A stretch of 64,000 nucleotides of DNA from sequence record ON286973; one strand, 5' to 3'. Every line of letters begins with the position of its first letter. Positions within the stretch are counted from its first letter, which is position 1. This DNA comes from Escherichia phage A51.2. This document shows positions 1-64,000 of the stretch, piece by piece. The notes under the pieces were generated by a model that saw only the letters and a program-made list of their open reading frames with translations, made no database searches and was not told where the DNA came from. The position numbers and the translations under genes are program-made.

Positions 1-1
1 T

Positions 2-277
2 CAGGGACTTATCGGTAAGGGTAAGTTCGGAGATGCCTCAGCATTCTACCTACTGTCTCAGTGCAGCACTCCAAAGGAGATGTGGATGGCTATTATTGAT
101 CAGTACAAGAAGTGGTTCCCGAAAGGTGTTGTTAAGTATACTGACTTCAATGATATTGATCGTAGAATTTCCGTAGGTCAATGGATGAGTATAATTTTTG
201 ACTGTTTGTATATGAAGCGAACATTCAATGATCAAACAAAACTTGTTAACGTTCTTAGAAATGTTGGAGCAATTTGA
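2..277 (+). CDS. hypothetical protein, 3' part (gene starts upstream of window)
   Basis: Frame open from window start to TGA at 275-277; ORF-track fragment 80..277 is its C-terminus. Confidence 0.35.
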   Translation, partial: QGLIGKGKFGDASAFYLLSQCSTPKEMWMAIIDQYKKWFPKGVVKYTDFNDIDRRISVGQWMSIIFDCLYMKRTFNDQTKLVNVLRNVGAI

Positions 278-609
278 TGACTAAAAATTCTGTAGATAAC
301 GCAATTATGGAAGCTGTTTTTGAGGATGATCACACAACAGGGACACTTAAAACAAAAAATACATTCGTTGTTGCCACAGGTATGTGGCGGTTGTATGAAG
401 ATGACACCATTTCATACATCCTGTACACGGATGATTACGCAGATGACCGTGTATGGTCTGCTGTTTTAAAAGAGGATTGTGAGCTGATTGAGGGCGAGCG
501 GTTATGCATGTTCACCAGTGTGGAAACAGATGTTAAGCTTTGCTCTCTCGTATTGTTCAAAGATAAGGCTTATGCTCCTGATGAAGGAGAGGAGGATGAG
601 GAAGCATGA
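277..609 (+). CDS. hypothetical acidic protein
   Basis: ORF with ATG at 277 overlapping upstream stop (TTGATGA); C-terminus EGEEDEEA. Confidence 0.45.
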   Translation: MTKNSVDNAIMEAVFEDDHTTGTLKTKNTFVVATGMWRLYEDDTISYILYTDDYADDRVWSAVLKEDCELIEGERLCMFTSVETDVKLCSLVLFKDKAYAPDEGEEDEEA

Positions 610-1235
610 GAGAGCGTCTATTATCCATAGACCAGTCGTTGACACACACAGCTTGCGTTGTATGGGACGATGGAAAGCCTGTTCATAAGGTTGTGTTACG
701 AACTCAAAGCTCATCTGCAAAAGAGAAGAAACCAGGGACGGTTTCTTTTGCAACAGCTGCTGAGCGTATTGACTGGATCTGCAAACAGGTCAGATATTAT
801 ATCCACACGCACGGCGTTGACACCGTAGTTATGGAAGGGCTTTCCTTTGGATCACGCGGGGATGCCACACGTGAACTGGCTGGGTTGTTTTACGGTCTTG
901 AAGTTATGCTTTGGGATGCCTTAGCTGATTGTGAAAATGACGGCCTGTTTAAGGTCCACACAGTGACACCAACAACTGTCAAAAAGTTTGCTCGTAGTCA
1001 TCTTCCTGAGGAACTTGCTTTCGAGGAGAAGAAAAAGCTTGACAAAAAGACAGGTAAAGAGCATACTGTGAAGAAACCTGTTACGATGGATAAAAAGTTG
1101 ATGGTTAAGGCCTGCGAAGTATCTGAACCTGGGTTCCTAGATGGGGTCAATTTGGTACAAGGTAAGGCCGATCTCGCAGATGCTTATTGGATAGGCAGGG
1201 CGCATCTGGAGGGATTATCGCAAAGCGTAAAATAA
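606..1235 (+). CDS. putative nuclease, RNase H-like fold (RuvC/YqgF-like resolvase?)
   Basis: 209 aa; N-terminal LSIDQS...TACVV and later acidic residues loosely resemble RuvC-type resolvases; weak. Confidence 0.3.
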   Translation: MRERLLSIDQSLTHTACVVWDDGKPVHKVVLRTQSSSAKEKKPGTVSFATAAERIDWICKQVRYYIHTHGVDTVVMEGLSFGSRGDATRELAGLFYGLEVMLWDALADCENDGLFKVHTVTPTTVKKFARSHLPEELAFEEKKKLDKKTGKEHTVKKPVTMDKKLMVKACEVSEPGFLDGVNLVQGKADLADAYWIGRAHLEGLSQSVK

Positions 1236-1792
1236 GAAAGAAAGCTGTCAAAGCCCCCGTTCATAACGGGTGGTTAAAAGATTCTAAGGACATAGCCAAC
1301 TTTCGAAAAGAATTGTCAGAGGAGCAGGATGGTCTTGATCCGATCTTGTGCGAGCCACTTCGTAAGCCTTGTTTGGATCATGACCATCTGACTGGTCGTT
1401 GCAGGGGTGTTTTGTCACAATGCACTAATACCTTTGAGGGGTATGTGCTTAAATACTGGATGAAATACTGTAACGAGTATACAGATTGCAGTTTATCAGA
1501 GGCGTTGCGCCGGATGGCTGACTATCTGGAGAAAGACTACAGCGACTTCCCGCTCCACAAAAACTACAGAGATGATATGACAAAGTTCTTGAGGAGATGC
1601 TCTAAAGCTACGGTTATTGCACGAGCAGAATCAGATCTCAATCTTGTCATTAATCCAGAGTGCACCAAGCATGAGGCTATTGAGTCCTACATGCAGGAGT
1701 TTATAAAGAAAACTGAGGAGAGAGACTTCTATGAGGATGAAAAAGGTATTCAATCCTTGCGACTCAGTCCTGATCAGGATGAAATACCGTAA
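1187..1792 (+). CDS. endonuclease VII family recombination endonuclease (T4 gp49-like)
   Basis: Motif C..C-LDHDH-LTG-RG-L-CN...EG matches T4 endo VII zinc/catalytic region; start uncertain (TTG at 1187, no in-frame ATG). Confidence 0.8.
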   Translation: MDRQGASGGIIAKRKIRKKAVKAPVHNGWLKDSKDIANFRKELSEEQDGLDPILCEPLRKPCLDHDHLTGRCRGVLSQCTNTFEGYVLKYWMKYCNEYTDCSLSEALRRMADYLEKDYSDFPLHKNYRDDMTKFLRRCSKATVIARAESDLNLVINPECTKHEAIESYMQEFIKKTEERDFYEDEKGIQSLRLSPDQDEIP

Positions 1793-1952
1793 CTGGAAAG
1801 GTGTTGTTGCAGATCGCTGCGTTACTGAGCCTAATTTATGGTTTGGATCTACAGAGTATCATAAAGAAGAGCAGTGGTTGATGCGTGCCTTCGATGTAGA
1901 CAAGGGCGAATATCGTGACTTCGCTTTAAAAGACATTCTTCAGTTTTACTAA
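1779..1952 (+). CDS. hypothetical small protein
   Basis: Internal ATG of ORF 1731..1952; overlaps end of endo VII gene; weak RBS. Confidence 0.25.
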   Translation: MKYRNWKGVVADRCVTEPNLWFGSTEYHKEEQWLMRAFDVDKGEYRDFALKDILQFY

Positions 1953-1964
1953 GGAATCTTGACG

Positions 1965-2948
1965 ATGATGACAAAGTTAACTCTTGAGCAAATTTTAACA
2001 CTAAAGCAGCAGGGATACACTAATAGACAAATTGCTCGTGAATTTTTAGGCCGTGAGTCACGTGAGAGCTGGATCCGACTACAGCTTAAACGTGCACAAG
2101 AGAATATGTCAGAGATTGTAGGAGAAGCAACGGAGCGCTTCCTTGAAGAACACAAAGGTGCTAAAGTTTGGGTGTATGATACAGAGACATCACCAACAAA
2201 CGGCTGGTTCTTTGGGCACTATAAGACCAACATTCAAACCTGCGGTATTGAAATTATGCCCTATATGCTAACTTTCGCAGGTAAGTGGTTAGACAGTCCT
2301 AGTGTGGTTGACTGCGCTCTTCCCGATTACAAAATGTGGGATGAGGATATTCACAATGACCTCGAATTGATTCAGGACTTGTGGTATTATCTGGATAAAT
2401 GTGATGTCGCAGTAGCCCACAATTCAGGTTTTGACTGTGGGTGGGCAAACCAACGATTTGCATTTCACGGGTTGCCGCCAACAAGCCCATACAAAGAGGT
2501 TGACACCCTTAAAATGATCAAGAAGGCATTCCGTTTGAATGCAAACACTTTGGAGTATGCATGCAAATACTTCCAACTTGCCCGACAGAAACTGATTGAC
2601 CACACATTTGAAATGTGGATCAAGTGTGTTCATGGTGATCTTGAGGCGTTTAAACAGATGCGGGAGTACAATGTTGGTGATATCCTATCTCTGGAAGGCC
2701 TGTATTTGCTGGCACGCCCGTTTGCTAAGCAGCACCCCAACATGTCATTGTACTACCAGGATGAGGAGCCAAAAGTTCGTTGCCCACGCTGTGGTGGAGA
2801 ACACCTTCACGAGGAAGAAGCTTTGGCGTATACTCAACTGAGTGCATTTAAAACATATCGCTGCGAAGGTTGTGGATCTGTTGTTCGTGACCGTAACAAC
2901 ATCCGTACCAGAGAAGAAATGAAAAACACCCTGATTCAGATAATCTAA
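1965..2948 (+). CDS. DEDD-type 3'-5' exonuclease-like protein with N-terminal HTH and C-terminal zinc ribbon
   Basis: VYDTETS (Exo I-like), HNSGFDCGW (Exo II-like), C-terminal CPRCGG...CEGCGS; ATG 1965 preceded by AAGGAA. Confidence 0.45.
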   Translation: MMTKLTLEQILTLKQQGYTNRQIAREFLGRESRESWIRLQLKRAQENMSEIVGEATERFLEEHKGAKVWVYDTETSPTNGWFFGHYKTNIQTCGIEIMPYMLTFAGKWLDSPSVVDCALPDYKMWDEDIHNDLELIQDLWYYLDKCDVAVAHNSGFDCGWANQRFAFHGLPPTSPYKEVDTLKMIKKAFRLNANTLEYACKYFQLARQKLIDHTFEMWIKCVHGDLEAFKQMREYNVGDILSLEGLYLLARPFAKQHPNMSLYYQDEEPKVRCPRCGGEHLHEEEALAYTQLSAFKTYRCEGCGSVVRDRNNIRTREEMKNTLIQII

Positions 2949-2957
2949 TCAAGTATA

Positions 2958-2986
2958 GGGAGGCTTGCGCCTCCCTTTTCCTTTTG
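2958..2986 (+). terminator. intrinsic terminator (GGGAGGC-TTGC-GCCTCCC hairpin plus T tract)
   Basis: Perfect 7-bp stem followed by TTTTCCTTTT directly after exonuclease stop. Confidence 0.6.
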
Positions 2987-2994
2987 GAGGCACT

Positions 2995-3813
2995 TTGAGC
3001 AAGAAAGAGTCCAACGACAAATATTACACAAACCCTGAGTATGCAGAATATCTTGTTGGTAAAGTAAAAGATAAGTATGGAAATTGTGCATACGTTGAGC
3101 CTTCTGCTGGAAGGGGTTCTTTTTCAAAACTATTTTCAGAGATACTGTCTTACGATCTGGTACCAGATCCTGAATTTGAAGGACCAACACCGTGCATTCA
3201 GGCAAACTTCTTGGAGGTGCATCCCAAGGCAGATGTCTTCATAGGTAACCCACCATTTGGCAAGAATTCATCTTTAGCTTGCAAATTCTTTAACCATTGT
3301 GCATCATTGCTAGAGCTTGGAGGGGCTATAGCCTTCATCTTGCCACGGACATTTGAAAAAATATTTTTTGCAAACAAACTGGACATGTCTATGCACCTTG
3401 TCTACAGTGAAAGGTGCCCTAAGAACTCGTTTCTACTTAATGGCAAACCTTATGACGTGCCATGTGTTTTCCAAATTTGGGAGAAAAAGGCGTGCAACAG
3501 GGATCCTGTAGAGATTGGAGAGAATAAGTTATTTTCTTTTAGCACACCAGATGACTACGACTTCTGTGTAAGACGTGTTGGGTATAATGCTGGAAAAGTA
3601 TTGGGGGATGATGACCCAAAATCTGAAGAATCAACATATTTCATAAAATCTTTAGTTGACGGTGTTGACAGAGTGTTTGCTGAATGCTATTCTTCTTTTC
3701 AAGAAGAAGCAGGTAAGACTGCTGGAATGAAGAGTATAGGTAAGAAAGAACTACAATACATTTTGGAGACCAGGTATGATCAAAAGCATAGACTTGACCA
3801 AAGAACTTACTGA
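2995..3813 (+). CDS. DNA N6-adenine methyltransferase
   Basis: Motif I-like EPSAGRGSF and motif IV NPPF; probable TTG start after GGAGG (ORF-track start 2965 lies inside the terminator hairpin). Confidence 0.65.
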   Translation: MSKKESNDKYYTNPEYAEYLVGKVKDKYGNCAYVEPSAGRGSFSKLFSEILSYDLVPDPEFEGPTPCIQANFLEVHPKADVFIGNPPFGKNSSLACKFFNHCASLLELGGAIAFILPRTFEKIFFANKLDMSMHLVYSERCPKNSFLLNGKPYDVPCVFQIWEKKACNRDPVEIGENKLFSFSTPDDYDFCVRRVGYNAGKVLGDDDPKSEESTYFIKSLVDGVDRVFAECYSSFQEEAGKTAGMKSIGKKELQYILETRYDQKHRLDQRTY

Positions 3814-4234
3814 TGCAAAAGCTTTTGGTGAGACAGCGGTACAAAGGGGGCAGGCGATGGGACTGGCACTACCTTTCGTATTAAAAGAGCACTTTACAGA
3901 TTTTCAACTTATCAAGGGTGATAAGGGAATGCTTATCCTGGAGCATAAGTTGAGTAAGAAACGCTATAAAGTTGTTTTTAATTCTAAAGCTCCAACAAAA
4001 CTGGGATTCAGAACTTACAATCTTAACCCATCCTACACTAAGGGTGTTGGAAGGGTAGAACAACAGCATTTCAGTGCCAGAGCTTCTTTAGCCCCTTTGA
4101 TGCTAAATTTCTCAGGGGTGGCTTTAGGATACCTTGATAAGAAAAGAGTTCTTCATGTCCGTTTCACAGACTTTGTAACGCTTCTAGCCAACAACGAGGT
4201 TGATGAAAAGGGACGTGTAAAAACAAACTTCTAA
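3776..4234 (+). CDS. hypothetical protein
   Basis: 152-aa ORF, ATG after GGAGAC. Confidence 0.4.
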   Translation: MIKSIDLTKELTDAKAFGETAVQRGQAMGLALPFVLKEHFTDFQLIKGDKGMLILEHKLSKKRYKVVFNSKAPTKLGFRTYNLNPSYTKGVGRVEQQHFSARASLAPLMLNFSGVALGYLDKKRVLHVRFTDFVTLLANNEVDEKGRVKTNF

Positions 4235-4261
4235 TAACGCATAGTATGATTGGAGAACGCA

Positions 4262-4453
4262 ATGACACTAAAGTTAACAATTCCAGACAGCTTTTCAGAA
4301 GACTTTATCCCAGAAATGATGGATAAGATGCGATCATTGCTTGATCAGATCGAGGAAGCTGTTTGGGAAGACGATGCTGTAGTGGCTAACGAGCTGGTAG
4401 ATAAGTGTAAAAGTATTATTGATGCAGTTGAAGAATACCACGGAGGTTTTTGA
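4262..4453 (+). CDS. hypothetical small acidic protein
   Basis: ATG 4262; stop overlaps next start (TGATG). Confidence 0.35.
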   Translation: MTLKLTIPDSFSEDFIPEMMDKMRSLLDQIEEAVWEDDAVVANELVDKCKSIIDAVEEYHGGF

Positions 4454-5067
4454 TGGATATTATTGTTCTTAACGCCCCACCCAGCAGTGGTAAGGATCAC
4501 ATTGCAGATCTCTTGTTGGAAGCTATTCCTAACTCACACCACCGTGAGGTTAAGGAGATGCTCTTCAGTGTGGCAATTAAGGCAGCTGGTGTAACTCCTC
4601 AACTCTGGAATGCACTTTATGACCGCCACTACAAAGAAGAGCCTTGCCCTTTCTTAATGATAGACGGTAAGCATGTTTCTCCGCGAGAATGGATGATCCA
4701 TTGTAGTGAAAATCTGATTAAACCTATCTTTGGTGAAGATGCTTTCGGTAAAGCCGCAGTCGCATCTTTGAAGAAAGATTTCCCTAAAGGTAAAGGGGTT
4801 GTTGTTTACTCCGATGGTGGATTCAAAGAGGAGCTGGCATGCCTTAGCGAGTACGCGTACAGCACAGGTGGAGATCTGTTGTTGTTCCGTATTCACCGTG
4901 TCGGATATGACTGGGGAAATGATTCCAGAACCTATCTAAGTCTGGAAAAGAACGGAATAAAAGGAATTGAGTTCGATGTTGTAAACCCTGAAGGTGCACC
5001 TTGGGAATGTGCATCGGAGATTGTGTGCAAGTATATTGATGCTAAAGAGGCCCAAGAAGAATGTTAA
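4453..5067 (+). CDS. P-loop nucleotide kinase, dNMP kinase-like (T4 gp1-like)
   Basis: N-terminal Walker A LNAPPSSGKDHIADL resembles T4 deoxynucleoside monophosphate kinase. Confidence 0.5.
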   Translation: MDIIVLNAPPSSGKDHIADLLLEAIPNSHHREVKEMLFSVAIKAAGVTPQLWNALYDRHYKEEPCPFLMIDGKHVSPREWMIHCSENLIKPIFGEDAFGKAAVASLKKDFPKGKGVVVYSDGGFKEELACLSEYAYSTGGDLLLFRIHRVGYDWGNDSRTYLSLEKNGIKGIEFDVVNPEGAPWECASEIVCKYIDAKEAQEEC

Positions 5068-5654
5068 TCGGTATTGATGTAGATTTGACACTGGTAGATT
5101 CAGGAACAGCATGGTGGGAGTGGTTGGAGCGTTTATATGGTCCAGCCAGTAAGACAGTCACTAAACCCTCTAATGGGTTAATGTATTACGATCTGTCAAA
5201 GTATTGGCCTGATCGCCCCAAAGAAAACATCATAGGGCCTTTTGATTTCTGGAGTGACCCGTTCCTCTACGACTTTCTTAAGCCTGAAGATGGGGCTATT
5301 GAGGTTATGAAAGATTTGGTGGCTCGTGGTCACAAGCTTGCATTTATCTCGGTATGCAAGAAAGGTCACCTTGCATCTAAATCAAGGTTCTTAAAGCGTT
5401 GGACTAGTGATTTTATGGATCTGGACGATCACACCCAGGGTCACGGCTTCTACGCCACGCATTTCAAGGGAAATGTGGCTGTAGATGTTATAATTGACGA
5501 CAGGCATGAATACCTGAACCAATTCGCTTCACGCCCTGAAGTTATTAAAATCCTAAAAGATACGCCTTATGAGCAATTTGAGGAGTTAAAGGTCAGTGTT
5601 GACTATACCGCTAATAGCTGGTATAAAATAGGAAAGTTTTTAGAAGGTATTTGA
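5061..5654 (+). CDS. HAD-superfamily 5'(3')-deoxyribonucleotidase-like phosphatase
   Basis: HAD motif I IGIDVDLTLVDS (DxD) and late DD motif VIIDDRHE. Confidence 0.6.
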   Translation: MLIGIDVDLTLVDSGTAWWEWLERLYGPASKTVTKPSNGLMYYDLSKYWPDRPKENIIGPFDFWSDPFLYDFLKPEDGAIEVMKDLVARGHKLAFISVCKKGHLASKSRFLKRWTSDFMDLDDHTQGHGFYATHFKGNVAVDVIIDDRHEYLNQFASRPEVIKILKDTPYEQFEELKVSVDYTANSWYKIGKFLEGI

Positions 5655-5655
5655 A

Positions 5656-5856
5656 ATGGGCAGATGTTCTAAAGGTGGCGATCCTGTAGTCAGATACGGT
5701 GACTGGCTAGAGGTGTATGATCTGGGAGGTAAGCTGGTGTATGCCTCCAGGATCACCCAAGACATGTGCTCCGATATGTTCAACAGATACCTTGCATTTA
5801 AGGCCAACATAAACCCAGACGAAATTTCCAAAATTAAAACAAGGAGAGCTAAATAA
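5656..5856 (+). CDS. hypothetical protein
   Basis: 66-aa ORF between nucleotidase and ThyX-like gene. Confidence 0.35.
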   Translation: MGRCSKGGDPVVRYGDWLEVYDLGGKLVYASRITQDMCSDMFNRYLAFKANINPDEISKIKTRRAK

Positions 5857-6839
5857 TGCTAAAACTGTGCACTGCAAAGATCATTGCTGACAGCATTTCC
5901 GAGAAAGGTAAGCGCATCACCACTTTTGAGCTAGAGTATCCTCGAATTATTCACTCAGAGCTTATGACGCACCGAGTGTTCAGCCGAAACGCCATGTCTT
6001 CCCGTGCAGTGCCTGTCGGAAAGATGCTGCAACAGATTGTGGAGAATCCGGCAATGCCAGTTCGCTTCGGTGTAAATAAGCGAGGAATGGAAGATGGTGG
6101 GGAACACGATCAAAAGATCCGTGTAGAGTACACTGATATGGAGCTAACTCCGGAAGAGTTTTGGAAAGAAGCTGCAAAAAACGCCGCTTGGCATGCAGAG
6201 AAGTTTGCCCTTGCTGGTTACCATAAGCAAGTATGTAACCGCTTAGTGGAGCCTTTTCAGCGCATGAAAACAGTTGTAACAAGCACCGAGTGGAATAATT
6301 TTTTCCACCTCCGTTGCTGGCACGATGCGGATCCTACGATTCAGATGTTAGCTAATTGTATGTGGGAGGCTCTTGTGAATAGCACTCCTGAAATCCTTAA
6401 ACCGGGTCAATGGCACACTCCATATGTAGAGCACGTTTATTTGGACGGGGAGTTTAACTACGCTGTACGTGACACAGAAGGAAAGCTCTGCATTCTCGAT
6501 ACTAAAGAAGCTCTGTCTATCAGTGCTAGTTGCTGTGCACAAGTATCTTATCGAAATATTGACAGCACGTTTGAAAAGGCAGACAGTGTGGCTAAAAAAT
6601 TGATTGGTGGGGATCGTATTCATGCAAGCCCTTACGAGCACCAGGCAACACCTATGGATCACGATAACGCAATGGAACGTTTAAACTACTACCTGTCTTC
6701 ATGTGAAATCACACAAGACATCAGTACTTGGCAGGAAGGTGTAACCCATCAAGACCGTGATGGTAAATTCTGGTCTGCCAACTTTTGTGGGTGGGTTCAG
6801 CACAGACAACTGCTTAATAACCACTTCGTGAAAGGTTAA
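5856..6839 (+). CDS. thyX: ThyX-like (flavin-dependent thymidylate synthase family) protein, divergent signature
   Basis: RBS AAGGAGAG; THRVFSRNAMSSRA aligns to ThyX signature RHRxxSxNExSxRY with 3 consensus positions changed; 327 aa is longer than typical. Confidence 0.6.
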   Translation: MLKLCTAKIIADSISEKGKRITTFELEYPRIIHSELMTHRVFSRNAMSSRAVPVGKMLQQIVENPAMPVRFGVNKRGMEDGGEHDQKIRVEYTDMELTPEEFWKEAAKNAAWHAEKFALAGYHKQVCNRLVEPFQRMKTVVTSTEWNNFFHLRCWHDADPTIQMLANCMWEALVNSTPEILKPGQWHTPYVEHVYLDGEFNYAVRDTEGKLCILDTKEALSISASCCAQVSYRNIDSTFEKADSVAKKLIGGDRIHASPYEHQATPMDHDNAMERLNYYLSSCEITQDISTWQEGVTHQDRDGKFWSANFCGWVQHRQLLNNHFVKG

Positions 6840-6868
6840 TCCTATCACAGCGATAGGTAACTTTTGTG

Positions 6869-6897
6869 TTGACTAATAGTATTAGATAATCTATAAT
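6869..6897 (+). promoter_or_regulatory. sigma70-like promoter (TTGACT-17-TATAAT)
   Basis: Consensus hexamers with 17-bp spacer upstream of 6926 gene. Confidence 0.55.
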
Positions 6898-6925
6898 AAT
6901 GGCTCACTTTGTTGGTGAGCCAGAA

Positions 6926-7399
6926 ATGGAGACAGATATGAGTAATGTTATGATTCCTAAAAAGACATTTATTTCAGTTACTTTGGATTTCCTATCTACC
7001 GTTCCCGGGTTTAACGTTCGCACACGAAACGGTCTCCGAGCTGCACTCTTTGCCGTAGGGTTTGATTTAAAAAGTATTGATGTTCTTCGTGGAAAAAACG
7101 TTCGATGCAAAAATAAGCCAACACATTATCGAAAGGCAGATGTATTTGCTGGTGTCATGCGTGCAGACTTTAGATACCCGCAAATGTATAACGGTGTAGA
7201 TATTTTAGATGTGGATAAAGCACCTGGTGAGGCAATGCTTGTTCAAGATCTTCCGTATGATATTCCTGTAGAGGATCGTGTTAATGTAAGAAAGTATACA
7301 AAACAATCTGAAAAGGCTGAAGATATTCATATTGTTGATGAACCTTTCAATTTTGAAGATCTGCATCGCCTGGAAAAATTATTCGGTATTGAAAGCTAA
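6926..7399 (+). CDS. hypothetical protein
   Basis: ORF 6899..7399 trimmed to first ATG downstream of the promoter -10. Confidence 0.4.
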   Translation: METDMSNVMIPKKTFISVTLDFLSTVPGFNVRTRNGLRAALFAVGFDLKSIDVLRGKNVRCKNKPTHYRKADVFAGVMRADFRYPQMYNGVDILDVDKAPGEAMLVQDLPYDIPVEDRVNVRKYTKQSEKAEDIHIVDEPFNFEDLHRLEKLFGIES

Positions 7400-7409
7400 G
7401 GTGGTGAAG

Positions 7410-7640
7410 ATGAGTCATAACTCCAAGTGGAAGGATCTTGGTTTTGCAAGTCGGTCAGAGTATGTTGGTTGGCTTTGGTTCAACGGCCTGACAAACGATA
7501 TTAAAATGTATGATGATGTTTATTATGACGAGTATACAGGCAAAATTATAAATATCTCTGTAGAAGAGGATACCTTTATCCAGCAAGATACTGATACCTG
7601 CCTTGATAAATACGTTGATGAAGTGGAGGAAGCAAATTGA
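7410..7640 (+). CDS. hypothetical protein
   Basis: ATG 7410 after AAGGTGG; ORF-track 7332 start overlaps upstream gene. Confidence 0.4.
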   Translation: MSHNSKWKDLGFASRSEYVGWLWFNGLTNDIKMYDDVYYDEYTGKIINISVEEDTFIQQDTDTCLDKYVDEVEEAN

Positions 7641-9952
7641 TCACCAAGGTAATTAAAAGCAACGGATGTGAAGTGGCATTCGATCCAGAACGTTTAAATA
7701 AGGCAGCTATTTTCGGTGACGACGGTAACGGCAATTGGTCACATATTGCACTGGATGCATACAAACGACTGTATGATGGATGTACAACCAAAGAAGTTAA
7801 CCAAGCTATCATAGACTCCTGTGTTAGCCGTAAAGACGAAGCACATTCCCGTATGGCTGGTCGTGTTCTTATTGGTCAGATTTATAAAGAGGCTTTTGGA
7901 GGGTTTACAAAGATCCCTTCCTTACCATCATTTTACAACGACATGGTTGAGAAAGGGTATTGGGAGGATATGGGATATAGCTTTACCGAGCTAAACACTT
8001 TAGACGCTGTTATTGACCACAGTAAAGATCTCGGTTATGGCTATGCAGTCCTTAAACAGTTTCGCGACAAATACGGGATCAAGGATACTCTTAAAGACAC
8101 CTTGTTTGAATCTCCCCAGATGATGTTTATGGGGATAGCAATGGCTGTCATGAAGAATATGCCGAAAGAACGTCGTATCAACGATGTTGTAAAATTATAC
8201 ACTTATCTGTCCGACTTAAAGATCAATGCCCCGACACCGTACTTAAACGGGCTGCGCACAGGTAAGACAGGGTATGCATCTTGTTGTGTAATAAAAGCTG
8301 ACGATACAGCAAAATCTATTGGTGTGGCACGTGAAGTTGCGTACACAATGACGGTTAACCAAGCAGGTATCGGCTACTATTTATCATCAAGATCTGCAGG
8401 TGATGGTGTTCGCGGTAACACTATTAAACACATGGGTAAGATTCCATATTATCGAGGTATTGATGCTGGTGTTAAGGAGAACAGACAACAATCACGTGGC
8501 GGTTCTGCAACAGTATCATTCCTTGCACTGGACCCGCAGATTGATGAGCTAATCCGTTTGAGAAACCCTATGACTGTTGCTTCAAAAAGAATCAACACCA
8601 TGGACTACTCCATCGGTATTAATAGGTCGTTTATCAACCGTGTGGCTAAGAATTTAGATTGGATGCTTGTTTCTTATAAGCACGCTCCTCAACTGCATGA
8701 GGGTATCTTCACCATGTCTATGGAGGAGTTCGATGCAGAGGTTGAGCGTATTGCTAAAGATGACAGTATTCCTAAGACATGGATCCGGGCTAGAGATCTT
8801 GCTGTTGAGCTGATCACGCAGCGTACTGAGGTGGGAAGGCTGTACGTATACTGGACAGATGAGATGAATAGACATACACCTTTTAAAGATGTGATCTATT
8901 CAAGCAACCTGTGTGCAGAAATAGCCCTCCCGACAAAAGGCTATTCAGATATGCGTAATATCTTCAAGTACGATGTTGATGATGGTGAGGTTGCATTGTG
9001 CTTCCTGTCATCTCTTGTAGCTGGAAGGGTTACCCCAGAGGAGTATGAGGATGTTGCATACTACACGGTACTTATGATTGACAATGTTATGGAAATCATG
9101 ACATATCCGTATGAAAACATGGAGAGTACTGTTAAAAAACGCAGATCCATCGGGGTTGGCCTTACCAATGTTGCACATTTTATTGCCAGCCACAAGGTTA
9201 CTTACGGATCTCCTGAAAGTAAACAGCTTGTTCACGATCTTGCAGAACTTCACAGCTACAGCTTGCATAAGGCAAGTTTACGGTTGGCAAAAGAGCGTGG
9301 TGTCTGCGAGTGGATGTATAAAACAAAATATCCAGAAGGTTGGTTACCAATCGACACTTATAACAAAGAGGTCGATAGTGTGGTGAAAGATCCTTCTCTT
9401 AAACAGGATTGGGAAGGGTTACGTAAAGAAATCATTGAAAATGGTGGGCTACGTAATAGCGTTCTTGAAGCATATATGCCTAATGAAAGCTCTTCGCTGG
9501 CAACAAACACCACTAACGGGGTTTATCCTGTCCGTGAGCACATTATCTTTAAAAAGTCGCCACAAGGGCAGGTGCTGTTTATCGTTCCTGAATACGATGA
9601 GTTGAAAGAGTATTACACTTCGGCTTGGGACGTTGATACTAACGACATGATCGATATGTATGCTGTGATTCAAAAATTCACAGGTCAGGCAATCAGCGCG
9701 GATTTATACATAGACTACACCAAGTTGAAAGATGGTAAAATTTCAATGAAGGAGCAGCTAGGGTACCTTATCCGTGCCACTAAATTCGGGATGAAGACAT
9801 GGTATTATTTAAACTCTAGGGTTGGTGCTGGTGACTCCTTGGCAGAGGAACTTCATGCCAAGAAACAGGCTGAAGATGAAACCAGAAAGAACTATCCTTT
9901 GATTGCAGATAGTTCAGTTGAAGATCCGTATTGCGAAAGCTGTGCACTATAA
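7637..9952 (+). CDS. nrdA: ribonucleotide reductase class Ia large subunit
   Basis: N-terminal ATP-cone (VIKSNG..E.F), catalytic NLCAEIALP motif, 771 aa; TTG start after GGAGGA. Confidence 0.9.
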   Translation: MITKVIKSNGCEVAFDPERLNKAAIFGDDGNGNWSHIALDAYKRLYDGCTTKEVNQAIIDSCVSRKDEAHSRMAGRVLIGQIYKEAFGGFTKIPSLPSFYNDMVEKGYWEDMGYSFTELNTLDAVIDHSKDLGYGYAVLKQFRDKYGIKDTLKDTLFESPQMMFMGIAMAVMKNMPKERRINDVVKLYTYLSDLKINAPTPYLNGLRTGKTGYASCCVIKADDTAKSIGVAREVAYTMTVNQAGIGYYLSSRSAGDGVRGNTIKHMGKIPYYRGIDAGVKENRQQSRGGSATVSFLALDPQIDELIRLRNPMTVASKRINTMDYSIGINRSFINRVAKNLDWMLVSYKHAPQLHEGIFTMSMEEFDAEVERIAKDDSIPKTWIRARDLAVELITQRTEVGRLYVYWTDEMNRHTPFKDVIYSSNLCAEIALPTKGYSDMRNIFKYDVDDGEVALCFLSSLVAGRVTPEEYEDVAYYTVLMIDNVMEIMTYPYENMESTVKKRRSIGVGLTNVAHFIASHKVTYGSPESKQLVHDLAELHSYSLHKASLRLAKERGVCEWMYKTKYPEGWLPIDTYNKEVDSVVKDPSLKQDWEGLRKEIIENGGLRNSVLEAYMPNESSSLATNTTNGVYPVREHIIFKKSPQGQVLFIVPEYDELKEYYTSAWDVDTNDMIDMYAVIQKFTGQAISADLYIDYTKLKDGKISMKEQLGYLIRATKFGMKTWYYLNSRVGAGDSLAEELHAKKQAEDETRKNYPLIADSSVEDPYCESCAL

Positions 9953-9959
9953 TTTTAAA

Positions 9960-9978
9960 GGGGCTTCGGCCCCATTTT
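9960..9978 (+). terminator. hairpin GGGGC-TTCG-GCCCC plus T tract between nrdA and nrdB (terminator/attenuator)
   Basis: Perfect stem with TTCG loop followed by ATTTT, 8 nt after nrdA stop. Confidence 0.5.
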
Positions 9979-9990
9979 AGAGGTAGAATA

Positions 9991-11079
9991 ATGGCTGTAT
10001 TTAATGCTGAGAACACCGCTCATAAAACTGGTGACTATCCGCTGTTTCTGGGACAGCAAATGGGTATGTACGACTCTATCAACAAAAAATATCCACAACT
10101 GTTTGAACTATACAAAAAACAAAAAGAGCAAGATTGGGCAGAGGATGAAGTGGATTTGTCGCAATCTATTTCAGATTTTGTAACATGCTCAAAGTCAACT
10201 TATGACGTGATGGTGCAGACCTTGATGTGGCAATGGGAGGCTGATAGCGTTGCGGCAAGATCGATCATCTGCCTCTTTTCACCATTCATCACTAATAGTG
10301 AGCTTTTCACTCTATTGATGAAACAGTCAGAGATTGAAGTTCTTCACGCACTAACTTACTCAGAGATTGTTAGACAATGCCTCCCCAATGCCCGTGAGAT
10401 TATAGAAGAGATTCAGGAAAACCAAAACGTTCTGAGCAGATCCGGCGTTATTGTCAAATACATGCAAGAGCTTGAGGTTATTGGTGCAAAATACCGCCTG
10501 GATCCTTCTAGTGTTGAAGAAGATATTGTGCGGAAATGCATTCTTAGAGCGCTTTTTGCGCTTTTAGCTCTGGAAAGTATTGAGTTTATTGCAAGTTTTG
10601 CATGCACTTTCGCAGTAGCTGAACAGGGTATCTTTGTTCAGGTGGCGCAGCTTGTTCAAAAAATCATGCTTGACGAAATGCTACATTCGAAAGGTGATTT
10701 TGCCATCATTGATATCTTGCTTAATGATCCCGCATGGGAGAAAAGCTTCCTTGAGATAAAGGGGGAGTTAAAAGAGATTCTTGATGAAGTACGAACCAAA
10801 GAGTACGGTTGGAGTGACTATATTTTCAGCGAAGGAAGAGCGATTATAGGTCTTAACTCACCGTTGCTTAAAGAGTGGGTTGACTATAACTGCTCACCGA
10901 TTTATGATTACTACGACATCGACAAAGACTTTGTGCCGCCAACAAAGGACCCGCTACCGTTTATGCAGGTGTGGATGAAACCTTCATTACAACAGACGGC
11001 GAACCAAGAAATGTCGAACACTGACTACCGCGTCAACACAACTGTTAACGACGCTGAAGAAGAAATTTGGGAGTTTTAA
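9991..11079 (+). CDS. nrdB: ribonucleotide reductase class Ia small subunit
   Basis: Iron-ligand region EVLHALTYSEIV and FACTFA; ATG 9991 downstream of the hairpin (ORF-track start 9931 runs through it). Confidence 0.85.
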   Translation: MAVFNAENTAHKTGDYPLFLGQQMGMYDSINKKYPQLFELYKKQKEQDWAEDEVDLSQSISDFVTCSKSTYDVMVQTLMWQWEADSVAARSIICLFSPFITNSELFTLLMKQSEIEVLHALTYSEIVRQCLPNAREIIEEIQENQNVLSRSGVIVKYMQELEVIGAKYRLDPSSVEEDIVRKCILRALFALLALESIEFIASFACTFAVAEQGIFVQVAQLVQKIMLDEMLHSKGDFAIIDILLNDPAWEKSFLEIKGELKEILDEVRTKEYGWSDYIFSEGRAIIGLNSPLLKEWVDYNCSPIYDYYDIDKDFVPPTKDPLPFMQVWMKPSLQQTANQEMSNTDYRVNTTVNDAEEEIWEF

Positions 11080-11082
11080 TAT

Positions 11083-11361
11083 ATGAGCTGCGAAAAATCT
11101 TTTTTCATCATCATTTACGGTAAGGATAACTGCCCACATTGTGTCAGAGCAAAAGAATTTGCAATCAGCAAAGGTCTGCCTTTTGTATATAAGACACTTG
11201 GCGAGGGCTACACAAAAGAAGAGCTTATTGAGAAGTGCAGTCCAATTGTCCCCAGAACGTTGCCGCAGATCTTCTTAGAAAGCGATCTTGACAGTGTCCA
11301 TATAGGCGGTGCCGACGATTTCATCTCTTTTGTTAAGAATGGTTTTGGAGAGAAAAAGTGA
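11083..11361 (+). CDS. glutaredoxin/NrdH-like redoxin
   Basis: 92 aa with CPHC active-site motif, between nrdB and nrdD. Confidence 0.65.
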   Translation: MSCEKSFFIIIYGKDNCPHCVRAKEFAISKGLPFVYKTLGEGYTKEELIEKCSPIVPRTLPQIFLESDLDSVHIGGADDFISFVKNGFGEKK

Positions 11362-13496
11362 AAGTTGTAAAACGGGACGGTAGAGAAGAGTTCTATAACG
11401 GAATTAAGGTGATCAAGGCGGCAGAGTCCGCCTTACTTGAGTCTGGACATACTGAAGAAGAAGCTTACCGGATCGCCTGCGCGGTTAATGAAGTTGTTGC
11501 TAACAATCTACCAACCGACCAGTGCACGATCTCTGTAAAAAATATCCATATCCTTGTTGAAGATGCTCTTATGGATATGGGTTTAAAATGTGCAGCCAGA
11601 GAATACATCCAGTATAGACAGACAAGAGATAATAACAGAGAGGCAGGTGGAAAACTGCTTGCAGATATTAGTGGCTTCTTGGATCGAACTTGTGATGAAT
11701 TTACAAAAGAAAACGCAAATAAGCCTACTAATCATGTACACACTCATCGCGACCTGCTTGCAGGTATTCTTAGCAAACACCTTGCATCAACACAGATCCT
11801 GCCAGACCGTGTCTCCGAAGAGCACAATAAAGGATTCATCCATGTGCATGATCTTGACTACTTGATCAGTCCGTTAACAAACTGTTGTTTGGTAAATTAT
11901 CCAGATATGTTGGAAAACGGATTCAACATTGGTAACGCCCATGTCAGTAAGCCGAAGTCAATAGGGGTTGCAACAACAATCCTTAGCCAAATCTCTAGTG
12001 CGGTAGCTAGTGCTCAATATGGTGGTCAGACTATGAGCCATATTGATCATTATCTGGCACAGTATGCTGAAGCAACCTATGAGAAGAACCTTAAATTTTG
12101 CCAGGAACATTGGTTGCCGGATGCTGAAACTGTTGCAATGCAAATGACAGATAAAGACGTATTTGACAGCATGCAGACTTTGCTCTATCAAATCAACACG
12201 TTAACTTCTGTCAACGGGCAAACTCCATTCATCACATTGAGTTTAGGACTGGATACCTCGGTCTTTGGTAGAATGATTACCAAAAACTACCTGAAAGTCC
12301 ACAAAATGGGTCTTGGTGAAGAACGTATCACACCTGTGTTCCCTAAAGTGCTGTTCTTCCTGGAAGAGGGTGTCAACATGAACCCTGGGGATCCTAACTA
12401 TGATTTGAAACGATTAGCTCTGGAATGCTGTGCAGAACGTATCTATCCTGACTTCGTATCTGTACCACTAAATAGAAAAGTGACAGGCTCGACAGATGGC
12501 AAAGTAACTAGCATGGGTTGCAGGAGTTTTCTTAGCAAATACAATGACTTGGAAACAGGCGAGGAGAAATACCTTGGCAGATTTAACTTAGGCGTTGTTA
12601 GCCTTAACCTGCCAATGATTGCGGCAAAAGCTAAGACGGAAGGTGTTGATTTCTTTGCAGTTCTTGACGAATACTTGGATCTTGCATACGAGGCTCACCT
12701 TGTAAGGGTTAACCGTCTAAAAGGAACAAAGGCAGGGCAGAACCCCATCATGTGGTGTGAAGGCGCTCTTGCTCGCCTGGATCCTGAAGAAAGTATTGAT
12801 AAACTCTTCTATGACGGGTACGCTTCCATCAGCATTGGGTACATTGGTGTGTATGAAACCTGTCAGATTTTGGGCAGAGAAGGTGACAAGGCTTTAGCTC
12901 TTGGAATCCTTCAGCACATGAGAGATGCTTGTGAGCGATACAAGAAGGAAAGTAGACTAGCATTTAGCTTGTACGGCACTCCTTCTGAGAGTCTATGCTA
13001 TAAAGCTGCAACCTGTCTGGATCGTGAATATCCAGAAGTGTTAAAGCACGAGCATGAATATCTCACCAACAGTTTCCATCAGCCAGTATGGATCAATAGC
13101 TCTCCTTTTGATAAGTGGGAGTATGAGGAAGGTTTTGCTATGATCTCCTCCGGTGGCAACATCGGATACGTAGAGACACCTAACCTGAAAAACAACCTTG
13201 ATGCTTTAGAGGCTCTTGTTGACTTCGGGTATAAACACATTATGTATTTTGGTATTAACCAACCTGTGGATAAATGTCTCAAGTGTGGTTTCTCTGGTGA
13301 GTTCAGTGCAACAGCTAAAGGGTTCTGCTGCCCTGCGTGCGGATGCCACGATGAACAATATATCTCAGTGATCCGAAGAGTGTCTGGCTATCTCTCCAGC
13401 CCGAACAGTAGGCCGTATAACACAGGTAAACAAGCAGAGGTTATCGAACGTGTTAAACATGTTGGGAATGTAGACTGTTGTCCGTTGAGTAAATAA
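11358..13496 (+). CDS. nrdD: anaerobic ribonucleotide reductase (class III)
   Basis: N-terminal ATP-cone, 712 aa, C-terminal glycyl-radical motif RRVSGYL plus Cys cluster; GTG start. Confidence 0.9.
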   Translation: MKVVKRDGREEFYNGIKVIKAAESALLESGHTEEEAYRIACAVNEVVANNLPTDQCTISVKNIHILVEDALMDMGLKCAAREYIQYRQTRDNNREAGGKLLADISGFLDRTCDEFTKENANKPTNHVHTHRDLLAGILSKHLASTQILPDRVSEEHNKGFIHVHDLDYLISPLTNCCLVNYPDMLENGFNIGNAHVSKPKSIGVATTILSQISSAVASAQYGGQTMSHIDHYLAQYAEATYEKNLKFCQEHWLPDAETVAMQMTDKDVFDSMQTLLYQINTLTSVNGQTPFITLSLGLDTSVFGRMITKNYLKVHKMGLGEERITPVFPKVLFFLEEGVNMNPGDPNYDLKRLALECCAERIYPDFVSVPLNRKVTGSTDGKVTSMGCRSFLSKYNDLETGEEKYLGRFNLGVVSLNLPMIAAKAKTEGVDFFAVLDEYLDLAYEAHLVRVNRLKGTKAGQNPIMWCEGALARLDPEESIDKLFYDGYASISIGYIGVYETCQILGREGDKALALGILQHMRDACERYKKESRLAFSLYGTPSESLCYKAATCLDREYPEVLKHEHEYLTNSFHQPVWINSSPFDKWEYEEGFAMISSGGNIGYVETPNLKNNLDALEALVDFGYKHIMYFGINQPVDKCLKCGFSGEFSATAKGFCCPACGCHDEQYISVIRRVSGYLSSPNSRPYNTGKQAEVIERVKHVGNVDCCPLSK

Positions 13497-13506
13497 GGAA
13501 AGAGGT

Positions 13507-13537
13507 GGAGAGCAAGGATGCTCTCATTTTTTTTTTT
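13507..13537 (+). terminator. intrinsic terminator (GGAGAGCA-AGGA-TGCTCTC plus T11)
   Basis: Stem-loop followed by 11 T residues right after nrdD. Confidence 0.7.
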
Positions 13538-13544
13538 GTTTTTA

Positions 13545-13573
13545 TTGACTTCTATTCCTCTTTTCTATAGTAT
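13545..13573 (+). promoter_or_regulatory. sigma70-like promoter (TTGACT-17-TAGTAT)
   Basis: Hexamers with 17-bp spacer, 39 nt upstream of 13612 ATG. Confidence 0.5.
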
Positions 13574-13611
13574 GCAATATAAAGTGAATAGCGGAAGGGT
13601 CTGGTCTGGTA

Positions 13612-14544
13612 ATGAGAAGACTAACAACCGAAGAGTTTATAGAAAAAGCTCAGACTATACATGGTGACAAATATGATTACTTCAAAGTGGAGTATAAAAA
13701 CAACAAGACACCTGTGTGTATAATTTGTCCTGAGCACGGTGAGTTCTGGCAAACCCCTGTGGCACATGCTTTCAAGAATCATGGTTGTCCAAGGTGTGGT
13801 GGGTCAGCGAAAAAGAACACTGAAGAGTTCATAAAAGAGGCTATGGCTGTTCATGGGGACAAGTACGATTACTCATTAGTCAAATATGCGAACATGAGAA
13901 CGCCTGTAAAAATTGTTTGCCCTGAACACGGTGTGTTTGAACAATACCCTGAAAACCACTTATACCAAAGAAACGGCTGCCCAGAGTGCTATGACTTAAG
14001 ACGTGGGCAAAGTCAAGCGTTAACCCATAAGGAGCACGCTGCAATTATCCACAAAGCCAACCCAGACATAGAAATATTAGAGAAAATTGCCAATGATAAC
14101 ACAAAAGTGCAATGTAGGTGCAAAATTTGTGGGTATAAGTGGTCTGCTAAACCTAATAACCTAAAAAGTGGTCGTGGCTGCTGTAAATGCGCACAAAATG
14201 GATTCTTATCTCATGAGTACGGTAAACTCTACATTATGGTTGATGACTTAGAAGTGCCAACACTTATGAAAATCGGTGTATGCGTTAAAATGCACAGGAG
14301 GAAAAATGAGGTGCTTAACAGTGCTCGTAAATCTGGCGCAGGTGTCCACACTCTTCACGTAGTAAAAACATGGAGCGGATCAACTCAAAACATGGTAGAT
14401 TTAGAAAAATCTGTGCATAAGGCCTTGAGCAAGTATAAAATAAACTTTCCTGTAAAATTTGACGGTAGCACTGAGTTTTTCTACTACAGGCCTGAAGTGT
14501 TTGACACGGTAGAAGAGGTATACAAGAAGATTTGTGGTAAATGA
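13612..14544 (+). CDS. homing-endonuclease-like protein: three zinc-ribbon repeats plus C-terminal T5orf172/GIY-YIG-like domain
   Basis: Repeats HGDKYDY...CPEHG...GCP.C x3; C-terminal LYIM...KIG...TEFF pattern; sits between nrdD and nrdG with its own promoter. Confidence 0.5.
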   Translation: MRRLTTEEFIEKAQTIHGDKYDYFKVEYKNNKTPVCIICPEHGEFWQTPVAHAFKNHGCPRCGGSAKKNTEEFIKEAMAVHGDKYDYSLVKYANMRTPVKIVCPEHGVFEQYPENHLYQRNGCPECYDLRRGQSQALTHKEHAAIIHKANPDIEILEKIANDNTKVQCRCKICGYKWSAKPNNLKSGRGCCKCAQNGFLSHEYGKLYIMVDDLEVPTLMKIGVCVKMHRRKNEVLNSARKSGAGVHTLHVVKTWSGSTQNMVDLEKSVHKALSKYKINFPVKFDGSTEFFYYRPEVFDTVEEVYKKICGK

Positions 14545-14596
14545 TTGTAGAAAGATATGCATATCTTAAACATGCTATTAACTAAGGAGGTGCAGT

Positions 14597-14713
14597 ATGT
14601 CATCAGGTATTTATAAAATTTGCAAGTGTGGTTGTCGTTGCAATCTTCGTTGGTGCAAGGCACTGGACGATTTTATTTGGCATTGCCCTGAATGCGATGC
14701 GGAGTACTTATAA
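14597..14713 (+). CDS. small Cys-rich protein (38 aa, zinc-ribbon-like)
   Basis: Strong RBS AAGGAGGTG; MSSGIYKICKCGCRCNLRWCKALDDFIWHCPECDAEYL; below ORF-track cutoff. Confidence 0.35.
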   Translation: MSSGIYKICKCGCRCNLRWCKALDDFIWHCPECDAEYL

Positions 14714-14864
14714 GCATAAGGGGTCGAAATGCGGAAATCTATCAAGAAAATCAAGATAAAATTGTTAGCACTGAAGCGTAAGTATAAAAAGTTATACGGC
14801 TTCATCAAATGGACTTTTATAGGTTTATCTTGAATAGAAGCACATCACAGAAGAGAGGTTCCTT

Positions 14865-15101
14865 ATGATAGGTGTCTGTGTAAAAGCTAACAGATGGTTT
14901 ACATTCGGTAAGGATTACGAAATTATCTTTCATTCGGACAGAGCCACAACAGTAGAAAGCGATGATGGGTGCCACTGGTTCGTTAGTTACCATGGTGATG
15001 GGTATTATAGATCTACTGATTCCAGAGGGGAAGAAGCTGTTTTCTTGGATAGAGCTTATTGTGGGCCTGAATATCCTTACCTAAAAGAGGATAAGGAATG
15101 A
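14865..15101 (+). CDS. hypothetical protein
   Basis: 78-aa ORF, RBS AGAGAGG; stop overlaps nrdG start. Confidence 0.4.
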   Translation: MIGVCVKANRWFTFGKDYEIIFHSDRATTVESDDGCHWFVSYHGDGYYRSTDSRGEEAVFLDRAYCGPEYPYLKEDKE

Positions 15102-15571
15102 ATGTTGTTAATATTATAGAGTGTAGCATGGTTGACGGCCCAGGCATTAGGACAACGGTGTTCTGTTCTGGTTGCCCACATCACTGCGTCGGTTGCCAAA
15201 ACAAAAGTGTTTGGTCACCAGCTAAAGGGGAACCGTTAACAAATGACACTATTGAGAGTATACTTCACTCTATAGAGCCGAAACACATTACTGGCGTTAC
15301 ATTATGCGGTGGCGAACCTTTAGCGCCTTACAATATTGATGGTATGTACTCGATCATTCGCGCTATCCGTGAACACTTCGGCAACACAAAAACTATCTGG
15401 GTGTACACAGGGTATTTGTTTGAAGAAGTCCCCGATTACATTAAAGATAGTGTTGATTACATTATGGACGGTAAGTACGAAAAAGATAACCCCACCAAAA
15501 AACCCTTTAGAGGCAGTGATAACCAAAGAATGTTTAAAAAGGTAGCAGATGGTTGGGTTCAGGTTGACTAA
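15098..15571 (+). CDS. nrdG: anaerobic ribonucleotide reductase activating protein (radical SAM)
   Basis: CSGCPHHCVGC cluster (CxxxCxxC) near N-terminus, 157 aa. Confidence 0.85.
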   Translation: MNVVNIIECSMVDGPGIRTTVFCSGCPHHCVGCQNKSVWSPAKGEPLTNDTIESILHSIEPKHITGVTLCGGEPLAPYNIDGMYSIIRAIREHFGNTKTIWVYTGYLFEEVPDYIKDSVDYIMDGKYEKDNPTKKPFRGSDNQRMFKKVADGWVQVD

Positions 15572-15574
15572 TCG

Positions 15575-15604
15575 TTGACAAAGCTTTGTTAAGTCGGTTA
15601 TAAT
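15575..15604 (+). promoter_or_regulatory. sigma70-like promoter (TTGACA-18-TATAAT)
   Basis: Consensus hexamers immediately after nrdG stop. Confidence 0.55.
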
Positions 15605-15633
15605 TGTCGTAATGAAAGCAGAGGAGGTGCCAA

Positions 15634-15747
15634 ATGGCTAAAAAAGCCTTGAAGAAGGCGTACAAGAAAGAGATTGCGCTTGAGCTTAAGAAAAAACACA
15701 AGCGTGAAAAGAAACATCATGAAGATGAAGAGGGGGTGCAACAGTGA
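15634..15747 (+). CDS. small lysine-rich protein (37 aa)
   Basis: RBS GAGGAGG; MAKKALKKAYKKEIALELKKKHKREKKHHEDEEGVQQ; stop overlaps next start (GTGA). Confidence 0.3.
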   Translation: MAKKALKKAYKKEIALELKKKHKREKKHHEDEEGVQQ

Positions 15748-16094
15748 CACAAGAACGTATCGATTTGGCTAATAAGTTTGTAGATCTCATTTTGCCACGG
15801 TTAGTTACTCAACATGCAGATGCTATTTCTACTAATCTTGATGGCTTACGCCTAATGCTGAATCGCACAGATGACCCTCGTATTCGGGCTGATTTAGAAG
15901 CCTCTGCCAACAAACTGGAAAAGTTCTTGCAAGTAGACACGCAAGAAGCCTTGCACAAGATTATGGTGGAAGGTTTCTCTAAAGAATTTACCATTAAAGA
16001 GCTTAAGGAGCTGATCCACCAAGAAGAGATGAATATCCGAGTTCAGGCTGTTGCAAGCAGCATGGAAGCGGTTATTGAAAAACTGTTGCAGTAA
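15744..16094 (+). CDS. hypothetical protein
   Basis: 116-aa ORF, GTG start coupled to upstream small ORF. Confidence 0.4.
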   Translation: MTQERIDLANKFVDLILPRLVTQHADAISTNLDGLRLMLNRTDDPRIRADLEASANKLEKFLQVDTQEALHKIMVEGFSKEFTIKELKELIHQEEMNIRVQAVASSMEAVIEKLLQ

Positions 16095-16132
16095 AAGTAC
16101 TTGGCACATCTCAATCTGAAAGGAGTCCCAAC

Positions 16133-16921
16133 ATGGGTCGAGCTAAAGAAACAAAACGCATGCGTGATGAAGCTAGAGAGGCTCGCAAATCTGATCGCCT
16201 GCGTAAGGCTGCTGAGAAATTTGCTGACGAAAGAGAGCACACCGCTCCAGCTCTCCGACCAATGAATAAGAAGCAGCAAAAGTATCTTGATTATCTAGGG
16301 TCACGTAAGATTATTATTGTAAACGGTGTGTTTGGATCCGGTAAGACATTTATGGCATCTGCATATGCAGGTGATCTTCTGCGTAAGAACGAGATTGATA
16401 AGATCATTGTTGCACGTCCTTACGTCCAGACAGGAAAGACTTCAGGATTTAAACCCGGAAATGCAATGCAGAAACTGTGGCCCTATCTTCGAAGCATGAT
16501 GGACACGATTTGTCGTCGTGTTGGCAAAGGTGCTTTTACCGCAATGCTGGGAGACGGTCAGAACAGTCGTATCGAGATTTGTGAAGTTGAAAGCATTCGT
16601 GGTCGTAGTTTCGATGAGCGATGCTTTGTCCTGATTGACGAGGCACAGCAAACTAACCCTGAAGAAATGTTGTCAATTATCACAAGGATCTCTGATCAAG
16701 CCACCCTTGTAATTATGGGTGATAATAGCCAACGTGACATCCCTGGTAAATCTGGCCTCGCATGGGTGACGGATTTCTTTACTCGTCATCCAGATCCTGA
16801 GGTTGGAATGATTAGCTTTGATAGTCCAGACGATGTCGTTCGTTCCGGGTTGGGTCGTCAGATTGCACTCAATCTTATTGAAGATCGTGCAAATCATATT
16901 TGGACCCCTGTTTCCGAGTAA
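16133..16921 (+). CDS. phoH: PhoH-like ATPase
   Basis: Walker A GVFGSGKTFMA, Walker B FVLIDEAQQ, PhoH-like overall pattern; RBS AGGAG. Confidence 0.85.
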   Translation: MGRAKETKRMRDEAREARKSDRLRKAAEKFADEREHTAPALRPMNKKQQKYLDYLGSRKIIIVNGVFGSGKTFMASAYAGDLLRKNEIDKIIVARPYVQTGKTSGFKPGNAMQKLWPYLRSMMDTICRRVGKGAFTAMLGDGQNSRIEICEVESIRGRSFDERCFVLIDEAQQTNPEEMLSIITRISDQATLVIMGDNSQRDIPGKSGLAWVTDFFTRHPDPEVGMISFDSPDDVVRSGLGRQIALNLIEDRANHIWTPVSE

Positions 16922-16966
16922 TACAGAAGGGTGGTTATTCCACCCTTAAAATATCTAAAACAGTTG

Positions 16967-16995
16967 TTGACAAACAGGTAAGCTTTAGATATTAT
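16967..16995 (+). promoter_or_regulatory. sigma70-like promoter (TTGACA-17-TATTAT)
   Basis: Hexamers with 17-bp spacer after PhoH; preceded by hairpin GGGTGG..CCACCC. Confidence 0.55.
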
Positions 16996-17025
16996 CATCG
17001 GACAAAACAAGGAGAAGGAGATAGT

Positions 17026-17337
17026 ATGGCTACAATACAAGAGAGACTGAATAAAATATACTGCCTGTTCGTCTACAACGGTGAGACAATTTTGGCAAAT
17101 AAAGGATCCAAGAATGTGTGGATCAAGGACAGTGGTGGTAATATAATCAACTTAGCGTTGCTACGTGAGCGCCGACACAGATTCTTTATCGAGTCTCGAA
17201 TTATTGAAAGCAGCACCTGCTACAGAACAGGCGATAAAGTAATTGTTGACAATGATACGTGGTATGTGGTAGACTGGCAATCATTGAGTTGTGATGCTTC
17301 TGACAATCGTAAGTATTCCATAGTGATTGCTAAATAA
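17026..17337 (+). CDS. hypothetical protein
   Basis: ATG 17026 after AAGGAGAAGGAG, downstream of promoter. Confidence 0.45.
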   Translation: MATIQERLNKIYCLFVYNGETILANKGSKNVWIKDSGGNIINLALLRERRHRFFIESRIIESSTCYRTGDKVIVDNDTWYVVDWQSLSCDASDNRKYSIVIAK

Positions 17338-17397
17338 AGGTAAATGTGAATCAGGTTTAAATAAATAGCTTTCAACTTCCAATATTAAGGATTTCTC

Positions 17398-18444
17398 ATG
17401 AATTTAACACCTCGCAGCACCATGGTACACGGCATGAAAGAAAAACAGAACGGTTTCGAACCTATGAGTAATAAAATGTTTGGTATGCCGGGCGGTATCA
17501 TGGAAACATACAGCTACCCAACACCTGTTGTTGACCACGTTCTTTATATCGACGATTTGGAAGACCTGCAGGATCATATGTCTCGTCTGCAGACGATCCG
17601 TATGGCTCAGCCGGAAGAAAGCATTCGGGTGATCATCAATAGCCCTGGTGGTTGCGTGCACATTGCAATGGCTTATCTACAGGCATTCCGCGAGTCTCAG
17701 GCAAGCGTTGTTGCACATGCTGAAGGGATGTGCTGCTCTGCGGGAACAATCTTATGGCTGGGTTGTAAAGAACGCACTGTGGCTCCGGACACAGAATTTA
17801 TGTTCCACTACTATCAAGGTGGCACTTATGGTAACGGTGTGAACATGAATACTCAGGTCAGCTACTGGAAAAAACGTTTTGAACGCCTGATCGAAAAATA
17901 CTACGGTGGGGTGCTGACAGAAGATGAGATCGCATCCATCACAGCTGGTGGTGAAGTGTGGTTGGACGGAGAGGAGCTGGCAGCTCGAACTGGAGCCATC
18001 ATTCTGGATGAAGGTAACATACAGCGCATCCAGAACGGACAAAAACCTAAAAAGCTTCTGGCAAAAGGTGATGAAGGCGTGTTAGGTGAAGCAGGTCTTC
18101 CTGAGATTCACCAGTGCACCTCTTTAGATGAGCTAGTTCATGCTGTTGAATCTGCGAAAGCGGTTGGTTCGAAAGGTGATGTTCACACTGTGTTCCTAAA
18201 TCTGCAGATGGAAAGTGGTGAGACCATTAAGATTGCCTTAGGTGAGATTACCTCAGAAGATCTGCAGCGATTCTCTGTCGTTGAACTTCAAGACATTCTG
18301 TCCCAATTGAAGACAACCCTGAACGGCGGTGAAGAGGTTAAGGTAAAAGATAAGACTCGCAAGCGTCTGGTGGACAATATTATTAAAACAGCAAAAGAGC
18401 TCAATGAAAAAATCCTGGGTGCAGGAATTGTCGAAGAAGCTTAA
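17398..18444 (+). CDS. ClpP-family serine peptidase with about 170-aa C-terminal extension
   Basis: VIINSPGG...CSAGT...MFHY matches ClpP/S14 signature with Ser and His positions; 348 aa. Confidence 0.6.
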   Translation: MNLTPRSTMVHGMKEKQNGFEPMSNKMFGMPGGIMETYSYPTPVVDHVLYIDDLEDLQDHMSRLQTIRMAQPEESIRVIINSPGGCVHIAMAYLQAFRESQASVVAHAEGMCCSAGTILWLGCKERTVAPDTEFMFHYYQGGTYGNGVNMNTQVSYWKKRFERLIEKYYGGVLTEDEIASITAGGEVWLDGEELAARTGAIILDEGNIQRIQNGQKPKKLLAKGDEGVLGEAGLPEIHQCTSLDELVHAVESAKAVGSKGDVHTVFLNLQMESGETIKIALGEITSEDLQRFSVVELQDILSQLKTTLNGGEEVKVKDKTRKRLVDNIIKTAKELNEKILGAGIVEEA

Positions 18445-18456
18445 ACATTAATTCTA

Positions 18457-18479
18457 AAGCCCTCTTCGGAGGGCTTTTA
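18457..18479 (+). terminator. intrinsic terminator (AAGCCCTC-TTCG-GAGGGCTT plus T tract)
   Basis: Perfect 8-bp stem, TTCG loop, TTTT. Confidence 0.7.
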
Positions 18480-18495
18480 TGATCTGGAGATTTGC

Positions 18496-19029
18496 ATGAC
18501 TTGTGCTAGAAAACCTGATGAACAACGTAACGCTTACGATGAGTATGTGACACCGGAGTGGTGTGCAGAAGGGCTGTATGACCTTATTCCGTTCCCAGAA
18601 GACTGGACCTATTTAGAGCCTTGCAGGAATAGTGCCTCAGGTGTGTTCTACTCACGTATGCCGTTAGGATCTGCATGGGGAGAAATCCAAGAAGGTGTTG
18701 ACTATCTGAATACAGAATACAACCATGTTGACTGTATTATCACCAACCCACCATACAGTTTGGCTCGTGAGTTTGTAGACAAGGCGTTGAAAGATGCTGA
18801 CGTAGTTATTATGCTTTTGCGTCTTAATTTTCTGGAAAGCAAAGCCAGATTTGAATGGTGGCTTGATAATGCACCTACCACTGTGATCACAATATCTAAG
18901 CGTCCATCTTTTCAATCAAATGGCAGAACTGACGGGCAAGCATATGCATATTTTGTCTGGGATAAGAAAAACCGTTTAGACTTGCCGCCATTTATGTGGT
19001 TGGCACCTCCAGAGGTAGACCTGAAATGA
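18496..19029 (+). CDS. small DNA N6-adenine methyltransferase-like protein (phage Dam-like)
   Basis: ITNPPYS motif (NPPY) in 177-aa protein; RBS GGAGA. Confidence 0.55.
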   Translation: MTCARKPDEQRNAYDEYVTPEWCAEGLYDLIPFPEDWTYLEPCRNSASGVFYSRMPLGSAWGEIQEGVDYLNTEYNHVDCIITNPPYSLAREFVDKALKDADVVIMLLRLNFLESKARFEWWLDNAPTTVITISKRPSFQSNGRTDGQAYAYFVWDKKNRLDLPPFMWLAPPEVDLK

Positions 19030-19310
19030 AAATGAGTGCTAAGGACAAATTACACCAGTTAGCGCTAAAACGTCCTGTAACGCTTCCTGACGAGCTTAAC
19101 TCTATTTATGATGCGATTGTAGGGGAGATACAAAATAAAGCGTTAGCAGGCTTTCTGGGGTGCGGATTTTCGATAAATCTACCATCGCATCTCTCAGATT
19201 ACTTCCCGCACATTGTTGGAGATTTAAGGGCAGGAGGTCTGCAGGTAGATGTTGTTGGCATCTCCCCAGAGAAAAATAATACGGTTGCCTACTTGACAGT
19301 AACCTGGTAG
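19026..19310 (+). CDS. hypothetical protein
   Basis: ATG overlapping upstream stop (ATGA). Confidence 0.4.
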   Translation: MKMSAKDKLHQLALKRPVTLPDELNSIYDAIVGEIQNKALAGFLGCGFSINLPSHLSDYFPHIVGDLRAGGLQVDVVGISPEKNNTVAYLTVTW

Positions 19311-19346
19311 TTGTGTATTGTTGTTTTCAACAAGAGGGGGTCATTT

Positions 19347-19586
19347 ATGTACAAGTCATTTTCAATCTACTCAAGACAGTCGAAACACTACACAGAGATC
19401 CTGATCACTCAGAAAAAATCTGTGGAAGGTGAGTGGGAATATCACCATAAAATGTTGCGTCCAGACTGGGTTTTTGATAGACTTATTGCTATGATCCCTC
19501 TCGGAGAAGTATACCCTCTGACAGCCCATCGCGATGCTTGGGATTTAATTGATTACATAGATTCATTTAAGGAGCCTAGATTATGA
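19347..19586 (+). CDS. hypothetical protein
   Basis: ATG 19347 after AGAGGGGG. Confidence 0.4.
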   Translation: MYKSFSIYSRQSKHYTEILITQKKSVEGEWEYHHKMLRPDWVFDRLIAMIPLGEVYPLTAHRDAWDLIDYIDSFKEPRL

Positions 19587-19981
19587 AGATTGAGATTACT
19601 AAAGAAGGTAAGAAAGTGTCCGGCAACTATGCAACAGTAATTCGGGATTTAATGTTTGAAGCCACCAAGATCGGTACATCTAAAGTTGGTCAAACTGTTA
19701 GTGTGCAAAGTAATATCTCCACAGGAGAGAAGGTATTCATTGTGGTCAAAGGGCAGGATCCCGTGGAAGGAACAGTGGGCCGAGGTGGCTACCTGTGCAT
19801 TTCTGAAGAGCCGCGTATGTTAGTGGCTGACGCTACTATGGGTGGGAAACGTGTGTGCGAGGCGGATGAGGTAATGATTATCCAACCTGTTGATCCAGAT
19901 GACCCAGCAACTTGGGTGGTAGGAAATGAAATCTTCTCTTTAGAAGAGTTATCCTTCCCAGCACCGCGCTCTGTTCAGTAA
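19583..19981 (+). CDS. hypothetical protein (MKIEIT N-terminus)
   Basis: RBS AAGGAG; 132 aa. Confidence 0.45.
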   Translation: MKIEITKEGKKVSGNYATVIRDLMFEATKIGTSKVGQTVSVQSNISTGEKVFIVVKGQDPVEGTVGRGGYLCISEEPRMLVADATMGGKRVCEADEVMIIQPVDPDDPATWVVGNEIFSLEELSFPAPRSVQ

Positions 19982-20018
19982 TAATTTATCTTACCAGGGA
20001 CGGTAGGTAGGAGGTAGC

Positions 20019-20252
20019 ATGAAAGTTAAATTTCTTACAGATTTAGGGTACCCTTCCTTGGTTGACTGTGTTGGTAAAATTGTGGAAGCAAAACGGCTAT
20101 CTGCAAACGAGAATGTTGTCCTGGTTAAAGGGAAGGATTTACTAGCTGCAGGTGCAGAGTCTGGCAGGATCTCTCCTGATTATATGTATTACCTATCTTT
20201 AAGTAATCTGCCAGAGCGAGGCGGTAAAGGCCTTGAAGTTGTGGAGGAGTGA
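20019..20252 (+). CDS. small acidic protein, VEVVEE-tail family member A
   Basis: RBS AGGAGG; MKVKFL...KGKDLLAAGA...LEVVEE. Confidence 0.5.
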   Translation: MKVKFLTDLGYPSLVDCVGKIVEAKRLSANENVVLVKGKDLLAAGAESGRISPDYMYYLSLSNLPERGGKGLEVVEE

Positions 20253-20257
20253 CAGGT

Positions 20258-20782
20258 ATGCTTCTGATTAACTGGGAAGACCTCTATGGGGACAAAGACC
20301 CTGTTGCGTTTGTTGATCGTAGGTGGAGATACACTGAAGAACAACTGGCGGCAAAAAATTTAACTGCAAAACGCAGAAAGATCATCCAGTGCAAGTACAA
20401 ATACGCACAGTTTGCTGCAAAAGTGTCTCCACAAATCGAGAGCTTTGTGCTTAAATTGTATGACGAGTACCTCAAATTCAAATTGGATTTTGTGCAGGTG
20501 TACCGTGCACAGGTACGACCAGATACCAACATATGTAGATGGAAGGTTGTTTGTGAAGGTAAAGATTTGCCGCTCAGCTTGACAATTGAGTGGCGTTATG
20601 GGTATCATGAGTGTGGTCTGTATGATATTTGGGATGTCATTGTAGATCCTGCTAAGCATCTGAACACAGAGGAGCTGGAATATATCAATAAGGTTATTCT
20701 CGATATGTTTTTCAGCTACACACATGAAAACTCTGAGAAAGAACGGGATAATTTTCTTGACACCCTCAGCGACCATTTGTAG
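20258..20782 (+). CDS. hypothetical protein
   Basis: ATG 20258 after GGAGGAG. Confidence 0.45.
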   Translation: MLLINWEDLYGDKDPVAFVDRRWRYTEEQLAAKNLTAKRRKIIQCKYKYAQFAAKVSPQIESFVLKLYDEYLKFKLDFVQVYRAQVRPDTNICRWKVVCEGKDLPLSLTIEWRYGYHECGLYDIWDVIVDPAKHLNTEELEYINKVILDMFFSYTHENSEKERDNFLDTLSDHL

Positions 20783-20812
20783 TATACAATTTAACCTACA
20801 AAGGGAGGACCA

Positions 20813-21040
20813 ATGAGTATAAATGTTGTGCTAATAGGTTACCTGGTAATGTCCGTTATAACAGCGGTATTCTTGACAGGTGTATGCATCGTGTCCAGAC
20901 GAAGGGTGAAGTTTGATGATTTTATCACCATCATCACTGCTGCACCTTTTTGGCCTGTTGTTATCTTCATCGTAATAATGTGCCTAGTTGATTACTACAA
21001 GAATATCAGGAAGGAGAGTAGGGATGGAGACTGCACCTAA
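20813..21040 (+). CDS. small membrane protein (two predicted TM segments)
   Basis: RBS AAGGGAGG; hydrophobic stretches VVLIGYLVMSVITAVFL and FWPVVIFIVIMCLV. Confidence 0.45.
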   Translation: MSINVVLIGYLVMSVITAVFLTGVCIVSRRRVKFDDFITIITAAPFWPVVIFIVIMCLVDYYKNIRKESRDGDCT

Positions 21041-21176
21041 AACTATCTATACTGTTCTTAAAGAGATTGCGTTCTACGCAGATCTTAGCCAGGCACCTTT
21101 ATGGGAAAAGAGCATGTATTTAAAATGGTGCGTTAATTTAGGGAGACCTTCCAGTGTTTCAAGCCATGTTTATTGA
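21024..21176 (+). CDS. hypothetical small protein
   Basis: Internal ATG of ORF 20988..21176. Confidence 0.3.
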   Translation: METAPKTIYTVLKEIAFYADLSQAPLWEKSMYLKWCVNLGRPSSVSSHVY

Positions 21177-21259
21177 GATGCTATCTGGGATATTGTTACT
21201 GGTAGCCATCTTAGGTGGTGCAGTTCTGATGTATAACTATCTTGAAAAAGGAGACAGCA

Positions 21260-21445
21260 ATGGTAAAAAATAAATCTTTAGAGCAGGCTGAAAACCTTCT
21301 CCACGAGCTGGTAAAGGAGTGGAAAGTTGAATACTCAGATTTTAATGCACGAGAGGGTGAAGAATATTGGCCTACGGAGCGCTCAGAGGGCGAATGGTAT
21401 CAAGATTTTATAGAGTGGTTATATCAGACGTGCGATGAGGGGTGA
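21260..21445 (+). CDS. hypothetical protein
   Basis: ATG 21260 after AAGGAG. Confidence 0.4.
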   Translation: MVKNKSLEQAENLLHELVKEWKVEYSDFNAREGEEYWPTERSEGEWYQDFIEWLYQTCDEG

Positions 21446-21447
21446 CG

Positions 21448-21912
21448 ATGTTTGTTAAATATGTAAAAACGTGCCTCAACAGTCTTGGCAGAGAGCATTG
21501 GTACACCTTGCTTGAAAAAGGGGAAATTTTAACAAAATCTGGAAAGATAACTTTGATACCTCTTGATAGTAAAGGTAAAGACCCGTCACGACTTGTTATA
21601 GATGATTACGTTACAGGTGTGACGTTCGAGGTCTCTGTGGAGAGGTTAATACGCAGAGCTGGCGGCCCTTATGACCGAAGAGAGTATGTTTTCGATTCCG
21701 TTACAGAGATGGGGGAGCATCCGTCTTTAATGTTCAGGATGGTAATCAGAGATATGAGGTCATCTATAGATAGGATCGTAAAGGACATTAAGGAACCTTT
21801 TAGAGTAAAAGTTAAGAAGTTTTTCGATTCTAAGATTAACATACTCGCCGTTGCACTAGGTGTAGTTCAACTTCTGTTAATTTTGCACTATTTTGAACTA
21901 CTATTTAAGTAG
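21448..21912 (+). CDS. hypothetical protein with C-terminal hydrophobic segment
   Basis: ATG 21448 after GAGGGG. Confidence 0.4.
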   Translation: MFVKYVKTCLNSLGREHWYTLLEKGEILTKSGKITLIPLDSKGKDPSRLVIDDYVTGVTFEVSVERLIRRAGGPYDRREYVFDSVTEMGEHPSLMFRMVIRDMRSSIDRIVKDIKEPFRVKVKKFFDSKINILAVALGVVQLLLILHYFELLFK

Positions 21913-21974
21913 TAGTTGAGATATGGCACAAAGGATGTGCCATAGTGAAATAAACTAAGAAAGAGGTAGAGAGA

Positions 21975-22322
21975 ATGCCAAAGATTAAAACGTTATTACT
22001 GTGGGTAGCTGTTTTAGCTTTTATAGGGTACTGGACTTGGGAAACTGAATTAAAAGATATCGGATATACCAGTCTTGAGAGCAAGGCGTGCATTGGCATA
22101 ACCGATGCGTTCAGGCAAAATGCTATGGATCACGAATGTGTTGATGCAGATATAGATGAGAAACTGTCTAAGGACAAAGATTTTTACCATGGGCATGCTT
22201 TACTTGATAGTGGTGACACTGTAGAGTTCTGGTCGTGGTTTCGTGAAGATGGAACAATAAAAACAGCAGTAAAGATCTCTAACAAAGAGTTAATGCTGTT
22301 GCAGCAAAAGGAGGCTCAATGA
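21975..22322 (+). CDS. hypothetical protein with N-terminal TM/signal-like segment
   Basis: RBS AAGAGG; LLLWVAVLAFIGYW near N-terminus. Confidence 0.45.
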   Translation: MPKIKTLLLWVAVLAFIGYWTWETELKDIGYTSLESKACIGITDAFRQNAMDHECVDADIDEKLSKDKDFYHGHALLDSGDTVEFWSWFREDGTIKTAVKISNKELMLLQQKEAQ

Positions 22323-22606
22323 TCTGGATATCCTATGCTGATGGCACCATGCTGTATACTGCAGGTACCAGATATGAAGTTCAGGAGAACGATAAAAAAT
22401 TTATCGTAAAAACATTTGACAAGGACGACAACCTTTTGCTAGAATTGACTTACAAAGTTGGAGAGGTATCCAATATCCAGTTGGATTGTGGTCATAAAGA
22501 TAATCCACTCAAAAAACCTGGAGTAGGTAAGGCTTCAGAAGAACGTCTGTCTCGTATTGCAGAAAGCGTTTCTCCCCAAAAATCTAAGAAGAGGACTAGA
22601 AAATGA
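22319..22606 (+). CDS. hypothetical protein
   Basis: RBS AAAGGAGG, overlapping start/stop. Confidence 0.4.
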   Translation: MIWISYADGTMLYTAGTRYEVQENDKKFIVKTFDKDDNLLLELTYKVGEVSNIQLDCGHKDNPLKKPGVGKASEERLSRIAESVSPQKSKKRTRK

Positions 22607-22797
22607 AAAACTTACGTTTTAACACTTATTACTACAACACATTGAATGATTTGTATTATATTGTTCGAAGTAAAAGTCCTGAAACAGTCCTATTCTGCCG
22701 CGAACCTTTCAAAGGGGAGGAAGTAGAGTCTGAGATGAATGTTAGCCAGATCACCTCTTTGTTGCTCTCAGGCGCAATGGAAGAAGCAATATTCTAA
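22603..22797 (+). CDS. hypothetical protein
   Basis: RBS AAGAGGA. Confidence 0.4.
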   Translation: MKNLRFNTYYYNTLNDLYYIVRSKSPETVLFCREPFKGEEVESEMNVSQITSLLLSGAMEEAIF

Positions 22798-22815
22798 ACC
22801 AGGCAGGAGGGTTTT

Positions 22816-23001
22816 ATGAAGCACTATTGCCTGTCTGGTAGAATGGGTGCAGATTGTGATTGGGTTTTCTTAAAACTTGTCAGCATTCGAGAGTTCATCC
22901 CAGAGGAAGAGCAAGAAAGCGAGCTGATGTCATGGATCAACCATTACGGTAACACTTTTCGGCATGTTAAGGTAGAAGAGTTGCCAAGCGAGGCTGATTG
23001 A
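22816..23001 (+). CDS. hypothetical protein
   Basis: RBS AGGAGG. Confidence 0.4.
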   Translation: MKHYCLSGRMGADCDWVFLKLVSIREFIPEEEQESELMSWINHYGNTFRHVKVEELPSEAD

Positions 23002-23096
23002 CTATGATTGCATCAATATTAACGTTTATGGGTGGCGTGGCATTCGGATTCATTGTTTGCCTGTTTATAGTGATTATGTCTATGCGAGGCTGAATT

Positions 23097-23393
23097 ATGA
23101 AACTTTTTGAGTGGTTTAAAAAGTTTAAATATAAAGCTGTAGCCATCGTGCCGTGGTCCATTCAGTGGGTTGATGAAGGTGGTCTACCGATACCTGGTGA
23201 CAAAGATACTGGGTACTGGATTATGATGGAGAACGGGTTTGGAAAGCGAAAGTATACGTGCACAAACTCTACTCGATCTGCACTTAATAGAGTGCCTGGT
23301 TACAAACTTATGGTTGTGTGGAAAATGTCAGGCGTGCCTCCAGCCAATGCTCAATTTCTTACTGACAATCCGACCACGGTAGAGGGAGATTGA
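23097..23393 (+). CDS. hypothetical protein
   Basis: 98-aa ORF. Confidence 0.4.
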   Translation: MKLFEWFKKFKYKAVAIVPWSIQWVDEGGLPIPGDKDTGYWIMMENGFGKRKYTCTNSTRSALNRVPGYKLMVVWKMSGVPPANAQFLTDNPTTVEGD

Positions 23394-23395
23394 TA

Positions 23396-23677
23396 ATGAA
23401 AAAGATTAACAGTAGTGAAGTAGAGTTTAAACTTGTCGGAAAAGGCACTTACTGGGAAGTTCGTCAAAAGGTATATTTGTTCGGTCTTATTCCCTACTGG
23501 TCTAAATTCTACTGGGGAGCTAACGAGTTGGGAAGATACGCCACCAAATCAATGGCACTTATTGGTATAGCAGAGTACATTGCAGCCCGAGACAGGGTTG
23601 GAACCACTTATTACTACACTGCTGACGATATTCGTAACAGTGTTTACGTCCCACAACCACCTGATGGAGACCGTTGA
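23396..23677 (+). CDS. hypothetical protein
   Basis: ATG 23396 after AGAGGGAG. Confidence 0.4.
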   Translation: MKKINSSEVEFKLVGKGTYWEVRQKVYLFGLIPYWSKFYWGANELGRYATKSMALIGIAEYIAARDRVGTTYYYTADDIRNSVYVPQPPDGDR

Positions 23678-23901
23678 TGAAAGTTAAAGTTTTAGATTCA
23701 AGCTTCTATATTGGTCAGGAGCCTTTAGTAGGAAAAGTGTTTACTGCTGTCCCTAACGAAGATTACCCTGACCTTTTAAAAATAAAAGGAGCAGATCTTA
23801 TTGCCGCTGGTGCATCTCAGGAATGCTTTGACAGTCAGTGGACCTATAACTTTGCCCTAGGTGAGGATGTAGAGGTAGTGGAGGACGATCATGAAGGTTA
23901 A
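23677..23901 (+). CDS. small acidic protein, VEVVEE-tail family member B
   Basis: MKVKVLDS...KGADLIAAGA...DVEVVEDD. Confidence 0.5.
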   Translation: MKVKVLDSSFYIGQEPLVGKVFTAVPNEDYPDLLKIKGADLIAAGASQECFDSQWTYNFALGEDVEVVEDDHEG

Positions 23902-24145
23902 AATTCTTGATTCTAACGTCTACTTGGGACAATCCTTCCTGAATGGAAAGGTCGTTCCTGCGGTATACTTTGAAGGGTTGCCGTGGGATGATCCTGTGCG
24001 GCAACATCACAGTTATGTAGGCCACAACGTGGTGTTTATCTTGGGATCAGACCTGATCACCGCTGGTGCACCTGAATATTATTTCGGGGAAGAGTCCTAC
24101 TATGCCTTTGGGGTAGGGTCAGATGCAGATATTGTAGAGCTGTGA
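23891..24145 (+). CDS. small acidic protein, VEVVEE-tail family member C
   Basis: MKVKILDS...GSDLITAGA...DADIVEL; similar to B. Confidence 0.5.
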   Translation: MKVKILDSNVYLGQSFLNGKVVPAVYFEGLPWDDPVRQHHSYVGHNVVFILGSDLITAGAPEYYFGEESYYAFGVGSDADIVEL

Positions 24146-24157
24146 TGGGTAACCGTT

Positions 24158-24556
24158 GTGAAAAATAAACTGTTTAAAGTTACAATGAAAATTCGCGGGG
24201 CTTGGAGCGTAAAGCAAGGGCGTATTCCAGAATTTGAGAAAGACTTCTACGTAGTCTCCACCTCGGAGGAGGCTGCATGCTGGCAGGCTGGCTATGCCTA
24301 TGCAAGAACCTGGTACGAAGGATACCAGACTGGGGGCTATGACGGAGAAATTATCAGCAAGGGTGTAGAAGAAATTAATGTGTTGACAAGTGAAAAAGTT
24401 TTTGTTATAGTGCATCCAGATTCCAGAGTGAAGCATTACTGGAATGCCAGAACAAAAACTTGGACACCGTTTGCAGATTCTGCTACGCCACTTTTAAACC
24501 AGAAAGCTCTTGACTCTGCCCCAAGTTATGGGGTTGTTGAAGAAAAGCTAAACTGA
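24158..24556 (+). CDS. hypothetical protein, paralogue of 26368..26763
   Basis: Shares HP[DH]S..YW..K.WTP motif with the 26368 gene; GTG start. Confidence 0.45.
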   Translation: MKNKLFKVTMKIRGAWSVKQGRIPEFEKDFYVVSTSEEAACWQAGYAYARTWYEGYQTGGYDGEIISKGVEEINVLTSEKVFVIVHPDSRVKHYWNARTKTWTPFADSATPLLNQKALDSAPSYGVVEEKLN

Positions 24557-24573
24557 AACAGTGAGGTGTCACC

Positions 24574-24864
24574 ATGATGGATTTAATTCTAAATATTGAT
24601 AACGCAGGAGAGTTTAAAGACGATGGTGTAACAAGCATGGACAAACCCTGCTCTGCTAAGGTTGACTCAAAATGGACCTACAAGTTTGACGGAGAGATCT
24701 TCGCAAATGATGAGAAGGTTGTAGATGCTGCAGCCATTTTAAACGCTCTAGGGTACGACCCTGTGAATTCTTTGATCAAGGATCCTGTTGAGTTTGCAGA
24801 GTATGTTCGAAAAATGGCAGATCTTGCTGTGGATATTTTAAAAACTATCGACAACAAGCTGTAA
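24574..24864 (+). CDS. hypothetical protein
   Basis: RBS GTGAGGTG. Confidence 0.45.
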   Translation: MMDLILNIDNAGEFKDDGVTSMDKPCSAKVDSKWTYKFDGEIFANDEKVVDAAAILNALGYDPVNSLIKDPVEFAEYVRKMADLAVDILKTIDNKL

Positions 24865-24870
24865 AAACTG

Positions 24871-24899
24871 TTGACACAACGCTTCAGATTTAGTATCAT
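24871..24899 (+). promoter_or_regulatory. sigma70-like promoter (TTGACA-17-TATCAT) upstream of hpf homologue
   Basis: Consensus -35 with 17-bp spacer. Confidence 0.55.
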
Positions 24900-24948
24900 T
24901 GTTTTCAAAGAGAGATAGTTATTCCCTCTTCCTTAAAAGGAACACGTT

Positions 24949-25269
24949 ATGCAAATTGAAATCACTGGCAACAATGTAGAAATCACAGAAGGTATGGTAT
25001 CTTTTATTTCCCGCAAAATGTCCAAGCTGGAGCGTTTACATCCCTCTGTTAACTATGCACGTGTGAGTGTAAAAGTTGAAAATGATCACCAGGAAGTTAT
25101 GGCGTTCATTTTTGACAATTCTGGAAAAGAAGTTATTGCCAAGGCTAAAGGCAGTGATGCTTACGAGGCAACTGACCGTATGGTAGATGTTGCAGCACGT
25201 CAGCTGGCTAAATGCGGTGGAAAGAAAGGTAAGGGGAAAGGCAAAGTAAAGATTGACTTTGGAGAATGA
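24949..25269 (+). CDS. hpf: ribosome hibernation promoting factor / RaiA (YfiA) family protein
   Basis: MQIEITGNNVEITEGM...KLE...VKVE...DAYEATDRMVDVAARQLAK aligns closely with E. coli HPF/YfiA; basic Lys/Gly C-tail. Confidence 0.85.
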   Translation: MQIEITGNNVEITEGMVSFISRKMSKLERLHPSVNYARVSVKVENDHQEVMAFIFDNSGKEVIAKAKGSDAYEATDRMVDVAARQLAKCGGKKGKGKGKVKIDFGE

Positions 25270-25406
25270 GGTGCTACAATGGGTGTGATTAAGAAATTAG
25301 TCCCAAATGTAGAGATTGCATGCTTTGAAATTATGTTTGCAATCGCAGTTGTAGTTAATGTGTTAGGTTACGGCTATTAATATCAAATAATTGAGGAGAC
25401 CTCTAA

Positions 25407-25676
25407 ATGAAAATTAAATTATTCCAAACTGAGCTGGCAGACAAAAATTGTGGACTGGTTGAAGGCATGATTGTTGAAGCACAACCAGTGGACTATATGA
25501 AGGTGGTTCGTGATGCCCTAGGTGAAGGTTTTGATCTGATGGAGCCAGCTCTGCGAGAAGATGTTATCGAGATGGCTAAAAAGCACACACCTGAAGGTTT
25601 GGTGGTGTTTGTTGCACCGGGTAACGGAGAAGAGTTGATTGTAACTCCTGATGTGTATGAGATTGTAGAGGAATAA
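25407..25676 (+). CDS. small acidic protein, VEVVEE-tail family member D
   Basis: RBS GAGGAG; MKIKLF...C-terminus VYEIVEE. Confidence 0.5.
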   Translation: MKIKLFQTELADKNCGLVEGMIVEAQPVDYMKVVRDALGEGFDLMEPALREDVIEMAKKHTPEGLVVFVAPGNGEELIVTPDVYEIVEE

Positions 25677-25767
25677 TCCTGCTTGGATTAGCATACTTCC
25701 TCGCTAAGGAAGATTTGTAATTATTTGTGGGAAAGGAGTCCCAATCTCTTACCAGAGGTGATACTAT

Positions 25768-26031
25768 ATGATTGTTTATTTTAAAACTTCAGGTGGATAC
25801 CCTGATTCTCAAAGCTTGATCGGAAAAACGTGCACAGCATACTCACCTCTTGATGAGGAGGTAAGCGATATTTTACGAAATATGTATCGGATTGACCCCC
25901 AAGAAGCCTTTGATCAAAACCTTGTATTTGTCAAGGGCTCAGATATGAAGTCTTTGGGAGCATTCCCTGAAGCAGATGATGATGCCGTTTATTCGTTCAT
26001 GACTCCTTTTGAAGCTATGGTTGTTGGGTGA
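25768..26031 (+). CDS. small acidic protein, VEVVEE-tail family member E
   Basis: RBS AGAGGTG; KGSDMKSLGA core; C-terminus FEAMVVG. Confidence 0.5.
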   Translation: MIVYFKTSGGYPDSQSLIGKTCTAYSPLDEEVSDILRNMYRIDPQEAFDQNLVFVKGSDMKSLGAFPEADDDAVYSFMTPFEAMVVG

Positions 26032-26035
26032 TAAT

Positions 26036-26368
26036 ATGAAAGTACGCTTTATTGGTGAAACAATTCCTGTGCATCTCCGGTCGCCTGAGGATTCTGCAGA
26101 TCTTGCATCTCAAAAGGCGAGAGGTTATGATAAGAAAGTAACCTCAACCGATGTAGTGCTTGAGGCTACTAGTCTACCTGACCCTGCTGCATTCTTTAAT
26201 CATTATGGGTACTATTTCAGCAATCTGATGAATATCGGTGAGCTTGTGTTTATTAGTGGTGGAGAAATTGTTAGCAAGCTTGGCGGCGATCCGGATGTCT
26301 TTCATGAAACCTGTCCTTTTGCATTTGTGGTGGGTTCAGATGTGGAAGTTATTGAGGAGGTGCGGTAA
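26036..26368 (+). CDS. small acidic protein, VEVVEE-tail family member F
   Basis: MKVRFIGE...C-terminus SDVEVIEEVR; ATG 26036. Confidence 0.5.
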   Translation: MKVRFIGETIPVHLRSPEDSADLASQKARGYDKKVTSTDVVLEATSLPDPAAFFNHYGYYFSNLMNIGELVFISGGEIVSKLGGDPDVFHETCPFAFVVGSDVEVIEEVR

Positions 26369-26763
26369 TGGTAAGCCTATACCGTGTTGAGTATAGCTCA
26401 GATACTGTATACAACGTAAGAAGCAAAGATCGCAGCGACAGAGTGCAAGAAATGTATGTTCTTGCCGACAGTCCGTTATCTGCAGCGTTCAAGGCAGGGG
26501 CTCTTGCATCTCGTTGGAAATTTGAAGGCGGATCTTTCTATGAAGAAACCCTTGAAGATTCTGTTGTTATTTCTTCTGTAGAGGTTTCAGATGACTACGA
26601 AGGGAAAAAGTTCGTAATGCGGCACCCACACAGCAACATTGCGTACTACTGGGATGTTCTGAACAACGAGTGGACCCCAGATCTTCAGAAGGCTACTGTG
26701 CTAACACCGTTTTTGGCAGATAAGTTCCCACCAGAAGGTAATTTATCCGCACTGTTTCAGTAA
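26368..26763 (+). CDS. hypothetical protein, paralogue of 24158..24556
   Basis: RBS GGAGGTG; shares HPHS..YW..WTP motif. Confidence 0.5.
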   Translation: MVSLYRVEYSSDTVYNVRSKDRSDRVQEMYVLADSPLSAAFKAGALASRWKFEGGSFYEETLEDSVVISSVEVSDDYEGKKFVMRHPHSNIAYYWDVLNNEWTPDLQKATVLTPFLADKFPPEGNLSALFQ

Positions 26764-26781
26764 TTTTCTTGCACACAGGTG

Positions 26782-26812
26782 TTGACAACACCAACCCTGT
26801 GTGAAATAATAC
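26782..26812 (+). promoter_or_regulatory. possible promoter (TTGACA inside CACACAGG/CCTGTGTG inverted repeat)
   Basis: -35 consensus flanked by 8-bp inverted repeat; -10 ambiguous. Confidence 0.35.
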
Positions 26813-26842
26813 CTTCATCTTAACAAGACGGGAGACTGATTG

Positions 26843-27100
26843 ATGAAGATTAAACTGAAAAACCTTGAAATGGCAGAGATTCAGGATGGTGTTGATTTCC
26901 GCTCTAAAGATGGTGACATCTTGGAGGTAAATCTTCCAACCTACGAGCTGATTAAAGGTTTTGGCAACGTTCAGGAAGAGGATATTCCAGAAACTCTTAT
27001 GATGTTGATTCTTGACGGAACTGTGTTTGTAGGTGAAGGTGAGAACGCTATTGCAATCCCCGGCCATTTTTATGAAGTAGTTGACGAAGAGGTGCTGTAA
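26843..27100 (+). CDS. small acidic protein, VEVVEE-tail family member G
   Basis: MKIKLKNL...C-terminus YEVVDEEVL. Confidence 0.5.
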   Translation: MKIKLKNLEMAEIQDGVDFRSKDGDILEVNLPTYELIKGFGNVQEEDIPETLMMLILDGTVFVGEGENAIAIPGHFYEVVDEEVL

Positions 27101-27451
27101 ATGAAAGTAGAAATTACTGGTTTTGATGTTAGTGTGGTTCCGGAAGATATTTTAGCTAACTTACCGGAAGGTTTTGGTAACGGTGTTGTGGTGGATGCTG
27201 TTCCTCCTACCAAAGACATTCTGCTGCAGTATGGTGTAGCAGAGGAAGATGTCGATAAAGTTCTTACAATGATGGCAATCGATCGTGTTGTCGTTGTTAA
27301 AGGTCTCGATAATTTTGAGAGTGATCCTCTGATTATTCGCGGAGATGACTACAAAATCATCGATAATGAAGGCCAAGAGTTCTATGAGCCTTGTGCAGAA
27401 GATATTCTTAACTTATTACTGGAAGCAGGCACCGAAGAGGAGGACGAATAA
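27101..27451 (+). CDS. hypothetical acidic protein (MKVEITG N-terminus)
   Basis: 116-aa ORF, C-terminus EEEDE. Confidence 0.45.
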   Translation: MKVEITGFDVSVVPEDILANLPEGFGNGVVVDAVPPTKDILLQYGVAEEDVDKVLTMMAIDRVVVVKGLDNFESDPLIIRGDDYKIIDNEGQEFYEPCAEDILNLLLEAGTEEEDE

Positions 27452-27780
27452 TGAAGATTGACCCGTTACTGAAGGCTCGTGCAGAAAAAGCGTACACCAT
27501 TAAGCTGACCAACCTGGTTCCTACTTGTCATCCAGATGTAGGTTGGCCCGAAGGTTTGGTGGAGGGAACTGTAACAGCTGCATACCTTCCTAACATCAAA
27601 TACCTTATGGAAATCTTGGAGCTGGATGAGGAAACGGCAGAAGAGTTACAGTTGGACATGAAACAAAGTGGGACTCTGGTTATTCACGGGTGGTATAATA
27701 CTAAAGATGCAGAAGACCCTCTGGTAACTTCTAATCTGGCATATGAAATCTTAGGACCTTTGAACCTGGAGGAAGACTAA
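27451..27780 (+). CDS. hypothetical acidic protein
   Basis: 109-aa ORF, overlapping start/stop. Confidence 0.45.
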   Translation: MKIDPLLKARAEKAYTIKLTNLVPTCHPDVGWPEGLVEGTVTAAYLPNIKYLMEILELDEETAEELQLDMKQSGTLVIHGWYNTKDAEDPLVTSNLAYEILGPLNLEED

Positions 27781-28067
27781 TGAAAGATTTGGTTAAGATT
27801 AAGATTAAAGATACCAATGGAGAACTCAGCCATTTTGGAATTAAGGATGGTGACGAGCTGATCGCACACTTGCCTACTAAGGAGGTTGTAAGCAAAGCAG
27901 TTGCCGGAGAAGAAGCTGCAATGCAGGCTGCAGGTGTGGATGAAAACTATGTAGCTATGTGCATGTGCCGAGATCAGGTTGTTCTGTATAAAGCGTATCG
28001 ACCAAACGGAGCCACGGAGTGGCTTGTATTCCGACCCGAAGGATATGAAATCTTAGAGGCACTATGA
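27780..28067 (+). CDS. hypothetical protein
   Basis: 95-aa ORF. Confidence 0.45.
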   Translation: MKDLVKIKIKDTNGELSHFGIKDGDELIAHLPTKEVVSKAVAGEEAAMQAAGVDENYVAMCMCRDQVVLYKAYRPNGATEWLVFRPEGYEILEAL

Positions 28068-28156
28068 TAAATCTTGCCAAGGTTGCAACGGCACTGTTAA
28101 TTATTTGCTGGTCTGTAACCTTAACACTGTGTCTTGTATTTCAGTGAGGTGCTTGT

Positions 28157-28420
28157 ATGAACATCCTGATGTGGGTTATAGCAGTGGCGTTTGTTGCATG
28201 TTTTTGCTGCTGGGTTGCGGTGAGGATTTCTGTAGCTACCCTTCGGAAGTTGGGGTTCTCAGAATGGGATATTAATATCCTTTCTTTTCGCAATGAAACA
28301 ATCTCAGCCGCCCTGCTTTGTAAGAAATTCAAGTGGGAACCTTGTGAGGTCATGAGCTATCTAAGAACAGGCGATATCCCTGAAAGATTTAAAAAAGTTC
28401 TTGACGGCAAGGATAAATGA
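28157..28420 (+). CDS. small membrane protein (N-terminal TM)
   Basis: RBS GTGAGGTG; MNILMWVIAVAFVACFCCWVAV. Confidence 0.45.
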   Translation: MNILMWVIAVAFVACFCCWVAVRISVATLRKLGFSEWDINILSFRNETISAALLCKKFKWEPCEVMSYLRTGDIPERFKKVLDGKDK

Positions 28421-28575
28421 CAGTATAGTGACTAACAAGAGGTGAGGAGTGACTGATTTTACTGAAGCTTTAATGATGGCCTTGTCTGTTTTAGCGCTAT
28501 CGGTGTGTTTTGGGGCGTTATTCACATCTCTGGTTAAAGTTTTACATACAGTATTATTACCCAAGGAGCGCAGTA

Positions 28576-28827
28576 ATGACGAAGATTGACTTGAATGCTG
28601 GTGATCATGTTGTTGTCAAATGCATTGGAGATTATCTTGGATTCACAATCGGCAATACTTACGAGGCGGTAGTGGCGAAGGTTTATCATGATAAAGTCCT
28701 CAGTCTTGTATTTGACTGCGATGATGATGGGGATGACCGATACGTCTGTGAGGTGCTGGCACGAGACGATAGTGAAGACCAGAAATTCCTGGTTATTGAA
28801 CTGAACGGTATTTTTGTAGAACGTTAA
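28576..28827 (+). CDS. hypothetical acidic protein
   Basis: RBS AAGGAG; ATG 28576. Confidence 0.45.
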   Translation: MTKIDLNAGDHVVVKCIGDYLGFTIGNTYEAVVAKVYHDKVLSLVFDCDDDGDDRYVCEVLARDDSEDQKFLVIELNGIFVER

Positions 28828-28855
28828 TTTAAAACAACATAAGGAGACTCTTACT

Positions 28856-29161
28856 ATGGCTAAATCTAAAGTTGAACTGTTCACCTCTCTTCCTTCTGAC
28901 ACTGCAGAACGTGATCGCCTTCGCAAAACAATTGAAGAACTGGTGGAACTCCAGCTTCAGATTAAAGATTTGAAAGATGCCATCAAGGATATCATTCTTG
29001 TTGAGAAGCAGGATCATCTGTATTCTCCTAAATTCATCAAATCTCTGGTGGCTACCGAGTTCGATATTCGATATGAGGCTGAAAAACGTCGAGCTAAAAT
29101 CGAAGAAGAGGTTGAGCACATGTCTGAGGCAGACATTCTGTTCAAACGCTCTGTAGAATAA
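28856..29161 (+). CDS. hypothetical coiled-coil-like protein
   Basis: RBS AAGGAGA; charged heptad-like sequence. Confidence 0.45.
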   Translation: MAKSKVELFTSLPSDTAERDRLRKTIEELVELQLQIKDLKDAIKDIILVEKQDHLYSPKFIKSLVATEFDIRYEAEKRRAKIEEEVEHMSEADILFKRSVE

Positions 29162-29166
29162 TGACA

Positions 29167-29193
29167 AAGAGGGGGGCTTAGGCCCCTCTTTTT
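29167..29193 (+). terminator. intrinsic terminator (AAGAGGGG...CCCCTCTT plus T tract)
   Basis: 8-bp stem followed by TTT. Confidence 0.7.
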
Positions 29194-29216
29194 ACTATCC
29201 ATGAAGGAGACTTGAG

Positions 29217-29549
29217 ATGGGTATACCGATCACTGTAAAAGAATTGAATGAACGTGATGCAGGTGGTCTATGGCCTGCACGAAAAATACACTGCATCCGT
29301 ATGAAAGAGAACCTTCAGCATCTTGAGCAACAGAAACGGATTGAGGTTGGTGATATTTTCGAAGTATTTTATTCTGATCGCCGTAACTGGGAAACCATTC
29401 AACCTTCCGGTTTTGTTCTTGCTAAGCTTGACACTGGAGAAGTGATTGTTCCTGGGTTGGATATTGTCTTCGAAATTATACAGGAGTGGGATCCGGACAA
29501 GATTAGATACGAAGAGCTATTCGGTGAAGGTATTATCAAACCTGTGTGA
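29217..29549 (+). CDS. hypothetical protein
   Basis: RBS AAGGAGA 6 nt upstream. Confidence 0.45.
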   Translation: MGIPITVKELNERDAGGLWPARKIHCIRMKENLQHLEQQKRIEVGDIFEVFYSDRRNWETIQPSGFVLAKLDTGEVIVPGLDIVFEIIQEWDPDKIRYEELFGEGIIKPV

Positions 29550-29557
29550 GGTGGATT

Positions 29558-29857
29558 ATGTCTACAAAGGCGGCTAAATACTCCTATATGCCATCAACCT
29601 CTGCAGAGGTAGACTTTAGTTTCGATGTGTTTCCACTGTTTGAGGTGGTTCTGGCATACCCAACAATACTATCTACTCCTGAATCACTTGTGCCTGTTAA
29701 GTTGCAGAACGCTATGCATTCCATGCACTACAACAACAAATGTAGGCACAGATGGTGTCAGGACGAGGAAAAAGATTTGGATAGTTTGAGAGATTTTGAC
29801 AGTCACCTTTTGACACCTTTCAGCTACTCCAACCTTGATAAGCCCTCGTGGGTATAG
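29558..29857 (+). CDS. hypothetical protein
   Basis: ATG 29558 after GTGAGGTGG. Confidence 0.4.
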   Translation: MSTKAAKYSYMPSTSAEVDFSFDVFPLFEVVLAYPTILSTPESLVPVKLQNAMHSMHYNNKCRHRWCQDEEKDLDSLRDFDSHLLTPFSYSNLDKPSWV

Positions 29858-30070
29858 CAAAATATCAAATTTAAGACACCTAGAACGCTCTGTGGCGTCC
29901 TTTTCTTTATCTGGTGCACGATTGCATACCTTGGGTAGTTAATTTCATTACAGAGCGTTTAAGAGCTCCCTACAAACAACCCCATATTTCGAGCGTAGCG
30001 AGAACGCACGTCCGTTTTGACCCAAATCACCATACGCTCGGATTTTAACCAAACCCTCGCGGCGTTTCTG

Positions 30071-30099
30071 TTGACACATTACCGATCCAGTGATAGTAT
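30071..30099 (+). promoter_or_regulatory. sigma70-like promoter (TTGACA-17-TAGTAT)
   Basis: Consensus hexamers; overlaps 8/9 DnaA-box-like TATCCACAC. Confidence 0.55.
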
Positions 30100-30131
30100 C
30101 CACACATCGTTTGGAGAATATGGGATACACA

Positions 30132-30221
30132 ATGAAAACATTGTCAGAGGTTTTGGTGGTGATCCTGATGATCATTACGTCCATAGTGGCTGTTGCCGGA
30201 ATACTCACGGGTGGAACATGA
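30132..30221 (+). CDS. small hydrophobic peptide (29 aa)
   Basis: MKTLSEVLVVILMIITSIVAVAGILTGGT downstream of promoter; below ORF cutoff. Confidence 0.3.
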   Translation: MKTLSEVLVVILMIITSIVAVAGILTGGT

Positions 30222-30430
30222 TAAACACACATGCATCTGAAGAGACATCCAAAGGAGTGACTATATGTCCCTTGACTGAGCCAGTGCAAGAGGAAAACTT
30301 CGATTCTGAAGATTCTTCATCTTCGCTCCAGGTAGATCCTGAGGCTGATGACCTGACGTGGGAAGACATCGTAGATATCTGGTTCTCTATTATGCCTGAG
30401 CACGAAGAGTTCAGGGGTGGTAGACTATGA
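30218..30430 (+). CDS. hypothetical acidic protein
   Basis: ATG overlapping upstream stop (ATGA); part of ORF-track 30017..30430. Confidence 0.3.
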   Translation: MINTHASEETSKGVTICPLTEPVQEENFDSEDSSSSLQVDPEADDLTWEDIVDIWFSIMPEHEEFRGGRL

Positions 30431-30551
30431 AGCACCGAGCCCACACAGGTTCCTCATGCTGAAGCATGGCCTGAAGAGGCAAACGTGCATAATTCCTGTG
30501 CATCGGAACGTATAAAACCCTGTTCACACTCTCATTTCCAGAGGAGATTTC

Positions 30552-30767
30552 ATGAAGATAGAAATATTTGGTGGAGCTGACAACACTCGTGGCCTGATTT
30601 ACCTTGAATTCGATGAATCATACCTGCCAGAGGTGTTAAATATAGACTCTGTTGCTGATGCTTTGGGAGTAAGTCCTAAAGATCTCTACTCTGGTGCTGA
30701 GATTGATGGTTGGGAGGAGACCATGAACATTGATTTCAGTGAAGTAGAGGATGAACCGCTGGACTGA
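30552..30767 (+). CDS. small acidic protein (MKIEIFG..., C-terminus EVEDEPLD)
   Basis: RBS AGAGGAGA; last plus-strand gene before the non-coding region. Confidence 0.45.
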   Translation: MKIEIFGGADNTRGLIYLEFDESYLPEVLNIDSVADALGVSPKDLYSGAEIDGWEETMNIDFSEVEDEPLD

Positions 30768-32183
30768 CGCACAATTAGCTGCCCGGCCAAAGTGCTGGAA
30801 GCACCTATAACACATCTTTCAACTAAATTTCCCACCACCACAATCACTTACCTTCCACACATGACTGTTTGCTTGTTTAGTGAGCAGTCATGCCTTGACA
30901 TTCTTGCCTATCCTGATAAAATTAAGTTCTTCTCTTTTCTTTTACCGAGTAATTCGGGTTTTCTGTTCTCTTCGGTTTGAAGGGGTATAGAGATACACCT
31001 GAGTGAACAGGGTGAACAACCGAACCATTAGCTATGGCATTAGCATGGCGAAGCGGACGGGTGACGAAAGAGGGGCCGGAGGACACCAGTCACTGCCATA
31101 TGATATATGGGTGATAACCTGAAGAGTCTGAATAAGTGTTTAAGTACCAGTCAGAGGAAAAGGTGAATGGTAGCCGAAGGGGGGAGGGGGGTTTCTTGTA
31201 TCTTTAATTTGTATATTATGTATACACTTGTAAACCAATCTAATCTGAATCTGTTTACCACACAAAGCGGATAGAGACAAATATTGCCTATTAAACTTGA
31301 ATTATTTATAGAAAATACCACAACACCCCTTAAGTCTTTGATTTTACACACAAATCCTACAGATATTCAACCTCCATATTTAACATACTTGTAACATATT
31401 CCATACTCTACCTGCCTGATCAATTTCCCCAACTACATTCTCATATTTCCCCTGTCTGTACTACCCTGCCCCACCGGGAGTCCCGTCATATCTGGCTTTC
31501 CAGCAAATATCACACCCACAAATATCATGCCTGAAGAGGGTTTCATCCCATAATACCTGCCTTGCCTGAAGAGCGCTTCATACACCACGTAAATTTTTTA
31601 ATTGACCTCCCCTGCCCCGCCGGAGAGGTTGGCTTTTCCCACACAGACCTGGAGAGTCAGCCAGAAATATCTGAATAGGCCCAGTTCTACCACGATTTTG
31701 ACCTGACCTACAGGAGCGCTGCCAGGCGGACGAAATGGGAATACTTCTCATTCTTATAACAATTCTCAAATATCGAGGCAGTGAGGCAAATTAATAGGCC
31801 AGGCCGTTCACACAGTGGCACAACATTTGCAACCTATCTTGTGGGGTGAATGAGAATACCTATCATTGTGAGAACCATTATCATTACGGGCAATTTAACA
31901 TAATACCCATTATGCGCACCACTGGCGATCCATACAGGGATTGATAACACGAGTTACAGTTTACGCATATAACAATCATATTTCTTACTATTTGTGTGGG
32001 ATATAGTTAGCAGCCGATAGATTAGATATTGACCTGTGGACTTCCAACCGTCTAGACGTCTAAGCGCCCACACAACAAGGCTTATACATACATTACTGAA
32101 TGTAAACAGGGCCGCAAAAATGCTACCATACCAGTTTGTAAATTTTTCATGCAGCACTTGACAAAGAGGAGGAAAACTTGTCT

Positions 32184-32277
32184 GACACAATGTCACACAA
32201 TATGACACAATAACGGCTGTTACCATTCCATATCTCACTGTTTACGCATAGACTGTTTACGCCTGGATAGTTTACAC
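32184..32277. repeat. short direct repeats: GACACAAT x3 (32184-32211) and TGTTTACGC x2 plus GTTTACAC (32239-32277)
   Basis: Read directly from sequence; non-coding. Confidence 0.8.
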
Positions 32278-32395
32278 AGATATGATAAGCCATGCCATTC
32301 GTTTGCATGAAAACAATTAACAAGATAACAATCGACAAGTTAATAATCTTTCGCTGGCTATGCCAGGTGACTAGGTCACCCCTTCGGGCGTTCCT

Positions 32396-32550
32396 ATGAC
32401 ATAATATAAAAGCAGGGCAACTATTAGCAGATCTATAGTTGCCTTGCTTGTTATGTCATGATTAACTAAATACAAGGCAACTATGATCTGATTAATAGTT
32501 TGCAGACAAACTATCACGGGGGTGATGGTTACTGCTTTTATATTATGTCG
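32396..32550. repeat. inverted-repeat-bounded cassette with GGCAACTAT iterons in alternating orientation
   Basis: ATGACATAATATAAAAGCAG (32396-32415) vs its reverse complement 32532-32550 (19/20); GGCAACTAT at 32416, 32476; ATAGTTGCC at 32435; ATAGTTTGC at 32495. Confidence 0.75.
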
Positions 32551-33195
32551 CGACTCCGTCGCGCCATGCCATTCGTTTGCATAGTTGCCTTATTGTTATG
32601 AATAAAACAATTGCATTGTTAATGATTTCTTATCTTTCTATTAGTCATCTAATGATTTCAGTCAGGATAGTAATGTACAGTAAACATTAGACGACTAAAG
32701 ATTTCTCTGTTTATGATAACCTATCGTGACAATTTCGGACTGTTTACGAAAAATGTTGACACCTGAGCTGATTTATGTTATGCAGTTTACACGAATAATT
32801 ATTTTATACAGGTATTGACTATTCTGTTATTCTATGGTTGGAATAAATACTTAGCAGACTATAGAATGGTGAGCGTACGTAAATTCTGAGATCTGGCGGC
32901 TATAGTTATACTCGATTTTTCACGTAGAACGCGCTTTTGTGGTTATGTAAGTGTATGACTTATAAGAATTTTTATTTGTTGACAAGATATTGAAGATGTG
33001 CATCAGGTTAAAATTTGTGCAATAGCGGCATTACGTGCAATTTTGAGGGAGAAAACGGGTAAAAATGGCCCTGCTACCACACAATGAAAAATTATGCAAT
33101 AGTTATTTTATATGTATGTTTGTACAGTGTGTGGGATTGATGGCTAGTCAATTATTCCACTTGCCAGGCTGGGCCGTTTGTGGTAGGGGGAAGAG

Positions 33196-33225
33196 CAGAC
33201 AAAAAGAAAGGGGCCTAAGCCCCTT
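33196..33225 (-). terminator. intrinsic terminator for minus-strand small-gene cluster
   Basis: Hairpin AAGGGGC-TTAG-GCCCCTT followed by U-run on minus strand, just 3' of gene 33244..33663. Confidence 0.6.
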
Positions 33226-33243
33226 GATAATTCAGTTAAAAAA

Positions 33244-33663
33244 TTATAATGATTCGTATATTTCATAGATTCGATTTGCCAGGTCGTTACGATAACGAAA
33301 TTTTTCATCACGTTTGATCATCAGATCCTTAAATCCATATTCTTTAAGCACTTCATTAACTTTATAGCGGCATACCTTCATATTATCCTGAGCGTCACCG
33401 ATAAACTTGTTGCTATGATGCATGGCTTTGATCTCTTCCTCCAGGACCAGGGCAACTATGCGGACCGGATCAAGCTGATAGGCGGTAACATCCATGCGGC
33501 ATTGCAAACGGCTTTTTACGTCTGCCACCGGATATACTGCAACCTCTTCCCCGTCAACATTGACAATAATTAGTTTACCATCAATTTCAAAACCTTTCGC
33601 CGCCGGACCGTGACAAAAAGCGTTATCAAAGCTATATGCCGGATTATTAGATTTAATGTTCAT
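33244..33663 (-). CDS. hypothetical protein
   Basis: 139-aa ORF, RBS GAGGT. Confidence 0.5.
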   Translation of the reverse strand: MNIKSNNPAYSFDNAFCHGPAAKGFEIDGKLIIVNVDGEEVAVYPVADVKSRLQCRMDVTAYQLDPVRIVALVLEEEIKAMHHSNKFIGDAQDNMKVCRYKVNEVLKEYGFKDLMIKRDEKFRYRNDLANRIYEIYESL

Positions 33664-33712
33664 GGTGTTTTTACCTCTTAGTTAATTTTCTTACAACTTC
33701 CCTTCAAAAAAG

Positions 33713-33741
33713 AATATAGCAAAACTGCCGATCCTTGTCAA
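33713..33741 (-). promoter_or_regulatory. sigma70-like promoter (TTGACA-17-TATATT)
   Basis: Consensus hexamers on minus strand upstream of 33663 start. Confidence 0.55.
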
Positions 33742-33809
33742 CCAAGGATAGCATAATTTTTTATGTGATCAAGGGGCTTTATTGCCCCCCTGATCGTGCA
33801 ACTTGTTTA

Positions 33810-34073
33810 TTATTTGTTGCTCATCCAGTTTTCCCAGGCTGCCTGATAATCTGCCTCACTGCGGCGGATCTCTTCTTGTTCTTCAAGGCGGATCTCTTCT
33901 TCCAGGTACCCCAGTATATCGGCTTTTTTGGTCTGGCGTAGCATCCAGTCATCTTTTTTGCGGGTAAAGATCTTATAAGCTTTCTCGCAAACCTCTTTTT
34001 TGCTACCTTTCTGGACTTCAAGAACACGATAAGCCATATATTGAACTAGTTTGAGCTGGTCAAGACGTTTCAT
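33810..34073 (-). CDS. hypothetical basic protein
   Basis: Internal ATG with RBS AAGAGG chosen; ORF-track start 34157 would overlap next gene. Confidence 0.4.
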   Translation of the reverse strand: MKRLDQLKLVQYMAYRVLEVQKGSKKEVCEKAYKIFTRKKDDWMLRQTKKADILGYLEEEIRLEEQEEIRRSEADYQAAWENWMSNK

Positions 34074-34134
34074 GATGTTTACCTCTTTATGCGGTTCTGG
34101 TTTGGTGGGCCTTTTGGCCCGTGTCATTATCTTA

Positions 34135-34407
34135 TTACTTATGGCGGCAGAATTCAAGCGTTTTTAATTGATAATCTTCCTCAGCCTGGAGTACTACCGC
34201 CTCGATCATTTCGTTGGCATTGTTAAAGCCATAACCTTTAGCGAACTCATCCGCGCCACCTTCGTGATCATGTTCTGCGTTCATCGCTTCCACAAAATGG
34301 AATTCCAAATTGTTGAGGTAGGGGCTTGATGTTCCGTCCTCTTTTTCGATGAGATCCCAAATAGCATTAAAACGTGATTCGACTTCTTGATTAATCCAGC
34401 TTGACAT
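34135..34407 (-). CDS. hypothetical acidic protein
   Basis: 90-aa ORF, RBS AGGAGAGAGG. Confidence 0.45.
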   Translation of the reverse strand: MSSWINQEVESRFNAIWDLIEKEDGTSSPYLNNLEFHFVEAMNAEHDHEGGADEFAKGYGFNNANEMIEAVVLQAEEDYQLKTLEFCRHK

Positions 34408-34461
34408 AGTGTTTTCCTCTCTCCTGGTTGTTGTGTGGGCACCTTTGCCCCTTCAAGATAA

Positions 34462-34491
34462 ATGTTACCTCACCCCCATGGCAGATGTCAA
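34462..34491 (-). promoter_or_regulatory. promoter (TTGACA-18-TAACAT) followed by GC hairpin and CA-rich leader
   Basis: Hexamers on minus strand; hairpin GGGGCAAAGGTGCCC at 34437-34451. Confidence 0.5.
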
Positions 34492-34516
34492 CGGTTTTTA
34501 TAGTTCTTATATGACA

Positions 34517-34539
34517 GGCAGGCCCGGTGATTGTCTCCC
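34517..34539. repeat. 23-bp repeat GGGAGACAATCACCGGGCCTGCC (minus orientation), identical to 44142-44164
   Basis: Perfect 23/23 inverted match about 9.6 kb apart. Confidence 0.85.
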
Positions 34540-34628
34540 CCCTGTTCCCAAGTGCCGCCCGTTTAATAAGAATAACAAAAGGGGCCGAACAAGTCAACCC
34601 CAAAATCAGTACCAAAAACACTTTTTAT

Positions 34629-34940
34629 TTATACGGTCCGATCATTGGCCTTTGTCCAGGACCTGGCGATCCGTTTCCCGGTCACCTGGAACGGAGACTG
34701 CATTGTGTGTAATGAGTCCAGCGTAAGGGAGGACCGTTTACGGCGTATCTTCAGGATCGCTAACGTATTGTCCATCTCACGGCCAGGCCCTGGGCGGTAT
34801 GGTGTGCCTCCAGCGTTAAGGTTGATGATCTCATGTATTGAGATCCGGCGTTGTTTTGCTTCCGCATCTTTGAAGATAGCCAGCGGAGGCGCTATGCGTT
34901 GCCGATACCAATCTAAAACGGTTGGCGTAATAGCGATCAT
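34629..34940 (-). CDS. hypothetical protein
   Basis: 103-aa ORF. Confidence 0.45.
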   Translation of the reverse strand: MIAITPTVLDWYRQRIAPPLAIFKDAEAKQRRISIHEIINLNAGGTPYRPGPGREMDNTLAILKIRRKRSSLTLDSLHTMQSPFQVTGKRIARSWTKANDRTV

Positions 34941-35128
34941 ATTTTACCCCCTATGTAGTCCGGTCGGTTTTTCTCTGTCATGCGCTTTAGCAATTCTTGC
35001 ATGTTACTTATGGCTTGTAGTGTATCCCCTTCCAGGCTTGAATCAACATAATCAGGATCGTCTATGACCTTTCTATGATTATGATAACGCAGTACTGCTA
35101 ATACCTTTCTAACTTGTTCGATATTCAT
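34937..35128 (-). CDS. hypothetical protein
   Basis: 63-aa ORF, overlapping start/stop with neighbour. Confidence 0.4.
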   Translation of the reverse strand: MNIEQVRKVLAVLRYHNHRKVIDDPDYVDSSLEGDTLQAISNMQELLKRMTEKNRPDYIGGKI

Positions 35129-35140
35129 TTTTACCGCTCT

Positions 35141-35275
35141 TTAAAACAAGGTGCCAACCGTTTCCAATAGATCACTGACCATCAGGACAATACTGATCAG
35201 CACATGCCTAACCATAAGGGGAAAGAGCGCCAGCGATCCCGCCACAATCCCCAAGGTGATGATTATCTTTCTCAT
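35141..35275 (-). CDS. small hydrophobic membrane peptide (44 aa)
   Basis: MRKIIITLGIVAGSLALFPLMV...; below ORF cutoff. Confidence 0.3.
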   Translation of the reverse strand: MRKIIITLGIVAGSLALFPLMVRHVLISIVLMVSDLLETVGTLF

Positions 35276-35277
35276 GG

Positions 35278-35562
35278 TTAACGGTTTACGTAAGCTTTAC
35301 CGTTTACGGTGATGGGCAGATCTTCCAGGTCTGGATCTTCCTTAAGGTCGCGAGCAAGCTCACCGCACCGGATACCCTCGAATCCGTAGTACTCTGTTGT
35401 GCCGTCATTAAAAGTTTTAGCGGCAAGGCATAAGCGATAAGTAACCCCGATTTGATTGACGGCATGAATATCCGTTAGATTAACCTCTTTTGCCAGCTCT
35501 TTAGCCATTACAGGCGCATTAAGTCCAACAACCAGGGCAACCACTGCGATCATCTTTTTCAT
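35278..35562 (-). CDS. secreted/periplasmic small protein with signal peptide
   Basis: MKKMIAVVALVVGLNAPVMA followed by KELAKE (AxA-type cleavage site). Confidence 0.55.
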   Translation of the reverse strand: MKKMIAVVALVVGLNAPVMAKELAKEVNLTDIHAVNQIGVTYRLCLAAKTFNDGTTEYYGFEGIRCGELARDLKEDPDLEDLPITVNGKAYVNR

Positions 35563-35653
35563 TGTGTCTATCCTCTTTCTGCTACGTTTAAGGCGGCGGT
35601 AACCGCCTGTTTATGCTTTGTTGGTTAATTTTCGGGTATCGGTATAAATTAAA

Positions 35654-35878
35654 CTATGCTGTACGCTCAACTATAACAACGGTTTGAGGGATCTCACCTT
35701 CCACCACTATCAAGGCCTTTTTCTGCGTGATGGATATCTTTACCCGTTGCAGCGTGGCGGTGAAGTCTTTCATTTCGTCACGTGGTGTTTTAGTGCAATA
35801 CCAGATCTCAGGCTTGCCGACCTGCAAGCCGCGCAAGAATTCCGTTTTACCTGTTTTATTCGTGATCATTTGATTCAC
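35654..35878 (-). CDS. hypothetical protein
   Basis: 74-aa ORF. Confidence 0.45.
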   Translation of the reverse strand: MNQMITNKTGKTEFLRGLQVGKPEIWYCTKTPRDEMKDFTATLQRVKISITQKKALIVVEGEIPQTVVIVERTA

Positions 35879-35879
35879 C

Positions 35880-35984
35880 TTAACCGATACCGTGGGAAGA
35901 TAGGATCATGTTAGCCATAGTTGCAACCCATCCAACCGATAATGCCAGGCCAACTACTACAACCGTGAAAATTTTCTCTAACAT
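35880..35984 (-). CDS. small hydrophobic membrane peptide (34 aa)
   Basis: RBS GAGGGTAG; MLEKIFTVVVVGLALSVGWVATMANMILSSHGIG. Confidence 0.3.
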   Translation of the reverse strand: MLEKIFTVVVVGLALSVGWVATMANMILSSHGIG

Positions 35985-36061
35985 GATTCTACCCTCATTA
36001 ATGGCGGGAAGTATTCCCGCGCTATGTAGTACACTTTACCAGATTGTTGACTGTTGTCAAA

Positions 36062-36289
36062 CTAATTTTTACAAGGGATCAGTAAACTTCTTGCTACTGC
36101 TTCGCGTAGTCCTTGACTTTTTATCAGATCTATTGTTGCAGGATGGCAAGTAAAAGCCTTTGACCATTTTTGATCCCCTGGTTTACGGGCAAAAATGTAA
36201 ACTTCCCCGTCGATTTCATCCCAACGAGTATTGCTTGTTAGTTTTTTAAGCGCCATGATGATCTCTCTTTTAGTTGTGAGCGGCATCAT
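36062..36289 (-). CDS. hypothetical protein
   Basis: 75-aa ORF. Confidence 0.45.
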   Translation of the reverse strand: MMPLTTKREIIMALKKLTSNTRWDEIDGEVYIFARKPGDQKWSKAFTCHPATIDLIKSQGLREAVARSLLIPCKN

Positions 36290-36307
36290 TGCCGCCCTAC
36301 GAAATAC

Positions 36308-36335
36308 ATTCTACCCGATTTACAATTGTTGTCAA
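36308..36335 (-). promoter_or_regulatory. sigma70-like promoter (TTGACA-16-TAGAAT)
   Basis: Hexamers on minus strand upstream of 36289. Confidence 0.5.
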
Positions 36336-36341
36336 ACTATT

Positions 36342-36521
36342 TTAACGATAATCATCATATGCTTTATTGACCTGGCGAATATAACATTCAAAAGCTAGAT
36401 CAATAGATTTATATTCACGGATATATTCACCATAGGAAACCACATACATTTCTATAGCTTCCTCATATGCGAGGAGAATAGAATCTAAGCCTACGATCTC
36501 AGTCTTTGCAATAATAGCCAT
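36342..36521 (-). CDS. hypothetical protein (59 aa)
   Basis: RBS AAGAGGA; below ORF cutoff. Confidence 0.35.
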   Translation of the reverse strand: MAIIAKTEIVGLDSILLAYEEAIEMYVVSYGEYIREYKSIDLAFECYIRQVNKAYDDYR

Positions 36522-36571
36522 GATTTTTATCCTCTTTGTGGTTGGTGGGGCTTGTTGCCCCTTTGATTTAT

Positions 36572-36600
36572 ATTCTACAGTCTTATAAGGTCATGTCAAC
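36572..36600 (-). promoter_or_regulatory. sigma70-like promoter (TTGACA-17-TAGAAT) plus leader hairpin GGGGCAACAAGCCCC
   Basis: Hexamers on minus strand; hairpin at 36547-36561 then CA-rich leader and RBS. Confidence 0.5.
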
Positions 36601-36829
36601 TATTTTCAAAAAATTTTTCTGCTGTAATATTTTTCCCGGTAGGGTTCGCTACTTTCAAAATTTTATCATGCACTGGACGCCCAAAAGAATAAGCGCCGTA
36701 CACAGTGCACCAATAATCGCCGTCAGGCTGTACTATTACAGCCGCATAGGGTACGCCTTTTTCGTTTTTGCTGACAAAATAGATCACGTTGCCATTAATA
36801 GCCTCGGCGCGTTTAATTTGTTCCATCAT
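36596..36829 (-). CDS. hypothetical protein
   Basis: 77-aa ORF. Confidence 0.45.
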   Translation of the reverse strand: MMEQIKRAEAINGNVIYFVSKNEKGVPYAAVIVQPDGDYWCTVYGAYSFGRPVHDKILKVANPTGKNITAEKFFENS

Positions 36830-36885
36830 GATGATTTGCCTCTCTTTATTTTCATAATTGGGGGGCCTTTTCGGCCCCGCCAGGT

Positions 36886-37170
36886 TTATTTATTGATAGC
36901 GTGCAGCGGGAAAGGTACGCCAGGTTGATAGATAACTTTTACAACCTCATCAGAGCAAAAGAAATTACAGAATTCGCCCTGATAAGCCTCATCCTCTTTT
37001 AATTCTTCATCAACATACTCAAAAAAGTAGTCAACACTTGGATAATCTTGCCCTGGGTTATAGTCAACCATTGTCAGGACCAGTTCAAGATCGTTGCGTA
37101 GGATATGCATACCCGCTTTTAAGTATTTTGCTTCCATTTCTACTACATCGCCAGCGGTAACAATAGCCAT
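36886..37170 (-). CDS. hypothetical acidic protein
   Basis: 94-aa ORF, RBS AGGAG. Confidence 0.45.
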   Translation of the reverse strand: MAIVTAGDVVEMEAKYLKAGMHILRNDLELVLTMVDYNPGQDYPSVDYFFEYVDEELKEDEAYQGEFCNFFCSDEVVKVIYQPGVPFPLHAINK

Positions 37171-37224
37171 GGTTTTAACTCCTATCTATCCGGTTAATGA
37201 TTGGGGGCCGCCCCCCGACACGTC

Positions 37225-37254
37225 CTATTATCCATATTGTAGGGCTTGATGCAA
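37225..37254 (-). promoter_or_regulatory. promoter (TTGCAT-18-TAATAG) with CAATATGGATAATA motif and leader hairpin
   Basis: Minus-strand hexamers; hairpin GGGGGCGGCCCCC at 37203-37215. Confidence 0.45.
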
Positions 37255-37372
37255 GTACTTCTTTAAAAAATTTTTTAAGCGCCTTGGGGGTAGCTGTAAC
37301 GCTAAAATAATAAAGGCCATGCAACCGCATAGCCTTTATGTGATTATATCGCTGCAGGCCCTGCTAGGGGCC

Positions 37373-37723
37373 TTATTTTGCATTCTTGCTTGTATTGCCG
37401 CCACGGTACCAACGTTTGCGGTGAAAATGGTAATAATCACCCTCGGCATTGAACATCAGATGATTTTCAATAACCAGCTTACGAAGGTGGGCCGGATCTT
37501 GTTCCATTCTTGCCAGATTCCGGCTGTTGTTACGTAAGCGGATAAATTCCATATTCAGGCCGTTGATTGCAGCATGGATGTCAAAGTAACCACCTTTGAG
37601 ACGTTCACGCATGGCGTTAAGCTCAACACAATATACAGATTTCTCACAAATCAAGGTATTAGCCAGGGCGCGGACCTGGGCAAGGGGGTTAAGCTCATTA
37701 AGGTAATATAGTTTTACTTTCAT
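37373..37723 (-). CDS. hypothetical protein
   Basis: 116-aa ORF. Confidence 0.45.
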   Translation of the reverse strand: MKVKLYYLNELNPLAQVRALANTLICEKSVYCVELNAMRERLKGGYFDIHAAINGLNMEFIRLRNNSRNLARMEQDPAHLRKLVIENHLMFNAEGDYYHFHRKRWYRGGNTSKNAK

Positions 37724-37740
37724 AAAATCACCTGCTGAAA

Positions 37741-38049
37741 TTAGTTTGAGAAAACATCGTTCACAATAGCGATCACAATGCCGCCCACCTTGTCACGGTC
37801 AACAATGCACAAATCACCATAGATCATGTGGTAGTCTGGATGATCTTTCACAGAATAGTCAATAAGTGTTTTCTTGTCGTCCAGCTTCGTAACTTCCATT
37901 CTCATAACGATATGAGAATCATCAAAGGCATTATTCCGGAAAGTCATAGCCTGACCACCAGGGCACCCGGTGATCTCCACTTCCACACCATCTACGATCT
38001 GACCATCAAAGAAATAAAGATTATTAGCCTGGATAAACATGTCTATCAC
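37741..38049 (-). CDS. hypothetical protein
   Basis: 102-aa ORF, RBS AAGGAG. Confidence 0.45.
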   Translation of the reverse strand: MIDMFIQANNLYFFDGQIVDGVEVEITGCPGGQAMTFRNNAFDDSHIVMRMEVTKLDDKKTLIDYSVKDHPDYHMIYGDLCIVDRDKVGGIVIAIVNDVFSN

Positions 38050-38086
38050 TCCTTGTTAACTGCGTGGTATTTTAACAGGGTTTAAA

Positions 38087-38130
38087 TTTACTTTATCGAT
38101 GGCCCTGAAGTCAAGGCCATCTAAAAATAA
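38087..38130. repeat. 44-bp intergenic repeat copy 1 (contains hairpin GATGGCC..GGCCATC and TTGACT)
   Basis: Near-identical to 41826-41869 and 42448-42491; lies directly 3' of gene 38134..38334. Confidence 0.85.
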
Positions 38131-38133
38131 ATT

Positions 38134-38334
38134 TTACAGGCCTACAATCTCTTTGATTCGTTTAACTGCTGCCTCAGCGCCTTGGGGGTAGAAATTATGA
38201 TAACCAATCACGCGAGTGATACTAATCGCCGTTTGATGATCTTCATAGTCGCCCTTGAAGATTTCTTGACCGTCAATCAGCACGGCAATTTTTTCTTCTT
38301 TTTTGAAGTTAATAACGCGGATATTGTTGCTCAT
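38134..38334 (-). CDS. hypothetical protein
   Basis: 66-aa ORF, RBS GAGGAG. Confidence 0.45.
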   Translation of the reverse strand: MSNNIRVINFKKEEKIAVLIDGQEIFKGDYEDHQTAISITRVIGYHNFYPQGAEAAVKRIKEIVGL

Positions 38335-38391
38335 CTTCTTTCTCCTCTTCGGGCTTTTGTTTGTGTGGTGGGGATGTTTCCCCGTTGATTG

Positions 38392-38421
38392 TTATTATCC
38401 ATATTGCGGACCGGATTGCAA
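38392..38421 (-). promoter_or_regulatory. promoter (TTGCAA-18-TAATAA) with CAATATGGATAATA motif and leader hairpin GGGGAAACATCCCC
   Basis: Same architecture as the 37225 promoter. Confidence 0.45.
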
Positions 38422-38439
38422 CACCCTGAAAGGGAAATT

Positions 38440-38472
38440 TTTTAAAAAGATAGGCCCCCATGATCGGGGGCC
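38440..38472 (-). terminator. intrinsic terminator (GGCCCCCGATCATGGGGGCC plus U-run)
   Basis: Hairpin followed on minus strand by TCTTTTTAAAAA. Confidence 0.55.
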
Positions 38473-38476
38473 GTTC

Positions 38477-38596
38477 TTAGTTACTTACAGCGATAAAGTA
38501 CATCCCTACGCCTAGCAATATTTCAAGGGCGATGATCTCAAGCCATACCATAACCCGGCGCGCCTTATCGGTACGGGGCTTATCCTTGGTTGTCAT
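38477..38596 (-). CDS. small membrane peptide (39 aa)
   Basis: RBS AAGGGGGAG; MTTKDKPRTDKARRVMVWLEIIALEILLGVGMYFIAVSN; speculative. Confidence 0.25.
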   Translation of the reverse strand: MTTKDKPRTDKARRVMVWLEIIALEILLGVGMYFIAVSN

Positions 38597-38838
38597 CGTC
38601 TCCCCCTTTCTTCCTGGTAGTAGTGACGTGGTTTACAATGGCCCCCAGGAGTACCATCACCACGCACATCCCAAGAAAAATTATCTCCGCTGTTGTTCGG
38701 TCCATTGTTATAAAATTCCTCAAGATCAGGCTTGAAAATAAAGCGTTCGTTATTGAATCCATCACGCCAGGCGGCTGGATTCAAATCTTCACTAAAGGGA
38801 TTAATTAACGTGGCATTATTTAAACGGTTGGCCCACAT
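38593..38838 (-). CDS. hypothetical protein
   Basis: Internal ATG with RBS AGAGGA; region has competing ORFs. Confidence 0.3.
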   Translation of the reverse strand: MWANRLNNATLINPFSEDLNPAAWRDGFNNERFIFKPDLEEFYNNGPNNSGDNFSWDVRGDGTPGGHCKPRHYYQEERGRR

Positions 38839-39187
38839 ATTTTCTATTCCTCTCAAATAGGCGATCCGCCTCAGTTAAACATATCTCATGGGCTTGATCT
38901 CTGGTTTTAGCCTCATCGAAAACTTGTTGTGCCAGGCTGCAGCGTAGGGAGACTGGAAGATCACTATAATAGGCGTTGACAAACGTTTGAGCGTCGTACA
39001 GGTCTGAAAATACTTTACCCTTTCTATTATTCCCCTTGTCAACAATTGCAAGGATAACCAATACAATAGTTGCAACCACTCCCAGGAAAATAGATATAAC
39101 AAACCATAGAAAAGCGGATCTACCCATCTTGCCAGCGATCCAGGCGTTGAACAAGGCAACTACTACAGCCAAAATAATAAATTCCAT
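38816..39187 (-). CDS. membrane protein (two TM segments)
   Basis: MEFIILAVVVALFNAWIAG and FLWFVISIFLGVVATIVLVILAIV; RBS AAGAGGT. Confidence 0.5.
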   Translation of the reverse strand: MEFIILAVVVALFNAWIAGKMGRSAFLWFVISIFLGVVATIVLVILAIVDKGNNRKGKVFSDLYDAQTFVNAYYSDLPVSLRCSLAQQVFDEAKTRDQAHEICLTEADRLFERNRKYVGQPFK

Positions 39188-39251
39188 TCTATGTACCTCT
39201 TTTGCAGTTCTGTTTAACAATAAGGCGGCAAATATGCCGCCTGTTACCTGA

Positions 39252-39632
39252 TTAAAAATTATCGCCGTAAATCTTTCCGCTTTCTGCCCACACCACCACG
39301 CGGGGCATGTTATCCCATACGTCTTGTTTTAGATTTAACGCGTGCAATTCTTCTGTGGTGCTCATACCAGGCACGGGCTGATTGTATACTGCAAAACGAC
39401 CACCTGCATAATCATAAGCTAAAGTCAAATCGCACTGAATCATTTTCTTGATCATGGCGTTGAGCATAGCATTAGCCGCATATTGATCACGTTTTAAAGG
39501 CAACTCTTTGATTAGTTTGCGATAGTTTTCAATGTGATCGCACACTGTTTCACGTGGAAGATCTTTCATATCCTCGCGAAAGGTAACCAGGTTAAACATA
39601 ACGGTGTCAATAGCTTTAGTAGTGTTTTTCAT
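39252..39632 (-). CDS. hypothetical protein
   Basis: ATG 39632 after leader hairpin and RBS AAAGAGGA; ORF-track start 39668 reads through the hairpin. Confidence 0.45.
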   Translation of the reverse strand: MKNTTKAIDTVMFNLVTFREDMKDLPRETVCDHIENYRKLIKELPLKRDQYAANAMLNAMIKKMIQCDLTLAYDYAGGRFAVYNQPVPGMSTTEELHALNLKQDVWDNMPRVVVWAESGKIYGDNF

Positions 39633-39683
39633 GATGTTTTCCTCTTTGTTTTGTGTGGGGCAAGTCATCTCGCCCCTTGAGTT

Positions 39684-39713
39684 TTAATATAGCAGGTTTT
39701 TAAATTATTGCAA
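39684..39713 (-). promoter_or_regulatory. promoter (TTGCAA-18-TATTAA) plus leader hairpin GGGGCGAGATGACTTGCCCC
   Basis: Minus-strand hexamers; hairpin 39657-39676. Confidence 0.45.
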
Positions 39714-39721
39714 CACTTTAT

Positions 39722-40345
39722 TTATGAAAAACTCATCTCACCATATTCATCTACATCAAACCGCCAATCATTGGCTTCAATAAGGCCGATCAGGTTTTCG
39801 GTAGTAAACTGTTCAAGATAGGCCTCCTCAAGGTCTACATAAACCTTGCGGGATAGCTCCCGTACCGTCTCGGTGATCAGCTCTTCCAGATCTTCCACTT
39901 TATTTTCTTGTTTTGCGGTCAGATCTAGCCAGGTAGTATCAATATATCCGCTTACAGTGTTTTCATGGCTGTAATGGCTGTACTTGTCGCGTTCAACACT
40001 GGCTGATAGTTCGCCATCGTGCATTGTGCCGAACAAGTGACGAATTGATCGGAACTTGGTCAGGGCCTTGACTTTACGCAAGAATTTCTCTAAGTCTACA
40101 TTTTCAGCACTAATTGACGCGCCATCGCCTTGACACCAAAAGCCGGACCAATGTACATCGGTATCTTCAAGGCCGTACTCTGGAAAAACCTGTTCTTTAT
40201 AGTATTCAATTACACTTTCTGCAAAAAAGTTATCCCCGCTGTGTTCTTCTCTTTCGCGGACCATTTCAATAGCTTTTTCTTTTTGTTCGTCGGTCAGCAC
40301 GTCGAAAGATAAATTGTAACCTGTGGTAATGTTAACGGTGGTCAT
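39722..40345 (-). CDS. hypothetical acidic protein (207 aa)
   Basis: Largest ORF of the small-gene cluster; no recognised motif. Confidence 0.5.
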   Translation of the reverse strand: MTTVNITTGYNLSFDVLTDEQKEKAIEMVREREEHSGDNFFAESVIEYYKEQVFPEYGLEDTDVHWSGFWCQGDGASISAENVDLEKFLRKVKALTKFRSIRHLFGTMHDGELSASVERDKYSHYSHENTVSGYIDTTWLDLTAKQENKVEDLEELITETVRELSRKVYVDLEEAYLEQFTTENLIGLIEANDWRFDVDEYGEMSFS

Positions 40346-40373
40346 GATATTTTCTCCTATTTTCTTTGTTAGT

Positions 40374-40430
40374 GGCGGGAAAACTTCCCGCCTGTGTGTT
40401 TAAGTATACTTATTGAGATTTACTTGTCAA
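40374..40430 (-). promoter_or_regulatory. promoter-hairpin module: TTGACA-16-TATACT-TAAACAC then GGCGGGAAGTTTTCCCGCC
   Basis: One of three near-identical modules (with 42239-42292 and 42918-42974). Confidence 0.55.
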
Positions 40431-40680
40431 CACTATTTTTTAAATTATTGTGGCGTAAAATGTTCAAGATCTCTTCAACGTCATCAACACGGCGGCAATT
40501 TTTAAACGCTACCAGTTGCCCCAGTATTTTAATCACTGGACGGCCTTGCCAGTGCCCTTGGAGAAAGCGAGCTTTAACTTTATCGGTGGAACTATCACGC
40601 CACCAAATGGCCTTGTTGTTGCAGTAGTAAAAATTATTCAGGACAACATCAACTTTATCAAAATTTTTTAATTTACGCAT
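40420..40680 (-). CDS. hypothetical protein
   Basis: 86-aa ORF. Confidence 0.45.
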   Translation of the reverse strand: MRKLKNFDKVDVVLNNFYYCNNKAIWWRDSSTDKVKARFLQGHWQGRPVIKILGQLVAFKNCRRVDDVEEILNILRHNNLKNSVDK

Positions 40681-40880
40681 GGCGTTTACTCCTTTCTCTC
40701 TTTGATGTGGTTAGTATAGCTAACCTGTTTAAGATGTCAAGCTTTAAATAAAATCACTATCAATGATATTTTTAACGCCATAAAACGGCCCTAAGCGATG
40801 TTTTCAGGTTAAAGGGGGCGATTGCATAGGTGGGGCCTTTTTGGCGCTTACAGGGCCAACCGGGGGCGCTATTCGTAGGA

Positions 40881-40912
40881 TAGAAATAAAAAGCCCCGCA
40901 CAATGGCGGGGC
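40881..40912 (-). terminator. intrinsic terminator (GCCCCGCCATTGTGCGGGGC plus U-run)
   Basis: Hairpin followed on minus strand by TTTTTATTTC. Confidence 0.6.
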
Positions 40913-40920
40913 GTTGGTTG

Positions 40921-41118
40921 TTATTTGCCTTTGTGGCGGTATCGTTCCGCCTGTCGTTCACGTTCCAAAAGCAGGCCCGGTAATTTGCGATCATAATGAT
41001 TCCGCCAGATCTTCCCAAATCTTTTTGGCTTATTCAGTTTATTGTTGCGCTGGCGGCGTTCCGGCAGCTCTTCGGAAGCATGAGATCGCTTTACAATCTT
41101 CTCAAAATTAATCTTCAT
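40921..41118 (-). CDS. hypothetical basic protein
   Basis: ATG 41118 after AAGGGGGG; Arg/Lys-rich. Confidence 0.4.
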   Translation of the reverse strand: MKINFEKIVKRSHASEELPERRQRNNKLNKPKRFGKIWRNHYDRKLPGLLLERERQAERYRHKGK

Positions 41119-41461
41119 ATATTCCCCCCTTGCTAACTTCAATATTGGCCTGAATAGCCCGGATACGGCGCTTTATAACTTCCTGATCTGTGTGATCGTA
41201 TCCCCAAAAGTCTACGATTTTTGCGCCTCCAGCCTTTAGGCGGTATAGTGTTTCTTGCATCTTGTAAGCCGGGATCGGTCGCGGTGTTACCTGGTCGCCC
41301 TTCTCATTCTTGTACTTGATAATATAGTCTTCATTGTCGTTGAATACCCAAAACGGGTATTCTGTAAGGGCGTTGCTATCTTTTTCGTTTTTAGATTGGA
41401 TCTTGTTTACAATTAAAGCCGTAGCAATAGCGCCAATAATAAAACTTGCCCCGCTGATCAT
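41108..41461 (-). CDS. membrane-anchored protein (N-terminal TM)
   Basis: ATG 41461 after AAAGGAGA; MISGASFIIGAIATALIV. Confidence 0.45.
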   Translation of the reverse strand: MISGASFIIGAIATALIVNKIQSKNEKDSNALTEYPFWVFNDNEDYIIKYKNEKGDQVTPRPIPAYKMQETLYRLKAGGAKIVDFWGYDHTDQEVIKRRIRAIQANIEVSKGGIYED

Positions 41462-41536
41462 GTACTTTCTCCTTTCATTGTATTGATAAACTATCTTTAT
41501 AGATGGCCCTGCTACCAGGACCACCGAAAAAACAGC

Positions 41537-41782
41537 TTATTTGACGATACCGACAAAACAGATCCCGCCTTCCCCTATATAGGCAATATCGGTAATTTTA
41601 TAATTTGTCAAGATCCGCGTGTTCAGATCATTAATAAAATCGGTCATCGCGTTGGTGTAGTTGTCTTCCGTGTCTAAGGCATAATCCCAGGTGTAAACCT
41701 TTTTACGTCCGAAGCCTTTTACCATGATACGGGCGCTTTTGGTGTTGGTAGGGGCATAATATTTGGTGATTAGTGCTGCCAT
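41537..41782 (-). CDS. hypothetical protein
   Basis: 81-aa ORF, RBS AGAGGAG. Confidence 0.45.
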   Translation of the reverse strand: MAALITKYYAPTNTKSARIMVKGFGRKKVYTWDYALDTEDNYTNAMTDFINDLNTRILTNYKITDIAYIGEGGICFVGIVK

Positions 41783-41825
41783 GGTTTTAACTCCTCTGAA
41801 TTAGTTCAGTGTTAACAGTATAAAG

Positions 41826-41869
41826 TTTACTTTATTGATGGCCCTGGAGTCAAGGCCATCTAAAAATAA
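41826..41869. repeat. 44-bp intergenic repeat copy 2
   Basis: TTTACTTTATTGATGGCCCTGGAGTCAAGGCCATCTAAAAATAA, directly 3' of gene 41872..42213. Confidence 0.85.
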
Positions 41870-41871
41870 TC

Positions 41872-42213
41872 TTACTCGTTTTCTTCCAGCTCCGCAAGCT
41901 CTTCTTTTGCTTCTTCTAACTCTGTCTGTAGTTCCTGGTATTCTTCATCTTCCTCAATATCCAGGCTGTCGATGTAGTCGCTAAATCCGCAGCGGTAAGC
42001 GATAGGATCTAGCTCCTTGAGGATACGCGACGGAAGAAAAGAAATGTTTCCGATCATAATTTCGCCGTAGATCTCGTCTAACCATTCATCATAGTTTTCG
42101 TCGTACTTGTCCTCGTCGATTTCAAAGTTATCGATCTTGTTCTCAAGGTCTGCGATCTGTTTTTTCAGCGCGGCGATCTGCATAGCTTTTTCTGCGGCGG
42201 TCATAGTAGTCAT
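41872..42213 (-). CDS. hypothetical acidic coiled-coil protein
   Basis: 113-aa ORF. Confidence 0.45.
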   Translation of the reverse strand: MTTMTAAEKAMQIAALKKQIADLENKIDNFEIDEDKYDENYDEWLDEIYGEIMIGNISFLPSRILKELDPIAYRCGFSDYIDSLDIEEDEEYQELQTELEEAKEELAELEENE

Positions 42214-42238
42214 GGTGTTTTCTCCTTTTGTGTGCTCT

Positions 42239-42292
42239 GGGAAGTTTTCCCGTTTACGTGTTTAAGTATATCGATCTAAGTTAGTTTGTCAA
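42239..42292 (-). promoter_or_regulatory. promoter-hairpin module: TTGACA-16-TATACT-TAAACAC then GGGAAAACTTCCC
   Basis: Same architecture as 40374-40430. Confidence 0.55.
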
Positions 42293-42447
42293 TTAAAAAT
42301 TTAAGAAAAATTTTGCAAAACTGTTAGCGCTACTCATTAACATTTGCGCCAGGATGTAACCGACAACGCAAACGATAATAGTTACCTTTGTGTATTGGCG
42401 TGTAGTGCTCATCTTAAAGCCCCCTTTTTTCGCTTAGTTGAGATTAG

Positions 42448-42491
42448 TTTACTTTATTGATGGCCCTGAAGTCAAGGCCATCTAAAAATAA
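42448..42491. repeat. 44-bp intergenic repeat copy 3
   Basis: TTTACTTTATTGATGGCCCTGAAGTCAAGGCCATCTAAAAATAA, directly 3' of gene 42494..42898. Confidence 0.85.
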
Positions 42492-42493
42492 AC

Positions 42494-42898
42494 TTAGTAA
42501 GTTTTCAGTACTTTACCGTCCAACCTGTCAAGCTGGATCTCGATAGCTGCAGAAAACCTATTGTAAACCACATCGCCCATAGAATCCAACCAGTCTATGA
42601 TATTATACACTTGCTCTTTGTTCTTGCAGGTCCGGATCCGTTTCATGATGTAAGCCGGATCAATATTGGTACTCTCGTTGGTGTTCCCCTGTACCTGGTT
42701 TGCCGTATTAGTTACATCTTTAATGGCCTTTACCACCACCTGGAATGGCTTTAAGGTGCCTTTTGCGTTCATCTCACGCGCTTTTGCGGCGCGGTTGTTA
42801 TATGTTACACAACGGCGGCAAATGTTGATCAAATGCATGTCAATAATTTTTTCATCGTTTGCCAACTCGTTCATGATGCGGCGTACGTTCTTATTCAT
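42494..42898 (-). CDS. hypothetical protein
   Basis: 134-aa ORF downstream of promoter-hairpin module. Confidence 0.45.
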   Translation of the reverse strand: MNKNVRRIMNELANDEKIIDMHLINICRRCVTYNNRAAKAREMNAKGTLKPFQVVVKAIKDVTNTANQVQGNTNESTNIDPAYIMKRIRTCKNKEQVYNIIDWLDSMGDVVYNRFSAAIEIQLDRLDGKVLKTY

Positions 42899-42917
42899 GA
42901 TCTTTTTCCTTTGTGCT

Positions 42918-42974
42918 GGCGGGAAACATTCCCGCCTTTTGTGTCTAGTTTACTTGAATTTTGCAGCGTGTCAA
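42918..42974 (-). promoter_or_regulatory. promoter-hairpin module: TTGACA-16-TAAACT then GGCGGGAATGTTTCCCGCC
   Basis: Same architecture as 40374-40430. Confidence 0.55.
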
Positions 42975-42986
42975 TAATTTTTTTTT

Positions 42987-43385
42987 TTATTCGTGGGCAC
43001 ATGTTACAATGTGCTTTTTATAGCCTAGGTGGTCAGCAAGTGCTGACAAAAACTCTTCTTCGTAGATCCAGCCGTTGGCAGTGATCCCCATAGCATTTAA
43101 TGCGCTCTCAAGTGCTGCGTTAGCTTTATCATAACCGTGACCGCTCGCCTTGCCGCCAGTATAGCCGTACTTATTGTTCTTGTTGTCGTGTATCCAAAAA
43201 ACGCAGTAGTAAGTGTTCCCGCTGTCGGCGGCATAATACCGGATCTCAGCTACTTCGTGCAAATTATTGTCATCGTCCAGGCCCACCAGATTATAAGCCT
43301 TGTAAAATCCACGATCACGGCGGCAGTTCTTGACATCAGAAAAAGAAAAGTCTGCATTATCAAAATTAAAGGTAGTGGTTTTCAT
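42987..43385 (-). CDS. hypothetical protein
   Basis: 132-aa ORF. Confidence 0.45.
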   Translation of the reverse strand: MKTTTFNFDNADFSFSDVKNCRRDRGFYKAYNLVGLDDDNNLHEVAEIRYYAADSGNTYYCVFWIHDNKNNKYGYTGGKASGHGYDKANAALESALNAMGITANGWIYEEEFLSALADHLGYKKHIVTCAHE

Positions 43386-43449
43386 GATTTTATCCTCTTA
43401 GTGTCTTTTGTGCTTTTAGTGTATTTGGTGTCGGACTATATGTCAATAC

Positions 43450-43647
43450 TTATTTTTTATTAAACCAGTGGTTGATCTGACCTTTTGTCAGGGCGCAACG
43501 ATTAAGCTGTTGCAGGGTATAGCTATGACCGCGACGAAATTTATAAAGGCCTTGCCCGTTGTTGATGGTTACATCCACCCGGCAAATCACTTGATTGGTG
43601 ACCACCTGGCGAGTGTTGCGACGTACTTTGATCCCGTATGCGTTCAT
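43450..43647 (-). CDS. hypothetical basic protein
   Basis: ATG 43647 after AAGAGGA; ORF-track start 43725 probably an extension. Confidence 0.4.
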   Translation of the reverse strand: MNAYGIKVRRNTRQVVTNQVICRVDVTINNGQGLYKFRRGHSYTLQQLNRCALTKGQINHWFNKK

Positions 43648-43943
43648 AAATTTATCCTCTTTACTGGTTAGTGCGGTGTTGTTCACCTTGTAGGGTAATA
43701 ATACCATGATTAACCTTGTTGTCAACGACTATTTTAAATTATTTTTATGATAGAATCCACCTGCCGCCGCCCTGCCAGGTTAACCATCATTTTTTCGTAC
43801 TCTTCTTTATGTTCCAACGCTCCCGCCATGGCCTTTTCAACCAGGGCGATAGCCTCAGCGTCATTAATAGCTACATTTTCCAGGCTGGCCCCGCCAGGTT
43901 GCAGCGGTTAGCGCATCAGGTTAGAAAAATTTTTTGAAAAGTG

Positions 43944-43972
43944 TTGACAGCGGCCCCGCCAGGTGGCACAAT
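43944..43972 (+). promoter_or_regulatory. possible promoter (TTGACA-17-CACAAT) reading into GC-rich element
   Basis: Good -35, moderate -10; no ORF downstream. Confidence 0.3.
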
Positions 43973-44141
43973 ATACCTATCGAAAGGACGGCAGGCACCG
44001 GTGACGGGGGAGACAACCACCGGGGATGGGCGCTGCATAAAATGAGAACGGTTATCATTATCATTTAAAAATTTATGCAAAAAATCCTTGCTTTCTTTGT
44101 CCTGTGTGATACTATAATAACAAGCCGGGGCAACAGGGGCC

Positions 44142-44164
44142 GGGAGACAATCACCGGGCCTGCC
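44142..44164. repeat. 23-bp repeat GGGAGACAATCACCGGGCCTGCC (plus orientation); variant copy at 44008-44025
   Basis: Identical to reverse complement of 34517-34539; preceded by TATAAT at 44114. Confidence 0.85.
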
Positions 44165-44397
44165 CGTTATTCTGCAAACGAGAATGATTATCATTCAAAA
44201 TTCTAAATGAGAACTCCTCGCATTTAATAAATTTAATTAGCACGCTAATTACCCTCCGTAACAATTTCCTATAAAACAGTATCCCATAAAATATTCCCGT
44301 ATAGAAATTTTAAAAATCCATTTCTGAAAACGAAAAATCGATTTCGTCCCCAAAAATTTTAGGCCAAGAGCCGGAGCGATTTCCAGAAAATCCGATT

Positions 44398-44488
44398 CAG
44401 AAAACGAAAAACAGATCGAGTACTGAGAAATTTATCGAGAAAAATTTTCAGAAAATTCAATCTTTGAAACGAAAAACAGATCGAGTAC
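44398..44488. repeat. direct repeats: ACGAAAAACAGATCGAGTAC x2 at 65-bp period, degenerate third copy at 44326
   Basis: Perfect 20-bp copies at 44404-44423 and 44469-44488 in AT-rich non-coding DNA. Confidence 0.8.
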
Positions 44489-44799
44489 CTGGAAAGCTGC
44501 ACCGCAACTTCAAGATAGTGGTTGGATTATTGCTATAAAAGGTCAAGGGTAAGTGGAGGAAGTTCTAGTAGCGAGATGTAAGCATGTGCGGGAAATCTAT
44601 AATGGTGGTCTGGAATATGGTGCAAACGGTAGGATGAGTGATTCAGCTTGTCGCGCCTACTCTGAAAAATCCATTTTAGTTTTCGATCCATTTTCTGATT
44701 TTCTAAGGATTTTAAAATATCCTGGCAGGTAAAATATCAAAAGGAGGAAATCCATTTTAGAAATCCTCCTGATCTCTGGCAACCTGATAACTTAAAATA

Positions 44800-45132
44800 T
44801 CAGGCTCCCAGTGTGTTCTTTCCTTTGTACAACCTTAAGGGTATAGTTTTTGTAACAGTCCATCTCCCCAGCCCTTCCCAGTTCCAGTTGTAGGCATGGT
44901 ACCCGGTTACGCATGCACTGCTAGAGTGGTCATAGGCATAAGAGAACGCTATACGCACCAAATGGAACCAGTCTTTCCACGGTTGTGGTCCGTAAGCTTT
45001 TCTCCAACACCGACACAAACTAAATGTCTCAAGAATAGGCAGGATAACAAATCCATACACCGCCACCAGAATAGCCAGCGCAATGATTGTCAGGAATACA
45101 TACCCTGCAGTTGAAACGATGATCTCTGTCAT
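44800..45132 (-). CDS. membrane protein (N-terminal TM segments)
   Basis: VFLTIIALAILVAVYGFVILPIL. Confidence 0.45.
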   Translation of the reverse strand: MTEIIVSTAGYVFLTIIALAILVAVYGFVILPILETFSLCRCWRKAYGPQPWKDWFHLVRIAFSYAYDHSSSACVTGYHAYNWNWEGLGRWTVTKTIPLRLYKGKNTLGA

Positions 45133-45332
45133 TTGTCGTCCCCTTTCTTACGGATATAGATGTGAGAACCTGCCTGTATATAAATTTCTCGACCATCTTC
45201 TGCGAAGATGTGGAATACACGGTCACCTTCGTACTCAATACGAGATATCTTCATAATGGTCTTTCCACCTGGGATACGGATCTCGTCCCCCACAGCGATG
45301 TTCCATGCAGATTTAAGCTTAAACATCTGCAC
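45129..45332 (-). CDS. hypothetical protein
   Basis: 67-aa ORF. Confidence 0.4.
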   Translation of the reverse strand: MQMFKLKSAWNIAVGDEIRIPGGKTIMKISRIEYEGDRVFHIFAEDGREIYIQAGSHIYIRKKGDDK

Positions 45333-45564
45333 CCTCCTTTGGGAACTTGAACTCTGGCATAGCCATATACGCTACAACAGGGTTGTGATCAAAGTAGAAC
45401 TGACCGTTAATTATCCCGGTTTTGTCCACATAGTTACCAGATCCTGCAAGAACAACCTCGCAAGCTCCGAAATCTACATTGCCATCCTCATCAGCCATGG
45501 CTACGATATACTTTCCAAGAGGCATGTTTTTAACGCCGTCTACAAATGTCCACCCTTTGCTCAT
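45319..45564 (-). CDS. hypothetical protein
   Basis: 81-aa ORF. Confidence 0.4.
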   Translation of the reverse strand: MSKGWTFVDGVKNMPLGKYIVAMADEDGNVDFGACEVVLAGSGNYVDKTGIINGQFYFDHNPVVAYMAMPEFKFPKEGADV

Positions 45565-45584
45565 ACTTTATCTCCTGCGCTTTC

Positions 45585-45917
45585 TTAAGGTAACCAGTAA
45601 ACAATCTCGCCTTTCAGCTTCATGTCGTTTCCAACATAAATTTCCCAGCCATCCATCTTAGCAACTGTAGGCCCAAAGTCATCCGCACCCCTTACCTCTT
45701 TCCAGGCTCCGTAGTCAGGTTGCCAGATATAGAATCCACCTTCTTTGTCCCATGCTCCGTACACTACGTTTAACAGGTTTCCCATTGCAACAATGGTGGG
45801 CCGTGGGAATAATACATCTACAGATGCGCCACAATTTCGAGTATCTTTTAAGTTGCAATCCCAAAAGATGTCTGCCAGTGTGGCGGCGATAGCTTTACGT
45901 CTTTCCAATGTTACCAT
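45585..45917 (-). CDS. hypothetical protein
   Basis: 110-aa ORF. Confidence 0.45.
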   Translation of the reverse strand: MVTLERRKAIAATLADIFWDCNLKDTRNCGASVDVLFPRPTIVAMGNLLNVVYGAWDKEGGFYIWQPDYGAWKEVRGADDFGPTVAKMDGWEIYVGNDMKLKGEIVYWLP

Positions 45918-45927
45918 GGCACGATAC

Positions 45928-46119
45928 TCACTTGTTGTTAATAAGTTCTAAAACTTTCTGTCTTACTTTGTCAAGGTCTGTTGATTCAAAAACTGTGCGA
46001 TATCCCCAACTTTGCCCATAAGAGTGACTGCAATCCCCGTAGCACCATTGCTCAATTTGATAGTATTCAAGGAACGGGTGCTGTCTAACTATGATACCAT
46101 CCCGGTTAAAAATTACCAT
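45928..46119 (-). CDS. hypothetical protein
   Basis: 63-aa ORF. Confidence 0.4.
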   Translation of the reverse strand: MVIFNRDGIIVRQHPFLEYYQIEQWCYGDCSHSYGQSWGYRTVFESTDLDKVRQKVLELINNK

Positions 46120-46182
46120 AATACATCACTCTCTGTTAGTTTATGCATATATTATACACTGCAGTTTTCAGATGTCAATCTT

Positions 46183-46377
46183 TTACAGGTTACTCCAGTA
46201 TAATCGGCATTTACATTTTGGGCAATGAGGTTCTTTTATGTAATAACCATCAGTCTTTGGAACACTTTTTGGTGCAGTTTTAAGATTGTACCTGGTAAAA
46301 CATCGGAAGCAGGTTACCTCTCCAACCTGTTGATCGTTGATCCACTCACCAGAGTAAAGCTCTTTCTTGTTTCTCAT
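46183..46377 (-). CDS. small zinc-ribbon protein
   Basis: ATG 46377 after GGGAGAG; CFRC...CPKCKC. Confidence 0.4.
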   Translation of the reverse strand: MRNKKELYSGEWINDQQVGEVTCFRCFTRYNLKTAPKSVPKTDGYYIKEPHCPKCKCRLYWSNL

Positions 46378-46628
46378 AATTCTCTCCCAAATCCTCTGCA
46401 ATCTTATACCAAAATCTCCAGCCAGAAAGCACACGGGAACACTTTGAGGATTGAATCTTTACTTGGCTCGGAAGTTCTTTTTCCGTATGGTAGGTAGAAA
46501 TACCCTCCTGCAGATTCGAATATAGCTCCTTCGGTTGTATCTACCACAGCAAGAATTAAGATTTTAGTCTCCACAGTGCTCTCCTCTCTTAGTTGTTGTG
46601 GAGACTATATCACCTCAGAAGATGGTCG

Positions 46629-47087
46629 TCAACACTTTTTGTACTCTACTACAACCACATCAATATCTGTGGTTGCAAGATTAATTACATCTTCTACATG
46701 TTCCCACTTTAGACCGCCAATACCGCATCCAATTTTAGGAATGTAGAACGGCAATGACACACCTTTGAATACCTCGTTGACTCGCTCAAAACCTTTCATG
46801 ATTGAGAAGTATTCAGCATTGGGCCCTGGGTAGAACTGGGTATACAGGTTGATTCCATATACGACCCTGTTCTTGGCAAAATGCTCCCAACAAGAAAACA
46901 TACCCAGCTTGTCTAGATTACCATAAGCAGTTTCTTTGTCGGCTGCCAGTGCTTGAGGGAACTCACGGGCAATATCTTTCGCTATACCTGCACCCATTGT
47001 GTGAAAGCAGTTACAACCGTGGATCATGTGGCCTGACCCTTTCTTGAAAATGGAGATTAGATCTCCACCTACAGTATCAATAATCAC
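46629..47087 (-). CDS. macrodomain protein, TARG1/DarG-like (ADP-ribose hydrolase family)
   Basis: IHGCNCFHTMGAGIAKDI resembles TARG1-type AHCISEDCRMGAGIA motif; probable GTG start at 47087 after GGAAGAGGAG. Confidence 0.6.
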   Translation of the reverse strand: MIIDTVGGDLISIFKKGSGHMIHGCNCFHTMGAGIAKDIAREFPQALAADKETAYGNLDKLGMFSCWEHFAKNRVVYGINLYTQFYPGPNAEYFSIMKGFERVNEVFKGVSLPFYIPKIGCGIGGLKWEHVEDVINLATTDIDVVVVEYKKC

Positions 47088-47502
47088 GGTATGCCAGCTC
47101 CTCTTCCGCAATTTCAAAAAACTCAGTCCAGCACTGTGGCATATTGGAGTTGCCGAAGTGGCTTTCATAGTAAAGGTTCTCACCACTTGGAAGATAGAAA
47201 TCTGTTACCTCATAGAATCCACAATCGTCGCACTCACCTTCTTCAAACTTGGCCTCAACCTTAATACCGAGGAAGGTGAAAAGTTTATGGATATCTTCAG
47301 TTTCGAACTCCCAGTGAATGTTGTTTTCCGCATCGGTGTAGAACTGGATCAGCAGACCCTTGTCCAGTTTACCAAAATACTCTGTGAAGTAACTTCCTTC
47401 CCAGAAATCTTTATGACAAATAATATCCATGCGTTTGCCCATAATAATGGTGTGAGCGTTTTGGGCATCGTCACGAATCAGTTTTGGCATTTCATAGATC
47501 AT
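47077..47502 (-). CDS. hypothetical protein
   Basis: 141-aa ORF. Confidence 0.45.
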   Translation of the reverse strand: MIYEMPKLIRDDAQNAHTIIMGKRMDIICHKDFWEGSYFTEYFGKLDKGLLIQFYTDAENNIHWEFETEDIHKLFTFLGIKVEAKFEEGECDDCGFYEVTDFYLPSGENLYYESHFGNSNMPQCWTEFFEIAEEELAYRDY

Positions 47503-47570
47503 CTTAGTTCTCCTGGTTCAACAGGTGGTGGCGCTACAGGAAGATCATAAAACATAGCTATCACAGTCTC

Positions 47571-47768
47571 TTACACAGGAATTGCTTCAAACAGGCCGTT
47601 ATCTATACCGTCCTTCAGATAGAGATTATATTCTATGTCGGTATCTGTGTAAAGGGCAGCATCCAGCATTCTATCTGTGAGTCCATCCATTGGGTGGATA
47701 AACCACCACCCACGCCAGTCAAAGTAACAGCCTGGTGCATCTTCTCTTACACGGATTCGATAAATCAT
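47571..47768 (-). CDS. hypothetical protein
   Basis: 65-aa ORF. Confidence 0.4.
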   Translation of the reverse strand: MIYRIRVREDAPGCYFDWRGWWFIHPMDGLTDRMLDAALYTDTDIEYNLYLKDGIDNGLFEAIPV

Positions 47769-47864
47769 GGGCAGTGGCCTCCTGTTAGTTATACATCCCA
47801 GTTTTCTTCGTTCATCACGTCCTCCCGTTCTATGAAGTTATAATTGCACACCTTTCAATCTGTG

Positions 47865-48281
47865 TCAACAGAAAACTTCAACAAATTCTTCCACAGTTTT
47901 AATGTCGTGGGAAAAAGGTTTACGGCTATAACGGGCAATAGCACTATCAACCACCGCCCGGTACTCCAAATCTTCAGAATATTTCATGAAGCATTGTAGC
48001 GTCTCTGGACAGATAGCTAAATAGCTCCACCACCCCTCTTCAGATTGGTAGTCGAATCCCATACTATCCAACCATGAAGCATATACGCCTGCACCCTCAA
48101 GCCAGTGAGTATTTTCATCCAGAAACTTGTTAATAGACATGTGAGCTTCTAAGCATTTATCCAGCTCTTTTCCGTTAACCAGCCACGCACTGACCGTGGC
48201 GCATCCAAGGTCTACAGATTGAGTTGACAGGTTGTATTGGTCATAGTTCTCAGGCTTAACAATGATATCTTCTAATGTCAT
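47865..48281 (-). CDS. hypothetical protein
   Basis: 138-aa ORF. Confidence 0.45.
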   Translation of the reverse strand: MTLEDIIVKPENYDQYNLSTQSVDLGCATVSAWLVNGKELDKCLEAHMSINKFLDENTHWLEGAGVYASWLDSMGFDYQSEEGWWSYLAICPETLQCFMKYSEDLEYRAVVDSAIARYSRKPFSHDIKTVEEFVEVFC

Positions 48282-48343
48282 TTTTCAGATCTCCTTATAC
48301 AAAAATGCCCCACCCTTTCGGGCAGGGCTATGTTAACTAGATG

Positions 48344-49570
48344 TTAAAAAGGGATGTCATCATCAAAGGTATACTGTGCTGGATTCTGATCCATTGGGTC
48401 ATCTTCCTCATCATTTACAGGAGGAGCGTCTACAGTGTTTTGCTGTGGAGCTGCTTCCTGTTTGGCAGCCTGGGGTTCTTGATAGTCAGTTGACCCAGCA
48501 CCGTTCTTGATCCAATCGTACAACGGTTCAGCCAGATTAGTCAAGACATCTTTTGCTTCTGCAGTAATTGCCGCTGCAAAATCATCAACTTTCGTTTTCT
48601 TGTCAATACGGCGACAAGCGTTCAACACCGCATTACCGACACTGGCACCTACTTCATCTTCAGTTCGGTTGGTGGCTTGAGCATACTCTTTCTTAAGCTC
48701 AATGGTGACTACGTGCAGTGTTTTAGCCACGCCCAGTGGGTCGTCTACCTTAAACCCGCGATCCAGGATGATCTGCAACGCATTGATGCTATGCCCCGTT
48801 TCCACACCGATAGGGTCGTAAGAGGATTTACGCTTGCCACCGGAGCCTTGAGTGCCGTTCTCTGCCTTAGGGGGATAGGCTTTGAAACCGCTGATAATGT
48901 TTCCGGTGTCTTTGTCAACAATGGCTGCAACACGACCACCTACCACCAGGTCTTTAAGCTGCTCATCAGTTACAACCATAGCACCTTCGCCAATCTTGTG
49001 GTCATTAACAGTAACCACGTTGCCAACAATCTGAGTCACATCGCCATAGATGCGTAAAACGTCCTGATTGGCATTCTGCTGAGGTTTCTGCTTCTGGCCT
49101 TGTGATTGTGCACCTTGTTGCTGTTTTTGCTGCTGAGTCGCTGCTGGAGCCTCTCCTGCACCCAGCTTGACCATCTTAGCCAGTGAGCCTTTGTAATAGG
49201 TCTTACCGTTATGCTCGTTTGCCTTCAAAGGGATATTTACGATCCATCCCGGCGTTACGGTTTCCCACTTGTCATCAATTTTAACAGAGACAGAGTCTTG
49301 ATGACCAGGTTTAAGCAGCTTATCACCCATGCTGATCCAAACTTCTTCACCACCTTGAAGCAGGTTATCAGAGGAATCCAGTTCAGAAATCAGTAAAGAG
49401 ATGGTGTGGCTGGATTCAATTTTCTTACCTTGCCACACAGTGGTTTTAATACCTGTTGTAGGATCAGCACCTTTGATAGGCTTGATGCTGACACGTTTAA
49501 TCATGCCGTGAGCCAGTAAAACAGTTTCACGCGGATTCATCGGGTTAGCGAATTGTTGAATAACGCTCAT
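48344..49570 (-). CDS. putative ssDNA-binding-type replication protein with host-SSB-like C-terminal tail
   Basis: 408 aa; Gln-rich linker; C-terminus ends DDDIPF (E. coli SSB ends DFDDDIPF); N-terminal fold not recognised. Confidence 0.55.
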   Translation of the reverse strand: MSVIQQFANPMNPRETVLLAHGMIKRVSIKPIKGADPTTGIKTTVWQGKKIESSHTISLLISELDSSDNLLQGGEEVWISMGDKLLKPGHQDSVSVKIDDKWETVTPGWIVNIPLKANEHNGKTYYKGSLAKMVKLGAGEAPAATQQQKQQQGAQSQGQKQKPQQNANQDVLRIYGDVTQIVGNVVTVNDHKIGEGAMVVTDEQLKDLVVGGRVAAIVDKDTGNIISGFKAYPPKAENGTQGSGGKRKSSYDPIGVETGHSINALQIILDRGFKVDDPLGVAKTLHVVTIELKKEYAQATNRTEDEVGASVGNAVLNACRRIDKKTKVDDFAAAITAEAKDVLTNLAEPLYDWIKNGAGSTDYQEPQAAKQEAAPQQNTVDAPPVNDEEDDPMDQNPAQYTFDDDIPF

Positions 49571-49935
49571 TATTTGTCTCCTTGTTCTTCGTTAGTGTTT
49601 GCCGTGTGTGCAAACCCTGCTTGAATTAATTTGTCCTGAACTTGAGCCAACAGCCCCATTGCAAAACTTGTGGTCCCAGAGAGGGCCATCAGCATATCTC
49701 GTTGTTGAGCTACCCAACCTAAGGCATAGTCCAAACGACGATATTTTTCTTCTTCACGCAGAGCTTGAAATAATTGTTCAGCCTCTGGTTGTTGTGTGAG
49801 CTCCTGAAGTCTTCCCATGAAAGAAGAAAGCACTAGCAGAAGAGACACTTGATCTTTACTTAACCCTAAGAAAAATTCTTGAGGTTGTTCTTGCTCGTTC
49901 ATCGCAACCGACGCTTGATCGTTCATTTGTTCCAT
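49570..49935 (-). CDS. hypothetical protein
   Basis: 121-aa ORF abutting the SSB-tail gene. Confidence 0.45.
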   Translation of the reverse strand: MEQMNDQASVAMNEQEQPQEFFLGLSKDQVSLLLVLSSFMGRLQELTQQPEAEQLFQALREEEKYRRLDYALGWVAQQRDMLMALSGTTSFAMGLLAQVQDKLIQAGFAHTANTNEEQGDK

Positions 49936-50018
49936 TATGGAATCTCCGATTTTATTTGAACAACATAGAAGGAGACACTATTTTAGCATCCCCTTCTGCA
50001 AATTACAATAGGTATTTG

Positions 50019-50264
50019 TTAGCCAATCACTTCGAAAGTTCCCCAATTCCCGTCCAGCAGGCAGGTGATCGGATCCCCATCGTCGTCAAAGATTTCAAAG
50101 TTTTCAGCATCCAGGATGTGGCCCTCAAACACAATACTTTCGTCGCCACCACCAGAAATAACAGCGTATTCCTTACCTTGAGTCAAGTTTTGACACCCTT
50201 TGCCACCAAAACCTACTTCAACACAACGTACTTTCTGTCCTGCGCGAGCAACTACTTCAGTCAT
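50019..50264 (-). CDS. hypothetical protein
   Basis: 81-aa ORF. Confidence 0.4.
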   Translation of the reverse strand: MTEVVARAGQKVRCVEVGFGGKGCQNLTQGKEYAVISGGGDESIVFEGHILDAENFEIFDDDGDPITCLLDGNWGTFEVIG

Positions 50265-50281
50265 CTTAAGGTCTCCTGATA

Positions 50282-50602
50282 TTAATCGTCAAGTTCAAAA
50301 TAGATTTTAACAGCTTCATCAAAGATTGGAATCCCGATGTTGTTAATAAGCTGCCAAACTACCATATCTTTACCTGGGTCGGGGAGAATGTCAACCTTTC
50401 TCCATGCGCTGTATATCCAGTTCGGACCACCTTCTGCACTAACTGGCAGATTTTCACCAGCCTCCTGCAGATACTTATACAGCAAAAGATATTCTGGATA
50501 CTCTAGAACACTGTCCTCTGTAGTATATAGCAGTTCACGGTATACTTTTAAGAACCCTGCGGGGGTGATGTTTTCAGTCTTCATTTGCTGCTTCTCCTGC
50601 AT
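50282..50602 (-). CDS. hypothetical protein
   Basis: 106-aa ORF, start uncertain. Confidence 0.4.
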   Translation of the reverse strand: MQEKQQMKTENITPAGFLKVYRELLYTTEDSVLEYPEYLLLYKYLQEAGENLPVSAEGGPNWIYSAWRKVDILPDPGKDMVVWQLINNIGIPIFDEAVKIYFELDD

Positions 50603-50966
50603 TCATCAGATCTGCCATAGCGTCACCCACGAAGAGAACAACCACATCGTTGACAGCGTCAGCATCATCTTTGTTGACGTTGCTGAATTTAGGACACACA
50701 GCAATGATCATATAGACACCGTTACCAACTTGAACTGTCCGTGTGGTGCACATCATGGCGGTATTTGTGCCTTCTTTGAAGGCGAAGCCTTGAAGACGCT
50801 CCTCTAAAGTGTTACCGGTAGATTTCAGAAGCGCCAGCTCGTCCAAGGCATAGATGATATCTCCGGAAGTTAGTGTTGCCTTGCCATCAGACACCATAAT
50901 CACTCCATCAGCACCATCAAGCTTAGAGGCTTCAAAGATATCGATATCCCAAATATTTTTCATCAC
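50574..50966 (-). CDS. hypothetical acidic protein
   Basis: 130-aa ORF. Confidence 0.4.
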   Translation of the reverse strand: MMKNIWDIDIFEASKLDGADGVIMVSDGKATLTSGDIIYALDELALLKSTGNTLEERLQGFAFKEGTNTAMMCTTRTVQVGNGVYMIIAVCPKFSNVNKDDADAVNDVVVLFVGDAMADLMNAGEAANED

Positions 50967-51235
50967 GCTTCCTCATCATCTAAGTAATCATCAAGAGAGG
51001 TGAAGATTTCACCGAAGTATTCTAAGATTTCTAGCTCACGTGTGGTGCAGCAAACATAATCGCCTTGGTCGTCCTTAATAGTGGCCTCTTTACCCAGAAT
51101 ATCTACTTCAAGTTCATCGTTCAACAGGACGGCCCCTGTGTAAACTTTGTCAGCTGTGCAGTCCCGAAAAGCAGAGTCCTTCTCCAGATAGTCTGGCTTA
51201 ACCTTGGCTTTAATTCGTTGATATTGTTTGGTCAT
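50963..51235 (-). CDS. hypothetical protein, paralogue of 51299..51553
   Basis: ATG 51235 after AAAGGGGA; shares KP.Y.E.D.AF.DCT and KDD.GD...CT motifs. Confidence 0.4.
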   Translation of the reverse strand: MTKQYQRIKAKVKPDYLEKDSAFRDCTADKVYTGAVLLNDELEVDILGKEATIKDDQGDYVCCTTRELEILEYFGEIFTSLDDYLDDEEA

Positions 51236-51298
51236 TGCTGTGGTCCCCTTTCGTTTTGATAGGGCCATTATAGTAGGCCCTATGACTGTTGTCAAGCA

Positions 51299-51553
51299 TT
51301 AATGTTCAGGTTTTACAAAAACTACTTCATTAACAGTGCACCAGACAGAGTCTCCTTCATCATCTTTAAAGGTAAGGCACTGTGCTGAGTTTTCCAACTC
51401 ATCAAGCTCTTCCTGTGATAGAGGAGCTCCTTCTTCCAGAAGGGCTTTTACCAAAGGGTTCTCACAAAACTCTGCTTCATAAATTGCACCGATTGTGCAA
51501 TCTTTAAAAGCTCGGTCATTTTCAACGCATTCTGGCTTCAGAGTAATTTTCAT
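51299..51553 (-). CDS. hypothetical protein, paralogue of 50963..51235
   Basis: 84-aa ORF, RBS AAGGAGA. Confidence 0.45.
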   Translation of the reverse strand: MKITLKPECVENDRAFKDCTIGAIYEAEFCENPLVKALLEEGAPLSQEELDELENSAQCLTFKDDEGDSVWCTVNEVVFVKPEH

Positions 51554-51629
51554 CTTAGCGGTCTCCTTAAGTGTTAAACAATCAACGCTCTGTTTGTGTG
51601 AAGCATCTTATATCTAATCTTACTTCCTG

Positions 51630-52028
51630 TCAACGACTATTTTCGATCATCCACCAAGGATCAAGATAAGTTTGTTGACTTTTTGCCCACTGACAAACTT
51701 CATTGTACATCTGAACCTCGTTGTCCGTCAATTCACGAATAGGTTCATCTATACCCTCATTTTTATGGTAATCCCATTCTGCGTCTATCTCCCACAGCCA
51801 TGACTTGTTGTCACCACGCTTACGCACACAAAAATCACCAGGGCGGCCTGCCAGTGCATTTAAGAACTCGTTCTCCGCTCGCTCCTGGAGAATACTAAGG
51901 AGCAAAACGTTGGAGCATGACCGTAAAATATGCTTCAGCTCACAATCATCAATCTCAACTTCAATACGTTGTTTGACTGTGTGGGTACCTTTTACTAACA
52001 TCCTGCCTCCTCTAAACGAACTCTGCAA
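51630..52028 (-). CDS. hypothetical protein
   Basis: 132-aa ORF. Confidence 0.45.
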   Translation of the reverse strand: MQSSFRGGRMLVKGTHTVKQRIEVEIDDCELKHILRSCSNVLLLSILQERAENEFLNALAGRPGDFCVRKRGDNKSWLWEIDAEWDYHKNEGIDEPIRELTDNEVQMYNEVCQWAKSQQTYLDPWWMIENSR

Positions 52029-52206
52029 GAGTTGTGTTGTTCACTGCACCGCAGTAAATGGAGTATCCCAGCCCATTAGAGTGCAGAAACCACGGCGTGC
52101 CGAAATTATCTTTCACGTAGACATCACCGTTGTTTGTAAAGGGCCAATATTCTTCACCAAGGGTAAAATACCTATTCATACCTTCAGCAAGATACTTTAC
52201 TTTCAT
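52012..52206 (-). CDS. hypothetical protein, three-member paralogue family
   Basis: Shares (F/Y)F..G..Y......KD..G..W(Y/F)...... pattern with next two genes. Confidence 0.4.
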   Translation of the reverse strand: MKVKYLAEGMNRYFTLGEEYWPFTNNGDVYVKDNFGTPWFLHSNGLGYSIYCGAVNNTTLAEFV

Positions 52207-52430
52207 AGGTCCTCTTCAACAACTACAAACTTGGCAAGCAAAGTGGTTCCGTAGATATGATACTCACCGTTTGCCAGGTGAGAGATATACCAGGCAACCC
52301 CTTCCTCGTCTTTAATCATTTTGTTTGCACGAGCTTTATCGTAATAAACCTCGTAGGTCTTTCCTTCTTTAAAGAATGACAGGTCTGTCATCTTTTCTTC
52401 TACAAAGGTAGCTTTAACCAAAGTCGTCAT
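52203..52430 (-). CDS. hypothetical protein, three-member paralogue family
   Basis: FFKEGKTYEV...IKDEEGVAWYI. Confidence 0.4.
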   Translation of the reverse strand: MTTLVKATFVEEKMTDLSFFKEGKTYEVYYDKARANKMIKDEEGVAWYISHLANGEYHIYGTTLLAKFVVVEEDL

Positions 52431-52711
52431 TGATCGGTCTCCTTCTTGTTAAGTCTGAATACTGCAATAATAGCATTCCCAAGGTGCAGTGTCAAGTCAT
52501 TTCCAAGATACCACAGCATCCCACGGTCATCTTTAATGAAAGGGTAACAATCTGGTGCCTTCCAGACATTGTACACTTTCCCAACCTGAAAGAAATCAGG
52601 CCCTGTTGGGATTTTGGTGCCAGGCCACACTTGAGATACCTGAACACACTCCACCTGCATAATAACAGGAATGGTCATGGATGTAAATGTTTTTGTTGGC
52701 TCTACTACCAT
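52427..52711 (-). CDS. hypothetical protein, three-member paralogue family
   Basis: ATG 52711 after AAGAGGAG; FFQVGKVYNV...IKDDRGMLWYL. Confidence 0.45.
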   Translation of the reverse strand: MVVEPTKTFTSMTIPVIMQVECVQVSQVWPGTKIPTGPDFFQVGKVYNVWKAPDCYPFIKDDRGMLWYLGNDLTLHLGNAIIAVFRLNKKETDQ

Positions 52712-52760
52712 AAAAGTCTCCTCTTTGCTCAACAGCACCTCCCTGTGCTGATAGTTTACA

Positions 52761-55538
52761 TTAGTGACAATCACCCCAGTTACGACCGCACAAGTATTCA
52801 CCTGTGATCTGGAATGGAACGCCCATCATTTTAGAAGCTTGCCAGAAGCAATGCACCACCATTTCACCCACAGGGCTCCAGATAAGTTCAAGCTTTCCGT
52901 CATCGTTCAGGATAGGATCGTACACCGTGTTTCCGTCTCTGTCAACCACTTCGTTTCCGTTTTCATCCTTGCGTGCCTTTTTGTACTTATGACCGTCGAA
53001 CACATGAAGTTTGGCTTCCTGCTCTGCCTTAAATGCTTCCAATTCTTCAATTGTGTCGAAGGTGTACACAGTCTTATACTTAGGTGTGTCAGGGACCTGA
53101 AGTTGGTACTCATCATGGTAATAAATAATACGACGGACACCTTCATCGTACCACCCACGCTTCACCATTTGGTGGTGCATGAGTATCCCAACTAAGTCAC
53201 ACAGCGATGCACCACCATTTTGTTGGTATGCATTAAGTAAAGAGTGTTTAGATCGGGTCCAGATAGCATGACCATCAAAAGAGTAGATAAACTTCTTACC
53301 TGTTGCTTCCCAGAATTTCTCCAGATCCTCTTTGCGCCCCTTAAGACCGGGGTTGGCATCCCAAAGTGCATCGATCACCCTTTGCCCCAACTCTGGGGAG
53401 ATATCCAGCATATCTGCGACTTTATCTTTTTGTGCCCCGTACATAACCCCATACGTGATAGGTTTACCGTCGTTACGAGACACCTCTCTGCCTGCTACTT
53501 TTGTATATGCCTCAGCATTGTTTTGGTGTGCGTCTCCGTTACTTACAACATCATAGTACAAGCCGTTGTCGAACTCAAAGGCACCCCAAGCCCCGATAAG
53601 CTGCTCTAAGTTGGACCCGTCAATACCGATCTCAAAATATCCAGGAGGAACACCCCACAAGCTACGCATCTCTTTACCCATAACCACTTTAGGAGATGGT
53701 TTAGGCATGTTTGCACAAATACTGTGTTTCTGTCGGGAAGTGTTTGTTAATCCAGAGCTTTTAGCAGGAAGCTTATGGTCAATCTTCAAACGTGGGTGAT
53801 TAAGAAGACCAGTATCAACCTTATCCTCCTTGATTGGATCAAGGACCGATCTGCGGTTTCGCAATGATAACCACAAGACGATATCTTTAGCCATCTCTCC
53901 GTTCAATTTTTCAAGATTCGGACATAGGTGTCCAAACGTATCTTTCAGTTGCGGAGAAGTAATAAGTGCCCTGGCTTTTCTGCGTATTTTCCCGAACACT
54001 TCCTTTTTAATCCTTTCGGAGTTAGGAAAGCTTCGGAACTTGTGCACTGTTGTCTGAAACTTAGCATCAGTTTTGTTCCAGAAGTTGATAATTAGGTCAC
54101 AATACTCTGACTCTAAAAGCTCGTCCATGTATGCATATACTCGTGCATCAACATCTGCATCAGGTAGAGCTTTCTTCTTGCTGTCCTTAGTTACATCCTT
54201 AGTTCTCCACATTGTCGGAAGCCAACCAGCACTGATCAGGTATCGCTTAATGTCGTCCTGATTGCTGATTTTCATAGGTATCTTGCAGTCAGGCATTCGC
54301 TTCTGCTGCAGATCACTTATTGCCTGATCCATCAGCTCTTTAGGTAAAGGTTGTGGTGTGGAGGTGCCCTTAATATAACCTCTCAAGAAATCAGCCATCT
54401 TGTCGGGGTCTTTGCAGCCCATCTCTTCGCACCATTTTATCCCCATCTTGCTGACATCTCCTGTGGAGGTAAATGCTCGCTTAGGCGGGGCTTTGAATTC
54501 TAAGGCGCTCATGTCTACAGGATAGCCAAGCTTATCTTTTAACCATTTCCAACCATTATTGGAGATTGTCCCATCTTGGTTAAACGGCTTTTCAGGGAAC
54601 TTGGGCCGCTGAGACATTGACAACTCTTTTAAAGGAAGTTGAGGTTCAACACGATCAGCGATCTCTTTCATCCACGCATCGCAACGGTCACGTAAAGCAA
54701 TAGCCCCATCTATGTCGAAATACACACCCTGACGGGCCTGCAGCTCCATCAGGAAGTGCTGCAGCATGCCTCGGCGTAATGCGTTCTTCCAGGTGATTTT
54801 CTTGAACCCTTTCGGCTTCTCTTTGGCTGGATCGTACATAAAGTTCTGCATGTCAGATTTGCCGTAGAATACACCTTTTGATTCCGCTATCAGCTCTTTC
54901 CAGAGCAGCTCCTGGATGATAACGTCCTCGAATACACGATCCACATACTTCCACAACGGAAGATCGCGCCAGTCATCAATTTGAACTTTCTGGTTACCAA
55001 GGGCGTAGCCCCATGCCATAAGGCCGTGAGGACCAACAGGCTGCATTTTCTTAGTAACCGGGTTGAATACAGAGTCCGGACAACCTTTTGGTAAAGGGCG
55101 ATCAGGCCACAAGATTCTGCTCATCGCCAACGTATCAAACAGGTTAACCTGGTGGTCGTTGATAGTCCCCATGCATTTAGGATCACGGAACATATCAAAA
55201 TGAATACCGGATAATCTTTCCATCAGCATAAAGTCATAACTGTAGCAGTTATGGCAGTTCAAAGCTGTTGGTGACCAGTCGGAATTGCCTGTAAGCCAAC
55301 CTTCCAACTCCGAAAAATCTGCTATGCGAACTTCAAAATCTTTATGAAGAGTTTTCTTTGCCAGAATAAAGTTCTTAGCCTTCTCTATATCCTCTTCGGA
55401 GTAGTGTGTGCGGTCATTTAGAGGAAGGAACAGCATAAAACGGTTCTTATTCAGCTCTTTAAACAGGCCGCAGTGATAATAAAGATCTGGATCTTCCAGC
55501 AAACCGGATGACTCAAAGTCGAACGACCACATGCTCAT
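52761..55538 (-). CDS. DNA polymerase, family A, with 3'-5' exonuclease domain
   Basis: 925 aa; exo motif FDFESSG; Pol motif A-like DGSNLEQLIGAW, motif B-like KPITYGVMYGAQ, motif C YYHDEYQ. Confidence 0.85.
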   Translation of the reverse strand: MSMWSFDFESSGLLEDPDLYYHCGLFKELNKNRFMLFLPLNDRTHYSEEDIEKAKNFILAKKTLHKDFEVRIADFSELEGWLTGNSDWSPTALNCHNCYSYDFMLMERLSGIHFDMFRDPKCMGTINDHQVNLFDTLAMSRILWPDRPLPKGCPDSVFNPVTKKMQPVGPHGLMAWGYALGNQKVQIDDWRDLPLWKYVDRVFEDVIIQELLWKELIAESKGVFYGKSDMQNFMYDPAKEKPKGFKKITWKNALRRGMLQHFLMELQARQGVYFDIDGAIALRDRCDAWMKEIADRVEPQLPLKELSMSQRPKFPEKPFNQDGTISNNGWKWLKDKLGYPVDMSALEFKAPPKRAFTSTGDVSKMGIKWCEEMGCKDPDKMADFLRGYIKGTSTPQPLPKELMDQAISDLQQKRMPDCKIPMKISNQDDIKRYLISAGWLPTMWRTKDVTKDSKKKALPDADVDARVYAYMDELLESEYCDLIINFWNKTDAKFQTTVHKFRSFPNSERIKKEVFGKIRRKARALITSPQLKDTFGHLCPNLEKLNGEMAKDIVLWLSLRNRRSVLDPIKEDKVDTGLLNHPRLKIDHKLPAKSSGLTNTSRQKHSICANMPKPSPKVVMGKEMRSLWGVPPGYFEIGIDGSNLEQLIGAWGAFEFDNGLYYDVVSNGDAHQNNAEAYTKVAGREVSRNDGKPITYGVMYGAQKDKVADMLDISPELGQRVIDALWDANPGLKGRKEDLEKFWEATGKKFIYSFDGHAIWTRSKHSLLNAYQQNGGASLCDLVGILMHHQMVKRGWYDEGVRRIIYYHDEYQLQVPDTPKYKTVYTFDTIEELEAFKAEQEAKLHVFDGHKYKKARKDENGNEVVDRDGNTVYDPILNDDGKLELIWSPVGEMVVHCFWQASKMMGVPFQITGEYLCGRNWGDCH

Positions 55539-55596
55539 ATACAGTTCTCCTTAAAGGGGAGGCGGTTGTACTACCCCTCCCACTCTTTGTTAAACA

Positions 55597-57675
55597 TTAA
55601 AAAGGTGTTTCATCATCCTCAAAACCAGGGACCGGATCAGAGGATGGATCATCGTATTGGAGGTCTTCCTGCGTGTCAATAGGCTTGACAGTGGGTGTTA
55701 CAACCTTATCAGCCACAACCTTGCCCATAGGTGTTTCTACAACTGCATGCTCTTGATCCTCAAACATAGCCTGAGGTCTCCAAACAACCTCCCCACCTTC
55801 TCCGTCTGTAAACATCTGCATTTCTTTGTCCCAGTACCAATTACTGGCATCATGGAACTTACCTGTATGCGGATCCATAACTAAAGTGTCAGCAATACCT
55901 AAAGTTTTTGCTGGACGGTTTTTAAGACCTACCAGACGGACACGTCCACGAGAACGATCCACCATTTCTTCGGCCTCGACACCTATGACTACCCAACTCA
56001 ACTGTTCAAGCCCAGCCGATCCTCGCAAATTCTCTTTTCGCACAGGATACCAGAAAGGTAATGGGTTACCATCCTTGTCCTTAGGGGGCACAATCTCTGT
56101 ACGTTTGAGGTGAGCGATCACCAAGATAAACACGTTAAACTGCTTACAAAACGCAGCCAGTTGGGTCATAGCCATGTCCAGTTCTTTTCGCTCATCCTTA
56201 ACATTAAGCCCTGAAATTACCATGGACAGGTGATCCAGCACAATATAACGGCAATGGTACAGGCAAACCATTTGCTTAAGCTTGGTAATCAACTCGTCCA
56301 CCGGAATAGATCCGAAATGTTTGAACACTTTGATTTTTCCAGCTTTTGCCCATGATTGGTGGATCTCTGCGTGTTCTTGATCAGTTAAAAACTGGCTAGG
56401 ATCTTCAACAAACTCTTTAACATCAAACCCTAACTGGTTTGCATACAAGGAGTTAATTGCTTCCTCTGGGTCCTCCTCAAGATGGATCATACATAGACGA
56501 TCATCCTCTTCATAGTCATCAGCCTTCGGGCATGTCGGGTCCATTAGGTATCTTGCAATACAATGTTCCAGTTTTTTAGCTACAGTTGTTTTACCGCCCC
56601 CTGATGGCCCTGTAAGCATTACGAGTGTCCCTTTGTGCAAGCCTTTTAGCATTTTTTGCAGTTTTGGGAACTCTGCGCTGATATCTACCCCGTTGGAAGT
56701 CTTTTTCCGCAAAGACTCGATAGAGAAGTCTTCTAAATCCGACACAGCATCAGGCACATATTTAACAGGGTGCCGGAACATGTTGACAATATCTTCCAGC
56801 TTTTTAGCCTTCAGCATGTCACGGATATCTTTTACCCCGTCAGGGTCATTTACTTCACCAGGGTATTCTACGTGGTAAACGTTATCAGCCATCAAAAATG
56901 CTGCGATATTGTGCGTGGCCTCAACACCTTTAATGACGTGTTTTTGCTTCTCTACCTCGTTAGCTGCATCGTTATCCATTGCCAGCACAACTGTTCCATA
57001 GCTACGGATAAACTTCTCATTGTTTGCAAAAGTATCTACTGCGTTTGCACATCCACAGTTAATTCCAACAAAAGGCAGGCAGGGTTTTCCTGCCAGATCA
57101 CCACCGTTGATAACTGCGTCGATCCCGTCCTGGACCTCTTTAGCCCACTGCTTCACCTTTGCCGGGGCTTTAGCGTTGGTGAGAATCCCTTTTACTTGTA
57201 TCTGATATGCAGCCTGCCATGCTGCAATAACATCACCTTCTCCCTCACAAACGTTAATCTGCTTACGGTTGTTGGAAGATGCACACAGCTTTTGACCAAA
57301 CATCTGGGAGTTGGCCTTTACGATGCCAACAACGGAGAAGTGGCCCCTTTGTTCTTTAGGAATAGTCCAGTCACGCTTTTTGAAACCGGACAGATTTCCG
57401 TAGCGGTCGTAATATGGGAAATATGTTGCAGTGACTGTCACACCGTCTTCTTGTGACAATGCTGATCGCACACCAAAATATTGTGCAGCCATCAGACCGA
57501 TATTTTGTTGTGGGACAGGGACAATTTTAGTATTTTCTAAAACAGTCTCTACAGTTTCAACTTCTTTTTCATCACGATAGTCTCGTTTCACACTTCCCCC
57601 ACTTTTATACTTAGTTGCTTTCGGGTTTGGCTCACCGAAACGGTTGTATGCAGATGCCATAAATTTACTTCCCAT
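55597..57675 (-). CDS. bifunctional primase-helicase (T7 gp4-like: TOPRIM plus DnaB-type helicase)
   Basis: TOPRIM-like EGEGD and DNDAANE; Walker A LTGPSGGGKTT; Walker B IVLDHL. Confidence 0.8.
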   Translation of the reverse strand: MGSKFMASAYNRFGEPNPKATKYKSGGSVKRDYRDEKEVETVETVLENTKIVPVPQQNIGLMAAQYFGVRSALSQEDGVTVTATYFPYYDRYGNLSGFKKRDWTIPKEQRGHFSVVGIVKANSQMFGQKLCASSNNRKQINVCEGEGDVIAAWQAAYQIQVKGILTNAKAPAKVKQWAKEVQDGIDAVINGGDLAGKPCLPFVGINCGCANAVDTFANNEKFIRSYGTVVLAMDNDAANEVEKQKHVIKGVEATHNIAAFLMADNVYHVEYPGEVNDPDGVKDIRDMLKAKKLEDIVNMFRHPVKYVPDAVSDLEDFSIESLRKKTSNGVDISAEFPKLQKMLKGLHKGTLVMLTGPSGGGKTTVAKKLEHCIARYLMDPTCPKADDYEEDDRLCMIHLEEDPEEAINSLYANQLGFDVKEFVEDPSQFLTDQEHAEIHQSWAKAGKIKVFKHFGSIPVDELITKLKQMVCLYHCRYIVLDHLSMVISGLNVKDERKELDMAMTQLAAFCKQFNVFILVIAHLKRTEIVPPKDKDGNPLPFWYPVRKENLRGSAGLEQLSWVVIGVEAEEMVDRSRGRVRLVGLKNRPAKTLGIADTLVMDPHTGKFHDASNWYWDKEMQMFTDGEGGEVVWRPQAMFEDQEHAVVETPMGKVVADKVVTPTVKPIDTQEDLQYDDPSSDPVPGFEDDETPF

Positions 57676-58459
57676 TAATTCTGCTCCTTACTACAGGCTC
57701 GTTTGCTAGGAATACGGCTTTTGCCCAGCCACGTGGTGTGAGGCTTCGAATCATCTTCGTTCTTGCACTCTTTCCACCCAGCTTGGCGTGTTGCATGGAA
57801 TACCCGCTAACCGCGTCAACTATTTGCGGGACAGGTTTTGTGGCTGGGATTATAAATCCATTACCTATCCAGCCGCAAGTTATTTTTGGATAGGCATCAC
57901 GTGGAGCTATAAATTCAGGAAACCATGGGTTTACATCATCTTCCGGTAAATACCCGCCATAATCCGAAGGGTGAAAACGGTAATCAGGTTTGCGCCACAG
58001 TGTGGACATAACACCCACAGGATTCTCTACATGCCACGGGCAATCGTAAATCTCTCCCAGCTCTTCCGCAACCCGAGCATCCTTTACAGCATTAATTTGG
58101 ATCATGGGGTCCTTAGCCAGTTTTTTCTTAAAATGTGCAGCACCTGATACCGCTAAATGCGTGCACGGAGGAAATGCAAGAATAAAATCTGGAGCCGGAT
58201 ACATGCAAAAAGTTTCCTGAGGGAACCACGGGTCAATCCAATAGTCCACATAGTGAATGTTGGGATGATCGGTGATCACCTCTGCATAACTGCCGTGATC
58301 AGCGCCTTCTGCATTAAAGCACAGGCACAGGTACCCAGCTTTTGCCCAGTCAATGACTGCACCACCAGACCCGTCAAATAGACTCCACACAACACCTTTG
58401 TGGTAGTGTTCTTTGTAGATAAATTTCAATTTACTGTCTCCTAATGCAAAAAGCCCCAC
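57665..58459 (-). CDS. minimal C5-cytosine methyltransferase-like protein
   Basis: 264 aa with motif I LFDGSGG, motif IV FPPC, motif VI-like VENP in canonical order; no obvious target-recognition domain. Confidence 0.5.
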   Translation of the reverse strand: MGLFALGDSKLKFIYKEHYHKGVVWSLFDGSGGAVIDWAKAGYLCLCFNAEGADHGSYAEVITDHPNIHYVDYWIDPWFPQETFCMYPAPDFILAFPPCTHLAVSGAAHFKKKLAKDPMIQINAVKDARVAEELGEIYDCPWHVENPVGVMSTLWRKPDYRFHPSDYGGYLPEDDVNPWFPEFIAPRDAYPKITCGWIGNGFIIPATKPVPQIVDAVSGYSMQHAKLGGKSARTKMIRSLTPRGWAKAVFLANEPVVRSRINGK

Positions 58460-58480
58460 CCTTTCGGGCAGGGCCTAGTG

Positions 58481-58963
58481 TTAAACCCGGATACCTATTG
58501 TATACTCGGTGGATACCAATGTCAAATCTAAATTTAAAATTTCTTGCATCTCATAATATGCGTCCAGGGTTAGATACATTTCCCCATCCTTTTCTGCATA
58601 CTTGTCCAAGTGCTTAAGGCATTTCGGATAACTATCGAGTGCAGCTTTCAGACACTCAAATTCTGTGCTGTTAATGAATCCTTCCATCTTAGCTACCCGT
58701 TCTGGAGTAACGATAGCACTGTAGTGAGATTTAGCTTCCTGAATGCAATGGGTCCAAGCATCAACTTTCTCTTCGAAAAGCCCGAAGAACTTCTTTTTGG
58801 TGAGCTTCAGATTCTTTAAGTGCTTAAGCACTCGGTTGCCGATCACAGCCACATCACGAAACTTAAGGATCACTTTGTCGATATCCTCGCGGCCTATTTT
58901 CACAAAGCAAGCCTCGCACATTTCAGGAGTGGCATAGCCTACTTTCCACATAAAATCTGACAT
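58481..58963 (-). CDS. hypothetical protein
   Basis: 160-aa ORF. Confidence 0.45.
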   Translation of the reverse strand: MSDFMWKVGYATPEMCEACFVKIGREDIDKVILKFRDVAVIGNRVLKHLKNLKLTKKKFFGLFEEKVDAWTHCIQEAKSHYSAIVTPERVAKMEGFINSTEFECLKAALDSYPKCLKHLDKYAEKDGEMYLTLDAYYEMQEILNLDLTLVSTEYTIGIRV

Positions 58964-58975
58964 AACACCCTCTCC

Positions 58976-59371
58976 TTATTCCTGAAAAGCAACGATATCA
59001 TATGAACTTGCAGATGATCCTGGTGAAGAATGACTCCAGTCTAGGTCATCAGAGTAGTCAGCGTACTGTGCACCACTACGTAGTTTGTATTTTACCCACT
59101 TACCTGGTGCAGGGTTTTCACCACCTTCCCATACTTCCCAGCCTTCTGGCAGGCCGTCCTGGGGGTAGTCATCCACCTCACTAATAATCTTAGGGTTTGG
59201 CACCAAGATCCCTGCAGGCTCTTCCTTCCTGATAAGTGTCCACACAGCGTAGGTGTCTGAGCAGGCGCATGATAGCAAAGTATATCCACTATTCAGAACT
59301 TCTGCAAGCTCTTTCTCAGCATCTTCCAACTTGGTTAAGTGGTATTGGACAATCTTCACATCTGTAATCAT
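58976..59371 (-). CDS. hypothetical protein
   Basis: 131-aa ORF. Confidence 0.45.
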   Translation of the reverse strand: MITDVKIVQYHLTKLEDAEKELAEVLNSGYTLLSCACSDTYAVWTLIRKEEPAGILVPNPKIISEVDDYPQDGLPEGWEVWEGGENPAPGKWVKYKLRSGAQYADYSDDLDWSHSSPGSSASSYDIVAFQE

Positions 59372-59715
59372 CAGAAACCTCCCACTTCTTCGGCAAATGC
59401 AGCTGCTGTCGTCGCTGCATCAAGATAGGACTCTAGTTCACGGGCTGCACGTTTGTAAATTGAGTGGCGCATATCGTTTGGCAGTTTGTGGAAGTCCACC
59501 TCTTCACCGTTGTGGTAAGCATGCACATCAGTGATCTGTCTAAATCCATAATAGTCAACATCAGAATCACGACACTCTGGGTCTGGCAACTGGACAACTG
59601 CCTGAGCTTCCACAGTGAACATATCGTCAAGTTCAAAATCGATTTCAAAAGTGTATGGTTTATAACGTTTCATCATTTGATTGTACTCTTTATTGATCAG
59701 ACTTATCTTTCGCAA
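59371..59715 (-). CDS. hypothetical protein
   Basis: 114-aa ORF. Confidence 0.45.
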   Translation of the reverse strand: MRKISLINKEYNQMMKRYKPYTFEIDFELDDMFTVEAQAVVQLPDPECRDSDVDYYGFRQITDVHAYHNGEEVDFHKLPNDMRHSIYKRAARELESYLDAATTAAAFAEEVGGF

Positions 59716-61015
59716 CTAAGGCCGGGGCAAGTTTGTAATAACGGAAGCCACCACCACCTTGCCAGTTTACAGACTTAGAAATACCACCTTGATCTTCGCC
59801 ATCGATCACTTTTTCCAAGCGCGGAATAATATGGGTATGACAATGATCACCTAGCTCGATTGAGATCCAGCGTCTTTTCATCTTATGAGCTACAGCAGCA
59901 GTAGTTCCCGAACCACCGAATGAATCCAATACCAAATCGCCTTCTCGCGTGCACATTTCGAAAATCCGCTTCAAAAGCGCTTCTGGTTTTTTCCCATTTT
60001 TGAAACTAACGCCGCCTTCATTTGCTATTCCATTCCAACTAATGTCTGTCCAAACATCAGTTATTAGTTCCGCAGGTTGCATCTCACCGTCAATTTCCAA
60101 AAGCCTATTGGAGTAAAAGACCATTTGCCTACCATTTGCGATATAAAATCCTTCAACATCCTCATTTGGATGTACATAAACCTTATCCCTATCTTTCTTT
60201 GACTTCTCGATAGTTTCTTTTCTCTTTATTTTAGCACCACCACCAATTGCAACAGATTGAAATACACGTTCTGCATTATCAATTGCGAATTGTGCTAATT
60301 CATCATCGAATGTATCAGGCAGTTTTTTCTTGGCTTCTTTTGCATCTTTATAGCCATTGGCCTTTGCAAACGCATCGGCAATACCGCACCACGTCCAATT
60401 TTTATAATGGTCATCCGGGTTTAATAGGTATTTGTTATATCCTGTATCATACCCTTTAGGTATATAGATTTTGTTAAGCGGTTTCTGGGTGCGATCTTTT
60501 GCATATACAAGCAAAAAGTTTGCTGTGGAGAAAACTGTGGCTCCTGTTGCCTTAAATCCCGAAGGGGAATTTGTGGTCATCGATATAGTATTTAACTGAT
60601 TTGCACGACCAAAAATCTCGTCCATCAAAACTTTTAAATACGCCATTTCGCAATCATCTAAGTGAACGAATATTACCCCATCATCACTTAGAAGATTACG
60701 AATTATTTCTAACCTATCCCTCATTAAGCCCAGCCAAATGGAATGCTCCAGGCTATCATCGTAATGCTCAAAAGCCCTCCCGGTATTGAATGGTGGGTCT
60801 ATGTAAACACACTTCACTTTGCCTGCATACTCTTGCTCTAGCGCCTTCAATGCTAATAAGTTATCTCCAAAAATCAGTTTATTATCAAAAATATCGTTTT
60901 CGGTCACTTTCTGGCTGTGGTAAGATTTGCTAGAATCTTCTAACAAAATGTGTGGCTCTAACTTTTTGCGCTCGTTTTTACCTATCCAGGTAAGTTCTAA
61001 TTTGGTTTTGCTCAT
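59690..61015 (-). CDS. beta-class DNA methyltransferase (N6-adenine or N4-cytosine; Type III Mod-like)
   Basis: N-terminal LTWIGKNE, motif IV DPPF, C-terminal motif I DSFGGSGTT. Confidence 0.75.
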   Translation of the reverse strand: MSKTKLELTWIGKNERKKLEPHILLEDSSKSYHSQKVTENDIFDNKLIFGDNLLALKALEQEYAGKVKCVYIDPPFNTGRAFEHYDDSLEHSIWLGLMRDRLEIIRNLLSDDGVIFVHLDDCEMAYLKVLMDEIFGRANQLNTISMTTNSPSGFKATGATVFSTANFLLVYAKDRTQKPLNKIYIPKGYDTGYNKYLLNPDDHYKNWTWCGIADAFAKANGYKDAKEAKKKLPDTFDDELAQFAIDNAERVFQSVAIGGGAKIKRKETIEKSKKDRDKVYVHPNEDVEGFYIANGRQMVFYSNRLLEIDGEMQPAELITDVWTDISWNGIANEGGVSFKNGKKPEALLKRIFEMCTREGDLVLDSFGGSGTTAAVAHKMKRRWISIELGDHCHTHIIPRLEKVIDGEDQGGISKSVNWQGGGGFRYYKLAPALVAKDKSDQ

Positions 61016-61076
61016 CGTTTGGTGCTCTCCTTAGTTTTTTGTGGGGAGGAGGCCTCCCCTTTATACTCACATCTTA

Positions 61077-61418
61077 CTACTCAAGGTCTTCAGAGTCAAG
61101 CTCAAAAAGAATCAAACTGTGCATGCCTGCAGATAGATTAACACACCCTGCAACAATAAGGGTCTGATAGTAAGGTTCAGCACCCTCAATGTCTTCGTTA
61201 AAATCCACAACAAGGTAGTCACCTTTGTTAAAGGTGTATTTGTCCGATGTAAACGCAAAACCTGCCCAGTCCCCTACTGCAGGGTCTTTATCAGTCACCT
61301 TTGTTAACAGTAGATCTTTTTCACGGGATCTTTTAGTAAAATCGTGAATCACAACATCCTTCTCTTCAGGAGTTGGATTGCCACACACGTAGTTAACTAT
61401 ATTTCTCCACAAACTCAT
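61077..61418 (-). CDS. hypothetical protein
   Basis: 113-aa ORF. Confidence 0.45.
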   Translation of the reverse strand: MSLWRNIVNYVCGNPTPEEKDVVIHDFTKRSREKDLLLTKVTDKDPAVGDWAGFAFTSDKYTFNKGDYLVVDFNEDIEGAEPYYQTLIVAGCVNLSAGMHSLILFELDSEDLE

Positions 61419-62785
61419 ACGTCCCCCTCTTCGGCTCTGGTTTCAAAATCTTTCCTGACAATTTTGTCTAAGTCAGGGAATGTTGTATTGTAAAACTCTA
61501 CGACTCGCGGGTCAACAATAATGTCAACTTCTCTTAGTGGACGCAACAAGTTTATTCCTTGTATTGTCTTAACCCGACTCAAAGCAACATACGTCATCCC
61601 AGGAGAGAAAGCTCCGTTCTTTCCAAGGTCCAGGTTGTAACAATCTAGCGTAAGTCCTTGACTTTTATGAGATGTTACGGCATACCCAGATTTCAGAGGA
61701 AGTTGCCTGTATGACCCAATCACTACCCTCTCTATAAACTTCTCCATCTTCCTTTCTGCAATGTTGTATCTCTGAGATGGCTTATACTCGTTATTCTCCC
61801 ACAACCTTTGCTCTATGTCAACCTGTGTTCCATCTTCAAGCTCTACCACCACTGCCTTGTTCTTAAATTTAACAATTGTGGCACGTGTTCCGTTAACATA
61901 ATAAGGTACTTTGTGCGTCGGGTCAACATCGTTGGCGGTTATCATAACTTTCATGCCAATTTTCAACTTCATCTCCTGCTCAACTGGCAGGGTGGAGGGA
62001 AACTTACCCTTCATTTCACCAGTGTATACCTTCTCTGGGGCGTTGATGGCATCATAGAACCTTCTGTTCACTTCCTCTGCTTGTTTGTTGGTGGCGCAAA
62101 TTGTGAGAGCATCTGTTGGTACACCACCTTTGTAACAGCGAGCATTAAGTTCTGCTACAACCTCTTTTATGCGACGACCCTCACGAACACAGTTGAGCAT
62201 TGTGGCAAATCGAATAGACTCCTGTCGGAACTGATCTATTAGGGCTATGTTGTGGAGGTCAAGCTCTTTCCAAGATTCGGTATAGCAACACAGGTCCGTA
62301 TGGTAGAAGTTGAAATAGGCCTCCTTCTCCATAGAAGAGACAACAGGGGGGGCCTGGTAAAAATCGCCAAACAATATGACCTGTATGCCTCCGAAAGGTT
62401 TGTCATTTTTTCGAAGGAAGCGGAGTTTCCTATCCATCTCTATAAACTTATCAGCACGGATCATAGAGATTTCATCGATAATTAGGATGGTAAATGCCTT
62501 GCTTTTCAAAGGCTTTGCTGTTTTTGCCCTTATTGCGGTCCAGTCTGACTCCATGCTCACACCTGCTGCAAGATCGAAGGTTCGGTGTGCTGTTGCTCCA
62601 TTAACGTTTAAAGCGGCTACCCCTGTCGGGGCAACCGTTATGCAAGAGTCTCCATACATTGACTGGATCATGTTGATGAGGTACGTCTTCCCACAACCTG
62701 CGGGTCCTGAAACGAAGACATTCTCACCACTCATGATTGCAACGAGGGCAGCATCTGTGCCTACATCATACTGCCCTTTTTCCAT
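61415..62785 (-). CDS. SF1 DNA helicase, Dda/RecD-like
   Basis: Walker A VSGPAGCGKT, Walker B ILIIDEISM, 456 aa. Confidence 0.8.
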   Translation of the reverse strand: MEKGQYDVGTDAALVAIMSGENVFVSGPAGCGKTYLINMIQSMYGDSCITVAPTGVAALNVNGATAHRTFDLAAGVSMESDWTAIRAKTAKPLKSKAFTILIIDEISMIRADKFIEMDRKLRFLRKNDKPFGGIQVILFGDFYQAPPVVSSMEKEAYFNFYHTDLCCYTESWKELDLHNIALIDQFRQESIRFATMLNCVREGRRIKEVVAELNARCYKGGVPTDALTICATNKQAEEVNRRFYDAINAPEKVYTGEMKGKFPSTLPVEQEMKLKIGMKVMITANDVDPTHKVPYYVNGTRATIVKFKNKAVVVELEDGTQVDIEQRLWENNEYKPSQRYNIAERKMEKFIERVVIGSYRQLPLKSGYAVTSHKSQGLTLDCYNLDLGKNGAFSPGMTYVALSRVKTIQGINLLRPLREVDIIVDPRVVEFYNTTFPDLDKIVRKDFETRAEEGDV

Positions 62786-63990
62786 TACGCCTCCTCGTAA
62801 AGAATGTCGATAGTGTTACCGTCACGATCAACTACATATTCAATAGGGTCTCCATCTTTGCGTGCCTCCGGAGCTACCACAATCTCATAGCGGCATGCAC
62901 GGCACTTGGCGCTATTGTGTTGGTATGGCACACTAACCACATCTGCAGGGTCAACCATGACAGTCATTACAGTGCCGTAGCTCTTTGCATACTCTTTGCT
63001 GGCGCAGTGTAAGCCATAGGAGCACGCAGCTTCCGGATCATCCTCTACAAAGTTACGAGGCATGGATACAAAAGCACCCTGGTATTGTGGAACTTTACCA
63101 CTGTGCCAATCTACCCACTTGCTGCCGTTAAACTGAACCCCTTTGTAGCAAATGATTCGACCATCTTCTGCAATCTGGATATCGTTGGCCTGCATAAAAT
63201 CGTAGAGCATGTTTACAGATTTTGCAGAAGGATTGCGTAGCAGGCGAACGAGGAATTTCACATAGCGGTCATCCAGTGTTCCGTCTGCATAGTCTTTCTC
63301 AATTTTCTTTGCAATGGTGGATCGCATCTCTACACCGTAGTAGTAGAGCTTACCATCTTTCATGATCAGGTTGTCTGCAAGTGTGGTGAACTCATTCTTG
63401 CGTTCCAGCCAGACAAGGATTTCACCAATTGCCTCATCATATTCCTGAACAGAGATATGGTCGAAGACTTTCTGGTAAACTTCCTCACTTTCGCTGCGGC
63501 GAATTTCAAAAATGCCTTCGTTGCAGGTGATCTGGAGGAGTTCCCCGCAAATAACTACCAAAGGCTCGATGCTTCGAGTCTGTTGCTGAGACACACTGCT
63601 CACCACCTCCAGCACCGGGTCTTTGACTTCTACTAAAGGTTCTTCTGACTTGATTGCCACCCCAGTGAACCCCACACCGTGAACAACACACAGTGGGTAT
63701 ACCACGCCCCAACGTTTAACGGAACCTTCGCCTAAGTCTAAGATCATGGCGTACTTACCATTATCTTCCAGCCCATATCGAAATAGACGGGCCTCTTCAC
63801 GGGTTTCAAAATCCTCACGGGTGTAGCAGACGCTGTCACGGTCAGGATCGAACAATTCTGGGGCACCCACTGCCAGTGTCCAGGTTGTGTCACCTTTCTC
63901 AATGGCACATGTGAAACCATTCTTCTCAAGTTCTGCACGGCGGTCGCGTGCTTCTTTACGAGTTTTGAAATGTTCGTAGATGAAAATCAT
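62785..63990 (-). CDS. hypothetical protein with duplicated N-terminal motif
   Basis: 401 aa; tandem F.TR.EAR..R..LE.NG repeats at N-terminus. Confidence 0.45.
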   Translation of the reverse strand: MIFIYEHFKTRKEARDRRAELEKNGFTCAIEKGDTTWTLAVGAPELFDPDRDSVCYTREDFETREEARLFRYGLEDNGKYAMILDLGEGSVKRWGVVYPLCVVHGVGFTGVAIKSEEPLVEVKDPVLEVVSSVSQQQTRSIEPLVVICGELLQITCNEGIFEIRRSESEEVYQKVFDHISVQEYDEAIGEILVWLERKNEFTTLADNLIMKDGKLYYYGVEMRSTIAKKIEKDYADGTLDDRYVKFLVRLLRNPSAKSVNMLYDFMQANDIQIAEDGRIICYKGVQFNGSKWVDWHSGKVPQYQGAFVSMPRNFVEDDPEAACSYGLHCASKEYAKSYGTVMTVMVDPADVVSVPYQHNSAKCRACRYEIVVAPEARKDGDPIEYVVDRDGNTIDILYEEA

Positions 63991-64000
63991 CTTGGTCTCC

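Follow-up and report, generated by a model that had tools for sequence, protein, structure and literature searches.

Small-gene families at the locus

The window, i.e. the whole 64,000-nt stretch analysed here (ON286973, Escherichia phage A51.2), comes from a Vequintavirus, an rV5-like coliphage with 99.9% identity to slur16, and the locus is a piece of the early-gene region of such phages. This region contains three families of small proteins, each present in multiple copies, which we term A (five copies), B (two copies) and C (five copies); that these genes are expressed early is suggested by their position only. A first-pass annotation had singled out four ORFs in this region as two copies of a two-gene cassette, and we could confirm all four on the plus strand at the coordinates given below. 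The window contains five A members, starting with A0 at 20019 and A1 at 23677, followed by A2, A3 (25768) and A4, and the layout is therefore A1-A2-B1 ... A3-A4-B2. No tRNA and no Rfam family was found within the 64-kb window. The features are as follows:

20019..20252, plus strand: A0, 77 aa, predicted SH3-like barrel family, phrog_5009; dispersed fifth A member
23677..23901, plus strand: A1, 74 aa, pI 4.1; family A, tandem paralog of A2
23891..24145, plus strand: A2, 84 aa, pI 4.5; first gene of cassette 1
24158..24556, plus strand: B1, 132 aa from GTG 24158, pI 7.8, phrog_7379; second gene of cassette 1
24574..25676, plus strand: spacer genes between the cassettes, none paralogous to A or B
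24574-24864, plus strand: gp140, spacer gene
24949-25269, plus strand: HPF/RaiA ribosome hibernation factor homolog, spacer gene
between the HPF/RaiA homolog and gp137, plus strand: small ORF, spacer gene
25407-25676, plus strand: gp137, spacer gene, family C
25696..25712, plus strand: terminator-like stem-loop between gp137 and A3, consensus match only
25768..26031, plus strand: A3, 87 aa, pI 4.1, phrog_13920; family A
26036..26368, plus strand: A4, 110 aa, pI 4.7, phrog_13661; first gene of cassette 2
26368..26763, plus strand: B2, 131 aa, pI 4.7, phrog_7379; second gene of cassette 2
26782..26810, plus strand: strong sigma-70-like promoter match just downstream of B2 (11/12 positions, extended -10)
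26843..28067, plus strand: family C array (gp133, gp132, gp131, gp130), a second tandem array of acidic paralogs

The genes within each cassette are tightly packed, with the end of A1 overlapping the start of A2 by 11 nt. The junctions between A and B genes are unlike, A2 and B1 being separated by a gap of 12 nt whereas A4 and B2 overlap by 1 nt, such that the final A of the TAA stop doubles as the A of the ATG; a GAGGAGG Shine-Dalgarno sequence precedes the B2 start. The stem-loop at 25696..25712 may form the upstream boundary of an A3-A4-B2 transcription unit, and the promoter match at 26782..26810 probably opens the unit that follows, namely the family C array. Family C, which includes gp137 as well, is unrelated in sequence to A and B. 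A single superfamily of A and C was considered, as the termini are alike (MKxKL ... YEIVEE), yet HHalign gave a probability of 2% and we rejected it at the sequence level.

Membership of A0-A4 in family A is supported in each case by a profile match or by a significant link to other members. The phrog_5009 profile matches A0 (8e-36), A1 (2e-38), A2 (4e-32) and, weakly, A3 (1.2e-4), which is further tied to the family by HMM (E 4e-6) and HHalign (83-87% to A0 and A2). A4, the member bearing two additional insertions, has no match to phrog_5009; it is tied to the family by an in-window HMM and to A2 by BLASTP and HHalign. The A proteins are acidic (pI 4.1-4.7) and carry the motif AF-x-VGSD-x-(D/E)-(I/V)-(V/I)-E. 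In PHROGs, A3 and A4 are each placed in a separate family, whereas HMM, BLAST and HHalign comparisons link A3 to A0 and A2, and A4 to A2, so that two singleton families are now connected to phrog_5009. Neither the gene order nor the cassette relationship is recorded there, and phrog_7379, phrog_5009, phrog_13920 and phrog_13661 are all labelled ‘unknown function’.

Both B proteins match phrog_7379 over their full length, B1 with an E-value of 4.3e-74 (residues 2-132 against profile positions 1-131) and B2 with 2.1e-66 (1-131 against 1-131). RefSeq slur16 starts B1 nine codons later, at ATG 24185. The GTG start at 24158 gains support from the N-terminal sequence (LFKVT / LYRVE / LYKIT), conserved in B2 and the distant homolog P0043, and the start codon given by RefSeq is probably wrong; the originally stated lengths of 132 and 131 aa for the two proteins hold provided that B1 starts at this GTG. 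The B motif reads HP(D/H)S-x4-YW-x4-(K/N)-x-WTP. The motifs of both families had been recognised at first sight, although their spacing was loosely written, and the description of the locus as an acidic-protein array suits B2 and the A proteins but not B1 with its pI of 7.8.

Family B is rare. Among 1.84 billion cluster representatives we identified only four lineages (five clusters, two of them being fragments), three further candidates (P0045-P0047) being dismissed as repeat proteins and spurious matches. A word-indexed homolog search with B2 returned only B2 itself, and a tblastn search of 50,697 phage records with both B proteins gave no match outside Vequintavirus, even with E up to 1. 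Sequence searches of Pfam, NCBIfam and PDB with families A, B and C and with x96 and L3_120, two genes of related phages described below, yielded nothing beyond noise. We found no description of the A, B or C paralogs in the literature, and the rV5 genome paper makes no mention of paralogs (PMC3606486).

Relationship between the two gene pairs

The proposal that A2-B1 and A4-B2 are paralogous pairs was borne out, with alignment scores far above those of shuffled sequences. B1 and B2 are identical at 33 of 119 aligned positions (28%; BLASTP E 8e-10), and their Smith-Waterman score of 111 compares with 27.9 +/- 4.7 for shuffles (z 17.7), none of 2000 shuffles reaching it; HHalign gave 96.9%. For A2 and A4, 22 of 69 positions are identical (32%; E 2e-5), with a shuffle z of 8.9, again 0/2000 shuffles reaching the score, and an HHalign value of 90.6%. 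This is the top cross-cassette match within family A, the other A pairs having z of 7.8, 5.8, 5.2 and 2.9. Furthermore, an insert common to A2 and A4 (LPxxDP...H..Y) is missing from A0, from A1 and from the prophage homologs. Both cassettes show the order A then B on the plus strand, and each gene has its paralog in the other cassette. Both gene pairs are true and very old paralogs.

At the DNA level, however, the duplication is unrecognisable. A comparison of 23677-24556 with 25768-26763 (blastn, word size 7) returned only chance-level matches of 9-23 nt. Such a loss of similarity is expected if the duplication is ancient, and it limits the claim of a segmental duplication, supported by collinear paralogs, rather than refuting it.

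The image of a duplicated two-gene cassette holds in part. The order and orientation are the same and the spacing is tight, but the layout is A-A-B and the nearest relative of A2 is the adjoining A1 (40%, E 1.6e-13), not A4; indeed, A2 is far nearer to A1 and A0 than to A4. The weakest pair of all is A3 and A4, near background with z 2.9 and an HHalign value of 14%. In a neighbour-joining tree of the A proteins the deepest split sets A1 and A2, which lie by B1, opposite A3 and A4, which lie by B2, mirroring the split between B1 and B2. The tree is weakly resolved, with 66% bootstrap for {A3,A4} against the rest and 68% for (A1,A2), and cannot tell a cassette duplication from independent duplications. 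A three-gene A-A-B unit, with A1 corresponding to A3 and A2 to A4, was also considered and is not supported, as A1-A3 (z 5.2) scores below A1-A4 (z 7.8) and the tree pairs A1 with A2.

Conservation and rearrangement among related phages

About 118 Vequintavirus records contain the two B copies, at 95-100% identity and with intact ORFs. Both cassettes are fixed across these genomes, and the duplication predates the radiation of the genus. The dN/dS values of all six genes range from 0.03 to 0.14, indicating purifying selection; between the window and the relative L006 (85-96% identical) they are 0.14 for A2, 0.03 for B1, 0.07 for A4 and 0.04 for B2. Given these values and the intact ORFs, none of the six genes is a pseudogene, which settles in favour of the original proposal the question of whether one copy might have decayed.

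The more distant rV5-like phages differ in their gene content at this locus. We examined the type II and type III loci over 5-8 kb on either side. Type II relatives keep A1-A2 and carry an unrelated gene, x96, exactly at the position of B1. Type III relatives have a B1-type gene, also matching phrog_7379 (1.9e-25), that has two unrelated genes, x96 and L3_120, upstream of it and no adjoining A gene, and A3-A4-B2 is wholly absent within the flanks covered; A0 is the sole A member found there. One type III variant has an in-frame fusion of B with the unrelated upstream L3_120 and not with an A gene. We considered whether x96 and L3_120 might be divergent A genes and discarded the idea (HHalign <1.5%). 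A3-A4-B2 is therefore inherited together in types I and II, whereas cassette 1 is not co-inherited, type II having A1-A2 minus B1 and type III having B1 minus an adjacent A. The type III B protein is 38-39% identical to B1 and 27-28% to B2, and the type II B protein is 40% identical to B2 and 28% to B1. Rearrangements of the A genes also occur, as A1 is absent from one type I variant (L016) and fused to A2 in the chimera P0016. In general the region is mosaic, with lineage-specific genes that include x96, L3_120, a P22_Y8K6-like gene and a TnpB-like insertion.

Outside the rV5-like phages, a single A gene (P0033, 75 aa, ~41% identical to A0) with no B neighbour occurs in lambdoid phages, namely in E. 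coli prophages and in phages mEp554 and mEp010, where it lies between the Q antiterminator and the holin; A0 is the A member nearest to these homologs. The site between the Q antiterminator and the lysis cassette is a ‘moron’ position for accessory genes. The lambdoid phages thus carry one A gene at an accessory position, whereas the rV5-like phages carry five copies in their early region. In two phages of other Vequintavirinae genera, Seunavirus LNA4 and a Klebsiella phage, no A, B or C homolog was found within 12 kb of the conserved gp127.

Origin of the pairs and possible roles

We tentatively favour a reading in which one ancient A-B segment was duplicated, with later A additions and lineage losses, and in which the products are non-enzymatic binders of host macromolecules. 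A short segment, consisting of an A-family gene followed by a B gene, would have been duplicated once, before the known rV5-like lineages, types I, II and III, diverged from one another, A and B presumably moving as one unit. A1 would then have been added beside A2 and A3 beside A4, B1 would have been replaced in type II, and type III would have lost its B-adjacent A genes together with the whole second cassette. The B proteins of the relatives, the one from type III being nearer to B1 and the one from type II nearer to B2, fit a duplication that took place before these lineages arose. The two copies would have diverged into the twilight zone (~28-32% identity), each under strong purifying selection, which suggests that they are subfunctionalised and not redundant, as the neutral B1 (pI 7.8) and the acidic B2 (pI 4.7) may exemplify.

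The closeness of A2 to A1 and A0 and the weakness of the A3-A4 pair sit uneasily with this scenario, since a cassette duplication followed by tandem copying of A would need strongly accelerated divergence. They are in line with an origin by independent duplications, in which B duplicated alone (or only in the ancestor of types I and II, followed by faster change in B2), A proliferated separately as mobile small genes and the A-B adjacencies are secondary, arising for instance by deletion of x96 from between A2 and B1. We consider this unlikely, if still a serious contender. The arrangements x96-L3_120-B in type III, with no adjacent A, and A1-A2-x96 in type II, with no B1, agree with it, and on grounds of parsimony x96 may formerly have lain between A2 and B1, in which case their adjacency would be secondary and not ancestral. 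Single A genes in lambdoid phages show that A can move independently, and continuing rearrangement of the A genes is evident from the chimeras P0016 and P0030 and from L016, which lacks A1. Since A0 is common to type III and the lambdoid phages, it may be the ancestral copy, with the B-adjacent A genes as later arrivals. On the other hand, each of the B genes lies immediately downstream of an A gene, in the same orientation and with coupled spacing, an arrangement unlikely to have arisen by chance (<1% by a rough estimate that assumes three A blocks and ~45 early genes). Moreover, it is the B-adjacent A genes that carry the common insert and give the top cross-cassette match, and the deepest split of the tree, at 66-68%, runs between the two cassettes, with A1 and A2 on one side and A3 and A4 on the other.

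That B1 and B2 are xenologs, one of them having been acquired from a related phage with or without an A neighbour, seems improbable. The occurrence of the B1 type alone in type III and of the B2 type alone in type II would fit such a transfer, as would the mosaic, lineage-specific gene content of the region, and the A0-type gene in common with lambdoid phages (~41% identity) implies that exchange occurs. Yet all four B lineages are found in related phages, at the same syntenic place in the early region, no outside donor appears among the 1.84 billion representatives and reciprocal loss accounts for the distribution equally well.

Equally improbable in our view is an obligate two-component module, i.e. 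an A-B heteromer that acts as a host-directed machine and whose duplication yielded two variants of different specificity, A2:B1 and A4:B2. The repeated adjacency, the overlap of the A4 stop with the B2 start, which suggests translational coupling, the joint presence of A4 and B2 in types I and II, their joint absence in type III and the strong constraint on both members all speak for it. However, A2 and B1 are separable both ways (types II and III), A occurs alone in lambdoid phages and the type III variant fuses B to the unrelated L3_120 instead of A. This pattern of co-occurrence does not support the suggestion in the first-pass annotation that the two proteins act together; the data are as compatible with a physical A-B partnership as with its absence.

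Returning to the favoured duplication of an A-B segment, structure predictions give some indication of what its products might be. The A2 model is a small SH3-like beta-barrel that bears a short helical insert, a fold that may be comparable to SH3, KOW, PsaE, the retroviral integrase C-terminal domain and OapB. In the B2 model (pLDDT 75, five sequences; moderate confidence) an N-terminal beta-beta-alpha-beta domain resembling eL20/LX and PurS is followed by a C-terminal beta region holding the HPxS...YW...W motif, and in a BFVD fold search the matches were limited to B1 itself and one 185-aa protein from phage 4MG (E 2e-3, TM 0.58). A would most likely serve as an adaptor with an SH3-like barrel and B as an alpha/beta module. 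We found no enzyme signature in the A and B proteins, which are therefore most likely early-expressed, non-enzymatic binders of host macromolecules, serving host takeover or counter-defence.

The fold of B and the phage HPF homolog lying between the cassettes could also evoke an early module acting on the host translation apparatus together with this HPF, in which the eL20/LX-like B docks on ribosomes or rRNA, the SH3-like A serves as adaptor and duplication produced specificity variants with a neutral B1 and an acidic B2. We regard this as very improbable. Family B shows no match to the Ribosomal_L18ae (eL20/LX) sequence profile, there is no sequence similarity of B to eL20/LX (L18a) or PurS, the matched domain does not include the conserved HPxS/YW/W motif and B2 is acidic, unlike an rRNA-binding protein.

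Multigene families of small early genes are known from large lytic phages, such as the host-takeover module of SPO1 and the early clusters of T4 and T5. Like these clusters, the A, B and C arrays consist of short, often acidic ORFs on the same strand behind sigma-70-type promoters, vary among relatives, have few outside homologs and contain paralogs arising by tandem duplication. The A/B pairs are an ordinary gene-family expansion, a usual pattern in the early regions of large lytic phages.

On a practical level, about 12 ‘hypothetical’ early genes can now be annotated as members of three paralog families (A, B and C), in a genus that is in therapeutic use, rV5-like phages being part of E. coli O157 cocktails and of the BASEL collection. 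Should A and B prove to interact, the duplicated and diverged pairs would be a ready system for studying how specificity is gained in phage host-takeover modules. The natural variants, i.e. types II and III, the chimeras and the A1-less phage, already show which copies are dispensable or separable.

Paralogous gene pairs and their families

The first-pass annotation had described two paralogous gene pairs, and this observation is confirmed: the four ORFs all lie on the plus strand and each gene has its counterpart. The second genes of the pairs, B1 (24158-24556) and B2 (26368-26763), share 28% identity over 119 residues (E 8e-10), with a Smith-Waterman score 17.7 standard deviations above composition-matched shuffles and an HHalign probability of 96.9%, and phrog_7379 matches each over its entire length. 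The first genes, A2 and A4, share 32% identity over 69 residues (E 2e-5; shuffle z 8.9; HHalign 90.6%). The motifs described for both pairs exist, although their spacing was given only approximately, and the label 'acidic-protein array' suits most proteins there (pI 4.0-4.9) but not B1 (pI 7.8). When the window's ORFs were compared all against all by BLAST and searched by iterated HMM, five members of family A, the family of A2 and A4, were recovered:

20019-20252: A0, dispersed family A member
23677-23901: A1, family A member directly upstream of A2
23891-24145, plus strand: A2, first gene of the first pair
25768-26031: A3, family A member
26036-26368, plus strand: A4, first gene of the second pair

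Because family A has five members rather than two, the layout is wider than had been proposed, with A1-A2-B1 followed by four unrelated genes (gp140, HPF, a small ORF and gp137) and then A3-A4-B2.

Over 23600-27100 the sequence matches Escherichia phage slur16 at 99.9% identity and some 115 further Vequintavirus (rV5-like) records at 95-99%. Eighteen GenBank records that carry the name 'Campylobacter phage' (MG0656xx, with C. jejuni as host) match E. coli rV5-like phages at 98-99.5% identity here; they are probably mislabelled or contaminant coliphage genomes. The slur16 RefSeq entry lists every gene of the two pairs as 'hypothetical protein', the sole named gene nearby being a RaiA/HPF ribosome hibernation factor homolog (24949-25269; TIGR00741, 56.8 bits against a cutoff of 40.9), which lies between the two cassettes and has its own strong sigma-70-like promoter at 24871-24899.

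The 132-aa length of B1 rests on a GTG start at 24158, while RefSeq (slur16 gp141, YP_009177580) starts the gene nine codons later, at ATG 24185. Residues gained from the GTG start (KLFKVT) are conserved in B2 (SLYRVE) and in the distant homolog P0043 (NLYKIT), and the type III homolog described below likewise has a GTG start with a GAGGAGG ribosome-binding site in front. Given this conservation with B2 and the type III homolog, we judge GTG 24158 to be the right start and the annotated protein to be probably nine codons too short.

No nucleotide similarity was detected between the two cassettes, and practically all of the roughly 118 Vequintavirus records have both B copies, at 95-100% identity. 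None of the six cassette genes is a pseudogene: Nei-Gojobori dN/dS values between the window and L006, a related locus 77-93% identical at the DNA level, span 0.03-0.14 (A1 0.05, A2 0.14, B1 0.03, A3 0.08, A4 0.07, B2 0.04), so B1 and B2 belong with the region's most constrained genes.

Locus types in related phages

Family B is very narrowly distributed: among 1.84 billion cluster representatives, a profile search detected five real clusters, two of them fragments of B1 and B2. Four lineages could be distinguished: B1, B2, the B2-type P0041 and the B1-type P0043. A further predicted protein, P0042 (107 aa), follows B1 up to ...TWTPFAD and is then joined straight to the C-terminal half of gp140 (AAAILNALGYDP...), pointing to an in-frame deletion variant across the B1/gp140 junction in some genome. 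From the contigs carrying homologs, together with a scan of IMG/VR and metagenome contigs, we drew three locus layouts:

Type I (the window, L006, L014-L017, L021): gp145, gp144, A1, A2, B1, gp140, HPF, gp137, A3, A4, B2, family C
Type II (L002; proteins 40-82% identical): order as in type I, with the unrelated 96-aa gene x96 in place of B1
Type III (L003, L007-L010, L018-L020): gp145, gp144, x96, L3_120 (unrelated, 120 aa), a single B gene, gp137, family C

Type III is the outgroup by conserved-gene identity. Types II and III were surveyed over 5-8 kb on each side of the locus, and the rest of these genomes may hold extra copies; for L003 and L008-L010 (7-8 kb flanks) the A and B HMMs were also run against both strands. 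Within the fetched type III loci (5-8 kb flanks), A1-A4, B2 and HPF are missing, while HPF is found in types I and II; A0 is present in type III, elsewhere than at the B locus. The type II B protein is 40% identical to B2 and 28% to B1, and the type III proteins are 38-39% identical to B1 and 27-28% to B2.

In one type III locus (L018:4653-5387), the phrog_2510-like L3_120 and B form a single 244-aa ORF, caused by a CCC run one base shorter than in L003:6652-7390. Either the two genes are truly fused, which would hint that L3_120, and not an A protein, is the partner of B there, or the homopolymer was misread in sequencing. The early region of L003 also has an insertion at 10532-11644, directly after the gp127 homolog: a 370-aa IS605 OrfB/TnpB-like gene (Pfam OrfB_IS605 and Cas12f1-like_TNB). 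The window has no such gene at this site, and the spacing of the flanking genes in L007 and L008 leaves no room for it.

Family A reaches further than family B. One member, P0033 (75 aa, about 41% identity to A0), occurs as a single gene in E. coli prophages (L011, L012, L013) and in the lambdoid phages mEp554 and mEp010, with the Q antiterminator on one side and the holin/lysozyme genes on the other; no B gene was found near it. The small barrel gene is thus common to temperate and virulent coliphages. In two other Vequintavirinae genera, no A, B or C gene was found within 12 kb of the conserved gp127 homolog.

Origin of the two cassettes

That a two-gene unit was duplicated and then diverged is only partly supported, since we consider an ancient duplication of the A-B segment followed by rearrangement the likeliest account but a little less likely than not, and rival readings retain some likelihood. 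Paralogy, gene order and adjacency argue for it. Each B gene comes straight after an A gene of the same strand, and the spacing is tight and coupled: a 12-nt gap separates A2 from B1, and the last base of the TAA stop of A4 is the first base of the ATG of B2, with a GAGGAGG ribosome-binding site upstream. Roughly estimated from three A blocks among some 45 early genes, both adjacencies would arise by chance with a probability below 1%. Furthermore, A2 and A4, the genes adjoining B, are the best match across the cassettes (the z scores of A1-A4, A2-A3 and A1-A3 are 7.8, 5.8 and 5.2) and share an insert absent from A0, A1 and the prophage genes. The deepest split of a neighbour-joining tree parts A1/A2 from A3/A4 (66-68% bootstrap, about 70 alignable columns), and the grouping of the type II B with B2 and of the type III B with B1 fits a duplication before the lineages separated, with reciprocal loss.

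However, A2 is far nearer to its neighbour A1 (40% identity, E 1.6e-13, z 24), and next to A0, than to A4, and the similarity of A3 to A4 is near background (z 2.9). A and B also part in both directions, type II having A1-A2 without B1 and type III a B1-type gene without an adjacent A. A separate duplication of A and of B is a rather unlikely account in our view, and the horizontal acquisition of one copy an improbable one. The common position of x96 in types II and III also counts against a duplicated cassette, as the ancestor may have been A2-x96-B1 and the A2-B1 adjacency secondary, and A0, common to type III and lambdoid phages, may be the gene from which the other A genes descend. An obligate A:B complex, a separate question that overlaps with these readings, seems to us improbable.

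Several homologs are natural recombinants of tandem A genes: P0016 (70 aa, 133-kb contig) fuses the A1 N-terminus to the A2 C-terminus, P0030 a prophage-type N-terminus to the A1 C-terminus, and P0039 is listed with them. A type I genome (L016, 2521-2793) lacks A1. Together, the P0016 and P0030 chimeras and this genome show that unequal recombination in the A array is ongoing and that A1 is dispensable.

Predicted structure, possible role and neighbouring genes

The B2 model, of moderate quality (pLDDT 75, pTM 0.70; shallow alignment of five sequences), has an N-terminal beta-beta-alpha-beta domain and a beta-rich C-terminal part bearing the invariant H86-P87-x-S89, W95 and W102. Among predicted viral structures (BFVD), its best matches are B1 itself and V5KSY8 of Escherichia phage 4MG (185 aa; Foldseek E 2e-3, TMq 0.58, 20% identity), the only structural neighbour there from outside Vequintavirus, which may be a remote, longer relative of family B. 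Sequence searches of Pfam, NCBIfam and PDB gave no match, and the structural matches are to be read as fold resemblances and not as family memberships. The eL20-like fold predicted for B2, beside a phage HPF gene, is suggestive; the acidity of B2 argues against rRNA binding. The proteins are most likely non-enzymatic binders that target host macromolecules at an early stage of infection, as inferred from the location and strand of the genes, the size of the proteins, the sigma-70-like promoters and the analogy to other large lytic phages.

PHROGs already unites B1 with B2, and A0 with A1 and A2. The rV5 genome paper does not mention the paralogs (PMC3606486), and our literature search found no paper describing them. 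New here are the A-A-B ... A-A-B layout, the comparative evidence that A and B genes are separable and, as judged from sequence similarity, the link of A3 and A4 to family A. The families are of modest interest, since gene-family expansion in phage early regions is a well-known phenomenon.

A third family of small acidic paralogs, family C, comprises gp137, gp133, gp132, gp131 and gp130:

25407-25676 and 26843-28067: family C, tandem paralogs, pI 4.0-4.9

Its members have the common pattern MKxKL ... G.V.A..P ... helix ... VV ... YEIxE, are linked in pairs by HHalign probabilities of 59-89% (lower for other pairs) and are kept in all three locus types. At both ends they look like family A proteins, but sequence comparison detected no relationship to A or B (C against A, 2%). 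Further downstream (about 29166-30300), a GC-rich hairpin at 29166-29191, scored as a terminator on both strands, lies shortly before the GC-skew sign change at about 30 kb, the point at which the rightward block of early genes ends.

What the first reader, a model, noticed from the sequence alone, without database searches (positions are those of the whole stretch)
24871..25269. Phage-encoded ribosome hibernation factor (HPF/RaiA) homologue with its own promoter
The 106-aa protein aligns along its length with E. coli HPF/YfiA (MQIEITGNNVEITE..., ...ARQLAK). It is driven by a consensus TTGACA-17-TATCAT promoter and sits inside the small-gene cluster. A phage copy could silence or protect host ribosomes during takeover.
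Basis: partly seen in the sequence, partly recalled or inferred. Interest (0 to 1): 0.7.

Follow-up and report, generated by a model that had tools for sequence, protein, structure and literature searches.

The report
Known rV5-phage HPF homologue, early promoter
The gene is a real, conserved copy of the bacterial ribosome hibernation factor HPF carried by rV5-like E. coli phages, but it and its promoter are already annotated and published, and the one published ribosome-binding test was negative though inconclusive.

Summary
Window 24949-25269 (+) encodes a 106-aa protein. It passes the curated cut-offs of Pfam Ribosomal_S30AE and NCBIfam TIGR00741. It aligns over residues 1-90 with E. coli HPF at 42-43% identity. 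Its predicted core superposes on solved HPF structures at about 1 Å.

The TTGACA-17-TATCAT promoter at 24871-24899 is real in the comparative sense. Both hexamers and the spacing are kept in 8 Vequintavirus genomes while the spacer sequence drifts.

None of this is new. The window is an rV5-like Vequintavirus, 100% identical here to phage slur16. The gene is annotated in more than 100 records, and the promoter is annotated as P144 in the rV5 RefSeq record. Mizuno et al. 2019 described the rV5 HPF and tested it. It was absent from 70S/100S ribosomes washed in 500 mM NH4Cl, and 100S levels did not change.

What I add:
- Strong purifying selection (median dN/dS about 0.05).
- Two deeper syntenic phage lineages (64% and 57% identity), one of them without its own promoter.
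- Loss of several HPF ribosome-contact residues (K80, K89, Y30, H55, T53), while R83, K87, D75 and K26 are kept.
- A variable, disordered, basic C-terminal tail.

Family membership is secure. Ribosome silencing or protection is inferred, not shown.

The parts
24871..24899 (+). Sigma-70-type promoter: -35 TTGACA (24871-24876), 17-nt spacer, -10 TATCAT (24894-24899).
   Evidence: Read in the sequence and found by the promoter scan at 11/12. The pattern is enriched 11 against 0.47 expected in the window. Hexamers and spacing are conserved with a variable spacer in 8 Vequintavirus genomes. Annotated as 'Sigma70-type promoter; P144' in rV5 NC_011041. The L002 lineage has TTGACA-17-AATTAT preceded by TG. 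The L005 lineage has no promoter.
24900..24948 (+). 5' leader with a short hairpin (about 24909-24930) and the Shine-Dalgarno sequence AAGGA (24937-24941).
   Evidence: Sequence. The hairpin AAAGAGGG...CCCTCTT recurs in most Vequintavirus genomes, but its folding energy is not distinguishable from shuffles (z=-0.5). The transcription start is inferred, not mapped.
24949..25218 (+). [quoted passage not shown]
   Evidence: PF02482 over residues 3-89. TIGR00741 and PRK10470 over residues 1-90/92. E. coli HPF aligns over 1-90. AlphaFold2 pLDDT is about 90 or higher over most of residues 1-90. Foldseek gives rmsd 0.9-1.0 Å to V. cholerae and E. coli HPF.
25219..25266 (+). C-terminal Lys/Gly-rich tail, residues 91-106 (GKKGKGKGKVKIDFGE). 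It is predicted disordered and has no counterpart in host HPF.
   Evidence: pLDDT below 50 for residues 91-106. The tail is net basic (+3 to +4) in all three phage lineages, but its sequence is not conserved: pN 0.46-0.63 against 0.21-0.25 in the core.
25267..25269 (+). Stop codon TGA.

Best explanation
This is the known hpf-like gene of rV5-like (Vequintavirus) E. coli phages. It is a diverged but functional descendant of the short enterobacterial hibernation promoting factor.

**Shown here**
- It belongs to the HPF/YfiA (S30AE) family and is predicted to keep that fold.
- It is under strong purifying selection.
- It has been inherited at the same position in at least three rV5-like lineages.
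- In most of them it is the first gene behind a conserved sigma-70 consensus promoter inside a run of small genes.

**Inferred**
- Host RNA polymerase transcribes it early in infection.
- The protein binds vacant host 30S/70S ribosomes in the tRNA/mRNA channel between the head and body of the 30S subunit, as HPF does. It would use the retained contacts: R84 (E. coli R83, the m4Cm1402 contact), K88 (K87), D76 (D75), K26 and R29.
- Because K80, K89, Y30, H55 and T53 are replaced, and basic charge has moved to a flexible Lys/Gly tail, binding is probably more electrostatic, more salt-sensitive and more easily reversed than that of host HPF.
- Its most likely use is to take over or modulate host ribosome hibernation in slow-growing or starving hosts. 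It would keep idle ribosomes intact and reusable for phage translation, rather than simply shutting translation off.
- No phage RMF was found, so any 100S formation would need host RMF.
For: **Family and fold**
- PF02482 scores 56.7 bits against a cut-off of 23.7. TIGR00741 scores 56.8 against 40.9.
- The top PDB sequence hits are E. coli HPF 2rql, 4v8h and 6h4n at E about 1e-15.
- The top 37 Foldseek hits are all HPF/YfiA/pY chains, the best at rmsd 0.9-1.0 Å.

**Closest cellular relatives**
- These are the 95-aa Enterobacterales HPFs, at 40-45% identity.

**Selection and inheritance**
- Median pairwise dN/dS is 0.05 among 8 Vequintavirus genes, with dS up to 0.7.
- Between lineages, synonymous sites are saturated while core pN is 0.21-0.25.
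- The gene sits at the same syntenic position in two divergent lineages at 64% and 57% identity.

**Promoter**
-.

**Retained and lost contact residues**
- Mapped through the alignments onto the contact list in bioRxiv 10.1101/2025.10.07.680626.

**Charge**
- The pI is 9.0-9.7, against 6.5 for HPF and 6.2 for YfiA. The tail is net +3 to +4 in every lineage.

**RMF**
- No RMF homologue was found in 50,697 phage records.
Against: - Mizuno et al. 2019 expressed the rV5 protein in E. coli. They found its peptides in the crude extract but none in 70S/100S fractions, and no change in 100S (PMC6375957).
- Two of the five alpha-2 basic residues called strictly conserved in Gram-negative HPFs are lost in all phage lineages (K80 to V/T/I; K89 to G/S/N). 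So are Y30, H55 and T53.
- The score is below the equivalog cut-offs for both HPF (65 against 125) and RaiA (23 against 158).
- Early timing is inferred from promoter type only. No transcriptome, proteome or mutant data were found.
- The L005 lineage lacks its own promoter.
Confidence: 0.6

Rival explanations
1. Anti-hibernation competitor. The phage protein occupies the HPF/YfiA site, or its basic tail reaches the neighbouring RMF site as the YfiA tail does. It binds weakly enough to be displaced by initiation. This would prevent or dissolve host 100S/YfiA-70S hibernation, so that ribosomes of starved cells stay available for phage mRNAs.
For: - Mizuno et al. proposed this idea.
- Several high-affinity contact residues are lost.
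- There is a 16-residue flexible tail at the position from which the YfiA tail runs towards the RMF site.
- No phage RMF was found.
- The protein was absent from salt-washed ribosomes.
Against: - No change in the small 100S peak was seen on expression.
- The tail sequence is not conserved between lineages.
- There is no direct evidence for weak binding or for competition.
- The tail is basic, whereas the YfiA tail is net acidic.
Confidence: 0.2
2. Neofunctionalised HPF fold. The protein no longer acts on the ribosome decoding channel and uses its basic surface for another RNA or protein target.
For: - The ribosome co-purification was negative.
- K80, K89, Y30, H55 and T53 are replaced in every phage lineage, as are the family-wide R/K17 and E/D51.
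- The pI has shifted from 6.5 to more than 9.
- The score is below both equivalog cut-offs.
Against: - R83, described as the single essential arginine at m4Cm1402, is kept, as are K87, D75, K26 and R29.
- The predicted core superposes on ribosome-bound HPF at 1.0 Å.
- HPF-type factors may not survive a 500 mM NH4Cl wash (my own recollection; not checked here), so the negative result is weak.
Confidence: 0.13
3. Host shut-off factor. Made early, it blocks A/P sites on free ribosomes to suppress host protein synthesis during takeover.
For: - It has a consensus early-type promoter.
- The family mechanism blocks the tRNA and mRNA sites.
Against: - HPF-type binding does not discriminate between host and phage mRNAs.
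- Expression in E. coli to OD600 of 1 left the ribosome sedimentation profiles and 70S stability unchanged.
- The L005 lineage has no dedicated promoter.
Confidence: 0.06
4. Recently captured, selectively neutral host gene (a passenger).
For: Mizuno et al. suggested a relatively recent transfer, on the basis of high conservation with cellular HPF.
Against: - dN/dS is about 0.05.
- Identity to any cellular HPF is only 40-45%.
- The gene is present at the same locus in lineages whose synonymous sites are saturated.
Confidence: 0.01

Closest known systems
E. coli / Enterobacterales short HPF (YhbH, 95 aa; PDB 2rql, 6h4n, 4v8h)
   Same: - Best match by sequence: 42-43% identity over residues 1-90.
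- Same predicted fold at 1.0 Å rmsd.
- Same N-terminal MQ(I/L)xITGNNVEITE motif.
- Keeps R83, K87, D75, K26 and, in the rV5 type, K91 and E60.
   Different: - Below the equivalog cut-off: 65 against 125 bits.
- K80, K89, Y30, H55 and T53 are replaced.
- One extra residue in the beta3-beta4 loop.
- A basic tail 8-11 residues longer.
- pI 9 against 6.5.
- Driven by a phage sigma-70 promoter rather than sitting in the host rpoN operon (the operon context is established knowledge).
- No effect on 100S was seen.
E. coli YfiA/RaiA (protein Y, 113 aa)
   Same: Same family and fold. It also has a C-terminal extension beyond helix alpha-2. In YfiA this extension runs towards the RMF site and is linked to 70S-type rather than 100S-type hibernation.
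   Different: - Much weaker similarity: 22.8 bits against a 158 cut-off, E=0.02 in PDB.
- The YfiA tail is net -3 and ends in acidic residues; the phage tail is net +4.
rV5 gp139 / ORF144 (YP_002003641, ABI79209) and PHROG 12469
   Same: The same gene: 97-98% identical, with the same promoter P144 and the same neighbours.
   Different: The window allele has one extra Asn (GNNVEITE, as in E. coli HPF), R22 instead of H22 and V34 instead of A34.
Other phage S30AE proteins (PHROG 8990; Cronobacter jumbo phage GAP32 HPF)
   Same: Phage-borne members of the same family.
   Different: Only a distant relationship: E=1e-7 to PHROG 8990 against 1e-69 to PHROG 12469. These were independent acquisitions according to Mizuno et al..

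Membership tests
HPF/YfiA family (Pfam PF02482 Ribosomal_S30AE; NCBIfam TIGR00741) | Significant match above the curated family cut-off. | tested here: met
   PF02482 scores 56.7 bits against 23.7. TIGR00741 scores 56.8 against 40.9.
HPF/YfiA family (Pfam PF02482 Ribosomal_S30AE; NCBIfam TIGR00741) | [quoted passage not shown] | tested here: met
   The AlphaFold2 model has E2-8 H14-30 E34-44 E47-56 E61-68 H71-90, with core pLDDT about 90 or higher over most of it. Foldseek gives rmsd 0.9-1.0 Å to 4hei and 6h4n_x. This is a prediction, not a solved structure.
HPF/YfiA family (Pfam PF02482 Ribosomal_S30AE; NCBIfam TIGR00741) | Conserved alpha-2 residues R83 and K87, plus D75, that contact 16S rRNA. 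| tested here: met
   R84, K88 and D76 are invariant in all phage lineages.
HPF/YfiA family (Pfam PF02482 Ribosomal_S30AE; NCBIfam TIGR00741) | The remaining 'strictly conserved' basic residues of alpha-2 (K80, K89, K91). | tested here: not met
   K80 is replaced by V/T/I and K89 by G/S/N in all three lineages. K91 is kept only in the rV5 type.
HPF/YfiA family (Pfam PF02482 Ribosomal_S30AE; NCBIfam TIGR00741) | Binds the 30S/70S decoding channel and blocks the tRNA/mRNA sites. | not testable with these tools
   The published test was negative but inconclusive: a 500 mM NH4Cl wash and cells at OD600 of 1.
Short HPF equivalog (NCBIfam NF007780 / PRK10470) | Score above the equivalog cut-off. | tested here: not met
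   65.2 bits against a cut-off of 125.
Short HPF equivalog (NCBIfam NF007780 / PRK10470) | Converts RMF-induced 90S dimers to 100S. | not testable with these tools
   Mizuno et al. saw no discernible effect on 100S. No phage RMF was found.
RaiA/YfiA equivalog (NCBIfam NF007654 / PRK10324) | Score above the equivalog cut-off. | tested here: not met
   22.8 bits against a cut-off of 158. The RefSeq product name 'RaiA' is therefore a family-level label only.
Long HPF (N-terminal domain plus C-terminal dimerisation domain, about 180-190 aa) | A C-terminal dimerisation domain. | tested here: not met
   The protein is 106 aa. Residues 91-106 are predicted disordered, and no second domain is present.

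The most novel reading that the evidence does not exclude
The phage protein is not a hibernation factor in the host sense. It is a remodelled, fast-exchanging HPF mimic. Its basic flexible tail and reduced helix contacts would let it displace or exclude host HPF, YfiA and RMF, or shield the 16S decoding centre and 3' end from nucleases. That would keep ribosomes of starved or defence-arrested cells usable for phage translation. This would be a viral 'anti-hibernation' or ribosome-guarding strategy, conserved across a clade wider than the known Vequintavirus genus.
Probability: 0.2. Interest if true: 0.65.

Novelty: already known. Interest (0 to 1): 0.25.

Why it matters
Phage-encoded ribosome-associated proteins are a recognised but poorly understood class. 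The rV5 HPF is the best-known cultivated example. What it does in infection remains unknown after one inconclusive experiment.

The residue-level remodelling, the deep conservation and the strong purifying selection shown here indicate that the gene is used. They also turn a vague idea into specific tests: low-salt binding, complementation of Δhpf and ΔraiA strains, tail deletion, and V81K/G90K reversions.

As a discovery, however, the finding adds nothing. The gene, the promoter and the hypothesis are all already on record.

Tried and rejected
- **5' leader hairpin as a regulatory structure.** Folding energies do not differ from shuffles in three of the four lineages tested (z about -0.5; z=-2.2 for L002), and the predicted structures differ between lineages. 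Rejected as evidence.
- **Terminator-like hairpin at 25696-25712 as the end of a three-gene operon.** It degenerates in several Vequintavirus genomes and is absent from the divergent lineages. The unit more likely runs on to the strong terminator near 29166-29191.
- **Downstream 89-aa ORF (25407-25676) as a second HPF-like gene**, as some GenBank records annotate it. It has no Pfam hit, no similarity to the HPF, and falls in a PHROG of unknown function. Rejected.
- **HPF paralogues in the small-gene cluster.** None were found by all-against-all BLASTP.
- **Phage RMF partner.** None in the phage collection.
- **Rfam families and tRNAs in the window.** None.
- **Link to defence systems.** No PADLOC hit.
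- **P0122** (1160 aa, 8 matched stretches) is a PPC-repeat protein, so the hit is spurious.
- **Scan of IMG/VR by peptide pattern.** It gave only 3 loci, two of them rV5-like, and was uninformative on wider distribution.
- **Literature searches for later functional work on phage HPF.** Nothing was found beyond Mizuno 2019 and Mathieu 2020.
- **PMC3377384**, my guess for Polikanov 2012, is not held.

Full report
**1. What is in the sequence**

The + strand carries an ORF at 24949-25269 (ATG to TGA, 106 aa). An AAGGA Shine-Dalgarno sequence at 24937-24941 precedes it.

In the 84-nt gap after the upstream gene (stop at 24862-24864) lies TTGACA (24871-24876), a 17-nt spacer, then TATCAT (24894-24899). 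The coordinates in the finding are therefore exact: promoter start to stop codon.

**2. Is it more than chance?**

The protein matches:
- Pfam Ribosomal_S30AE (PF02482) at E=4.2e-15, 56.7 bits against a gathering score of 23.7.
- NCBIfam TIGR00741, the HPF/YfiA family, at 56.8 bits against 40.9.
- E. coli HPF chains 2rql, 4v8h and 6h4n at E about 1e-15, over residues 1-90.

The AlphaFold2 model was built from a 35-sequence alignment. Its mean pLDDT is 84, about 90 or higher over most of residues 1-90 and below 50 for 91-106. [quoted passage not shown]

The 37 best Foldseek hits in the PDB are all HPF/YfiA/pY chains. The best are V. cholerae HPF (rmsd 0.9 Å) and ribosome-bound E. coli HPF 6h4n_x (rmsd 1.0 Å, 43% identity).

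The promoter pattern TTGACA-N16-18-TAYNAT occurs 11 times in the window against 0.47 expected. In 8 Vequintavirus genomes the two hexamers (TATCAT or TATTAT) and the 17-nt spacing are kept while the spacer sequence changes. That pattern is what a functional promoter should show.

One correction applies. The match to HPF stops at residue 90, and the last 16 residues have no counterpart. The protein is clearly closer to HPF (65.2 bits) than to RaiA/YfiA (22.8 bits).

**3. Where the window comes from, and what is already known**

The region is 100% identical to Escherichia phages slur16 and slur12. It is 90-100% identical to 118 records of rV5-like phages, genus Vequintavirus.

The gene carries many names in these records: 'sigma 54 modulation factor', 'ribosome hibernation promoting factor', 'ribosome hibernation factor' and 'ribosome-associated translation inhibitor RaiA'.

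In the rV5 RefSeq record it is ORF144/gp139. The promoter is annotated just upstream as 'Sigma70-type promoter; P144'.

Mizuno et al. 2019 (PMC6375957) listed the rV5, FV3, JES-2013, FFH2 and typing-phage-14 proteins as virus-encoded HPFs. They discussed possible roles and tested the rV5 protein. Expressed from pBAD24 in E. coli NM522, its peptides were found in the crude extract. None were found in the 70S/100S fractions, and 100S formation did not change.

The ribosomes in that test had been pelleted through 500 mM NH4Cl, from cells harvested at OD600 of 1. The authors themselves list growth phase, salt stripping or genuine loss of binding as possible explanations.

Mathieu et al. 2020 (PMC6969025) again noted hpf in five new rV5 phages, 'as already described'. 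I found no later functional work. The finding is therefore already known, including its promoter and the functional idea.

**4. What I could add: evolution**

Close copies in the isolate-phage collection are confined to Vequintavirus, all at 93% amino-acid identity or more.

The large protein databases hold two further forms: P0004 (103 aa, 64% identity) and P0055 (104 aa, 57%). Both lie on phage-sized or phage-like contigs, in the same position of a syntenic run of small genes. The surrounding DNA is only about 70-76% identical to Vequintavirus, over a third of its length. The gene is therefore older than the known genus.

Its nearest cellular relatives are the 95-aa HPFs of Enterobacterales, at 40-45% identity.

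Within Vequintavirus the median pairwise dN/dS is 0.05, with dS up to 0.7. Between lineages synonymous sites are saturated. Non-synonymous divergence is 0.21-0.25 in the core but 0.46-0.63 in the tail.

The gene is maintained by selection and is not a recent passenger.

The 'own promoter' is a feature of the rV5 type. In weaker form (TTGACA-17-AATTAT preceded by TG) it also occurs in the P0004 lineage. The P0055 lineage has only a 33-nt gap and no promoter.

**5. What I could add: the ribosome-binding surface**

A 2025 preprint gives cryo-EM contact maps for Gram-negative HPF and YfiA (bioRxiv 10.1101/2025.10.07.680626). In E. coli numbering, the key residues are:
- K80, R83, K87, K89, K91 and K93 on helix alpha-2.
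- D75 and Y30.
- K26 and Q29.
- The H55/E60 pair, which binds the C-terminus of uS9.
- T53 and H62, at m2G966.

I mapped these through the HMMER and MAFFT alignments.

| Status in the phage proteins | Residues (E. coli numbering) |
|---|---|
| Kept in all lineages | R83 (the m4Cm1402 contact), K87, D75, K26; a basic residue at 29 |
| Kept only in the rV5 type | K91, E60 |
| Replaced in all three lineages | K80 to V/T/I; K89 to G/S/N; Y30 to L/L/I; H55 to F; T53 to F/R/R |
| Family-wide positions also replaced | R/K17 to V; E/D51 to M/S |

All phage forms are basic, with pI 9.0-9.7 against 6.5 for HPF and 6.2 for YfiA. All carry a tail 8-11 residues longer than that of HPF. The tail is predicted disordered, differs in sequence between lineages, and is always net +3 to +4. 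The YfiA tail, by contrast, is net -3.

The core scaffold and part of the rRNA-contact set are preserved, but the interface is remodelled. Positive charge has moved from fixed helix positions to a flexible tail.

**6. Most likely mechanism**

Shown here: family membership, predicted fold, selection, conserved locus and conserved promoter.

Inferred:
- Host RNA polymerase transcribes the gene early, as the first gene behind P144 in a polycistronic run of small genes. That run probably extends to the strong terminator near 29166-29191.
- The protein binds vacant host ribosomes in the HPF site.
- With fewer fixed contacts and a polybasic tail, it is probably more salt-labile and more exchangeable than host HPF. 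This would also explain the negative result after the 500 mM NH4Cl wash.
- No phage RMF exists in the collection, so 100S formation would depend on host RMF.

I consider modulation or take-over of hibernation the most likely benefit: keeping idle ribosomes intact and reusable in slow-growing hosts. An explicit anti-hibernation role is the main rival. Loss of ribosome binding with a new target is a serious alternative, given the lost contacts and the negative experiment. Host shut-off is less likely, and a neutral passenger is excluded by the selection data.

**7. Membership**

The protein is a member of the HPF/YfiA family by curated cut-offs and predicted fold. It is not an equivalog of HPF (65 against 125 bits) or of RaiA (23 against 158 bits), and it is not a long HPF.

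The RefSeq name 'RaiA' and the older 'sigma 54 modulation factor' are family-level or legacy labels. The latter reflects the position of host hpf in the rpoN operon, which is established knowledge. Neither name is evidence of function.

**8. Verdict**

This is a correct observation of a gene that is already annotated and published, together with its promoter. The functional reading is plausible but unproven. It is somewhat weakened by the published negative test and by the loss of several contact residues.

Novelty is 'already known' and interest is low. The open question of what the protein does in infection is real but modest, and the tests listed under next steps can now address it.

Noticed in passing
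window 20019-20252, 23677-23901, 23891-24145, 26036-26368; and 24185-24556, 26368-26763: The small-gene cluster around the HPF gene contains two paralogous families of unknown function. BLASTP gives 30-40% identity, with E from 1e-3 down to 2e-14. None has a Pfam hit.
   Followed up: partly
window, whole: + strand sites at 15575, 16967, 20579, 24871; - strand sites at 43698-58497: Consensus sigma-70 promoters (TTGACA-N16-18-TAYNAT) occur 11 times against 0.47 expected. All + strand sites lie in the first 25 kb and all - strand sites lie after 43 kb. This suggests two diverging blocks of genes that depend on host RNA polymerase.
   Followed up: no
window 25407-25676 (+), 89-aa ORF: Several GenBank records (nom, navn, SophiaRose, JLBYU08, VB-EcoM-WM) label this downstream ORF 'sigma 54 modulation factor'. 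It has no Pfam hit, no similarity to the HPF, and belongs to PHROG 11868 of unknown function. The label looks like a propagated annotation error.
   Followed up: yes
window 24949-25269, as annotated in OR062528, MT884009 and MT884011: In some records the HPF gene itself is annotated 'ATP-dependent protease La Type I', which the sequence does not support.
   Followed up: partly
L002-L004 and L005-L007 (Logan assemblies ERR6997038, ERR4623478, SRR25571739, DRR842907, SRR22580011, SRR23924973): These are two rV5-like phage lineages that are absent from the isolate-phage collection. Gene order is the same, but DNA identity is only about 70-76% over a third of the region. Their HPFs are 64% and 57% identical to the window protein. 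They may be undescribed relatives of Vequintavirus.
   Followed up: partly
GenBank MG0656xx 'Campylobacter phage' records (e.g. L013): Eighteen UNVERIFIED records are labelled as Campylobacter jejuni phages but are 90-99.9% identical to E. coli Vequintavirus across this region. The host label is doubtful.
   Followed up: no
window 24970-24975 (codons 8-9) and codon 22: The window allele (slur16 type) reads GNNVEITE, as E. coli HPF does, and has R22. rV5 and the other nine phage genes compared read GNVEITE; the other Vequintavirus genes have H22, while the two divergent lineages have R at that position. This is a one-codon indel polymorphism in the beta1-alpha1 loop, which contacts rRNA in host HPFs.
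   Followed up: partly
window 24909-24930; L001 8962-8982: A hairpin in the 5' leader (AAAGAGGG-loop-CCCTCTT) recurs in most Vequintavirus genomes between the -10 box and the Shine-Dalgarno sequence. Its energy is not better than shuffles, and it is weaker in the window allele.
   Followed up: partly
window 25253-25280 (+): A second promoter-like site (TTGACT-16-TACAAT with an upstream TG) overlaps the end of the HPF gene and the start codon of the 33-aa hydrophobic ORF at 25279-25380. It is not annotated in rV5. It may be chance.
   Followed up: no
L016 (IMGVR_UViG_7000000274_000116), 928-2647: A 104-aa HPF homologue at 28% identity lies directly after a 451-aa ORF on a 'viral' contig. The arrangement resembles the bacterial rpoN-hpf pair, so the contig may include host DNA.
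   Followed up: no

What the first reader, a model, noticed from the sequence alone, without database searches (positions are those of the whole stretch)
30768..33243. 2.4-kb non-coding region between convergent blocks, with iterons and palindromes (candidate origin or regulatory hub)
This region has no credible ORF but is packed with short repeats: GACACAAT x3, TGTTTACGC x2, CATGCCATTCGTTTGCAT x2 (32291 and 32565), the palindrome GGTGACTAGGTCACC (32366-32380), and a 155-bp cassette bounded by a 20-bp inverted repeat (32396/32550) enclosing GGCAACTAT iterons in alternating orientation. Iterons plus palindromes in AT-rich DNA are the classic look of a replication origin or packaging/regulatory site.
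Basis: partly seen in the sequence, partly recalled or inferred. Interest (0 to 1): 0.65.

Follow-up and report, generated by a model that had tools for sequence, protein, structure and literature searches.

The report
Phage genome ends and packaging signals
The gene-free 2.5 kb stretch is where the linear DNA of this rV5-like E. coli phage starts and ends: a 458-bp repeat found at both ends of the packaged DNA, flanked by the repeats and hairpins that most likely guide cutting and packaging. This is a known kind of feature, not a demonstrated replication origin.

Summary
The window is a Vequintavirus (rV5-like myophage). Region 30768-33243 is the unexplained "non-coding" box of the rV5 paper.

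The region holds the physical genome ends. Window 31725-32182 (458 bp) is the direct terminal repeat (DTR). Records from several labs start at GGCGGACG... (31725) or end at ...AAAACTTGTC (32182). YN3 and EdH4 carry it exactly at both ends. Published DTR lengths are 458-459 bp.

- The "iterons" are hypervariable short-period arrays that begin at the first base after the DTR. I confirmed the same layout in T7.
- The inverted-repeat cassette (32398-32549) is about 99% conserved.
- Structurally equivalent cassettes, with compensatory changes between them, occur in Klebsiella phage KPP-1 and Salmonella phage PVP-SE1.
- Both cut-site motifs are conserved across the three genera.
- A promoter-led ~265-nt unit (30895-31197) is also ultra-conserved and unexplained.

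No DnaA-box enrichment, adjacent initiator gene or Rfam family was found.

Verdict: a T7-type concatemer junction and packaging region. Origin function is unsupported but not excluded. Roles of the individual elements are inferred, not shown.

The parts
30768..33243 (.). Whole gene-free gap between convergent small-gene blocks. It is the region around the virion DNA ends, the concatemer junction.
   Evidence: The same layout is seen in KPP-1 and PVP-SE1.
30895..30922 (+). Sigma-70-type promoter: TTGACA, 16 nt, TAAAAT, with an upstream TG (extended -10). It points towards the right genome end.
   Evidence: 11 of 12 matches. In IMG/VR relative L003 both hexamers are kept while the spacer has diverged and is 18 nt.
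30929..31197 (+). Ultra-conserved ~265-nt unit downstream of the promoter, ending at GAAGGGGGGAGGGGGGTT. It is a candidate early non-coding RNA of unknown function.
   Evidence: Identity 0.985 across 14 phages, against 0.80-0.93 at third codon positions of the flanking genes. Conservation stops sharply after the G-run in LL12, A147 and CYGL01000294. No conserved ORF. No Rfam match. The fold is not significant, z = -1.3.
31505..31528 (+). Pair of AAATATCAY motifs, 15 bp apart, about 200 bp before the left cut site.
   Evidence: These are the only two copies in the 64-kb window. The same pair (AAATATCAC..AAATATCATG) lies upstream of the KPP-1 DTR.
31716..31731 (.). Left cut site: GCGCTGCCA | GGCGGAC. 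The virion left end is base 31725.
   Evidence: Records YN3, EdH4, bov10K2, bov11CS3, bov22_2, bov25_3 and ECP2309 start at this base, and Pr121LW (minus-strand match) ends its record on this DTR. The motif TGCYA|GRCGGAC is shared with KPP-1 and PVP-SE1.
31725..32182 (.). Direct terminal repeat (DTR), 458 bp. It is present once in this collapsed sequence and at both ends of virion DNA.
   Evidence: An exact 458-bp copy lies at both ends of the YN3 record and a 459-bp copy in EdH4. Published lengths are 458 bp (PMC6563267) and 459 bp (PMC7471380). Identity among relatives is 0.949. Its interior is homologous to the KPP-1 DTR.
31851..31883 (.). Two tandem palindromes, TGAGAATACCTATCA and TGAGAACCATTATCA, resembling Fur boxes (7-1-7 form). 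A third lies at 31754.
   Evidence: 3 of the 20 sites scoring at least 11 of 14 in 64 kb fall inside the 458-bp DTR. Navn and magaca annotate this as a repeat_region. Similar palindromes cluster in the KPP-1 terminus.
32135..32182 (.). Right-end motif TTTGTAAATTT ... CTTGACAAAGAG, with the cut 19 nt after TTGACA. The virion right end is base 32182.
   Evidence: Records YN3, EdH4, ECP2309 and ECP2303 end here. It is colinear with KPP-1 and PVP-SE1, where the cut lies 18 nt after TTGACA.
32183..32212 (+). TGACAYA-type array with a 10-11 bp period, starting at the first base after the DTR.
   Evidence: There are 3-8 copies and the sequence varies among 14 phages. In the CM1 record the duplicated segment is DTR plus this 64-bp array.
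32237..32281 (+). CTGTTYACR array with a 15-bp period.
   Evidence: Copy number runs from 1 (navn) to about 12 (rV5). These are not DnaA boxes.
32289..32308 (+). First copy of the 20-nt direct repeat GCCATGCCATTCGTTTGCAT.
   Evidence: It is conserved in all relatives.
32312..32348 (+). AACAAnTnAACAAG array with a 15-bp period.
   Evidence: Copy number varies.
32354..32388 (.). Three small hairpins: CTGGC-TAT-GCCAG, GGTGAC-TAG-GTCACC and CCC-TTC-GGG.
   Evidence: z = -2.0. The stem is kept while the loop varies (TAG, TTT, TTC, A). The hairpins are absent in IMG1, B9-1, ime and CarlMeissner.
32398..32549 (.). Palindromic cassette: a perfect 18-bp outer stem enclosing GGCAACTAT/ATAGTTGCC hairpins and AACTATCAC-GGGG-GTGATGGTT.
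   Evidence: z = -9.75. Identity is 0.99. Variation is confined to the loops: 9-11 nt loop lengths, a 33-nt insertion in the apical loop in rV5, LL12, A147 and phita32, and IMG1 changes only in the loop. Structural counterparts occur in KPP-1 (z = -11.1) and PVP-SE1 (z = -11.9), with 2 compensatory changes in their outer stem.
32550..32598 (+). GCGAC-TCC-GTCGC hairpin, the second copy of the 20-nt direct repeat (32563-32582) and a fifth ATAGTTGCC copy.
   Evidence: It is invariant in all relatives.
32599..33243 (.). AT-rich remainder of the left arm, with sigma-70-like sites (for example TTGACA, 17 nt, TATGCA at 32757) and the terminator hairpin of the first - strand gene at 33207-33225.
   Evidence: Identity is 0.92, about the same as or slightly above neutral.

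Best explanation
The region is the concatemer junction of a Vequintavirus, the place where unit genomes are cut out of replicated DNA.

Shown (in close relatives):
- Virion DNA is linear with fixed ends.
- It starts at window base 31725 and ends at 32182, so the 458 bp between them are present at both ends as a direct terminal repeat.
- Everything else in the gap is the non-coding 'right arm' (30768-31724) and 'left arm' (32183-33243) that meet across a single DTR copy in replicating DNA.

Inferred mechanism (T7-type packaging):
- The terminase recognises sequence-specific sites. These are TGCYA|GRCGGAC at the left cut, and TTTGTAAATTT..CTTGACA followed by 18-19 nt at the right cut. Both are conserved in three genera.
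- It cuts there, and the DTR is duplicated so that each packaged genome carries two copies.
- The short-period arrays that begin at the first base after the DTR (TGACAYA, then CTGTTYACR) are the counterpart of the T7 CCTAAAG array. They most likely bind a packaging or end-handling protein on one face of the helix.
- The strongly conserved branched palindrome 215 bp inside the left arm most likely acts as a folded single-strand or cruciform structure during DTR duplication or end processing.
- The promoter-led conserved unit in the right arm is probably an early non-coding transcript directed at the genome end.
For: - Identity of the phage and the region: 121 vequintavirus records match at roughly 88-95% identity, and the region corresponds to rV5 104014-106617.
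- Ends: YN3 has an exact 458-bp copy at both record ends and EdH4 a 459-bp copy. Records from separate groups in Germany, China and Hungary start at the identical base, and four more records start or end exactly on the DTR.
- Literature: 458-bp terminal redundancy in EdH4 and HdK5 (PMC6563267). [quoted passage not shown] KPP-1 has a 514-bp DTR with T7-type packaging by PhageTerm (PMC9862379).
- The KPP-1 DTR is confirmed by the Klebsiella phage DP and KP12 records, which start exactly on it.
- Cut-site motifs, the internal DTR sequence and the position of the cassette are conserved in Vequintavirus, Mydovirus and Seunavirus.
- The arrays start exactly at the DTR boundary. T7 has the same arrangement: TR at 1-160, then about 12 CCTAAAG units with a 13-bp period at 175-341.
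- Cassette structure: z = -9.8, -11.1 and -11.9. Variation falls in the loops only, and the outer stem shows compensatory changes.
- A hairpin intermediate containing the terminal repeat is reported for T7 (as cited in PMC4281155).
- GC-skew polarity is terminus-like.
Against: - No sequencing reads or virion DNA of this particular phage were available. The ends are transferred from relatives whose DTRs are 95-97% identical.
- The rV5 paper called the genome circularly permuted, and one 2026 paper inferred headful packaging from PhageTerm for another vequintavirus.
- The CM1 record implies a redundancy that includes the 64-bp TGACAYA array (522 bp), so the right cut may lie on either side of that array.
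- No protein has been shown to bind any array.
- The arrays are absent from KPP-1 and PVP-SE1, so they cannot be essential to the shared mechanism.
- Perfect inverted repeats can also be kept identical by gene conversion rather than by selection for pairing.
Confidence: 0.85

Rival explanations
1. It is a replication origin. Iterons bind an initiator, the AT-rich DNA melts, and/or the promoter-led G-rich transcript at 30929-31197 forms an R-loop that primes DNA synthesis. This could coexist with the genome ends.
For: - Repeat arrays and an AT-rich left arm are present.
- A strong, conserved promoter drives a purine-rich transcript that ends at G6AG6 followed by TTTC. From memory, not tested here, this resembles the G-run (CSB II) at which mitochondrial primer RNA ends.
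- The rV5 authors looked for an origin by skew analysis and listed this interval among the switches.
Against: - The arrays are the fastest-evolving part of the region (identity 0.71, copy number 1 to about 12) and are missing in KPP-1 and PVP-SE1.
- DnaA boxes are not enriched.
- No initiator-like gene is adjacent.
- Cumulative GC skew has its maximum here, the polarity expected of a terminus, and the rV5 authors attributed the switch to transcription direction.
- KPP-1 has no counterpart of the promoter-led unit: only 334 bp separate its last gene from the DTR.
Confidence: 0.1
2. It is a locus of non-coding RNA genes. The conserved unit at 30929-31197 and the cassette at 32398-32549 are stable structured RNAs acting on the host or on phage gene expression, independently of packaging.
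For: - These two blocks are more conserved (0.985 and 0.99) than first and second codon positions of the neighbouring genes.
- The promoter hexamers are conserved although the spacer has diverged.
- In the cassette, the last hairpin is followed by a T-rich run on the + strand, which looks like a terminator.
- Loop-only variation fits an RNA as well as a DNA hairpin.
Against: - There is no Rfam match even at E up to 10.
- The fold of the first unit is not better than shuffles, z = -1.3.
- No recognisable promoter lies in front of the cassette.
- No transcriptome of any vequintavirus was found.
- Within the genus there is almost no variation, so covariation cannot be judged.
Confidence: 0.3
3. 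It is a T5-like injection-control region. The repeats and palindromes next to the terminal repeat would pause or regulate DNA entry by binding a host protein.
For: T5 has a large untranslated region full of repeats, inverted repeats and palindromes associated with its terminal repeat (bioRxiv 10.1101/866236). Here a similar clutter lies just inside the left end.
Against: - The T5 region lies inside a ~10-kb terminal repeat and carries 8 ordered DnaA boxes. Here the clutter lies outside a 458-bp repeat and DnaA boxes are not enriched.
- No pre-early genes lie between the end and the repeats.
- Two-step injection has not been reported for these phages in the papers read.
Confidence: 0.05
4. It is a passive spacer: decayed genes, or a buffer where convergent transcription ends.
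For: It lies between convergent transcription units. The rV5 authors expected terminators here. About half of the gap evolves at roughly the neutral rate, 0.91-0.92.
Against: - Two blocks are near-invariant and the DTR is at 0.95.
- Motifs and structure are conserved across three genera.
- The physical ends map here.
- Only one convincing terminator is present, at the very edge, 33207-33225.
Confidence: 0.03

Closest known systems
Concatemer junction and direct terminal repeat of phage T7 (T7-type packaging)
   Same: - A short exact repeat lies at both ends of a linear genome with fixed, sequence-specific ends.
- The arms on both sides are non-coding.
- An array of short repeats with about one helical-turn period starts just inside the left repeat: T7 has CCTAAAG units every 13 bp at 175-341 after TR 1-160, and here TGACAYA units every 10-11 bp start at 32183.
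- A promoter in the right arm points at the end: phiOR in T7, and 30895-30922 here.
- Hairpin intermediates have been reported in T7 end processing (PMC4281155).
   Different: - The host phage is a 137-kb myovirus that has no T7-like RNA polymerase reported and uses host-type promoters.
- The repeat is 458 bp instead of 160 bp.
- Genes on both sides are transcribed towards the ends rather than inwards from the left end.
- There is a large branched palindrome with no described T7 counterpart.
- There is no sequence similarity to T7.
- The terminase relationship was not tested.
Published terminal repeats of Vequintavirinae (EdH4/HdK5 458 bp, Gotham 459 bp, KPP-1 514 bp)
   Same: This is the same element. 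The window's 31725-32182 is 95-97% identical to those repeats and has the same boundaries.
   Different: In the passages I searched, those papers give the repeat length and, for KPP-1, coordinates and a T7-type call. I found no description there of the cut-site motifs, the boundary arrays, the palindromic cassette or the conserved promoter-led unit. I also found no link to the 'non-coding' box of the rV5 paper.
Untranslated repeat region / injection stop signal of phage T5
   Same: It is a large gene-free stretch associated with a terminal repeat, crowded with direct repeats, inverted repeats and palindromes that are conserved within the group.
   Different: The T5 region is inside a ~10-kb repeat and is built around 8 DnaA boxes. 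Here the clutter lies outside a 458-bp repeat and DnaA boxes are not enriched.
Iteron-type origins (plasmids, lambda)
   Same: Tandem short repeats with a helical-turn period next to AT-rich DNA.
   Different: There is no initiator gene nearby. Repeat number and sequence are not conserved even within the genus. There are no DnaA boxes.

Membership tests
T7-type direct-terminal-repeat genome ends | The same sequence is present at both ends of the virion DNA | tested here: met
   An exact 458-bp (YN3) and 459-bp (EdH4) copy lies at both record ends, and the window segment 31725-32182 is 96% identical to them. This was shown in relatives, not in this phage's own DNA.
T7-type direct-terminal-repeat genome ends | Ends are fixed and sequence-specific, not permuted | tested here: met
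   Independent records start at the identical base (GGCGGACG...) and end at ...AAAACTTGTC. [quoted passage not shown] The cut-site motifs are conserved in three genera. Dissenting reports: rV5 was called 'circularly permuted' and one PhageTerm result called headful packaging.
T7-type direct-terminal-repeat genome ends | Twofold read coverage over the repeat and read-start pile-ups at its boundaries in this phage | not testable with these tools
   No reads are available. This has been reported for KPP-1.
T7-type direct-terminal-repeat genome ends | Terminase large subunit clusters with those of DTR-packaging phages | not tested
   From the rV5 gene layout the terminase gene should lie outside the window. 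No phylogeny was made.
Iteron-type replication origin | Conserved iterons that are bound by an initiator encoded nearby | tested here: not met
   The arrays vary from 1 to about 12 copies and in sequence within the genus. Flanking proteins have no Pfam domain, and PHROGs list them as unknown function.
Iteron-type replication origin | DnaA boxes or another host-initiator signal | tested here: not met
   TTATCCACA with up to 1 mismatch: 0 sites in the region. TTWTNCACA with up to 1 mismatch: 13 sites against 7 expected, and they are scattered.
Iteron-type replication origin | Initiation of DNA synthesis at the site | not testable with these tools
   This needs marker-frequency or 2D-gel data.
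T5-type injection stop region | It lies inside the long terminal repeat and contains an ordered set of DnaA boxes | tested here: not met
   The repeat clutter is outside the 458-bp DTR. DnaA boxes are not enriched.
Described RNA families (Rfam 15) | A match to a covariance model | tested here: not met
   No match at gathering scores in the 64-kb window. Only chance-level miRNA and RAGATH matches with E above 4 in 30500-33500.

The most novel reading that the evidence does not exclude
The terminus region of Vequintavirinae may carry two functional elements that I found no description of.

(i) A structure-conserved, sequence-divergent branched palindrome a few hundred bp inside the left end. It could act as a fold-back DNA structure needed to duplicate the terminal repeat, or to process or protect the end.

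(ii) In Vequintavirus only, a near-invariant ~265-nt RNA made from a host-type promoter and ending at a G5-6AG5-6 run. It could couple transcription to end processing, or prime replication through an R-loop.
Probability: 0.2. Interest if true: 0.6.

Novelty: new member of a known kind. Interest (0 to 1): 0.33.

Why it matters
- It explains the "non-coding" box that the rV5 genome paper left open, and it corrects that paper's description of the genome as circularly permuted.
- It tells annotators where these genomes should start. Most of the roughly 120 deposited records are opened elsewhere.
- It gives testable cut-site motifs that are shared by three genera of phages used for typing and therapy.
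- The fine structure offers a second, non-T7 system for studying how short terminal repeats are duplicated during packaging. That step is still modelled rather than solved, even for T7.
- As a kind of feature, however, it is ordinary.

Tried and rejected
- Rfam, at gathering scores and at E up to 10, gave nothing. No tRNA or tmRNA was found.
- Coding potential of the conserved 30858-31197 block: no ORF is supported, and the few substitutions are non-synonymous in every open frame.
- Host origin of that block: there is no match in 5,426 E. coli genomes or in 185k bacterial species genomes. Metagenome hits are only vequintavirus contigs, and one of them (CYGL01000294) is again identical across the block.
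- DnaA boxes are not enriched.
- GGCAACTAT-N8-12-ATAGTTGCC elsewhere in IMG/VR: 8 further hits, all unrelated hairpins with no flanking similarity.
- Cassette as a mobile element: it occurs as a single copy, has no target-site duplication and sits at the same site in all relatives.
- Two stretches of the conserved right-arm unit are complementary to the two flanks of the cassette (pairs I10 and I13). This is judged to be chance, because the left target is absent in IMG1, B9-1, ime and CarlMeissner while the unit is invariant.
- Synteny anchor for other genera through the phrog_639 protein: the gene is 36 kb away from the DTR in KPP-1, so it is not usable.
- The I29 duplication as evidence for the ends: it has a palindromic junction and is probably an assembly artefact.
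- Literature search for a vequintavirus transcriptome found nothing.
Full report
**What the window is.** BLAST of 30700-33300 finds 121 phage records, all rV5-like (Vequintavirus). Identity runs from about 88% to 95%, and 97 records cover at least 80% of the query. The finding corresponds to rV5 104014-106617, between rv5_gp158 (+) and gp159 (-). No feature is annotated there in rV5, navn, LL12 and others. The rV5 genome paper drew it as a grey box "labeled non-coding", called the genome circularly permuted, and expected but did not find bidirectional terminators there (PMC3606486).

**The observation.** All the listed repeats exist, with small corrections:
- GACACAAT is exact twice, plus one CACACAAT.
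- The inverted-repeat arms are 18 nt and perfect (32398-32415 / 32532-32549).
- The direct repeat is a 20-mer (32289 and 32563).

Each motif is 10-25 times over-represented in the gap relative to the window. The cassette folds far better than shuffles, z = -9.75. ORFs inside are 66 aa or shorter and are not conserved, and the 67-aa ORF that runs across the right boundary is frameshifted in relatives.

**The key result: the genome ends are here.**
- In the distant-mode BLAST several records end or begin inside the region.
- A search with 31725-32182 alone shows these 458 bases at record positions 1-458 or 1-459 in bov10K2, bov11CS3, bov22_2, bov25_3, YN3, ECP2309 and Pr121LW. They sit at the very end of ECP2303.
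- YN3 carries an exact 458-bp copy at both ends and EdH4 an exact 459-bp copy.
- Records from separate groups in Germany, China and Hungary start with the same bases, GGCGGACG(A/G)AATGGG (window 31725). YN3 and EdH4 end with ...AAAACTTGTC (window 32182).
- This agrees with the literature. [quoted passage not shown] The window holds one copy, so it comes from a collapsed or re-opened assembly. The region is therefore the concatemer junction: right arm 30768-31724, DTR 31725-32182, left arm 32183-33243.

**Conservation map.** I aligned 14 vequintaviruses across 29200-34800.

| Segment | Identity |
|---|---|
| Flanking genes, 1st/2nd codon positions | 0.92-0.99 |
| Flanking genes, 3rd codon positions | 0.80-0.93 |
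| 30858-31193 | 0.985 |
| 32395-32598 | 0.99 |
| DTR | 0.949 |
| Rest of the two arms | 0.91-0.92 |
| 32183-32394 | 0.71 |

So the "iterons" are the least conserved part of the region, and two other blocks are under the strongest constraint.

**The arrays.** In every phage the first base after the DTR opens an array of TGACAYA-type units with a 10-11 bp period, in 3-8 copies.
- It is followed by CTGTTYACR units with a 15-bp period, from 1 copy in navn to about 12 in rV5.
- Next come a conserved GATGATAAGCCATGCCATTCGTTTGCATGA and then an AACAA-type array.
- In most phages small hairpins follow, whose stems are kept while the loops vary.
- In the CM1 record the duplicated segment is the DTR plus the 64-bp TGACAYA array, joined ...GGATAC|GGCGGACGG. 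This again marks the left end, and it suggests that the right cut may lie on the far side of the array in that phage.

I checked T7 directly. Its 160-bp repeat is followed at 175-341 by about 12 CCTAAAG units with a 13-bp period. Related units lie before the right repeat. The arrangement is therefore the known T7 one.

**The cassette.**
- The 18-bp outer stem and the internal GGCAACTAT/ATAGTTGCC stems never vary among the unique cassette sequences from the loci held.
- All variation is in the loops: loop length of 9-11 nt, loop sequence, and a 33-nt insertion in the apical loop of rV5, LL12, A147 and phita32. The IMG/VR relative changes only in the loop.
- Spacer-length changes argue against a simple dimeric operator and for a hairpin.

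**Other genera.**
- KPP-1 (Mydovirus) has a published 514-bp DTR with T7-type packaging (PMC9862379). Its boundaries are confirmed by the Klebsiella phage DP and KP12 records, which start exactly on it.
- The KPP-1 DTR too lies in a gene-poor gap between convergent blocks.
- PVP-SE1 (Seunavirus) has a 2.27-kb gap of the same kind holding a homologue of that DTR.
- The left cut reads GCTGCCA|GGCGGAC in Vequintavirus and GTGCTA|GACGGAC in Mydovirus and Seunavirus.
- The right end reads TTTGTAAATTT ... CTTGACA followed by 18-19 nt and then the cut, in all three genera.
- This predicts a 515-bp DTR at PVP-SE1 117218-117732.
- Each genus has a large branched palindrome 215-403 bp inside the left arm, with z = -9.8, -11.1 and -11.9.
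- The KPP-1 and PVP-SE1 versions differ by two compensated changes in a 19-bp outer stem with no broken pair.
- The Vequintavirus version has an unrelated sequence, and BLAST finds no alignment to it.

Structure, not sequence, is what is kept.

**The right arm.**
- A sigma-70-type promoter (TTGACA, 16 nt, TAAAAT, with an upstream TG; 30895-30922) scores 11 of 12.
- In the IMG/VR relative both hexamers survive a diverged 18-nt spacer.
- The next ~265 nt are almost invariant in the 14 distinct versions seen (13 among the loci, plus the CYGL01000294 contig).
- Similarity stops abruptly after GAAGGGGG(G)AGGGGG(G)TT in LL12, A147 and that contig.
- There is no ORF, no Rfam match and no host homologue, and the fold is not significant.
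- KPP-1 has no room for a counterpart.
- I regard it as a probable early non-coding transcript of unknown role.
- Its G-run resembles, from memory, the mitochondrial CSB II primer-termination signal. That is a lead, not a test.

**Against an origin.**
- DnaA boxes are not enriched.
- The neighbouring proteins have no Pfam domain and fall in PHROGs of unknown function.
- The arrays are hypervariable and genus-specific.
- Cumulative GC skew has its maximum here. The rV5 authors put that down to transcription direction.
- None of this excludes an origin, and it could coexist with the ends.

**Mechanism, with status.**
- Shown in close relatives: fixed ends at 31725 and 32182 and a 458-bp repeat.
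- Inferred from conservation: sequence-specific cutting at the two motifs, and a structural role for the cassette.
- Inferred by analogy with T7: protein binding to the boundary arrays; duplication of the repeat through strand displacement or primed synthesis, possibly using a fold-back (PMC4281155); and a role for the end-directed transcript.

**Verdict.** This is an ordinary kind of feature, a T7-type terminal-repeat junction, correctly flagged as non-coding and repeat-rich. The "packaging site" alternative is right and the "origin" headline is unsupported. The cross-genus cut-site motifs, the structure-conserved cassette and the ultra-conserved promoter-led unit were not described in any paper I read, and they give the region some residual interest.

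Noticed in passing
window 30858-31197: A near-invariant block (0.985 identity, above coding positions) made of a strong sigma-70-type promoter and about 265 nt ending in G6AG6. Its conservation boundaries are sharp. It has no ORF, no Rfam match and no host homologue, and it is absent from KPP-1.
   Followed up: partly
window 31754, 31851-31883; L024 3916-4661: Palindromes of the form TGAGAAn-N-AnTATCA score 11-13 of 14 against the 7-1-7 Fur-box form. They cluster in the DTR (3 of 20 in 64 kb) and in the KPP-1 terminus (6 in 750 bp). They may bind host Fur or a phage protein.
   Followed up: partly
L015 (Shigella phage CM1, MK962749) 2600-3645: The record contains the DTR plus the 64-bp TGACAYA array twice in tandem, with the junction ...CACACTGGATAC|GGCGGACGG. 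Either the terminal redundancy in CM1 is 522 bp, or both repeat copies were left in when the record was re-opened.
   Followed up: partly
L025 (Escherichia phage I29, ON286975) 1202-2341: A 594-bp tandem duplication covers the right arm and part of the DTR. The copies are joined through a 48-nt inverted copy of the segment's start. It looks like an assembly or library artefact.
   Followed up: partly
L041 (PVP-SE1, NC_016071) 1719-2233 = record 117218-117732: Motif conservation predicts a 515-bp direct terminal repeat in PVP-SE1, inside an unannotated 2.27-kb gap between genes 179 and 180.
   Followed up: partly
search results: Nineteen 'Campylobacter phage' records (MG0656xx; the one I opened is marked UNVERIFIED and none carry annotation) are about 90-95% identical to E. 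coli vequintaviruses across this region. The host label is probably wrong.
   Followed up: no
window 32450/32451 (rV5, LL12, A147, phita32): A 33-nt insertion (TTAACATCCTCGAGACGAAGGCTATGCCTGAGT) sits in the apical loop of the cassette. It contains another GGCTATGCC mini-hairpin like the one at 32355-32365.
   Followed up: no
window 32289-32308 and 32563-32582: In HMD-6 both copies of the 20-nt direct repeat carry the same C-to-A change (GCCATGACATTCG). A147 and AlexBoehm have it in the first copy only. This is a weak hint of concerted evolution or of a shared binding protein.
   Followed up: no
L017 (HMD-6, PQ505080) about 4100-4124: HMD-6 seems to lack the 139-aa gene that borders the gap on the right in all other relatives, so its non-coding gap is longer.
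   Followed up: no
window 33450-33458: A further GGCAACTAT copy lies inside the first - strand gene (33244-33663), 870 bp from the cassette. It may be chance.
   Followed up: no
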